24,000 nt of DNA from Candidatus Saccharimonadales bacterium. Lineage in GTDB: Bacteria; Patescibacteriota; Saccharimonadia; Saccharimonadales; JAGQMS01. Below, piece after piece: positions 1 through 24,000 of the stretch. Under the pieces are notes generated by a model that was not told the DNA's origin, did no database searches, and saw only the letters and a program-made list of their open reading frames with translations. The position numbers and the translations under genes were made by a program. The stretch covers positions 16,739-40,738 of the forward strand of contig JBGSMB010000033.1 in assembly GCA_041740375.1 (NCBI GenBank). Reading direction: 5' to 3'. Numbering within the stretch: the stretch's first letter is position 1; each line of letters starts with the position of its first letter.

Positions 1-72
1 CTGGATTTAGTTAGGCTTCGAGACTGGCTCCTCCCTATGCTCATGACAGGACAAGTGACAATAGGAGAATAA
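1..72 (+). CDS. 3' end (last 23 codons) of a probable type I restriction-modification specificity subunit (HsdS-like); partial, continues upstream of the window
   Basis: Frame 1 is open from the window edge to TAA at 70-72. The peptide LDLVRLRDWLLPMLMTGQVTIGE resembles the conserved C-terminal tail (..LLPxLxxGxxxx) of type I S subunits as I remember it. Too short for certainty. Confidence 0.45.
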   Translation: MDLVRLRDWLLPMLMTGQVTIGE

Positions 73-77
73 TTATT

Positions 78-2249
78 ATGAAGGCTACTCAACCCGATTC
101 AATTACTAAATTCATCAAGTCCAACGAACTTACCTTCGAAATACCTGTCTATCAAAGAAACTACGATTGGGATATTGAAAACTGTGAAAAGTTATTTGAA
201 GATGTACTTGAAGGTATTAGAAGTAAGCGAAAACACTACTTTGGAAACATAGTTTATTACGAAGCAGGTCGTGATCCTTTTTCAGGGTTTACTCGTTACA
301 TATTGATAGACGGACAACAACGTATAACTTCGGTCATGCTGCTACTCGCTGCCGTGCGTGATGAAGAAGAGGATGAGTCCAATAAAGCCAGACTTACTTC
401 TACATACCTAACCAATGAAAAAGCTGATGAGAACTTCCGAGTAAAACTTAAACAAGTAGAAACAGATAGAAATGTTTATGAAGCAATTGTTGAAGGACGC
501 ATGGAGGCCATTAATAAGAGTTCAACCATCTACAGAAACTATAATAAGTTCCGCAATCTTGTTAAATCCGCCAAGACTGGGCACGACTACACTTCAACCG
601 ATTTGCTTGAAGGCATCAATTATTTAGATATTATTGCAATTGATCTTGAATCTGAAAAAGAAGGTTCTGAATCACCACAAGTGATCTTTGAAAGTATCAA
701 TGCAACGGGTAAGGCACTTTCTGCAGCGGATCTCTTACGTAACTTCCTTCTTCTAGAGGTAGGGACGGATAAGCAGGAAGAGTATTACAAGAACTATTGG
801 CTAGTAATTGAAAAGAACGTTGGCAACGATAACATTAGTGATTTTATACGCCGATATCTTACTCTCGAAACTAATGAAGATATAAAACGAGACACTGAAT
901 ATAAAGAGTTCAAGAATAGCTACAAAGAGTATTTTACAGATGCCGAAGATGCCATAAAAAAACTAACGCATTATTCTAAATATTATCATTGGATAAAGCG
1001 ACCAGAAGCAGTCAGTAAAGAACACCCGAAAACTAGCCTTCTTTTGCAGGATCTGGACGACTTAAGAATGATACCTGCAACCCCAACAATTATGTGGCTA
1101 CTCGAAAAGGCAGATACTGCGCAAATGAGCTTTGATGAAGTAAATGACGTGTTTGATGTCATTGCATCATGGTCATTTAGGGCTCGTATCACCAACATTA
1201 TTAATACGGGTGAAATTGGTAATATCCTTACTACGAAGATTCTTGAATTTCTTAAGAATAAAGATAACGAAGACTCCTATGCAGACTATCTCTGGTTTGA
1301 ATTATCAAATTATCGTCTTCATGATATCTATCCAAGCGATGATATGTTTAGAGATGCATTCACTAGGTACGACTTCTATAAAAACTATAGAAGATACGTA
1401 CAGCAGAAATTATCGTCCTCAATATCACGAGATCAGACCGAAATTGTACTAGAGTCTATCGAGCATATAATGCCCCAGTCCATTAAACCAGATAAATGGC
1501 CGGGTATTTCAGCAGGCGAACATGTTGAATGGGTAAACACAATTGGCAACCTTACCCCACTCAATATGCCAGATAACCTAGATAATTCTAATCATTCATT
1601 TGCAGATAAAGTCGCAAATATTAAGAATTCAGATTGGCAGATAACTCGAGAAGTCGATACTGAAAATGGATGGAATATTGAATCGATACAAAAGAGAGGA
1701 AATAATCTTGCCGAAAAAGCAGTGTCTGTATGGAGATCCCCTAAGCAGCGCACACGAGATATTGAATTAGCTCGACGAGTAGGCAATATGGAGCGTGCTA
1801 AAAAGTATATAGAACTTATTAACGAACTAGAACTTCCATTTATTCAGATTGACGAAGAGCACTCAAACAATACCTACGTACGACTTACCACTGATTACAT
1901 GACCTCTTTAATCCCATCTATTGATAGAGACAAAGGACCTTGGAGAAGTGGTAGTGCATACTACTATGAATTCCAGAGTGAATCGACGAGTAACCGTGTA
2001 CGCATAAGCTTATCGTTTGGCGCAGATGCAGTTTCTGAAGAACAAACTGCTGGGCAAAAAGCAGTGATGGATTTTGTGAATAAGTATCCTCCTAAAAAGG
2101 ATTGGCTTTATTTTCGTCCTATAGGTTGGACTCTTAATCATGAAGATGGTGAAGAGACATTGAGGGATGAAGTATACAGAGTTTTATCAGAAGTAATACC
2201 TCGATTCGAGCAAGAACTAGACGATGCCGTTAAAGGGCATGTAGGCTAG
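78..2249 (+). CDS. GmrSD-like type IV (modification-dependent) restriction endonuclease family protein: DUF262 (ParB-like NTPase) + DUF1524 (His-Me finger nuclease) + ~150-aa C-terminal extension
   Basis: 723-aa ORF with AGGAGA at 63-68 upstream of ATG 78. N-terminal DUF262 motifs are FEIPVYQRNYDW and LIDGQQRITS. The DUF1524-type His-Me finger region is IEHIMPQS ... IGNLTPLN ... NSNHSF. It starts 5 nt after the hsdS-like stop. Confidence 0.85.
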   Translation: MKATQPDSITKFIKSNELTFEIPVYQRNYDWDIENCEKLFEDVLEGIRSKRKHYFGNIVYYEAGRDPFSGFTRYILIDGQQRITSVMLLLAAVRDEEEDESNKARLTSTYLTNEKADENFRVKLKQVETDRNVYEAIVEGRMEAINKSSTIYRNYNKFRNLVKSAKTGHDYTSTDLLEGINYLDIIAIDLESEKEGSESPQVIFESINATGKALSAADLLRNFLLLEVGTDKQEEYYKNYWLVIEKNVGNDNISDFIRRYLTLETNEDIKRDTEYKEFKNSYKEYFTDAEDAIKKLTHYSKYYHWIKRPEAVSKEHPKTSLLLQDLDDLRMIPATPTIMWLLEKADTAQMSFDEVNDVFDVIASWSFRARITNIINTGEIGNILTTKILEFLKNKDNEDSYADYLWFELSNYRLHDIYPSDDMFRDAFTRYDFYKNYRRYVQQKLSSSISRDQTEIVLESIEHIMPQSIKPDKWPGISAGEHVEWVNTIGNLTPLNMPDNLDNSNHSFADKVANIKNSDWQITREVDTENGWNIESIQKRGNNLAEKAVSVWRSPKQRTRDIELARRVGNMERAKKYIELINELELPFIQIDEEHSNNTYVRLTTDYMTSLIPSIDRDKGPWRSGSAYYYEFQSESTSNRVRISLSFGADAVSEEQTAGQKAVMDFVNKYPPKKDWLYFRPIGWTLNHEDGEETLRDEVYRVLSEVIPRFEQELDDAVKGHVG

Positions 2250-2258
2250 GATAAGCTC

Positions 2259-3737
2259 ATGATGACTTTATCTAAGTCTGACTACACAACCTATCTTAAA
2301 CACCCTGCATGGCTATGGATAAAGAAGCACGCTAAAACAATTCTCCCACCGATTGATCCTGCTACTCAGGCAATATTCGATACAGGTCATGAGTTTGAGC
2401 AATACGCCGAAGCCCTATTTCCCGGTGGAGTAACACTTGGATTTAATGACTACGACGAGTACTTATCTTTACCAGAAAGAACAACTCAAGCCCTCGACGA
2501 AGGTATGCATACTATCTTTCAAGGTAGATTTGAGCATGAACAGCTAACCTTTATCTGTGATGTTATTCAGGTGGTTGAAGGTAAAGAAGTGGATCTTATT
2601 GAGATTAAGTCCAGTACAAGCGCAAAACCAGAACACATTGTAGATTTGGCATTTCAATTAGTAGTGCTAGAAAAATGTGGATTCACTGTACGACAAATAG
2701 CGGTTATACACGTAAATAATCAATATGTACGCAACGGGACTATAGATCCAAAACAAATTACTGCTAGGACAGATGTTACGGAAAGCGTAAAAGCTATACG
2801 AGACTTTACTTTGCTAAAAATTGATGAAGCTTTGCAAGTCATAGCACTCACAGAATGTCCCGATGTATCACCGCTCAACGCAGTTTCAAAGTCGTTTGGA
2901 GAATGGCTAAATATCTACAAACATATTAAGAGCCCTAAGCAGGGCAGTATTTATGATCTATGCCAAATGGACGCTAAATCATTACAGAATCTTCTAGACA
3001 ACAACATCGCATTTATAAAAGATATCCCTGAAGATTTTGTACTTAAACCGAAACAAAGATTACAGGTTGAAGCGTTTCGTATGGGCGTACCAACAATTCA
3101 TAAAGATAAAATTAGTGAATTCCTAGAAACATTCACGTACCCACTTTACTATTTTGATTACGAGACGCTAGGAAGCCTCGTGCCGTATTTCGATGGTCTT
3201 AAACCATATCAACAGCTACCGTTTCAGTACTCACTGCATGTTTTAGAAAGTGCCGATTCAGAAATAAAACACTACGAGTATCTACATAAAGACAATTCTA
3301 ATCCTGCTAAACCATTAACGGAGGCATTGATGTCTCAGATAGGTGAAAGTGGTACTGTTATTACTTGGAATATGGGCTTTGAGAAGAGTTGTAATGCACT
3401 AATTGGGTCATTGCTACCTGAATATGCTGAGTTTTATGAAAAACTGAATGACCGAATCATGGACCTTATGACGCCTTTTTCTAAGAATTGGTATGTAGAT
3501 TCTGCATTTAAAGGAAGCGCTTCGATAAAATATGTATTACCAGCACTTATCCCCGAACTATCTCATAAGAATTTAGATATATCGGAAGGCGGTACTGCTC
3601 AACGATTATGGATGGAGGCTGTATTGGATGGTAAACGTGATGATGAAAAAGAAAAGATCCTAAGCGACTTAATAGAGTATTGTAAGCTAGATACCTTAGC
3701 GATGGTCGAGATCTACAGAAAATTGGTTTCGCTATGA
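2259..3737 (+). CDS. DUF2779 domain protein: N-terminal Cas4/RecB-like PD-(D/E)xK nuclease plus C-terminal RNase H-fold (DEDD-like) exonuclease
   Basis: 492-aa ORF, 9 nt after the upstream stop. DUF2779 hallmarks recalled from memory: LSKSDY..(L)WIKKH at the N-terminus, GHEFEQYAE, DLIEIKSST (D..ExK), YYFDYETL...KPYQQLPFQYSLH, GSASIKYVLPAL, YCKLDTLAMVEIY. Confidence 0.8.
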   Translation: MMTLSKSDYTTYLKHPAWLWIKKHAKTILPPIDPATQAIFDTGHEFEQYAEALFPGGVTLGFNDYDEYLSLPERTTQALDEGMHTIFQGRFEHEQLTFICDVIQVVEGKEVDLIEIKSSTSAKPEHIVDLAFQLVVLEKCGFTVRQIAVIHVNNQYVRNGTIDPKQITARTDVTESVKAIRDFTLLKIDEALQVIALTECPDVSPLNAVSKSFGEWLNIYKHIKSPKQGSIYDLCQMDAKSLQNLLDNNIAFIKDIPEDFVLKPKQRLQVEAFRMGVPTIHKDKISEFLETFTYPLYYFDYETLGSLVPYFDGLKPYQQLPFQYSLHVLESADSEIKHYEYLHKDNSNPAKPLTEALMSQIGESGTVITWNMGFEKSCNALIGSLLPEYAEFYEKLNDRIMDLMTPFSKNWYVDSAFKGSASIKYVLPALIPELSHKNLDISEGGTAQRLWMEAVLDGKRDDEKEKILSDLIEYCKLDTLAMVEIYRKLVSL

Positions 3738-4156
3738 AACCAGACATCTATCTTGATATCGACGGTGTGCTATTGGCGAACGACTTGAATCCCGCTAACC
3801 ATGCAAACGACTTCTTAAGATTTGTACTTAATAAGTATCCTGATACTACCTACTGGCTAACAACACATTGTCAGGGTGATGCTGACATACCTATTCAACA
3901 TATAGGTCATCTTTTCGAACCTGATGTCGTAGAACTCATGAAAAGGATTAAACCTACTACTTGGGACTTGGCGAAAACAAGAGCGATAGACTTCACAAAA
4001 CCGTTTTTATGGTTTGATGATGATATGTTCTATGAAGAAAAACAAGAACTAATGAAACACAATGTACTGGATAACTGGATAGAGGTTGATTTGTCTAAAG
4101 ATCCCGATCAACTTTCAAAGTTTCTGGCTAGCTTTCCAATACCTTCAAATATTTAA
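3734..4156 (+). CDS. Small HAD-superfamily phosphatase-like protein (140 aa)
   Basis: ATGA start/stop overlap with the DUF2779 gene (3734-3737). HAD motif I is YLDIDGVLL (DxDG). A Thr-containing motif II candidate is WLTTHC. The acidic motif IV is LWFDDDM. Substrate cannot be inferred. Confidence 0.7.
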   Translation: MKPDIYLDIDGVLLANDLNPANHANDFLRFVLNKYPDTTYWLTTHCQGDADIPIQHIGHLFEPDVVELMKRIKPTTWDLAKTRAIDFTKPFLWFDDDMFYEEKQELMKHNVLDNWIEVDLSKDPDQLSKFLASFPIPSNI

Positions 4157-4172
4157 CAGAAGCAAATATAAG

Positions 4173-4313
4173 CTATGAGTTAGCTCCAGTACTACCACTT
4201 TCGTCCTTGTTTACTCGTTTATCAATTTCAGCTAGTAGGGTAAAGAATTCTACTAGTGTTGCTATATCTTCTTCTGAGAGTTTCCTTTTTTCTGTAGGTT
4301 CTTCAATACTCAA
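4173..4313 (-). CDS. Hypothetical 46-aa protein translationally coupled to the T4SS coupling ATPase gene (TTG start)
   Basis: Not in the ORF track (too short). The minus strand reads GAAGGAG-TTACGTC-TTG, with the TTG overlapping the upstream TGA stop (TTGA). Peptide: MSIEEPTEKRKLSEEDIATLVEFFTLLAEIDKRVNKDESGSTGANS, ending at TAG 4173-4175. The SD plus stop/start overlap supports it. Short length and a non-ATG start limit confidence. Confidence 0.35.
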   Translation of the reverse strand: MSIEEPTEKRKLSEEDIATLVEFFTLLAEIDKRVNKDESGSTGANS

Positions 4314-6910
4314 GACGTAACTCCTTCTATCCGATGACTTTTTCGATTATTTTCATAAGTAACTCCGACTTTTTTATCGGGTGCTAATTTAGTCACGTCT
4401 TTGTCGCCTTTATCATTATCAACTACCACTGATCCGTATTTTTCTTGTGATAAGATTTTAATTCTACGCGCCATCTCTAGGTTAGATTCACTTGATAATA
4501 TTACAGTTCTACCAGAGATTGGCTCTTGGGCATTAATTGCAGATATGCGGGCGTAGAAATTATACGAAGGCAGATTAGATAACTCGTTCTCTTCAATGAA
4601 TGGTTTAAATAGTGGGAGTATCAGCCTCTCGTCGGCCGGGCTACCTGATCTAAAGGCTATAACCGTACCTACATTTGCTAGGATAATATCTACAAGTCTT
4701 TGCTCTACTTGTTGCTGGGTAGATTGTTCAGCCATTATAAGAAATAGCTTATACTTCCTCGCTTCAGATAACATCTGTACAAAACTCATAGTCGCGAAGT
4801 TCTGAAATTCATCTACGTATAAGTAGTAAGAACTGCGTTTGCTGTGTGTTTGCCTAGCACGTCTGAGTGAGGCTAGTTGCATCTTGGCTAGTATTGTTAC
4901 TCCGAACAACATAGAAGTATCTTCTCCGAGTAAACCTTTAGAGAAGTTACAGATTATGATCTTTTTTTCGTCCATGGCAGTATCAAAATTAACGGTAGAT
5001 TTATTTTGCTCTAGTATCCGTTTAGCACTTGCTGAAAACAGGAATCGACCAATCTTAGCAGTAATACCGGCTGCCATTTTAACTCTCTGATAATCACCAG
5101 CTTTACCTATCTCATTCTTCCAGAAGTTTTTAAGATCTTCATTCTCAAGATTATTAACTACACCTTTTCGGTACTTGGCATCATTTAGTAGTCTGAATAT
5201 TGTAAATAGATTTGCTTCTTCCATGGTAAGCGCAGTTTGAATGGTATTTCGGAGTACGTATTCAATGCGATGTCCACCGCTATCATCTTCAGAGAATATT
5301 TTACGTAACACCGATACCGTAGATTCAGTTACGATATCCTTCTCACGAAGTAACTCATCACCAGATATATGTTCAGGTAGCTCTAGTAGATTTATACCAA
5401 TTGGATGAGATAAGTCATCAGGATTAATGTAGATAACGTCCTTCATGCGTTCTTCCGGTATATAGCCTAGTAGTTCTTCAGCAAGATCTCCGTGTGGATC
5501 AATTACAGCCAGTCCCTTACCGGATTGTATATCCTGTACAATTTGGTATTTGAGCATGGTTGTTTTGCCGTTACCCGTACCACCAATAACATACATATGA
5601 CGTTGTCTTTCAGCCTCTGTTAGTCCAATCGGTGTTATTTGACCTTGATGATGGTTTTCACCAATAAGTACATCTAATTGAGTACCATTCTTGAGAGAGA
5701 TAGTTGCTGGTAACGTTTTTGCTAAGGATTTTACAACGTTTTCTATGTTGGCATGTTCGGAGTGGGGGAAGTGGTACATTCCTGCAAGTTCCTCACTAGA
5801 TAAATATATCGGGCGGAATACATCTCCCATAAGTCGTTTTCTAAACAGCCATACCTGAATTTTCTTTTGTACTTTAATGCGGTATCTTTTCGTTACCAGT
5901 CTTTGCAATTTCTCGTTTGCGTATAGGCTTACGGCACTCGCAATAGAATTAGCTCGCTCAGACGATTCTTTAGCGGAGTCTACATAAATGCAGGCACGGA
6001 TACTTGATGCAAAGTGCGGTTGATCAAGTTTCTTACTAATCTCATCTACCATCTCAAGTTCAAAGAAACTCAAAGAGCGTTCAGGTTTAACATGTTTACT
6101 AACTTCACTTTTCCTTTGAAGCTCTACATCTTTACGAGTGACATTGGGTTGTGTTTCGGGATGAAATATCATCGATACTGCATCCGCTAGTCCAAATAAC
6201 ACACTGCTAAATATTCTTCCTATAAACCCTAGTCCAACCGGCAACCTATGCCTATATTGATTGACCATCTCCTGATTAGCCAGTACCCTACGTTTTAAAC
6301 GCTTTGCCTCTTTTAATCTTCTTGGAGATACGCACACCTGATACATAACAAGTTCGTCCGTGCCTAGTTTTGTCATGGCACCCGTAATGTAGCTCATTGG
6401 ATCGTGGGTATCGTCCCTGTCGTATTTCATAAGAGGATACATGTAGTGGCTATTCTGTCTAAATCTAAGTATTCTAAAATTAGCTGCATTATAAGGTACT
6501 ATAGGATCATCAATAATTTTTGTCGCTACATCGGGTACGTGTGATGAAATGAGCCTACGAAACATATCAGCACCAGTTTCAGGTACTCTTGTAATAAACC
6601 TAATACCTTCTTTGCGGGTACTTACTATTTCAAGACTATAGAGAGAATTAATCCCCATTAATCTGTGTGTCAAACTGCGACTCAGCCCAAGGCCATGTAG
6701 TGCCCTCATAAGAGTTATATTTGCTTGTGGGTGCTTATTTCGAAATGCTGGAGGAATAAGCTCAATAACAACGTATGATTGTCTAAGATTATATATAAAA
6801 GCAGTTATTCTACGAATAATTACCATGATTAAACTACAAAGTAGAAATACCGCTAGAAAAAGGGCGATGTTTTTGGCTACAGATATAAAATCAGAAAGTT
6901 GGAACTGCAT
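4310..6910 (-). CDS. Type IV secretion coupling-protein-like ATPase (VirD4/TraG/TraD family) with a long N-terminal non-ATPase region
   Basis: 866-aa ORF. N-terminal TM helix IALFLAVFLLCSLIMVIIRRI. Walker A VIGGTGNGKTTML sits near residue 443. Walker B-type motif YYLYVDEFQNF. AAAGGAA precedes ATG 6910. It overlaps the M23 gene by 20 nt. Confidence 0.85.
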   Translation of the reverse strand: MQFQLSDFISVAKNIALFLAVFLLCSLIMVIIRRITAFIYNLRQSYVVIELIPPAFRNKHPQANITLMRALHGLGLSRSLTHRLMGINSLYSLEIVSTRKEGIRFITRVPETGADMFRRLISSHVPDVATKIIDDPIVPYNAANFRILRFRQNSHYMYPLMKYDRDDTHDPMSYITGAMTKLGTDELVMYQVCVSPRRLKEAKRLKRRVLANQEMVNQYRHRLPVGLGFIGRIFSSVLFGLADAVSMIFHPETQPNVTRKDVELQRKSEVSKHVKPERSLSFFELEMVDEISKKLDQPHFASSIRACIYVDSAKESSERANSIASAVSLYANEKLQRLVTKRYRIKVQKKIQVWLFRKRLMGDVFRPIYLSSEELAGMYHFPHSEHANIENVVKSLAKTLPATISLKNGTQLDVLIGENHHQGQITPIGLTEAERQRHMYVIGGTGNGKTTMLKYQIVQDIQSGKGLAVIDPHGDLAEELLGYIPEERMKDVIYINPDDLSHPIGINLLELPEHISGDELLREKDIVTESTVSVLRKIFSEDDSGGHRIEYVLRNTIQTALTMEEANLFTIFRLLNDAKYRKGVVNNLENEDLKNFWKNEIGKAGDYQRVKMAAGITAKIGRFLFSASAKRILEQNKSTVNFDTAMDEKKIIICNFSKGLLGEDTSMLFGVTILAKMQLASLRRARQTHSKRSSYYLYVDEFQNFATMSFVQMLSEARKYKLFLIMAEQSTQQQVEQRLVDIILANVGTVIAFRSGSPADERLILPLFKPFIEENELSNLPSYNFYARISAINAQEPISGRTVILSSESNLEMARRIKILSQEKYGSVVVDNDKGDKDVTKLAPDKKVGVTYENNRKSHRIEGVTS

Positions 6911-7547
6911 ATGTTCCTTTCGGTTCCCCAGTTAAAAAGATTCTTGGATTTACTGTGACACCATATACATAGACCATAAAATGTAGGTGTGGCCCGGTAG
7001 ATTCACCTGTGTTTCCCATATTGCCGATTAGATCACCTGGCTTTACTTCTGTACCAATAGCAAACTCCACCACGCTATCAAGGTGACAATATTGTGAGGA
7101 TATATTATTACCATGATCTAATCTGACTGATTTGCCACAGTCTCCGGCTGGGTCATTATCGACAATGACAATCTTACCTATAGAAAAAGGTGTTACTGGC
7201 TCACCACTTAACCCCCGCTCATTTGCTATATCAATACCACTATGAGGGCCAAGAAATCTATTTTTACGCCACAATTCCCAGGTACCAAATTCATCTGATA
7301 CATATCCGCGAGTAGGCCAAGTGCTAGATATTGGTAACTCCGCAACTTTTACGCCGTCGGGATTAAATATCTCGACCAATTTAGTTACAGGATTAACAGC
7401 AGCCAAAGCGTCGCCGACTAACTGTATGCCTGAACTAGCAACCACTACAACTGCAAAGGCAGGAAGTAGTATTAAAACTGCAAGCGTCGCTAGAACTATT
7501 TTTAGTTCAGTTTTGGATGATTTCAGTATCCAAAGGAAAATCCACAT
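6891..7547 (-). CDS. M23/LytM-family metallopeptidase (membrane-anchored peptidoglycan hydrolase of the T4SS operon)
   Basis: 218-aa ORF. N-terminal TM anchor IVLATLAVLILLPAFAVVVVA. Zinc-ligand motifs HSGIDIA (HxxxD) and GNTGESTGPHLHF (HxH). It starts 1 nt after the VirB4 stop. Confidence 0.9.
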   Translation of the reverse strand: MWIFLWILKSSKTELKIVLATLAVLILLPAFAVVVVASSGIQLVGDALAAVNPVTKLVEIFNPDGVKVAELPISSTWPTRGYVSDEFGTWELWRKNRFLGPHSGIDIANERGLSGEPVTPFSIGKIVIVDNDPAGDCGKSVRLDHGNNISSQYCHLDSVVEFAIGTEVKPGDLIGNMGNTGESTGPHLHFMVYVYGVTVNPRIFLTGEPKGTYAVPTF

Positions 7548-7548
7548 T

Positions 7549-9312
7549 TTAGGTGTATATTTCCGTCGGATTAGTTGTTATGAGTGGATGTTCTTTTTCT
7601 GAGGCAACTACTTTTACTGCAACGTGGTTCTTATCGGCAATAATCAATGCATCACCCTTGTCGCAGGTAAGTAGGAAATTGCTCTCATATTCACTTAGCC
7701 CAAACTGTGAAACAACATTCTTGATAGTTGTTGTGTCTTGCCGCATCAGAATACGCAGAGCCGATTGTGATGCAATTGCACGCCCATAGTCGCTTCGCAG
7801 AAAGTCATTAGCCTGCTGAGAGATTATTGACACGCCAAGATAGTACTTACGTGCTCTACGCACTAAACCTGATATAAAGCGTGCTGATTCTTCATGTTCT
7901 AGTAATAACCAGCCTTCATCAATAACTAGTAGCCGTTTCTTTGGTTCGTTCTTTACTTGGTTTTGTACATAGTTAGAAATAATAAGCATCATAATTTGCC
8001 GTAGTGTTTCCGGCATATCTTTGATATCAAAAACTACGAGACGGTTATCTAGACTAATATTACTTTGTGAATTAAAGACAGTCGCCAGTGAACCAGATAT
8101 GTATTTCTCAAGTCTCTCACATAGTTTAAGTTGTCCAAGGCCTTTAAGTTCTGCGTACAAATCACTAAGTATCGGAGGCTTATTATTCTTAGCCTTTTTA
8201 TAGATACCAAGCAGTGCTTTATCTACTGCTGCTTTTTCTGCAGAATTAAGTCCTTCTGCCATGAGACTTACTACCTCCATAAGATCTTGTACATGTTCAC
8301 TTAAATCTTTCTTTGAGGTGGATTTGGTTTGGATATCAAAAGGATTTAATTTCTGTCTACTATTCGCTGATAGTTTTACGTAGCTACCATCAACCGAATC
8401 ACTTAGAAGTTTGTACTCACGCTCGGGATCAATCACTATGACTGATGTACCCTGCATTAACTGCCGTAGTATCTCAACCTTAGTTGCATAGCTTTTACCC
8501 GAACCACTCTGTGCAAAGACGATTGAGTTGGCATTATGTAGACTAAACCTATCAAGAATTACTAAAGAGTTATTAGACTTATTTACTCCGTAGAGAATAC
8601 CTGATTCCTGTACTAGCTCACTACTCATAAAGGGGAATGTGAGACTGGCCGAACTACTGTCTAGGTTTCGTTTCTGACCCAGTACATCTTCTGCCCTCGG
8701 TAATATCGACTGAATACCTTCGTTTTGTTGATAGCGGGCTACTTTTGTATAGAAAAGCCGTGCACCCATAGCGTTTTCAAGAAGTTTTGTTGTCTTATCT
8801 AACTCATCAAGCGAACTTGCCGATACGCAGACGTAGATACTAATTTGAAACAGCATTTCTTGACCACGCTGAATCTTATCTCTAAGTTCCATAGCACTTT
8901 CTAGCGGATCAGTAACTTCAGGCCCGACAATTTTACCTGCACGAACCATTGCTCGCTTGGTGCTTTCTAGTTCAGTTATTTTGCGGTGTAGTTTAGGCAA
9001 AGCCTGCGTCGCTTCAACTTGTGAGATGTGATAGCTAATATCTACGTTGTGGTTGAAAGTAATGAGTGAGTTTAGCCAGCCTGAACTAGCAATAAATGGA
9101 TAGCCCGATATTAACATAGTGCGCATATATACACCGTCAATCACTAGATAATCAGGTGTTTCTTCTAACCCTGCATAGCTAATGATATCTACTGCGTCTT
9201 GTTGACCATATTCAAAGCTAAAATCTTTTGGTTTATTGTCTCGTGTCTTCTTCCAGTTTTTAACTTTCTTAGTAAGAACCTTTTTGATATCCGGAGAAGC
9301 TAGCGTGCTCAT
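7549..9312 (-). CDS. virB4: VirB4/TrbE-family T4SS ATPase (C-terminal 587-aa part of a split VirB4)
   Basis: Walker A FAQSGSGKSYATK. Walker B RLLVIDEGW. The upstream VirB4 N-domain signature is DGVYMRTMLISGYPFIASSGWLNSLI..VDISYHI. GAAGGAG lies 7 nt before the ATG, and there is an ATGA overlap with the preceding ORF. Confidence 0.9.
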   Translation of the reverse strand: MSTLASPDIKKVLTKKVKNWKKTRDNKPKDFSFEYGQQDAVDIISYAGLEETPDYLVIDGVYMRTMLISGYPFIASSGWLNSLITFNHNVDISYHISQVEATQALPKLHRKITELESTKRAMVRAGKIVGPEVTDPLESAMELRDKIQRGQEMLFQISIYVCVSASSLDELDKTTKLLENAMGARLFYTKVARYQQNEGIQSILPRAEDVLGQKRNLDSSSASLTFPFMSSELVQESGILYGVNKSNNSLVILDRFSLHNANSIVFAQSGSGKSYATKVEILRQLMQGTSVIVIDPEREYKLLSDSVDGSYVKLSANSRQKLNPFDIQTKSTSKKDLSEHVQDLMEVVSLMAEGLNSAEKAAVDKALLGIYKKAKNNKPPILSDLYAELKGLGQLKLCERLEKYISGSLATVFNSQSNISLDNRLVVFDIKDMPETLRQIMMLIISNYVQNQVKNEPKKRLLVIDEGWLLLEHEESARFISGLVRRARKYYLGVSIISQQANDFLRSDYGRAIASQSALRILMRQDTTTIKNVVSQFGLSEYESNFLLTCDKGDALIIADKNHVAVKVVASEKEHPLITTNPTEIYT

Positions 9313-9920
9313 AAATATGCTCCTTCTAGTAAGTTAATGGTCTGATTCGTTAATGGCTGAAGTTTGGCCTGCGTCGGGCTGTAGAAGCTATAGAATAGGT
9401 CTAGTGATTCAAGACTATTGAGTGGTCGTACTTGCATACCCATCCGTCCTAAACCTTTAGTAACCATATCGGTACTAAGCTTTAGAGCGGATTTAATAAC
9501 GTCAAAATCTTTATCTTTGTTCTCGGTTGGAATAACAACGTAGAAAGTTCTAGATAGAATTTTATTACTCTTAACAAGATCTTGTACGAAATGAATATAG
9601 TTTTCGGCCTGCGCTTTGTATATCTTTTGTTTTTCATTAGCAGTCTTTGAACGAAAAGATTCAAGGTATCGATCCATATCCATTTCGCGAACTCGTACAA
9701 GAATCTGAAAACTAATGTTCAGCGAGTTTAGAAAACTCTGATATGTATCGATTAGAGCATCTTGTTCCTCTTCACTCATAAGTTCAAAGTTAATACTCGA
9801 GACTTGCAAAATTCGTGCATACCGATACTTTGGCATTATAATTATGCCATCTCGTACACCTTCAATTGCAATCTGACCTCGTGAGCTTGTGCGATTATTT
9901 GACTTCTTTAATAGAGACAC
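9309..9920 (-). CDS. Soluble ~203-aa protein resembling the extreme N-terminal part of VirB4/TrbE-type ATPases (split VirB4, N-fragment)
   Basis: The ORF track gives 9309-9944 (ATG, no SD). An in-frame GTG at 9920 is preceded by AAGGAGGA plus 5 nt, so I prefer it. There is no TM segment. The segments IAIEGVRDGIIIMPKYRYARILQVSSINFELMSEEEQDALIDTYQSFLNSL and LNSLESLDLFYSFYSP resemble, from memory, the first ~200 residues of full-length VirB4 proteins. Confidence 0.6.
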   Translation of the reverse strand: MSLLKKSNNRTSSRGQIAIEGVRDGIIIMPKYRYARILQVSSINFELMSEEEQDALIDTYQSFLNSLNISFQILVRVREMDMDRYLESFRSKTANEKQKIYKAQAENYIHFVQDLVKSNKILSRTFYVVIPTENKDKDFDVIKSALKLSTDMVTKGLGRMGMQVRPLNSLESLDLFYSFYSPTQAKLQPLTNQTINLLEGAYL

Positions 9921-10395
9921 GTAATCCTCCTTTTTTTGTTGCATGAAATACTAAGTTGGCTTTTGGCTCCAAGATTATCTCTTCAAGTCGCTTCAAACTT
10001 CCAAAATCCATTTCGTGATGAATAAACTTCTTTTTGCTAGTTTCTTCGCTAGCCTGAACTGTATCTGCTTTTACTTCATATTTTTTACGTAGCTGCAGTG
10101 AGTTTTTATTGTATGTGTAGAAAGTTGGTCTTAGGTTGTACCTGGAACGGATAATTATCCAATCAACTACAAGTCTGCCTTTAATCCTAATTGCTAGGGA
10201 CGCGCATACGAGAGCAAATAAAGTCCAAATAACTATCTTGTAGGGTGAATAGCCGAGAAAAGGCGGCAAAAAAACATACATAGCACCACCTAGAAAAACA
10301 GGGGCTACTAAAAGTAGCATCTGCTTAAAAGATATGTTGCCAGCGATCTTATCTTCTACAGTAGTAATCTGAGCCGGTACGACGGTTTGTTTCAT
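9895..10395 (-). CDS. PrgI-family / VirB3-like small inner-membrane T4SS protein
   Basis: 166-aa ORF. AAGGAG lies 5 nt before the ATG, with an ATGA overlap to the upstream gene. The N-terminal segment TTVEDKIAGNISFKQMLLL is followed by two TM helices (VAPVFLGGAMYVFLPPFL, IVIWTLFALVCASLAI). That is the typical PrgI topology, and the gene sits directly upstream of VirB4. Confidence 0.7.
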   Translation of the reverse strand: MKQTVVPAQITTVEDKIAGNISFKQMLLLVAPVFLGGAMYVFLPPFLGYSPYKIVIWTLFALVCASLAIRIKGRLVVDWIIIRSRYNLRPTFYTYNKNSLQLRKKYEVKADTVQASEETSKKKFIHHEMDFGSLKRLEEIILEPKANLVFHATKKGGLRVSIKEVK

Positions 10396-11681
10396 TTATA
10401 CTCCTTTAACTTTTGACTTGATGATCTAGTAATATGAACTGTTTGAGGAGGTGCTACCCGACTGGTGCGCATTTTATCTGTAGTGTAGTGAACGCCGTTC
10501 ATGAATTGGCCACCAAGTTTGCGTAGGGCCCTTGGCCCCGCACTAACGTAACTAAGTTGCATCAGCACTCCCTGTGTCTTAAGAAGGGTAACCAGAGTTG
10601 CGACACCGATTATCGTTGCCATTACAGGATCGTATGGCTGTGGTTGACCATCTTTTTTAAGACCAACAAATAAAGTCGCTGCAAGCATTAAGATGACAAC
10701 ATGTATAAAAAGCACAAAGATGTTTGTGATGTAGACCTTTATAGCTGTGGCACTAAAATCCCTAAATCCAGGTACGCTAGACAAGAGTATTGCGAGAGGA
10801 GAAAGTATTGCTCCTACGTACAAAGTCACAATACGCATGACGTAATACACTAGCAACATTGTGGCAAGAACCAGAAATACCACCATAATTAGAAGTGCTA
10901 CCAGACCTTGACCTCCGGCACCACTTACTACGCTAGTCAACGCATCCCATACCGAGAGTGAGTCGAATACGGATTCAATAGCTTTAATCATGGCGTTACT
11001 GAGGCTGATGATGAAGTCAATAACAAATATCGACATATTCATACCAAGAAAAGTTAACCCAAGTTTTGGCAAAAGGTGCTTAAATTCAATCTCTTCAAAT
11101 CCTAATGATGCAGCACTCATGATATGAAAACCAAGTAGTGCTACAACTAATACGAATAGAGCGTTAGCTATTCCTAGTATCGCTAGCCACAACTTAAACA
11201 CAGCAGGATTATCCGCCATAAGAGGAGTACTTTGAGTAAAGTAATCGAGTGCTGCGACAAAAGGTTTTCCAGCTGTCTCGATGATGTTTTTGAAAAGTCC
11301 GATGATAGCTTTTAGGAGAACTTCTGTTAAACCTCCGTCACCATCTCCCGTGTCTATAGGGGCTAGTGACGGAATGTTTGAAATTGTATATTCACCACCA
11401 CCTTGATAGGCATTACTTAGAATCGCCGTTATTGTTCCTGCAGCGATAACAATTACTAAACCGACAATAGCATTTTTTAAAACCTTTTTAGCGTGTTCTA
11501 GTTTTTCAGGATTTCCACGGCTTCCCATATATGAGATACCTGCAGTAATAAGGAAGAATGTCGAGACTACCCCAGCCAGACCAATAAGACTTAACATGAT
11601 AGGCTGCAGGTAATTTTGTATATCAGTATTGGTTGAGGCTAGGTTCGTTGCAGGGACATGCAAGAACGCTAGCAAATTCAT
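10392..11681 (-). CDS. VirB6/TrbL-like polytopic membrane protein with an N-terminal pilin-like module
   Basis: 429-aa ORF. GGGAG plus 4 nt precedes the ATG, and it starts immediately after the pilin TAA. Residues ~20-95 are about 40% identical by eye to the upstream pilin. The remainder has at least 6 hydrophobic helices, typical of VirB6-like channel proteins. Confidence 0.7.
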   Translation of the reverse strand: MNLLAFLHVPATNLASTNTDIQNYLQPIMLSLIGLAGVVSTFFLITAGISYMGSRGNPEKLEHAKKVLKNAIVGLVIVIAAGTITAILSNAYQGGGEYTISNIPSLAPIDTGDGDGGLTEVLLKAIIGLFKNIIETAGKPFVAALDYFTQSTPLMADNPAVFKLWLAILGIANALFVLVVALLGFHIMSAASLGFEEIEFKHLLPKLGLTFLGMNMSIFVIDFIISLSNAMIKAIESVFDSLSVWDALTSVVSGAGGQGLVALLIMVVFLVLATMLLVYYVMRIVTLYVGAILSPLAILLSSVPGFRDFSATAIKVYITNIFVLFIHVVILMLAATLFVGLKKDGQPQPYDPVMATIIGVATLVTLLKTQGVLMQLSYVSAGPRALRKLGGQFMNGVHYTTDKMRTSRVAPPQTVHITRSSSQKLKEYK

Positions 11682-12026
11682 TTAACTCCCAAACGCTTTC
11701 CCAGCAACTTCTGAAATGATGTTGCTAAGTACAAAGGCACCAATAGTAATTGCTAGACCCATTCCTGAGTAGAGCAATGTTCTTTTAGATTTATCTAAGT
11801 TCTCGGGGTTGCCGGAACTTGTTATGTATCCAAACCCACCGACAACAAAAAAGCCGGTCGCTATGAGACCGGCTAATCCTGCTAGAATTTGGATGACGCT
11901 TCGGAGAAAGTTTTCTACTTGTCCGACGCCTCCCGCACTCTGTGCAAAAGCTGTGTCGGTGAGAATGAGTGGCAATCCAATCATCACCATGATGGTGAAC
12001 AGTTGGAGCATTTTGTTTTTACTCAT
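11682..12026 (-). CDS. VirB2/TrbC-like T4SS pilin (Gram-positive/CPR 'T4SS pilin' type), 114 aa
   Basis: I prefer the start at ATG 12026, which is preceded by AAGGAGG (12031-12037) plus 4 nt (TAAG). The track start at 12056 lacks an SD. Signal peptide MSKNKMLQLFTIMVMIGLPLILTDTAFAQ. Two hydrophobic helices flank a GNPENLDKSKR loop, which is the pilin hairpin topology. Confidence 0.75.
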   Translation of the reverse strand: MSKNKMLQLFTIMVMIGLPLILTDTAFAQSAGGVGQVENFLRSVIQILAGLAGLIATGFFVVGGFGYITSSGNPENLDKSKRTLLYSGMGLAITIGAFVLSNIISEVAGKAFGS

Positions 12027-12047
12027 TCTTACCTCCTTGTAAGCAAA

Positions 12048-12076
12048 ACATAACACATGTGTTTGACATAATGCAA
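12048..12076 (-). promoter_or_regulatory. Candidate sigma70-type promoter of the T4SS operon with an embedded 12-bp palindrome
   Basis: The minus strand reads TTGCAT (12071-12076), 17 nt, TTATGT (12048-12053). The perfect palindrome AACACATGTGTT (12052-12063) lies in the spacer and overlaps the -10. Sequence-only prediction. Confidence 0.35.
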
Positions 12077-12160
12077 ATATATTATTTAATACATAAGCAG
12101 TATTCCTGTATTTTATATTGGTTCAAATGAACCTAATTTACTTACATCGCAATTATTCTG

Positions 12161-15100
12161 CTAAGAATTTTCTAATGAGTAACCACTTGTAACTTTTTCA
12201 CGCTTAGTCAGGTATATTGGTTTGGTAGTATAGAATGCTACTTTTGTGCTGACCGCCAAGTAAAGTGCGCCACTTACTAACATAAATATAAAGGCTGGTT
12301 CGTTTAAGACTATGACGTGCCATGACGCTAGACCTGTCCATATAAGTGCTGGAATGAAGTTAAAGAAGACCTGAAGTACTCTAAATGTTGTATATCTGTA
12401 GTCTCTTCCTTTGACTGCTCCGGTTGGTTGCCACGACATAGCCTTGCGTGTAATTGCATCATAAATAGCAAACAAATGTGCCCAACCATAAACACTACGT
12501 ACTGCCCAAGCTTCTATGCCGTATGTATTCTTATGCCATAATGGGTAAATTATCCAAGAGAATATAAATGCTGGAAGAATTAAGAGTGTATATTCTAATT
12601 TCACAACCTCTGGGATTACTAACAATAAATATAGCGGTATGATTGGTGCAAAGAAAGAAATAATAGCTGTATTTATATAATATAGAAATCCAGAAATATA
12701 AGAGAGCCTAGTTCTTAATTTAAGTTTAGTACTCCAGAATTTTTCAGAAGTAAGTAGGCTCATAGAACCCATACACCACCTATATTGTTGCTTAAAGAAC
12801 GCAGGCATTGAATCTGGACACAATCCCTTCGCTAAGACTACCGGCACGTATTGAAGACCCCAACCATGCATTCTTAAATTGAAGCCGGTGTGAACGTCTT
12901 CAGAGTGTTCAATTAAGGCTGTACCGCCGGTATCATTTAAAGCCGCTCTACGGTATAGCGCGTTACTACCAACACAAATCGCCGCACCATGATGTTGTCT
13001 AGACACTTGCGAGAATCTATAAAATAATTCTTGAACAGCTCCAGCTCCACGCTCAAGCCAGTTTTGACCATTGTGAACATCAAAATACTGAGGAGATTGT
13101 ATAATGCCTAATTTCTCATCTTTTTCCATATAGGGCAGTAGTTCATTCAAAAAGTCAAAACGAGGCTTAAAGTCGGCATCAAAAATAACTATGAATTCTC
13201 CATTTGAAACACCATATCCATGTCTTAAGTTTCCTGCTTTTTTATGTTGACCTCGATTAGGCCTTGATTCATATTTGAATCCGTATTTATCAGATAACTT
13301 TTTCACTTCATCTCTTGCACTATCATCTAGACAATAGGCTATGATTTTGCCGCGGTAATTTTTCATAACGTCATGAACGCCGTCCCATGTGTTGGCCAAT
13401 ACTCCAATATCTTCACCGGCCGTAGGTAAGAATATGTCAATGCTAGGGTATTTTTTCGGCCTCCAAGCTAATACAAGTGCTTTATGTGCACTTATATCAA
13501 AATTCTTAGTACCTATATTCACAACGAAAGAAACAATGAAATAGACTACCGTTAGTGCTAGGAATCCAAACAATATCCAAATTGCTGGGTTGGCTGCAAT
13601 AAAGCGGTACATGCTTATAGATACAAAACTAAAACTTATTACAGAAAACAACATAAGCAATCTGTAGTTTCGGCTGCTATAAATCCATTTGTCATCATCA
13701 TCGGGCGATCCTGGAAGTAATTCTTTACTAGGAGCACGGAATTCGAATAGTCGGTAGTGTTCATTTATAATTTTAATTCTCAATGCTGTACGGTCGTATG
13801 TTCTGAATGTAAAGTTCAGAACAGGTTGAGCGAATGGCACAAATAGCATAGTAATAGCTGTTACGCTGCCCCAGAAAATCATGATAGGAGACGTGCGACC
13901 TGTAGATAATGATGAAATAATTCCCAACAAAGCAGTGCCACCAATTAGGAGATGTGGCCAAAAAAGCTTTAAAGAATCTTCGTTGAAAACCTTGTCATCA
14001 CCTTTTGGCGTCACCTTATATGATAATTTCTTACGAGCAGATACTCCTATGAATGCTATGAAGAAGATAGGCCAAGATGCTGCACTTATAATTTTGCCAG
14101 CAAACATGAATCCTTTCTCCTCTTTAGGTCGTACGTGGAATCTCTGCATCCATAATGCCATAAGACCAACTACAGCAATAACCGGAAGATAGATTGAAAC
14201 AAATGGTATGAATTCAACCTTTGCTGTATTGATACCGAACATAAAATAGAGTACTAGTCCAATAGAACCTATAGTCATCGCAAGACCTGAAAAATAATGC
14301 TGTTGAAGCATAAAGTAATATGTTTTCTGCCTTAGGCTCATAGTTCTAAATAGCTTGAAACTAAAGTGACGAAGAACATGCATGCATCCGTAAGCCCAAC
14401 GCATTTGTTGCGCAAAATAAGCCTGCCAGGTTGTTGGACCTTCTCCGATTGCTAAGGCTTCACTTACATAGGTACTCTTCCAGCCATTTGCATGTAGTTT
14501 CATACCCGTGAGGAGATCTTCAGTGATATGTGCGCTATAGTGATCTACATCTTCTAGTGCCTTAACCCTTATGACGTGGTTAGCGCCGATCAACATTGTC
14601 ATATCCATACCCTGAAAACCGCGAAGTATAGGACCATAGAAACTATATGTCTGTTCAGCTGCACCACGTGCAATTAGTGAGTCGGCAGTATTTCCGTATA
14701 TCTGAGGAGTGCCTACAAATGCAATTTTAGGATCTTTAAAATAACCTAAAGTTTTAGTAAGGAAGTCTTTACTAGGAATGAAGTCTGTATCCATTTGTGC
14801 AACAAAATCATACTGATGACCATGGGCGTCATACCAAGAGTTATGGTTTCCGCCTTTAGTCTTTTTAGCAAACTTACCGTCATCAGTATTATATGTTGCT
14901 TCTTCAGCACGACTAAAATGTTTTACTCCATATTTTTTACAAATAAGCCTAACTTCTGGATCGTTGCCTTCGTCTAATAACCACGTATCGTGTTTATAAT
15001 TAGCCCTAACTAAAGCTGGAAGACATTTATGTAGCAAATCTACTGATTCCGATGCAGGAACAAAGGTGGTAATAAACGCTACTTTTAATCCTTTTTCTGG

Positions 15101-15340
15101 TTTTGAAGCGGTGTGTTCTTTAATGTTTGAAAGTACAGACCATGAGAAAATCGCCATAACAATTGGATGCCATATTACATAAGACACAAACAAGAAAAGT
15201 AAGATATCAAAAATATTAAACCAGTCATCAAAATTATTTGGAATGTGAGACGGGTTAAACCACCACACAGCAAAAATAGACACTAGTATCAGTGCCGCAG
15301 TACTAAATGCGGTGTGCAATCGCTTGCCATATTTATTCAC
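12161..15340 (-). CDS. Tandem double processive family-2 glycosyltransferase (two BcsA/CesA-like synthase modules in one 1059-aa membrane protein)
   Basis: GTG start at 15340. Module A motifs: LLDEGND, KGGN, DTDF, TPQIY, TEDLLTG, QQMRW (nt 14396-14410), YKVTPKG. Module B motifs: CLDDSARD, KAGN, DADF, SPQYF, SEDVHTG, QQYRW (nt 12776-12790). Each module is flanked by its own set of TM helices. Equivalent motifs are offset by ~540 residues. Confidence 0.9.
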   Translation of the reverse strand: MNKYGKRLHTAFSTAALILVSIFAVWWFNPSHIPNNFDDWFNIFDILLFLFVSYVIWHPIVMAIFSWSVLSNIKEHTASKPEKGLKVAFITTFVPASESVDLLHKCLPALVRANYKHDTWLLDEGNDPEVRLICKKYGVKHFSRAEEATYNTDDGKFAKKTKGGNHNSWYDAHGHQYDFVAQMDTDFIPSKDFLTKTLGYFKDPKIAFVGTPQIYGNTADSLIARGAAEQTYSFYGPILRGFQGMDMTMLIGANHVIRVKALEDVDHYSAHITEDLLTGMKLHANGWKSTYVSEALAIGEGPTTWQAYFAQQMRWAYGCMHVLRHFSFKLFRTMSLRQKTYYFMLQQHYFSGLAMTIGSIGLVLYFMFGINTAKVEFIPFVSIYLPVIAVVGLMALWMQRFHVRPKEEKGFMFAGKIISAASWPIFFIAFIGVSARKKLSYKVTPKGDDKVFNEDSLKLFWPHLLIGGTALLGIISSLSTGRTSPIMIFWGSVTAITMLFVPFAQPVLNFTFRTYDRTALRIKIINEHYRLFEFRAPSKELLPGSPDDDDKWIYSSRNYRLLMLFSVISFSFVSISMYRFIAANPAIWILFGFLALTVVYFIVSFVVNIGTKNFDISAHKALVLAWRPKKYPSIDIFLPTAGEDIGVLANTWDGVHDVMKNYRGKIIAYCLDDSARDEVKKLSDKYGFKYESRPNRGQHKKAGNLRHGYGVSNGEFIVIFDADFKPRFDFLNELLPYMEKDEKLGIIQSPQYFDVHNGQNWLERGAGAVQELFYRFSQVSRQHHGAAICVGSNALYRRAALNDTGGTALIEHSEDVHTGFNLRMHGWGLQYVPVVLAKGLCPDSMPAFFKQQYRWCMGSMSLLTSEKFWSTKLKLRTRLSYISGFLYYINTAIISFFAPIIPLYLLLVIPEVVKLEYTLLILPAFIFSWIIYPLWHKNTYGIEAWAVRSVYGWAHLFAIYDAITRKAMSWQPTGAVKGRDYRYTTFRVLQVFFNFIPALIWTGLASWHVIVLNEPAFIFMLVSGALYLAVSTKVAFYTTKPIYLTKREKVTSGYSLENS

Positions 15341-15347
15341 TAGTATT

Positions 15348-15376
15348 ATTTTAACACAAAATTAACTATTAGACAA
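15348..15376 (-). promoter_or_regulatory. Candidate promoter of the double-GT2 gene (extended -10, leaderless geometry)
   Basis: The minus strand reads TTGTCT (15371-15376), 17 nt including TGt (15354-15356), then TAAAAT (15348-15353). Seven nt follow, then GTG at 15340. There is no SD in the gap. Confidence 0.45.
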
Positions 15377-15807
15377 TTTGTATTGTGTTTTATTTTCCAA
15401 TAAATAATTACGTATTGTTGCTAGTGAATTATCTACTTGAACAACTATTTTGTTCAGGTAGAATTATACTAATTATGTTCTGTTACATCTGTTAATTATG
15501 CATTTGATTTGATAATATAAAATCAATTATGAAATAATATCCATGCTCCTAACCATGTTTTTTCCTTTTTATTTTGACCTAGAATTCAGTTATTTCTAAC
15601 TATAAATAACGTTCTAAATAGTTGAAATAGGATATTGATATTTTAATTCGTAGTCAATTTAAGTTAGTTATTATCAGAAATAGTTTTTACAGCTAAGATA
15701 ATATTATTGATCTTTACTTAATCATTTGAAGAAAAATAATCACAAAATTTTGTTTTATAAAACTTTCTGTTGACTATCTGTAAGGATTAACTATCCGTAG
15801 TAGGATA

Positions 15808-15816
15808 TGCTACAAT
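15808..15816 (+). promoter_or_regulatory. Extended -10 element TGcTACAAT upstream of the XRE gene (leaderless geometry)
   Basis: TGCTACAAT at 15808-15816, then 10 nt (TTAACAAGTT, no SD), then ATG 15827. A possible -35 TTAACT lies 18 nt upstream. Confidence 0.45.
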
Positions 15817-15826
15817 TTAACAAGTT

Positions 15827-16024
15827 ATGGCAAAATCAGCAGCTATCATGTTCAAACAGGCAAGGCTCAAAAAAGAACTTACCCAATTTGAAGTTGCCGA
15901 AAAAGCAGGGATACATCCTAATACTTATGCAAAAATTGAAAGAGGACTACAGGAGCCTTCATTCGCATCTATTATAAAGATCTGCAAAGTTCTAGATCTT
16001 AATATCGCCGACATCCCAGCTTAG
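15827..16024 (+). CDS. XRE-family helix-turn-helix transcriptional regulator (65 aa)
   Basis: The HTH_3-type segment is LTQFEVAEKAGIHPNTYAKIERGLQEPSFASIIKICKVL. The size is typical of Cro/CI-like regulators. Confidence 0.8.
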   Translation: MAKSAAIMFKQARLKKELTQFEVAEKAGIHPNTYAKIERGLQEPSFASIIKICKVLDLNIADIPA

Positions 16025-16487
16025 TAAATTTCTTCATCTGACTACTCATCACTACCGAACAAGTTCTTCGCATAATCTCGCAACTTTCACTCTGAGAAAA
16101 TATATTCAAACTTCCTTCCCAAAGTATCTCATCATCTACAATAGCAATTTTTCTATGTCTCATATCATCGCATATGTATACTCTAACTCCACATGTTTTC
16201 AATATTTCTAATGCCTTCCATGCCTGAACTTCAAGTATCTTGTCGTGATGTCTAGGATTCCGAGTGTAGATTACTATGGTTACTCCCTCCTTAATTTTAC
16301 GCTTAAGCAGTTTTGAGAACTGACGTACACGTCTTTCAGTGAGATATGGGCTCTCGACCATTACTGATTGCTTTGCATTGCTTACGTCCCGTGCGAACGC
16401 ATCATAAAAGCTGGCTTCATCGCATAATCTTGAGATTAATAGCGCAGATGAGTCTAAAGAACGTTGTGGGCGTGTTATTCTGAACAT
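15999..16487 (-). CDS. Single-HKD phospholipase D-superfamily nuclease (Nuc-like), 162 aa
   Basis: HKD motif HRKIAIVDDEILWEGSLN (HxK(x)4D...GSxN). The size matches dimeric Nuc-type endonucleases. GGAGG lies 9 nt before ATG 16487. No signal peptide is evident. Confidence 0.8.
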   Translation of the reverse strand: MFRITRPQRSLDSSALLISRLCDEASFYDAFARDVSNAKQSVMVESPYLTERRVRQFSKLLKRKIKEGVTIVIYTRNPRHHDKILEVQAWKALEILKTCGVRVYICDDMRHRKIAIVDDEILWEGSLNIFSQSESCEIMRRTCSVVMSSQMKKFTKLGCRRY

Positions 16488-16619
16488 AACTCATCCTCCG
16501 TAGTATCATCAAGCAGTTTCTGGATTTCTTCCACATCATCACAGTTTTGAAAATCCTCATCTGTAAAAGTTCCATTATCGTACTGTCTCCCCAGCCAAGT
16601 TTTATCAGAGGATTAGTAT

Positions 16620-17606
16620 ATGGCTAACAACGTAACATTTATAGTTGGTAACGGTCTTGACTTGTCTTTAAGGCTTAATACTTCATACCGAAACTTTTAC
16701 GAGTATGTTAAGAAAAATAAGTTACACGAAGCAAATAGTATATATAGGGCTATTGAGAAGGAAGACCCGGAACACTGGGCGGACTTTGAATTAGGCTTAG
16801 GTAGATTTACAAATAAAATCGAAGACGTAACTGAAAAAGAGCGAGCACTATGGTCTCAAACTTTAAATGATGAACTAGATGAGATTAAAAAGGATTTGAA
16901 ACGCTATATCAGAGAACAAAATATTCTCGCTGACGATAGTATTCCTAACATTATATTCGAACGAGAATCGTTTTACCAAGGCTTAGAGATTGGACAGGTT
17001 GCAAACACTACTCGTGCAATAAATTTCCCCGATCAAACAAATATGCGATTTATTACACTTAATTACACAAATGTACTAGAGAAGTTATTCCCTAATATTG
17101 GTCGTGCGGTAGCTGGTCGAAATTATGTTATTAGTGATCGGATACATCATGTTCATGGCTCTATAGATACCAAAATTTCACTTGGAGTAAATGACGACTC
17201 TCAGATAAGTAGTTATATAGATGCTGATGAAAAAAAATACCTTATAAAACCTGAGCTTATCCGTCAAATGAACGACGGCAGGCTTGAAACTCTGGAAAGA
17301 TACATTGATCTTTGCGATGTTTTAGTGCTATTTGGAGTATCACTAGGTGCTACAGATAAGTATATTTGGATTAAAGCAGCGCAGTGGTTAAATAGTGGAC
17401 ACAATAGGCTACTTATTATTCATCATTTTGAAAAGGGACTAGACGTTAGTGAACTTACTGAACGAGAGGCATTGCAGTTAGAGGACCGCGTGAAGAATAA
17501 GTTTTTAAATTACTCAAATTTTAGTGAAGAGGTAGTAGATACACTGAAGACAAAAATCTATGTTATCGCAAATACAAAGGAATTATTTTCGATTAAAACT
17601 AAGTAA
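16620..17606 (+). CDS. abiH: AbiH-family abortive-infection-like protein (328 aa)
   Basis: The N-terminus TFIVGNGLDLSLRLNTSYRNFYEYV matches the AbiH signature (I/V)GNG(F/L)DL..L.TSY..F as I recall it. Later motifs are LNYTNVLE, HHVHGS and VLFGVSLGATDKYIW. GAGGA lies 7 nt before the ATG. Confidence 0.75.
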   Translation: MANNVTFIVGNGLDLSLRLNTSYRNFYEYVKKNKLHEANSIYRAIEKEDPEHWADFELGLGRFTNKIEDVTEKERALWSQTLNDELDEIKKDLKRYIREQNILADDSIPNIIFERESFYQGLEIGQVANTTRAINFPDQTNMRFITLNYTNVLEKLFPNIGRAVAGRNYVISDRIHHVHGSIDTKISLGVNDDSQISSYIDADEKKYLIKPELIRQMNDGRLETLERYIDLCDVLVLFGVSLGATDKYIWIKAAQWLNSGHNRLLIIHHFEKGLDVSELTEREALQLEDRVKNKFLNYSNFSEEVVDTLKTKIYVIANTKELFSIKTK

Positions 17607-17706
17607 AAAGACCGGTCTTGAATAGCTATAGCATCAAAGCTAGAGTCCATGTGGTTGATAAAATATATTGTAATCCAAATGGCATCATTAAAGAGTAAGC
17701 GATATG

Positions 17707-17715
17707 TGCTACAAT
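17707..17715 (+). promoter_or_regulatory. Extended -10 element TGcTACAAT upstream of the PD-(D/E)xK gene (leaderless geometry)
   Basis: TGCTACAAT at 17707-17715, then 8 nt (TTTTTTCA, no SD), then ATG 17724. The surrounding GATATGTGCTACAATTT nearly duplicates GATATGCTACAATTT upstream of the XRE gene. Confidence 0.45.
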
Positions 17716-17723
17716 TTTTTTCA

Positions 17724-18212
17724 ATGAGTAGCAATCTTGAATTTACCCGGGCCCTTGTCAAGGGCAGGATTGCCGAAACTATTTTCTCGCAGATGTTTCG
17801 ACAAAACGGAAACTACACTGTGATGGAATTTGGTTACGAGAAGGTTATCCCGCAGTTAACTGGTCGTTTATATGACCATAACGACATAGTGATCGAAACG
17901 CTTCGAGTAGCCCCTGACTTCGCGGTAATAAAACAGGACTCCGGTCATGTTCGTCTGATAGAAGTGAAATATCGCAAGAAACTTAACAAAGACGATACTC
18001 TTAAATGCGCGAAAAAGATGCACGTGTCGTGGAACCCCTCCTGCTTATTTATAGCTACTCTCGATGGCTTTTACTTTGATGAAATAACCACAATTATAGA
18101 AAACGGTGGCGATATGCCGCCTCTTGAAGAGATATCAAGCGAACTGCAAGAAAAATATTTGCAAATACTTATAGACTTCGAAAGTGGCGAAAGCACCGAA
18201 AACGTACAGTAG
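17724..18212 (+). CDS. Small PD-(D/E)xK (restriction endonuclease / Hjc-like fold) nuclease, 162 aa
   Basis: I prefer ATG 17724 (MSSNLEF...) because a -10 element sits inside the longer track ORF (17649). Catalytic-core pattern: GRIAETIF (E), VAPDFAVI (D), RLIEVKYRK (ExK). The C-terminal tail is acidic. Confidence 0.6.
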   Translation: MSSNLEFTRALVKGRIAETIFSQMFRQNGNYTVMEFGYEKVIPQLTGRLYDHNDIVIETLRVAPDFAVIKQDSGHVRLIEVKYRKKLNKDDTLKCAKKMHVSWNPSCLFIATLDGFYFDEITTIIENGGDMPPLEEISSELQEKYLQILIDFESGESTENVQ

Positions 18213-18239
18213 CTTTTACTGAATAAACTAAGTTAGTTC

Positions 18240-18256
18240 TTTAGGCATAGCCTAAA
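18240..18256. terminator. Short hairpin between convergent genes (possible bidirectional terminator)
   Basis: TTTAGGC-ata-GCCTAAA forms a 7-bp perfect stem with a 3-nt loop. It lies between the PD-(D/E)xK stop (18212) and the DM13 stop (18289). There is no clear U-tract on either strand, so the call is weak. Confidence 0.3.
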
Positions 18257-18288
18257 CATCCAGAAGCCGGGTACTTTGATTAAAATAT

Positions 18289-18801
18289 TCAATTTAGTTC
18301 TGCGGTTGCAAAAGTTATCGTAAATGCCCTGCACCAGATGACGACTGTCTTGTAGTCACCAAAGTTACTCGGTAAATTATAAGCTTGTTCTCCACTAATG
18401 CTTTTAAGCTTGCCGAGAGAAGCAAATTCACCAAGTGGCTCATCTGATGAATTTGGTGACAAATATACCAATAGATCGGGACCATTAGTTACCTTAAAGT
18501 TGTCGCCAAATACCAATATTGGGCCCTCTTCGGTGTTTACGACTGATACATCTCCACTACCTGAGTGCACTGCATCACCATCTTTAAATTGTCCTTTTAG
18601 CATTGTGGCCGGGTTGATTGTGTCGCTATCAGACATAGCGGGGATAGAAATATTTGTTTGTTGTGCTACTTCTACGCTAGGCTCAGCGTTGATATTTTTA
18701 TATGCGTAAAGTGCGATCCCGCTGATTACCACCAAAACAGATAAACCGATGGCTATCAGTACGGTCTTTTTTGTGAAATCAGTTTTTTTATTTTTGATCA
18801 C
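18289..18801 (-). CDS. DM13 domain protein with N-terminal membrane anchor
   Basis: DM13-type segment: GQFKDGDAVHSGSGDVSVV...ILVFGDNFKVTNGPDLLVYL...VVIWCRAFTITFATAEL. Signal anchor VLIAIGLSVLVVISGIALYAY. I chose GTG 18801 because TGaTACAAT (18810-18818) lies 8 nt upstream. ATG 18819 or 18888 remain possible starts. Confidence 0.7.
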   Translation of the reverse strand: MIKNKKTDFTKKTVLIAIGLSVLVVISGIALYAYKNINAEPSVEVAQQTNISIPAMSDSDTINPATMLKGQFKDGDAVHSGSGDVSVVNTEEGPILVFGDNFKVTNGPDLLVYLSPNSSDEPLGEFASLGKLKSISGEQAYNLPSNFGDYKTVVIWCRAFTITFATAELN

Positions 18802-18809
18802 TAAAAAAA

Positions 18810-18818
18810 ATTGTATCA
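18810..18818 (-). promoter_or_regulatory. Extended -10 element TGaTACAAT upstream of the DM13 gene (leaderless geometry)
   Basis: The minus strand reads TGATACAAT, then TTTTTTTA (8 nt), then GTG 18801. The spacing and T-run are nearly identical to the 17707-17726 element. Confidence 0.4.
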
Positions 18819-18862
18819 TGCACCGATTCATGCAACAATATGTAAGGTTAACTAGACATATT

Positions 18863-19087
18863 ATGTTTATAAGAGATAAAGAGCACACGGTGGTAAATAC
18901 GGTACGCGAAGCACGTACTGCTCTTAAGATTACCCAAGACGAGTTGGCCGATAAGGTGCAGGCGACCAGACAGACAATAATTGCAATAGAAAAAGGTAAC
19001 TATGTGCCGAGTGTACTGCTTGCGCTTAGAATTGCCGCTATACTAGGAAAGAAGGTGGAGGAGATCTTTCAATATGAAAAAATATAA
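18863..19087 (+). CDS. Short XRE/HTH_3-type transcriptional regulator (~65-74 aa)
   Basis: HTH segment ITQDELADKVQATRQTIIAIEKGNYVPSVLLALRIAAILGKKVEEIF. This is typical of the small regulators that precede a membrane protein. The start is uncertain: ATG 18863 or GTG 18890. The 112-aa track version (18749) runs through the divergent DM13 promoter and is unlikely. Confidence 0.7.
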   Translation: MFIRDKEHTVVNTVREARTALKITQDELADKVQATRQTIIAIEKGNYVPSVLLALRIAAILGKKVEEIFQYEKI

Positions 19088-19439
19088 ACAGATACTAGAT
19101 ATCGTTCTACTTATTGGTCTAGCGGCCATCGCTTTATTATCCGTAGCTCCTGATACCTTCGTAATGCCTTCTAGCTTACAAATGTTAGTACTTGCAGCCG
19201 TGCTTGGACTTATATCAACATTCTTGGTTTTATTTTGGCGCGAACAGCCAGACGATGAGCGCGAAATGCACAACCAAGCTCTCGCGAGTCGTTCGGCTTA
19301 TACTGTCGGTTCACTTGTTCTTATTGCAGCACTTATAATTCAAAGCATCAATCATAGCCTCGACCCTGCGGTGCCTATAGCGCTACTAGCAATGATAGCT
19401 ACAAAGGTTATCGTTCAACGCATCAAAGACGGTGAATAG
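19074..19439 (+). CDS. Small integral membrane protein (4 predicted TM helices) coupled to the HTH regulator
   Basis: 121-aa ORF overlapping the regulator gene by 14 nt. Hydrophobic helices flank a DDEREMHNQ loop. This resembles the HTH plus small-membrane-protein pairs common in Gram-positive bacteria. Function unknown. Confidence 0.6.
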   Translation: MKKYKQILDIVLLIGLAAIALLSVAPDTFVMPSSLQMLVLAAVLGLISTFLVLFWREQPDDEREMHNQALASRSAYTVGSLVLIAALIIQSINHSLDPAVPIALLAMIATKVIVQRIKDGE

Positions 19440-19455
19440 TAAATGTTAAGTCAAC

Positions 19456-19485
19456 TTGACATTATTTACATACCCCAACTATACT
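19456..19485 (+). promoter_or_regulatory. Candidate sigma70 promoter of the thioredoxin-DipZ operon
   Basis: TTGACA (19456-19461), 18 nt, TATACT (19480-19485). The downstream leader contains GAGGG (19503-19507) before the ATG codons at 19510 and 19513. Confidence 0.5.
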
Positions 19486-19512
19486 ATTTTGTATAAATAA
19501 GTGAGGGAAATG

Positions 19513-20061
19513 ATGAACAAAAAAGGAATAGTAATCGTAAGTATCGTCGTAGGACTATTCTTGGTCGGAGGTGGCGTATTGGCATACACCAACAATCAGA
19601 ATGACAAAAAAGAGCAAAAACAGATGGCAATGGAGAAGAAAACAGAAGATGAGGCCATGATGAAAAAAGAAGAAGCAGCAGCCATGGAGAAAGAAAAGAT
19701 GGCAAAAGAGGGCGAAGTAATGGTCAAGGATGAAGCTATGAGCAAAGAAGGTTCATATATAACCCTTGCGGATTACAATGCGGACCAGAGTAAATATGCT
19801 GATTCAAAGAAAGTTTACTTTTTCCATGCGAGTTGGTGTCCAATTTGCCAAGGTATCGACAAAGAGATCAAAGCTGACATGTCCAAGATTCCAGCCGGAG
19901 TAACATTTATCAAAACAGATTTTGATAATTCTACTGATCTTCGTCAGAAGTATGGCGTCACTACTCAATACACATTTGTTGAGGTTGACAGTGATGGCAC
20001 CGAAATAAATCAGTGGTCAGCGACTTCACTTCAAAAAGCCGTTGATGGCATAGATTCGTAG
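19513..20061 (+). CDS. Membrane-anchored thioredoxin-fold protein (WCPIC active site) with a Met/Glu/Lys-rich linker
   Basis: CxxC motif FFHASWCPICQGI. N-terminal TM helix IVIVSIVVGLFLVGGGVLAY. I chose the start 5 nt after GAGGG. The track start GTG 19501 overlaps the SD. Confidence 0.8.
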   Translation: MNKKGIVIVSIVVGLFLVGGGVLAYTNNQNDKKEQKQMAMEKKTEDEAMMKKEEAAAMEKEKMAKEGEVMVKDEAMSKEGSYITLADYNADQSKYADSKKVYFFHASWCPICQGIDKEIKADMSKIPAGVTFIKTDFDNSTDLRQKYGVTTQYTFVEVDSDGTEINQWSATSLQKAVDGIDS

Positions 20062-20070
20062 GTCTACGAT

Positions 20071-21792
20071 ATGCTGGTAACGGCGCTACTTTCATACGTT
20101 GCTGGGCTACTGACAGTATTAGCCCCGTGCGTGCTTCCTCTTCTACCAATTATCCTTGGAGGAAGTCTTGCTGGAGAGAAAAAAGACAAATGGCGACCAT
20201 ATATAATCACGGCTAGCTTAGTCGTATCGTTAATACTGTTTACTCTACTGCTCAAAGCTTCGACCGTATTTATCGGTATAGATCCTAGGGTATGGACTAT
20301 CGGCGCAGGAATTCTGGTAATCACCCTAGGTTTCTTTATGCTCTTTCCAGACTTGTGGGCGCAAATTATTGGAAAGTTGGGGATAGAGCACAGATCGCAG
20401 GGCTTGCTCGGGAAAGCATACAAGCAGGAAAATAGCGTACTGTCGGCAATTTTAATAGGCGCCGCACTTGGACCAATTTTCAGTAGTTGTAGTCCTACAT
20501 ACGCGTGGGTTATAGCTACGGTACTGCCTTCTAGCACCTTGCTCGGAATGTTTTATCTAACTTTCTATGTCCTGGGTGTAGCTACGGCGCTGTTGGCTAT
20601 CGCTCTGCTTGGACGTAGATTACTCGAGCGAATAAAGTGGGCGAGCGACCCGAAAGGCTGGTTTCAGCGAGGTATTGCCATCCTATTCATAATTGTTGGA
20701 ATCTTTGTTGCAACAGGATGGGATAAAAACGTTCAGACCTACTTGGTAGAAAAAGACTTTTTAAATATTAAGTCGCTGGAAGAAAAATTAGTCCCCGAAA
20801 ATGATAGTTCTTCAAAAACAAACAGCAATAGTTCGATCAATAAGGAAATGTTCAACGTTACAGCCTATGATGCGCCTGAGCTTAAGAACATCGCAGCATG
20901 GATCAATAGTGACCCACAAACAATTGCTAGCCTAAAAGGTAAAGTGGTACTACTAGATTTTTGGACCTATTCTTGTATCAATTGCGTACGCACACAGCCA
21001 TACTTGAACGCTTGGTATGAAAAATACAAAGACGATGGCCTAGTGATACTTGGTATTCATGCGCCGGAGTTTGCGTTTGAGAAAGTCACTGAAAATGTTC
21101 AAGGAGCGGTAGAGGACGCGGGCATAAAGTATCCAGTTGCTCTGGACAACGATTTTGCTACCTGGAATAATTACGAAAACCGATTTTGGCCAGCAAAATA
21201 CTTAATCGATAAAGACGGCCAGGTTAGATATACGCACTTTGGCGAAGGTGATTATGCCGAAACAGAAGAAACAATTCAGGCGCTGCTAAAAGAATCGGGT
21301 CAGGTAGTTACGGACAATATTGAAAATACTTTTAGCTCAGGTTTAGCGGTACGAGGACAAACTCCAGAAACATATTTAGGCTATGAACGTGCGGAGCGCT
21401 TTGCGAATGCCGATCAGTTTGTAGCAAATCAACCAGTGAACTTTACGCTTAAGAGTGAACTTGACGCAAACGAATGGTCGTTAGGTGGACAATGGCAGAT
21501 CAACAACGAGTCCAGCCAAAGTCTTTCTGATGCTTCAAAGCTCAGAATAAACTTTTCAGCTAAGGAGGTCTTCCTCGTGATGAGTGGCCCACCCGGTGCG
21601 ACCGTCCTCGCGTCAGTCGACGGTATCGATACACCGGGTGGAATTGATGTAAACGCTCAAGGTCAAGTAATAATTGATAAAGCAAGGTTGTATAAGATCG
21701 TAAATGCTGACAAATATCTGACGAATAAGCAACTAACACTAACAATACCTGCGGGCGTTACGGTTAATGCGTTCACGTTTGGCGGCCAGTAA
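20071..21792 (+). CDS. dipZ: DipZ-type protein: CcdA/DsbD-like transmembrane thiol-electron transporter fused to a TlpA/ResA-like thioredoxin domain and a C-terminal beta-rich domain
   Basis: The two TM cysteines are LAPCVLPLLP and FSSCSPTY (DsbD/CcdA core). Periplasmic thioredoxin motifs: FWTYSCINCVRTQPYL, GIHAPEFAFE, YPVALDNDFATWNNYENRFWPAKYLIDKDG, GEGDYAETE. This matches the DipZ architecture known from actinobacteria. Confidence 0.85.
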   Translation: MLVTALLSYVAGLLTVLAPCVLPLLPIILGGSLAGEKKDKWRPYIITASLVVSLILFTLLLKASTVFIGIDPRVWTIGAGILVITLGFFMLFPDLWAQIIGKLGIEHRSQGLLGKAYKQENSVLSAILIGAALGPIFSSCSPTYAWVIATVLPSSTLLGMFYLTFYVLGVATALLAIALLGRRLLERIKWASDPKGWFQRGIAILFIIVGIFVATGWDKNVQTYLVEKDFLNIKSLEEKLVPENDSSSKTNSNSSINKEMFNVTAYDAPELKNIAAWINSDPQTIASLKGKVVLLDFWTYSCINCVRTQPYLNAWYEKYKDDGLVILGIHAPEFAFEKVTENVQGAVEDAGIKYPVALDNDFATWNNYENRFWPAKYLIDKDGQVRYTHFGEGDYAETEETIQALLKESGQVVTDNIENTFSSGLAVRGQTPETYLGYERAERFANADQFVANQPVNFTLKSELDANEWSLGGQWQINNESSQSLSDASKLRINFSAKEVFLVMSGPPGATVLASVDGIDTPGGIDVNAQGQVIIDKARLYKIVNADKYLTNKQLTLTIPAGVTVNAFTFGGQ

Positions 21793-21808
21793 AAATAATG
21801 GAGGTTTT

Positions 21809-22057
21809 ATGGATATAACGATTTACTCAACATCAACTTGTAGTTTTTGTCATGCACTGGCAAGCTGGCTTGACTCGAAAAACATTCCTTTCACAAAAGT
21901 AATTACGGATGAAGATGACGCTGGCATGATGGAGTTTATGAAGGTTAATGATGGCATGATTGGCGTACCTTTTACTTTGATTAAAGACCCTGAAGGTAAC
22001 GTAACGAAAATTAGCGGCTTTGATCAGGGTAAGTTCAAGCAAGTACTGGGAATATAG
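21809..22057 (+). CDS. Glutaredoxin/NrdH-like small redoxin (82 aa)
   Basis: I prefer ATG 21809, preceded by GGAGG plus 4 nt. The track start 21767 overlaps dipZ. Active site ITIYSTSTCSFCHAL (CxxC). The glutaredoxin-like end is VPFTLI...GFD. Confidence 0.8.
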   Translation: MDITIYSTSTCSFCHALASWLDSKNIPFTKVITDEDDAGMMEFMKVNDGMIGVPFTLIKDPEGNVTKISGFDQGKFKQVLGI

Positions 22058-22156
22058 TTATTCAAATCAATCGTCACGGGTTTAGGCTAGCTTTTGGTTT
22101 AAGCGGTATATGGACATTACCAAGATACACTAGCTCAACGGCTTCTAAATGCCTTT

Positions 22157-22165
22157 TGCTATAAT
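22157..22165 (+). promoter_or_regulatory. Extended -10 element TGcTATAAT upstream of the Cys-rich repeat protein gene (leaderless geometry)
   Basis: TGCTATAAT at 22157-22165, then 11 nt (no SD), then GTG 22177. The track's TTG start (22165) lies inside the -10 element. Confidence 0.45.
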
Positions 22166-22176
22166 TGTCGATAGAA

Positions 22177-23283
22177 GTGAACAGTAAAAAAACTAATCAG
22201 AGTACAAACTCTTTTCTGCTGAAATATTGGTGGCTGGCACCTGCGTTAATTATTTTATTTGCTGTTGCGGCTTCGTTTTTTATCTTCTCATCAAACACTC
22301 TGGAAAACTCGAATGATCCAAAAAACGCGAAGTTGCAGGCCTGTTTAGAAACGGATCAAGAAAGTAATATCGATTGCTGGTACAAGAGGTATCAGCTTTT
22401 AGTGTCTCAAAAAGATACAACAAAAGAAGTATTTGAAGATGTAAAAAAGGCATACGAAGTCTCGCCCTACGTAAAGTCTAACTGCCATCAGATCGCTCAT
22501 ATCATTGGTAGATCAGCGGGCGACAAATATGGATCAGTTTCTGAAGCGTATAAGCAGGGAGATAATTTTTGTTGGTCCGGTTACTATCACGGAGTGATGG
22601 AAGCCATCTCAGCCAAAGTAGGCAAGGATGCAATTCTGTCACAGCTAAACGATATATGTGCTGAATTAAACCAATCGGAACAGTACAGTTTCTTGCACTA
22701 TAACTGTGTGCATGGTCTTGGGCACGGCATTCTCCAGCTAAAAAATGGTGAATTGTTTGAAGCCCTAATAGTGTGCGACGACCTAGAAGGTACGTGGCAA
22801 CAAGAATCCTGCCAAGGTGGAGTATTCATGGAAAACGTGATGAACAAGATCAACCCAGGACACACCACAAAATATTTAAAAAATGACGAGCCGCTATATC
22901 CATGTACCGCAGTAGAAGACCGCTACAAACAGCAATGTTACTTAATGCAAACATCGCAAGCACTTTTGGTAGTTAATCAAGATTATGCAAAAGTTTTTGA
23001 TCTGTGCTCAAAAGTAGAACAACCATATAACAATATATGCTTTCAGAGTCTTGGTAGGGATGCATCTGGTAGCACAAGTAGCTCGGTAGAAGGCACCACT
23101 GCGCTGTGTAATTTGGGGTCTACTATTGAAGCGAGAAAGAATTGCTATATTGGTGCGGTGAAGGATTTCATTTCTTATTTTAGCGACATCAAGGAAGCGA
23201 ACAGATTATGTTCTATGGTACGAGAAGTAGAAATACAAAATACCTGCAAAGAAACAGCAGAAATTTACTACAGGAGTTTTTAG
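22177..23283 (+). CDS. Membrane-anchored, extracytoplasmic cysteine-rich repeat protein (16 Cys), unknown family
   Basis: N-terminal TM helix WWLAPALIILFAVAASFFIF. It is followed by about 8 helical repeats, seven of which carry a C-x10-15-C pair. Examples: CTAVEDRYKQQC, CSKVEQPYNNIC, CNLGSTIEARKNC, CSMVREVEIQNTC. I cannot place it in a named family. Confidence 0.7.
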   Translation: MNSKKTNQSTNSFLLKYWWLAPALIILFAVAASFFIFSSNTLENSNDPKNAKLQACLETDQESNIDCWYKRYQLLVSQKDTTKEVFEDVKKAYEVSPYVKSNCHQIAHIIGRSAGDKYGSVSEAYKQGDNFCWSGYYHGVMEAISAKVGKDAILSQLNDICAELNQSEQYSFLHYNCVHGLGHGILQLKNGELFEALIVCDDLEGTWQQESCQGGVFMENVMNKINPGHTTKYLKNDEPLYPCTAVEDRYKQQCYLMQTSQALLVVNQDYAKVFDLCSKVEQPYNNICFQSLGRDASGSTSSSVEGTTALCNLGSTIEARKNCYIGAVKDFISYFSDIKEANRLCSMVREVEIQNTCKETAEIYYRSF

Positions 23284-23289
23284 CTCAAT

Positions 23290-23646
23290 ATGAAGAAGAA
23301 ACAAATTATCATTACACTTGCGAGTTTGTTTATCGGGATAGGATTGATCTCTGTCTCTTACTTCCTAGCAAATAATAAAAGTGAACCTGCGCAATCTCAG
23401 ACAAAAATCATAATTTCACCACAAGAGTTAGCAGAATCTGACGGCAAGAATGGTAATAAATGCTATGTTGCCATTGAAGGTACAGTTTACGAGATTAAAC
23501 AAGGCAGCAAATGGAAAGACGGCCAACACGAACCGTCAAACGGCCTCGCATATTGTGGAGAAAATATGACTGATGTAATCAAGCAGTCTCCTCACGGTAA
23601 ATCGATACTTTCGCTACTACAAGAAGTAGGTACCATTCAAAATTAA
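23290..23646 (+). CDS. Membrane-anchored cytochrome b5-like heme/steroid-binding domain protein (118 aa)
   Basis: TM anchor IIITLASLFIGIGLISVSYFL. The domain pattern is ELAESDGKNGNKCYVAIEGTVYEI...WKDGQH...CGENMTDVIKQSPHG. This is as in bacterial b5-like/MAPR-like proteins. It starts 6 nt after the upstream stop. Confidence 0.65.
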   Translation: MKKKQIIITLASLFIGIGLISVSYFLANNKSEPAQSQTKIIISPQELAESDGKNGNKCYVAIEGTVYEIKQGSKWKDGQHEPSNGLAYCGENMTDVIKQSPHGKSILSLLQEVGTIQN

Positions 23647-23718
23647 AGGTATATATTGCCCGTCGAACAATAACTCACATATTTGTAATATACTTAAAAA
23701 TATTAGATAATTAATCTA

Positions 23719-24000
23719 ATGAGTGAACTATTTGGTGATAAATCTGCTGAAATGCAGGAAGAAAGTTTAAGGAGCAGACAACGAAATTTTTCGCCTGAAG
23801 AACTTGGTAGGGCTGTTGGTAGTAATCTGTTAAGTAGATTTTCGCATGTTGAATCTGGAGATAATACTACTGATGAGTATCTACCGGTGCATGTTCTTGC
23901 GGAAAGAATAGGCACTAACAGACAATGGATTCATCGTATGGTGAATGATCTTGGGATTGAGCCAGAGCCAATAGAGCACGGCGGGCGATTAGTCTCTTGC
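23719..24000 (+). CDS. Hypothetical protein, 5' part (94 codons, runs off the window); possible HTH segment
   Basis: The frame is open from ATG 23719 to the window end with no stop, so it is absent from the ORF track. GATAAT (23706-23711) lies 7 nt upstream. The segment VHVLAERIGTNRQWIHRMVNDLGI looks HTH-like. I prefer it over the antisense 70-aa ORF at 23703-23915. Confidence 0.45.
   Translation, partial: MSELFGDKSAEMQEESLRSRQRNFSPEELGRAVGSNLLSRFSHVESGDNTTDEYLPVHVLAERIGTNRQWIHRMVNDLGIEPEPIEHGGRLVSC

Follow-up and report, generated by a model that had tools for sequence, protein, structure and literature searches.

The minus strand of the 24-kb window (the whole stretch of DNA that was analysed) carries, at 4173-12076, an operon for a type IV secretion system (T4SS) that is very probably non-conjugative and resident in the chromosome of a Saccharimonadales (Saccharibacteria, Patescibacteria) cell, and that most likely acts at host contact. 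We found that seven co-oriented genes with overlapping or abutting junctions form one conserved unit, which is inherited with the chromosome and is under purifying selection. Both the system and the absence of a relaxase have been described before (Wang et al. 2023; Quiñonero-Coronel et al. 2025), and the conclusion of the earlier note on this DNA is the published one.

Architecture of the operon

Eight tightly chained ORFs make up the operon, encoding in order a VirB2-like pilin, a pilin-VirB6 fusion, a PrgI/VirB3-like protein, a TrsD-like VirB4 N-terminal fragment, VirB4, an M23 hydrolase, an 866-aa second ATPase and a 46-aa ORF. This is the order and these are the coordinates given in the earlier note, and Pfam and NCBIfam calls agreed with its labels. 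The junctions that it listed were also confirmed. The pilin stop abuts the start of the fusion gene (TAA/ATG at 11682/11681), ATGA overlaps join the fusion gene to PrgI (10392-10395) and TrsD to VirB4 (9309-9312), VirB4 and the hydrolase are separated by a 1-nt gap at 7548, the hydrolase and the second ATPase overlap by 20 nt at 6891-6910, and a TTGA overlap at 4310-4313 links the second ATPase to the 46-aa ORF. The PrgI/TrsD-like overlap is 26 nt with the fourth gene starting at GTG 9920, which is preceded by an AAGGAGG Shine-Dalgarno motif; the longest ORF of this gene begins at ATG 9944 and gives an overlap of 50 nt. Such an arrangement is far beyond chance, the order of the first seven genes being repeated in 83 related loci.

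For comparison, best-match loci were kept from at least 258 species genomes encoding a relative, and 83 loci were examined. Against one relative, dN/dS of the operon genes was 0.015-0.17 with saturated dS. The region upstream of the operon (12032..12076, minus strand) reads TTGCAT (12076-12071), 18 nt, TATGTT (12052-12047) and then an AAGGAGG Shine-Dalgarno motif (12038-12032). It is conserved at the nucleotide level in one related locus (L001) and partially in another (L004). The TTGCAT at 12076 is a weak promoter-like element that was spotted by eye, and the promoter scan did not call the TTGCAT/TATGTT pair; we infer only that the region might function as a promoter.

The first gene (11682..12026, minus strand) encodes a VirB2/TrbC-like T4SS pilin of 114 aa (Pfam TrbC 1.1e-10, T4SS_pilin 2.6e-9), with a signal peptide ending in AFA before Q, two hydrophobic helices and a YITSSGNPE loop. 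Its start is most likely ATG 12026, with AAGGAGG 6 nt upstream, rather than GTG 12056 of the mechanical ORF list. The pilin was present in 68 of the 83 related loci and had a dN/dS of 0.17. Within its ORF we found a terminator-like hairpin at 11842..11874 on the minus strand (AGCCGGTC-TCATAGC-GACCGGCT, then TTTTTGTTGT), which codes for L-A-G-L-I-A-T-G-F-F-V. Across 63 distinct pilin genes, synonymous-codon entropy fell to 0.8-1.1 bits at the stem codons only, compared with about 1.9 bits elsewhere. At the stem 89% of cells were paired, against 18-46% when the partner was slid, and changes in the stem were mostly G.U-compatible. The motif occurs in the pilin gene alone, and a search of Rfam with the hairpin matched no family. 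A terminator-like hairpin with conserved synonymous sites in the pilin gene appears to be a new detail.

The operon might build only an adhesive or contact pilus, its ATPases serving pilus biogenesis and nothing being transported, but we consider this unlikely. Pilin genes are an unusual addition compared with Gram-positive T4SSs (PMC12102498) and are essential in S. epibionticum (PMC10633639). The pilin module also shows signs of recent exchange between lineages, as expected of a surface-exposed host-contact part. However, pilus biogenesis in the VirB and F systems is not known to need a coupling protein, yet 72 of the 75 informative loci retain the second ATPase within the operon, immediately after VirB4 and the hydrolase. 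Type IV pili, moreover, already give these bacteria adhesion and motility (PMC11665869).

The pilin is followed by a 429-aa fusion of a pilin-like N-terminal domain and a VirB6/TrbL polytopic membrane protein (10392..11681, minus strand), for which Pfam gave T4SS_pilin at residues 20-86 (4e-9) and TrbL_4 (5.5e-6) and TrbL (3e-3) at residues 119-382. It was kept near full length in 72 of 83 loci (dN/dS 0.04). The PrgI/VirB3-like small membrane protein of 166 aa (9895..10395, minus strand; Pfam PrgI 1.3e-7) was found in 76 of 83 (dN/dS 0.07).

VirB4 is encoded in two pieces. The VirB4 ATPase proper (7549..9312, minus strand; 587 aa) corresponds to the C-terminal two thirds of a canonical VirB4 and scored 350 bits against the NF045971 conju_CD1110 model, whose curated cut-off is 325, with Pfam P-loop_TraG at 3.7e-28. 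The missing N-terminal part in the same model is covered by the separately encoded TrsD-like protein (9309..9920, minus strand; 203 aa from GTG 9920 or 211 aa from ATG 9944), which matched positions 11-172 of the CD1110 VirB4 model (1.4e-15) and TrsD (5.9e-11) in NCBIfam; the product in the TrsD slot of relatives carries PF26593 TraC-like. A frameshift in a decaying remnant of a once-mobile element could produce a VirB4 in two ORFs among a minimal set of parts. The conservation data refute this, and its probability is next to nil. The TrsD-like gene was present in 81 of 83 loci, in every case separate from VirB4 and overlapping its start, and thousands of VirB4 relatives in databases, at about 80% identity, are all about 580 aa long. 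Both pieces have a dN/dS of 0.015-0.02 (VirB4, 0.015), Shine-Dalgarno motifs precede the starts, and the pGO1 subclass is known to carry TrsD as a gene of its own (PMC12102498).

Next in the operon is a membrane-anchored M23 peptidoglycan metallopeptidase of 218 aa (6891..7547, minus strand; Pfam Peptidase_M23 5.3e-23), in the slot of a VirB1 analogue. This slot held an M23 enzyme in about 20 related loci and a similar-sized CHAP-domain protein in all 10 of the other loci sampled. The filling of one slot by non-homologous proteins of the same size argues that its job is wall cutting, and the M23-or-CHAP alternation appears to be a new detail.

The 46-aa acidic ORF at the end of the chain (4173..4313, minus strand) has a TTG start overlapping the ATPase stop (TTGA) and a good Shine-Dalgarno motif, GAAGGAG, 7 nt upstream. 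Pfam and NCBIfam gave no family match for it. We found a 36-aa homologue, sharing LSEEDI..L..F..L.EI, in loci L001-L003 only, which belong to one sister lineage; it was missing from L084, a closer relative, and from all other loci examined. The ORF is thus lineage-restricted and not a core part, although the earlier note had counted it as one. Nor is the upstream double glycan synthase part of the locus, as the note had suggested it may be: none of the 83 related loci had a counterpart near the T4SS. In the closest relatives a 164-aa gene occupies the slot of the synthase.

Evidence for a resident locus

Essentially every locus of sufficient length preserved the order pilin, pilin-VirB6, PrgI, TrsD, VirB4, hydrolase, ATPase. 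The best 80 loci kept, of 258 species genomes, came almost entirely from Candidatus Saccharibacteria, Saccharimonadales or Patescibacteria. VirB4 identity across the core-bearing genomes of the lineage was 75-94%. The spread within one lineage, this identity and the saturated synonymous divergence fit vertical descent. In contrast to the syntenic seven-gene core, the flanking genes were unrelated between species, with 274 flank proteins falling into 213 clusters. They include housekeeping genes and many defence genes, and the neighbours in relatives include LigA, HSP20 and peptidases; HSP20 adjoins the T4SS cluster in S. epibionticum too. The T4SS locus is often accompanied by a small gene for a PLD-family nuclease-like protein, a linkage that can be likened to the functional link of NucT with transformation in H. 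pylori.

These data bear on whether the operon could serve the transfer of an integrative conjugative element or plasmid whose relaxase, oriT and integrase lie beyond the 24-kb window. In favour are the homology of its parts to conjugation machinery, the coupling-protein-like ATPase, flanks that change from one species to the next and two tyrosine integrases among 133 flank representatives of related loci. But no relaxase was among the listed families of these 133, housekeeping genes flank the loci of relatives, and at least 258 species genomes, all from one lineage, carry the core. Scanning every ORF of at least 100 aa in the window revealed no relaxase, integrase, replication or partition protein, as the earlier note had claimed, and the window held no tRNA genes, att-like repeats or direct repeats. 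In a published census, a relaxase was near only 15 of 2,474 Patescibacteria virB4 genes (PMC12102498). We therefore regard a mobile element as very improbable. Synteny and purifying selection support the earlier reading of a relaxase-less, chromosome-resident T4SS of Gram-positive/CPR type in an epibiotic small-genome lineage.

The second ATPase

The 866-aa second ATPase (4310..6910, minus strand) was examined with Pfam, NCBIfam, a PDB sequence search and Foldseek. It has an N-terminal transmembrane helix, a DUF8128 domain (about residues 45-385) and a TrwB-like nucleotide-binding domain (about 410-830) with Walker A GGTGNGKT, Walker B VDEFQN and an all-alpha insertion between them. Pfam matches were just above threshold (TrwB_AAD_bind 3.4e-7, TraG-D_C 1.2e-4, T4SS-DNA_transf 3e-4). 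NCBIfam gave TraD and CD1115 VirD4-like matches, the latter being the longest (residues 432-753), with all coupling-protein scores far below cut-offs. The only meaningful PDB sequence matches were TrwB entries (E 0.006). With Foldseek, the full-length protein best matched TrwK/VirB4 (1e-11), the C-terminal half TrwB (TM 0.61-0.66), and the N-domain alone TrwK/VirB4 in all of the top 14 matches; the VirB4 N-terminal domain was the only significant structural match of DUF8128. Similarity to the operon's own VirB4 was marginal (hhalign E 1.5e-4).

The label VirD4/TraD-like in the earlier note thus suits the ATPase domain, which is coupling-protein-like, but not the N-terminal domain (about 340-400 aa), whose predicted fold resembles the VirB4 N-domain. 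The protein shares its TrwB-like C-terminal fold and N-terminal membrane anchor with T4SS coupling proteins (TrwB of R388, VirD4, TraD), which lack a 340-aa domain between anchor and ATPase where this protein has DUF8128. A VirB4-like N-terminal fold joined to a coupling-protein-like ATPase domain, as the models suggest, appears to be a new detail.

The operon could instead encode an effector translocator, in which this ATPase would recognise protein substrates and send them by way of the pilus or channel into the host bacterium, subverting it. A relaxase-less T4SS with a coupling protein, such as Cag, Dot/Icm and the VirB/D4 effector systems, typically translocates effectors. The coupling-protein-like domain is conserved here, and effector delivery has been speculated for Saccharibacteria (PMC11665869; PMC10633639). 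On the other hand, the unrelated flanks of the operon include no conserved gene for a candidate effector or chaperone, and the C-terminal tail of the ATPase is poorly conserved and disordered. Effector export is possible, at roughly one chance in three, and ranks second after uptake of host material and ahead of a purely adhesive pilus.

Comparison with known systems

The T4SS of S. epibionticum ML1 (SEML1_0006-0019; Wang et al. 2023 Cell) is of the same kind and from the same lineage. Both it and the window have VirB2-like pilin(s), VirB6-like, PrgI/VirB3, TrsD and VirB4 proteins, a wall hydrolase directly after VirB4, a chromosomal context and no relaxase. In ML1, however, six pilin genes lie on the opposite strand and the two VirB6-like proteins are giant (998 and 1088 aa), where the window has one pilin and the fusion. 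The PrgI (300 aa) and hydrolases (643 and 1113 aa) of ML1 are larger, and its cluster has no ATPase besides VirB4. Distant coupling-protein-like genes exist in S. epibionticum, SEML1_0293 being non-essential and SEML1_0142 essential, findings that apply to those genes and do not transfer to the second ATPase of the window. Coupling-protein genes were near virB4 in only 148 of 5,713 cases surveyed (Quiñonero-Coronel et al. 2025 Microb Genom, PMC12102498), whereas an operon that includes the second ATPase is nearly universal in the clade sampled here.

Among monoderm MPF_FATA systems (CTn2/CD1110-CD1115, pGO1 Trs, pCF10 Prg/Pcf, pIP501 Tra), the window resembles CTn2 in a VirB4 that passes the CD1110-family model and pGO1 in the separate N-terminal VirB4-like TrsD gene. 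PrgI is also shared, as is the CHAP-type hydrolase of the window's relatives. Unlike these systems, it is chromosomal and lineage-wide rather than on a mobile element, has no relaxase, oriT protein, adhesin or VirB8-like or PrgL-like protein, and has VirB2-type pilins, which Gram-positive systems lack (PMC12102498).

H. pylori ComB and archaeal Ced have a VirB4-type ATPase and membrane parts without a relaxase and serve DNA uptake rather than donation, a role that for a Patescibacteria T4SS would be hypothetical. NCBIfam gave weak matches to CedB and CedD, with all Ced scores far below cut-offs. To our knowledge, known DNA-uptake T4SSs such as ComB have no coupling protein, and ComB has no pilus. 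The presence of a coupling protein thus does not favour import over export.

Proposed function

Judging by what the homologous parts do in the MPF_FATA systems of Gram-positives and in VirB/D4 systems, we propose that the Sec-exported pilin would be assembled on a platform of the pilin-VirB6 fusion and PrgI/VirB3, with the two-piece VirB4 (TrsD and VirB4) powering assembly and transport. The membrane-anchored M23 peptidase would make room for the apparatus in the cell wall of the epibiont itself, and the second membrane-anchored ATPase would sit beside VirB4 at the channel entrance, feeding or pulling substrate.

Self-transfer by conjugation is highly unlikely, and the idea of another job agrees with published work. 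Epibiotic growth of S. epibionticum requires the T4SS cluster (PMC10633639) but not ComEC-dependent competence (PMC10633639; PMC12857230). The Patescibacteria VirB4 clade is MPF_FATA-related, relaxase-less and equipped with VirB2-like pilins (PMC12102498), and a cultivated Patescibacterium is reported to form tubular structures, suggested to be pili of the T4SS, and to acquire host RNA (bioRxiv 10.64898/2026.06.21.733656). Collectively, the T4SS most likely works at contact with the host bacterium, as what would be a pilus-tipped conduit moving macromolecules. Our leading, if tentative, reading is that it may take up nucleic acid or cytoplasmic material from the host.

Organization of the operon and identity of its genes

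Eight ORFs run in the same direction on the minus strand at 4173-12056 of the window. The stop codon of the pilin gene abuts the start of the pilin-VirB6 gene (TAA then ATG at 11682/11681), ATGA overlaps join pilin-VirB6 to PrgI (10392-10395) and TrsD to VirB4 (9309-9312), and a single nucleotide (7548) separates VirB4 from the hydrolase gene. The hydrolase and second ATPase genes then overlap by 20 nt (6891-6910), and the ATPase and the 46-aa ORF share a TTGA (4310-4313). These junctions of the minus strand agree with the earlier note, and its 26-nt overlap is obtained with the most likely start of the fourth gene, a GTG at 9920 that is preceded by AAGGAGG. The most likely pilin start is the ATG at 12026, which lies 6 nt past AAGGAGG and gives a protein of 114 aa. 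Shine-Dalgarno-like motifs stand ahead of nearly every start in the operon, the 46-aa ORF included. Promoter and terminator scans of the window gave chance-level matches only, except for a hairpin in the pilin gene, and an Rfam search of the whole window returned zero family matches.

Pfam and NCBIfam matches support the labels given earlier to the first six genes, all on the minus strand. The first matches TrbC/VirB2 (1e-10) and T4SS_pilin (3e-9), and the second is a fusion with an N-terminal T4SS_pilin match (4e-9) and TrbL_4/TrbL at residues 119-382. The third is PrgI (1e-7, above the Pfam cut-off) and the sixth is a Peptidase_M23 protein (5e-23). The fourth, TrsD-like gene covers positions 11-172 of the CD1110-type VirB4 model (1.4e-15) and matches TrsD (6e-11), while the fifth scores 350 bits against the 325-bit cut-off of NF045971, the CD1110 model, in an alignment that begins at model position 187. 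The TrsD and PrgI matches fall below the NCBIfam cut-offs. By these alignments, the fourth and fifth genes read as one VirB4 encoded in two pieces. A frameshift could be ruled out, because the top 120 VirB4 relatives, of thousands in the database, are all 570-597 aa long and TrsD is a separate upstream ORF in 81 of 83 related loci; the split is thus the normal gene structure.

The operon is a type IV secretion system (T4SS) by its VirB4 above the NF045971 cut-off and the adjacent genes with PrgI and TrbL/VirB6 matches in Pfam. NF045971, PrgI above Pfam's cut-off, the TrsD match and the CHAP enzymes of relatives place it in the MPF_FATA type. The gene content of the Patescibacteria clade is also present in both the window and its relatives: the surroundings of virB4 contain TrsD, PrgI/VirB3, VirB6 and a VirB2-like pilin but no relaxase.

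Conservation among Saccharimonadales

A VirB4-alignment scan with one genome per species found a relative in 258 genomes, and the 80 best loci were kept. The set of 83 related loci includes these 80, and three metagenome contigs with a 94% identical VirB4 were also found. Nearly all record titles of the 80 best name Candidatus Saccharibacteria, Saccharimonadales or Patescibacteria; the closest relatives, every one of them titled as Saccharibacteria, Saccharimonadales or Patescibacteria, have 74-94% VirB4 identity. Every contig of sufficient length keeps the order that the earlier note gave for the first seven genes of the window, here pilin, pilin-VirB6, PrgI, TrsD, VirB4, hydrolase of about 200 aa and large ATPase. 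Matches were counted for VirB4 in 83 loci, TrsD in 81, PrgI in 76, pilin-VirB6 in 72, the ATPase in 72 and the pilin in 68. Because 8 of the 11 loci lacking the ATPase stop within 700 nt of VirB4, 75 loci are informative, and 72 of these carry the gene. Against the relative with the 94% identical VirB4, dN/dS of the six upstream genes was 0.015-0.17, with dS saturated except in the pilin; for the second ATPase dN was 0.25 and dS was beyond estimation.

The 46-aa ORF does not belong to this core, to which the earlier note had added it as an eighth member. A 36-aa homologue occurs only in three loci (L001-L003), and the ORF is missing from all others, including L084, even though the ATPase of L084 is the closer one (82% identical). 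The ORF may nevertheless encode a genuine small protein of a narrow subclade.

The slot between VirB4 and the second ATPase (6891-7547 in the window; in relatives, for example, L010 11716-12249 and L064 11737-12348) is filled by an M23 metallopeptidase in about 20 loci, which include the window's clade. In all 10 other loci sampled, a CHAP-domain protein matching it in size and position was found. The alternation is a non-orthologous replacement, with CHAP in most other Saccharimonadales. That two unrelated wall-cutting enzymes occupy one slot argues that the slot would serve local peptidoglycan opening, the role of VirB1.

Several loci departed from the common pattern. Two or three separate T4SS loci were found in some metagenome-assembled genomes (L007/L029/L031; L018/L068; L033/L081; L049/L067), which may be real paralogous systems or strain mixtures in the bins. 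The second ATPase is missing from L068, in one of these multi-locus genomes, and from L038 and L074. The sole break in core synteny seen is in L042 (12299-16800), where an insertion of about 4.5 kb, with four or five genes, separates the hydrolase from the second ATPase.

A second ATPase with a VirB4-like N-terminal domain

The 866-aa second ATPase scores at or just over the Pfam thresholds of three coupling-protein families, each with partial coverage, and its relatives show the same set together with PF26449 (DUF8128). NCBIfam gave TraD and CD1115 VirD4-like matches far under the cut-offs, as did all coupling-protein models, and in a sequence search of the PDB the only meaningful matches were TrwB entries (E 0.006). 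In an AlphaFold2 model built from 55 homologues (mean pLDDT 74), a long N-terminal helix is followed by a confident alpha/beta domain at residues 45-385 and a P-loop domain, in which an all-alpha insertion (helices 518-647) lies between Walker A (GGTGNGKT, 443-450) and Walker B (VDEFQN, 699-704). With Foldseek, the C-terminal half matched TrwB in the PDB (target TM 0.61-0.66), and the best match of the full-length model was TrwK/VirB4 of R388 (E 1e-11).

The N-terminal 410 residues were modelled separately (pLDDT 82, pTM 0.76). The top 14 PDB matches of this isolated domain were all TrwK/VirB4 chains (E 5e-7 to 6e-4), and the next, unrelated match had E 0.02. TM-scores to TrwK/VirB4 were modest (0.36-0.39), so the likeness is a fold-level resemblance. 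In a profile-profile comparison with hhalign, residues 291-475 aligned marginally with residues 143-299 of the operon's own VirB4 (E 1.5e-4, 51% probability), and VirB4 sequence profiles of NCBIfam gave E 1.8e-4 or worse. A TrsD-like sequence in DUF8128 was considered and dropped, as hhalign found zero match between the two; the link to VirB4 consists of the fold and the marginal profile match. DUF8128 is rare, with 395 clusters at 50% identity among 1.84 billion representatives; it always occupies the N-terminal part, and the proteins that carry it are about 830-990 aa long.

The protein has an anchor, a nucleotide-binding domain, an alpha insertion and a TrwB-like fold, plus the extra VirB4-like N-domain. 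The earlier label, VirD4/TraD-like, fits the TrwB-like C-terminal half and fails for the N-domain, which matches the VirB4 fold. Profile, fold and N-domain evidence together lead us not to file the protein as a bona fide VirD4. On the model, it is better described as a putative membrane-anchored ATPase whose N-domain is VirB4-like and whose ATPase domain is coupling-protein-like.

A conserved hairpin and a mosaic block at the pilin gene

The terminator scan found a hairpin, similar to an intrinsic terminator, within the pilin ORF, with a GC-rich 8-bp stem at 11852-11874 of the minus strand and a T-run to 11842. In a set of 63 distinct pilin genes, the entropy of four-fold degenerate codons is about 1.9 bits, and it drops to 0.8-1.1 bits at the stem codons alone (GCC 48/63, GGT 52/62, GCG 51, ACC 50). 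Synonymous sites of the stem are conserved in about 50 of 63 Saccharimonadales pilin genes, whereas they are randomised elsewhere in the gene. About 45 of 60 sequences adopt the hairpin as their minimum-energy fold, and 89% of cells are paired, compared with 18-46% when the partner is slid. Changes in the stem are mostly G.U-compatible, and three are compensatory. Because G.U pairs are tolerated, the pattern points to an RNA structure of the sense strand. The motif occurs once per locus, in the pilin gene only, which rules out a dispersed DNA signal such as an uptake sequence or operator family; Rfam has zero family matching it. The conservation could plausibly be read as that of a translation-sensitive attenuator, placed where the operon begins, and the hairpin offers a testable handle on operon regulation.

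The same region carries a mosaic block of 620 bp (about 12095-11470) that runs from the upstream region through the pilin gene into the pilin-like start of the second gene. It is 90-97% identical in nucleotides to L001 7190-7800, compared with 70-80% for the remaining operon. Pilin dS is 0.20, against 1.4-4.3 elsewhere, and pilin synonymous sites outside the hairpin are unconstrained in the 63 genes. The pattern suggests that the pilin module may have been exchanged recently between lineages by recombination.

A probable resident operon among variable neighbours

A family scan found no relaxase, integrase, replication or partition gene among the ORFs of at least 100 aa in the 24-kb window, as the earlier note had reported. 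There are zero tRNA genes and zero att sites in the window, and repeats were at chance level only. Within the window, therefore, neither the MOB relaxase of a conjugative element nor the integrase with direct repeats or tRNA target of an integrative conjugative element is present. Conjugation, to whose machinery the parts are homologous, is a very improbable function.

The flanks of relatives gave a similar picture. Among the 25 families listed of the 160 matched by Pfam in 133 representative flank proteins, there was no relaxase; families of defence and of housekeeping appear in the census, as do two tyrosine integrases. The 274 flank proteins fell into 213 clusters, so that flanks are unrelated between species, and the T4SS of relatives is adjoined by LigA, HSP20 and peptidases. 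In its conservation and flanks, the operon shows the pattern of an old chromosomal resident beside variable defence islands and not that of an integrative conjugative element. The earlier view of a chromosomal-looking system with a job other than self-transfer is supported, with a core conserved across 83 loci, unrelated flanks and dN/dS of 0.015-0.17.

The other window ORFs of at least 100 aa include a GmrSD-type restriction enzyme, a DUF2779/Cas4-like nuclease, a small HAD-like protein, a double GT2 glycan synthase, a PLD-family protein and AbiH; an XRE-type regulator and a run of thiol-redox envelope proteins were also found. The co-oriented glycan synthase (12161-15340) had been proposed as part of the same surface locus. 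It has zero homologues near the T4SS in the 83 related loci, so this proposal was abandoned; the closest relatives carry a 164-aa gene in its place, and the slot between PLD and pilin is variable. Upstream of the synthase is a 480-bp intergenic stretch (15341-15826) of about 30% G+C with many promoter-like matches. As the synthase is missing there in all relatives, the stretch may mark the boundary of an insertion or have a regulatory role.

Beyond it lies a convergent pair, a 65-aa XRE-type HTH gene (15827-16024, plus strand) and the 162-aa PLD-family (HKD) gene (15999-16487, minus strand). In many loci, one or both sit ahead of the pilin or immediately follow the second ATPase (PLD 38/83, HTH 21/83). 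The PLD protein has weak similarity to the PLD domains of NucT and MkoC and has no signal peptide; it might be a regulator, a nuclease or a defence protein. Defence islands adjoin the operon in the window (78-4156 and 16620-18212; GmrSD, AbiH and a TnsA-like endonuclease), and defence genes were also seen in L001 (15076-21764; SMC/AAA_21, T5orf172, ResIII) and L084 (4054-14059; PycTM, Eco57I-type restriction-modification, SNF2). The only conserved neighbour in the window's subclade is the DUF2779/Cas4-like nuclease gene. At 18289-23646, an envelope thiol-redox cluster encodes DM13, a membrane-anchored thioredoxin, a DsbD-thioredoxin fusion with Thioredoxin_10, a glutaredoxin, a cysteine-rich 372-aa protein without a family and a cytochrome-b5-like protein.

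Relation to known systems and possible function

By its gene content, the relaxase-less Gram-positive/CPR-type T4SS recognized in the earlier note is the published Patescibacteria system; the interpretation was right and already known. In a survey of 2,474 Patescibacteria virB4 genes, these formed a monophyletic, MPF_FATA-related clade, with TrsD, PrgI, VirB6 and VirB2-like pilins frequent nearby, a relaxase nearby in 15 cases only and coupling-protein genes near virB4 in 148 of 5,713 cases (Quiñonero-Coronel et al. 2025, PMC12102498). A 2025 review of T4SSs calls the Patescibacteria systems exciting newcomers (PMC12857230). The window's operon is a real, correctly read and ordinary member of this system and adds no new kind; its interest lies in the details above and in its function.

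Previous Tn-seq work revealed that the SEML1_0006-0019 T4SS cluster is essential for epibiotic growth of the oral model strain S. epibionticum; this unusual cluster is Gram-positive conjugative-like and includes pilin genes that are themselves essential, whereas coupling and relaxase proteins are not recognisable in it (Wang et al. 2023, PMC10633639). According to the supplementary tables of that study, six of its genes, on the opposite strand, encode pilins, and two encode VirB6-like proteins about 1,000 aa long; a 300-aa PrgI, a TrsD-like gene and VirB4 are followed by a pair of large hydrolases, with no second ATPase; coupling-protein-like genes lie elsewhere (SEML1_0293, non-essential; SEML1_0142, essential). 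The window form is much more compact, with the second ATPase within the operon. This arrangement is the rule in the environmental clade sampled (72/75), compared with the 148 of 5,713 coupling-protein cases of the survey.

The operon thus combines a conserved parts list with an absence of DNA-processing genes in the window. By analogy with homologous systems, the pilin would be exported and then polymerised on the VirB6/VirB3 platform, the split VirB4 would power assembly and transport, the hydrolase would open the wall and the second ATPase would engage substrate at the channel entrance. Since the second ATPase is under purifying selection, a part in transport is more probable than one in adhesion alone, and we regard the pilus-only reading as unlikely. 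A 2024 perspective described the role as completely unknown and proposed effector delivery or nucleotide acquisition (PMC11665869), and a 2026 preprint reported tubular structures, maybe T4SS pili, and host RNA acquisition in a cultivated Patescibacterium (bioRxiv 10.64898/2026.06.21.733656). Uptake of host nucleic acid or cytoplasm is a tenable reading to which we give not quite an even chance. Effector export is possible and rated slightly lower. It is doubtful that the second ATPase would be a third T4SS ATPase lineage, intermediate between VirB4 and VirD4, that marks a form of the Saccharibacteria T4SS importing host nucleic acid as food, with expression of the whole machine gated by the pilin hairpin as a translation-sensitive terminator.

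Patescibacteria make up a large share of bacterial diversity, and few machines other than the Saccharibacteria T4SS are known to be required for their epibiotic life. Published studies of the oral model strain emphasised that its cluster has no recognisable coupling protein and used this as an argument against nucleic-acid transport. The window holds a compact environmental form with a second, coupling-protein-like ATPase within the operon, and this form is therefore a better starting point for the question of whether the system moves nucleic acid or protein.

Follow-up and report, generated by a model that had tools for sequence, protein, structure and literature searches.

What would a single polypeptide that contains two complete processive glycan synthases make, and how would it have come about? 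To our knowledge, every polypeptide of the channel-forming glycan synthases characterised to date (BcsA, CesA, HAS, chitin synthase) has a single catalytic site and a single channel, and multi-chain or multi-polymer output in this class is achieved via non-covalent oligomers. The question is raised by a gene of a Candidatus Saccharimonadales bacterium located within a 24,000-nucleotide stretch of contig JBGSMB010000033.1, hereafter the window. From our point of view, it is on balance probable that its product is a covalent hetero-dimer, namely two complete synthase-translocases that export two, probably different, β-glycans.

Orthologs of the 1059-aa protein (Table 1) at 43-75% identity are full-length and align from residue 1. 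A first-pass annotation of the sequence had proposed that the protein holds two processive GT2 synthase modules, both complete and divergent from each other, and this is supported by the fact that each half separately matches Pfam Glyco_trans_2_3 (E 1.8e-22 and 3.8e-24), Pfam Cellulose_synt (E 2.5e-7 and 7.3e-7) and NCBIfam CelA (139 and 160 bits), while the two halves align with each other over 313 aa at 28% identity (E 6e-25), far above chance. All motifs of that annotation were recovered at the positions it had given, including both QQxRW-type signatures. Its boundary between the halves (13692/13693) misses the reading frame by one base; in frame, the halves separate at 13690/13691, and the natural boundary of the modules lies at about aa 530/531, i.e. 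nt 13750/13751. The absence of a PilZ domain, which it had also noted, is borne out by Pfam, NCBIfam and the AF2 model: the Pfam and NCBIfam searches detected no domain beyond the GT2 synthase modules in the 1059-aa protein, and in the model the last helix of module A passes directly into module B, with 24 aa left between TM6' and the C-terminus. Without PilZ, c-di-GMP would not be expected to control the enzyme itself.

Table 1. Features of the double synthase gene and its upstream region (nt positions are those of the window; residue numbers refer to the 1059-aa protein).
Feature	Residues (aa)	Position (nt)	Strand	Basis or remark	Conservation in 28 fused orthologs
Whole gene, tandem double synthase	1059 in total	12161..15340	-	GTG start at 15340, stop codon 12161-12163; one unbroken ORF	
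Module A, A-type BcsA-like synthase	1-530	13751..15340	-	Pfam/NCBIfam matches; A-clade of 119 modules	
Module A N-terminal TM hairpin	TM1 3-27, TM2 39-70	15131..15334	-	AF2 helices, hydropathy	
Module A GT-A catalytic domain	87-300	14441..15082	-	motif positions, conservation	D123, K162, G164, N165, D184, D186, P212, Q213, G252, E274, D275 invariant
Module A motif LLDEGND		14960-14980	-		
Module A motif KGGN		14846-14857	-		
Module A motif DTD(F)		14780-14791	-		
Module A motif TPQIY		14696-14710	-		
Module A motif LIGAN		14579-14593	-		
Module A motif TEDLLTG		14504-14524	-		
Module A interface helix IF2	305-331	14348..14428	-	AF2 helix; contains QQMRW (aa 311-315, 14396-14410)	Q311, Q312, R314, W315 invariant (also in 119 A modules)
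Module A C-terminal membrane bundle (TM3-TM6, IF3)	336-368, 377-401, 413-434, 457-480, 485-529	13820..14335	-	AF2 helices	
Module A gating-loop-like motif YKVTPKG		14000-14020	-	aligns to BcsA FAVTAK	Y441, T444, K446 invariant
Junction, cytoplasmic, K/R-rich, conserved	530-558	13667..13753	-	pLDDT about 79-83	P543 invariant; E533, E550, K551, Y554 nearly so
Module B, B-type BcsA-like synthase	531-1059	12164..13750	-	Pfam/NCBIfam matches; B-clade of 154 modules	
Module B N-terminal TM hairpin	559-583, 590-608	13517..13666	-	AF2 helices, hydropathy	
Module B GT-A catalytic domain	634-840	12821..13441	-	motif positions, conservation	D672, D673, K700-N704, D721-D723, Q748, Q751, C789, G791, E814, D815 invariant
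Module B motif CLDDSARD		13310-13333	-		
Module B motif KAGN		13229-13240	-		
Module B motif DAD(F)		13169-13180	-		
Module B motif SPQYF		13082-13096	-		
Module B motif ICVGS		12965-12979	-		
Module B motif SEDVHTG		12884-12904	-		
Module B interface helix IF2'	845-863	12752..12808	-	AF2 helix; contains QQYRW (aa 851-855, 12776-12790)	Q851, Q852, R854, W855 invariant (also in 154 B modules)
Module B C-terminal membrane bundle (TM3'-TM6', IF3')	875-897, 915-936, 942-964, 981-1010, 1015-1035	12236..12718	-	AF2 helices	
Module B divergent gating-loop motif SWQPTG		12419-12436	-		W970, G974 invariant; P972, T973 nearly so
AT-rich upstream region, presumed promoter/leader of synthase gene		15341..15826	-	486 nt, about 30% GC	
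Divergent XRE-type HTH gene, 65 aa		15827-16024	+	shares the 486-nt upstream region	

The AF2 model of the fused protein (mean pLDDT 92.7, pTM 0.72) presents one layout twice, namely 2 TM + GT-A + IF2 + 2 TM + IF3 + 2 TM, and hydropathy agrees with the two N-terminal TM helices and the C-terminal TM bundle per module that had been read from the sequence at the outset. In both modules, the GT domain is thereby predicted to lie between channel-type TM helices and to be accompanied by amphipathic interface helices. By hydropathy and the distribution of positive charges, each module has six TM helices and the K/R-rich loops all fall on the GT side; since this number is even, both catalytic domains are predicted to face the cytoplasm. 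The top Foldseek match of the model is BcsA (4p00_A, E 4e-22, TMt 0.56), followed by CesA and HAS.

BcsA is also the best PDB sequence match of either module (E 1.9e-27 for module A; E. coli BcsA, E 3.7e-35, for module B), and both modules share with it the GT2 GT-A fold, the D/DxD/TED/QxxRW motifs, the interface helices and the TM channel bundle. The protein differs from BcsA in that it joins two units in one chain, has six instead of eight TM helices per module and lacks both the PilZ/c-di-GMP domain and a BcsB partner. The FxVTxK gating loop of BcsA is matched by YKVTPK in module A but diverges to SWQPTG in module B, and the residues aligned to its FFCGS motif are MLIGA and ICVGS, respectively. 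With the CelA/BcsA equivalog model TIGR03030, the whole protein scores 288 bits and the halves 139 and 160 bits, short of the cut-off of 699.1, and PRK11498 gives 230 bits against a cut-off of 992. As these scores lie far under the BcsA cut-off and FFCGS is absent from both modules, cellulose is not established as the product of either one. The window holds no gene for BcsB, BcsZ/GH8 or BcsC; relatives carry GH16, GH6 or GH26 instead. Neither module fits a GlcNAc-polymerising GT2 (chitin synthase, NodC, HAS, PgaC), as the (G/L)EDR and QRRRW-type motifs are absent and TEDLLTG/SEDVHTG and QQMRW/QQYRW are found instead. The PgaC and NodC models reach 44-48 bits compared with 139-160 for CelA, and a PDB sequence search at E 1e-3 returned no HAS, Chs or PgaC chain for either module.

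Other known arrangements come close to the one described here. Plant CesA/Csl complexes (CesA1/3/6; CslF6) likewise place different channel-forming GT2 paralogs side by side and bring several chains together, and they resemble the present protein in the 'TED(I/L)LTG..H..GW' motif and in the absence of PilZ; however, they are non-covalent trimers or rosettes of separate polypeptides, whereas the fusion in question is covalent, bacterial and without P-CR/CSR or RING. Pasteurella PmHAS, a class II hyaluronan synthase, and E. coli K4CP (2Z86) likewise carry two GT2 catalytic domains per polypeptide, but these enzymes are soluble or peripheral and channel-less, with sites that alternate on one chain, whereas here each GT has a TM translocation bundle. 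K4CP is found among the Foldseek matches of the model, yet poorly (TMq 0.17, rmsd about 34 Å), and with a TM bundle in each module the protein falls outside this type of dual-GT2 polymerase. Lastly, EPS operons evolve by synthase fusion and tandem paralogs, as exemplified by the BcsAB (AcsAB) fusion and by tandem pgaC (PMC7112194); the former joins a synthase to the non-synthase BcsB and the latter are separate genes, whereas in our case synthase is joined to synthase, a fusion that is not described in that work. Our literature searches found neither a precedent for a synthase-synthase fusion nor cellulose synthases of Patescibacteria.

Modules A and B fall into separate deep clades (119 A and 154 B modules), each of which has single-module orthologs of its own, in agreement with the first-pass annotation that had argued against a recent duplication. 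The sequences place the origin of the protein in a fusion of two old paralog lineages and not in a duplication. The A-type lineage is specific to Patescibacteria, and the B-type lineage is common to Actinobacteria, Chloroflexota and Alphaproteobacteria, with single-module relatives of module B at 50-64% identity. Thirty positions are fixed inside each clade yet differ between the two; many flank motifs, and the differences cluster close to the motifs of the active site and to the gating loop. In other Patescibacteria (loci L001, L009, L014 and L017) A and B adjoin as separate genes, a fusion in reverse order is known (P0033), and fusions of divergent modules occur too. The junction is equivalent to the N-terminal end that B-type proteins naturally have as single modules; these begin at about aa 528-545 of the query. 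Two-module proteins number four among the best 150 of the 50%-identity cluster representatives, the homologs totalling 8,748. As far as can be judged from these comparisons, the fused arrangement is rare and uncharacterised, yet evolutionarily conserved.

The B-type is shared with Streptomyces-type GT2-GH26-PMT_2 operons. In their uncharacterised actinobacterial form (Streptomyces, Kitasatospora; GT2-GH26-PMT_2-UDP-sugar dehydrogenase-small GT2), the synthase belongs to the same clade as module B and is 50-53% identical to it over the full length, but it is single-module and accompanied by GT-C (PMT_2) and sugar-activation genes that the window lacks. The GH26/PMT_2 pattern next to a B-type synthase recurs at >50 actinobacterial loci. 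Equating module B with Streptomyces CslA (CslA-GlxA-CslZ) was not tenable, as downstream of module B's relative in Streptomyces, P0199 (L008), lie genes for GH26, PMT_2 and UDP-sugar dehydrogenase, and a GlxA-type Pfam domain is absent. A GT-C/PMT_2 identity of the ~580-aa extension in 'A+ext' proteins was likewise unsupported (hmmsearch E>0.02, hhalign probability <1%); AF2 and Foldseek recovered the BcsA part of these proteins alone.

We propose that each module would build a β-linked chain of its own from a nucleotide-sugar (most likely a UDP-hexose) and extrude this chain through its own channel, so that one polypeptide would release two chains at one membrane site and in a fixed 1:1 stoichiometry. 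The two chains would probably be chemically different, since the module lineages carry fixed, clade-specific differences around the active site. At other loci, related synthase genes have neighbours that encode secreted or membrane-anchored glycanases of families GH16, GH6 and GH26, and this recurrence of secreted β-glycanases suggests that the products are β-glycans; no glycanase gene is present at the locus in the window. As A and B are operon neighbours elsewhere, often together with such β-glycanases, the fusion may hard-wire an already existing partnership of two synthases. The neighbours cannot assign a product to either module, since GH26 accompanies A-type genes (in Levyibacteriota) and B-type genes (in Actinobacteria) alike. 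A scheme that pairs module A with GH16 and module B with GH26/GH6 was dropped, as GH26 also follows A+ext genes in the absence of a B gene.

Both modules look active. The GT2 motif set D, DxD, (T/S)ED and QQxRW is complete in each (A/B: D123/D672, D184xD186/D721xD723, E274-D275/E814-D815, Q311-Q312-x-R314-W315/Q851-Q852-x-R854-W855) and invariant in the 28 fused orthologs, and the catalytic residues are also invariant over the 119 A and 154 B modules. Selection was judged from pN and pS, as synonymous sites are saturated and a dN/dS ratio is hence not computable; by this measure (pN 0.07-0.28 against a saturated pS of 0.74-0.89 in both modules, pN being equally low in each), both modules are under strong purifying selection. 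One could still imagine that one of the modules lacks catalysis and acts as a scaffold or as a regulatory pseudo-enzyme, or that the reading frame is an assembly or frameshift artefact joining two neighbours, doubts that the first-pass annotation had itself raised in the form of a pseudo-GT half and a misassembled tandem. Some relatives do occur as adjacent split ORFs (L014, L029, L033; also P0031 and P0129, for both of which the longest contig is 31,286 bp), and the L010 ortholog contains a frameshift. However, the intact catalytic residues and the equally low pN speak against a pseudo-enzyme, and misassembly is excluded by at least 28 full-length fused orthologs from independent samples, one of them from a complete genome, and by the conservation of the junction itself. 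Either version is largely refuted and, from our point of view, hardly credible.

If both modules are active, they might nevertheless make the same homopolymer, e.g. β-1,4-glucan, and form a minimal 'terminal complex' whose two identical chains pair into a fibril. Such a scenario is consistent with BcsA being nearest to both modules among solved structures and curated families, and with the overlap, in CP025011, between a GH6 gene and the 3' end of the fused gene, GH6 enzymes being β-1,4-glucanases. We consider it unlikely, as the modules share just 28% identity, as their lineages also occur alone and in different phyla, as the 30 clade-specific differences lie near active-site motifs and gating loop, and as the glycanase families at related loci (GH16, GH6, GH26) differ. 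The presence of two GT2 sites in a single polypeptide and the appearance of K4CP among the structural matches could also point to cooperation of both sites on one chain, yielding an alternating or block heteropolymer as in PmHAS/K4CP. In BcsA-type enzymes the acceptor end remains at the channel mouth, and a chain held there cannot shuttle between sites; since each module is predicted to have its own channel, with a complete TM bundle, interface helices and a gating-type loop, an alternating heteropolymer is mechanistically unlikely. K4CP-type enzymes are moreover soluble and match poorly in structure, and both module types stand alone as proteins in many genomes, all of which makes this second alternative very improbable.

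In the window, the synthase gene and the downstream T4SS genes are co-oriented and separated by 105 nt that contain no more than a weak hairpin, and the first-pass annotation had taken their position and common orientation as a hint of a combined locus. The two could accordingly be co-regulated as a single locus for the cell surface or for attachment, in which the glycan would serve host contact by the T4SS, and a VirD4 homolog adjoins the synthase gene of a close relative (L090, 73% identity), too. However, the T4SS at L090 runs in the opposite orientation, its VirD4 gene and the synthase gene being convergent, and none of the nine other fused or adjacent loci has a T4SS gene within about 10 kb, so that a T4SS lies beside the synthase in 2/11 loci. 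On this comparison, a conserved coupling to the T4SS was rejected; the T4SS lies next to the synthase gene on the chromosome but is not a conserved functional partner, and a joint locus is quite unlikely. Glycosyltransferases go unmentioned in a survey of Patescibacteria T4SS neighbourhoods (PMC12102498). On the other side of the gene, a riboswitch or structured leader in place of PilZ control was dismissed, as the upstream region (15341..15826) gave no Rfam riboswitch match and a fold z-score of just -2.3. The cultivated Saccharibacterium Southlakia has essential EPS genes, but a link to them was discarded as well, since they are Wzx/Wzy-type; the term 'cellulose synthase' does not occur in the supplementary tables of the paper on them.

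One could tentatively go further and speculate, with somewhat less confidence than in the covalent hetero-dimer as such, that the protein is the first natural two-channel processive synthase, in which adjacent pores co-extrude two chemically distinct β-glycans (e.g. a β-1,4-type together with a β-1,3- or mixed-linkage glycan) into a composite surface layer or fibre. It may have arisen in Saccharibacteria when a synthase specific to Patescibacteria was joined to a second one, which is shared with Actinobacteria, probably through horizontal transfer. Those Saccharibacteria that have been cultivated live as epibionts on Actinobacteria.

Overall, the analysis points to two uncharacterised synthase families, an A-type in Patescibacteria and a B-type that occurs with the GH26/PMT_2 operon in Streptomyces. 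If our reading is true, the fusion of two active synthase-translocases would represent a compact model for the coordination between neighbouring channels and for the templating of composite polysaccharide materials, and the possibility of silencing each catalytic site separately would offer a clean experimental handle. It would likewise provide a model for how a surface is built in genome-reduced Patescibacteria, to which the ultra-small, epibiotic Saccharibacteria belong.

The two-module synthase is confirmed as a real and conserved feature. Its gene is an unbroken ORF that starts with GTG and encodes 1059 aa, and all motifs named in the first-pass annotation were found in place (e.g. QQMRW at nt 14396-14410 and QQYRW at nt 12776-12790). 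The proposed division into two modules stands, but its boundary was set one base out of frame, the in-frame halves being aa 1-550 (module A) and aa 551-1059 (module B). Each half on its own matches Pfam Glyco_trans_2_3 (E 1.8e-22 for A and 3.8e-24 for B), Glyco_tranf_2_3, Glyco_transf_21 and Cellulose_synt, and scores 139 bits (A) and 160 bits (B) with NCBIfam CelA/TIGR03030. The modules are indeed divergent (28% identity over 313 residues, E 6e-25) and, as had been stated, neither PilZ nor any further domain was detected in the protein with Pfam and NCBIfam.

In an AF2 model based on an 89-sequence alignment (mean pLDDT 92.7, pTM 0.72), the postulated arrangement of two N-terminal TM helices and a C-terminal bundle is predicted twice: two TM helices are followed by a GT-A α/β domain and an interface helix with QQxRW; a further TM pair, another interface helix, a gating-type loop (YKVTPKG in A, SWQPTG in B) and a last TM pair complete the module. 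The last helix of module A reaches into the cytoplasm in this model and leads via a conserved 29-residue junction into module B. Six TM helices were counted per module, and the K/R-rich loops all face the same side as the GT domains, which places both catalytic domains in the cytoplasm. The fusion thus makes topological sense, and one membrane bundle per module is predicted. The top Foldseek match in the PDB is BcsA (4p00_A; E 4e-22, TMt 0.56), followed by plant CesA, hyaluronan synthases and CslF6. The sole two-GT2 protein among the matches, the soluble K4CP, aligns poorly (TMq 0.17), and a dual-domain polymerase of the PmHAS/K4CP type was rejected, as each module has its own predicted TM bundle.

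Bacterial BcsA is also the top sequence relative among solved structures for both halves (E 1.9e-27 for A, 3.7e-35 for B), with KxGN, DxD, (V)QxPQ, TED and QxxRW matching up in both and FxVTxK in module A. Across 28 full-length fused orthologs (42-75% identity), D123, K162/G164/N165, D184/D186, P212/Q213, G252, E274/D275, Q311/Q312/R314/W315 and Y441/T444/K446 are invariant in module A, as are D672/D673, K700-N704, D721-D723, Q748/Q751, C789/G791, E814/D815, Q851/Q852/R854/W855 and W970/G974 in module B. The earlier worry that one module might lack catalytic residues is hence not borne out. Against five orthologs, pN is low and alike in both modules (0.07-0.28) and synonymous sites are saturated (pS 0.74-0.89). 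Judged from sequence, catalytic-residue invariance and low pN in both modules largely rule out a decaying pseudo-enzyme in either. The closest relative of the gene (locus L010, 1017-4051, Saccharimonadales MAG JTS-AC137; 86% identity) carries a frameshift near residue 150-190 that breaks it into two ORFs and reflects a sequencing error or marks a pseudogene.

Misassembly, likewise raised before, is excluded by independent fused orthologs, one of them in the complete genome CP025011.1. The architecture is rare: we found 8,748 homologs (E≤1e-3) in a representative library of 1.84 billion proteins, and just four of the 150 representatives with the best scores have two modules (P0017, P0036, P0239, P0033), with only a handful of fused loci among GTDB species representatives. 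Database labels of the orthologs read only 'cellulose synthase (UDP-forming)' or 'glycosyltransferase', and our literature searches found neither a synthase-synthase fusion nor cellulose-synthase-like genes described in Saccharibacteria. For one cultivated Saccharibacterium, the exopolysaccharide genes that were reported to be important are of the Wzx/Wzy type.

With regard to the origin of the fusion, 273 module cores separate cleanly in a neighbour-joining tree, 119 of them into an A clade and 154 into a B clade. Module A has orthologs in Patescibacteria (47-60% identity), either as ~600-aa single-module proteins or as ~1100-aa proteins with an unrelated ~10-TM domain after module A, whereas those of module B are ~540-aa single-module proteins (50-64%) from Saccharibacteria, Streptomyces, Kitasatospora, Longispora, Ktedonobacterales and Paracoccaceae. 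Given these distinct clades and orthologs, a duplication origin was rejected, in agreement with the first-pass annotation, which had spoken against a recent one. Fused A modules mostly form one group, as do fused B modules; the outliers (P0030/P0036, P0032/P0034 and P0033, in which the order is reversed) point to further independent combinations. Since separate A and B genes adjoin at loci L001, L009, L014 and L017, the fusion hard-wires an older partnership of two synthase genes. In the unfused cluster of L009 (3809-9650, Microsaccharimonas MAG), an A-type gene (-), a GH16 gene, a gene for a 531-aa polytopic protein (listed as PF27792 CHIM_prot; PMT_2 match weak, E 3.7e-4) and a B-type gene (+) were observed. 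A divergent B-like module (32-43% identity) precedes A in the fused P0033 and in adjacent ORFs of L029 (4189-7422) and L033 (1223-4872). This indicates that A-type synthases were paired repeatedly and independently with a second synthase.

How could two such modules work together? The best-supported reading is that two synthase-translocases are joined covalently into a hetero-dimer, in which each module would elongate and export its own chain, so that two chains would emerge at one site with fixed stoichiometry. Hand-off between the two sites, which would yield an alternating heteropolymer, is unlikely, since enzymes of this class keep the acceptor end in the mouth of the channel (known from structures of BcsA), each module has its own predicted channel apparatus, and both module types work alone in many genomes. 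The hetero-dimer would employ the working principle of BcsA/CesA-type synthases twice in one protein. Hetero-oligomers of plant CesA are conceptually nearest, whereas the present assembly is covalent and bacterial.

An assignment as BcsA equivalog was rejected on score, both modules being far under the cut-off, and on PilZ, partner genes and context. FFCGS is replaced by MLIGA in module A and ICVGS in module B; the gating-loop motif agrees with FxVTxK in A and diverges from it in B. Cellulose synthase is nearer to both modules than the PgaC, NodC, HAS or Chs models are, and the modules carry TED(L)LTG (A) or SEDVHTG (B) and QQxRW, not the EDR/QRRRW motifs of GlcNAc polymerases. While 42 well-conserved columns, including all catalytic residues, are the same in both clades, 30 are fixed within each clade and differ between them, many flanking motifs (A/B: LDE/LDD, VGTPQxY/VQSPQxF, IGxxH/VGxxA, TED/SED, RWA..C/RWC..S, K446/T973), a pattern that functionally differentiated paralogs would show. 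Membrane-anchored or secreted β-glycanases recur at related loci: in L004, L013 and L014 the synthase gene(s) have a divergent GH16 gene upstream, another GH16 gene adjoins the separate A gene of L009, the fused gene of CP025011 is overlapped at its 3' end by a GH6 gene, and GH26 genes follow A genes with the extension in Levyibacteriota-type MAGs and B-type genes at >50 actinobacterial loci; the window's own locus has none. By analogy with the trimming enzymes of synthase systems (BcsZ/CslZ type), this recurrence points to β-linked products, the neighbours assigning no product to either module. The fused gene of L090 (ortholog 73% identical) is immediately preceded, in the same orientation, by a gene for an NAD-dependent sugar epimerase/dehydratase (8584-9552), which could hint at the nucleotide-sugar donor.

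Features of the synthase locus and its surroundings in the window
Feature	Position	Strand	Remark
GmrSD	78-2249		
DUF2779/Cas4-like protein	2259-3737		
Complete monoderm-type T4SS cluster	4310-12056	-	
VirD4	4310-6910	-	
M23 peptidase (hydrolase)	6891-7547	-	
VirB4-like ATPase	7549-9312	-	
211-aa ORF	9309-9944	-	no named function
PrgI	9895-10395	-	
VirB6/TrbL	10392-11681	-	N-terminal pilin-like domain
TrbC/VirB2 pilin	11682-12056	-	
Two-module synthase	12161-15340	-	
XRE HTH	15827-16024	+	65 aa, partly overlaps PLD gene
PLD-family nuclease	15999-16487	-	
AbiH	16620-17606		
TnsA-like endonuclease	17649-18212		
DM13-domain protein	18289-18888	-	redox/envelope cluster (18289-21792)
HTH regulator	within 18289-21792		redox/envelope cluster
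Thioredoxin-like protein	19501-20061		redox/envelope cluster
DsbD-TM/redoxin/thioredoxin fusion	20071-21792		redox/envelope cluster

A T4SS lies downstream of the synthase gene on the same strand, and a combined attachment locus had been proposed. Usable flanks are available for 11 distinct loci with fused or adjacent genes, and T4SS genes are near just two of them, the window's and that of L090; in the latter, the cluster is inverted and its VirD4 homolog (51% identical) converges on the synthase gene; conservation thus lends the proposal no support. T4SS loci of this kind occur widely in Patescibacteria, on the chromosome (PMC12102498), and no relaxase was seen in the window. Since the 105-nt spacer holds only a weak hairpin, transcriptional read-through from the synthase gene into the T4SS is possible in this genome. 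No riboswitch was detected in the 486-nt AT-rich leader, and the small XRE-type gene diverges from the synthase gene in the same intergenic region. The synthase gene and the T4SS together are bordered on both sides by genes of defence systems and mobile elements (78-4156; 15827-18212), and GmrSD, methylase or SMODS genes also occur near the synthase gene in L090 and L088, so that the gene tends to occupy a variable island. The window further holds a redox/envelope cluster.

Both module types also occur in other contexts. Module A of Levyibacteriota-type Patescibacteria (L001 1570-4914; L016, L017, L020, L021; P0042-P0089) instead has an unrelated domain of ~580 aa as its fusion partner, with ~10 TM helices, a β-rich C-terminal part and an invariant FYSDDW loop, for which we found no Pfam match and no profile similarity to PMT_2 (AF2 model: pLDDT 82); wherever the downstream flank is long enough (five loci), a GH26 gene follows. 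In Streptomyces, Kitasatospora, Longispora, Phytohabitans and others (L008, L031-L087), a strongly conserved and apparently uncharacterised operon comprises a B-type BcsA-like GT2, a GH26 with lipoprotein signal, one to three PMT_2 GT-C proteins, a UDP-sugar dehydrogenase and a small GT2. An identification of the Streptomyces relatives of module B as CslA was rejected. The hosts of cultivated Saccharibacteria are Actinobacteria, and the 50-53% identity of the actinobacterial operon synthase to Saccharibacterial module B suggests a transfer of genes between the two phyla.
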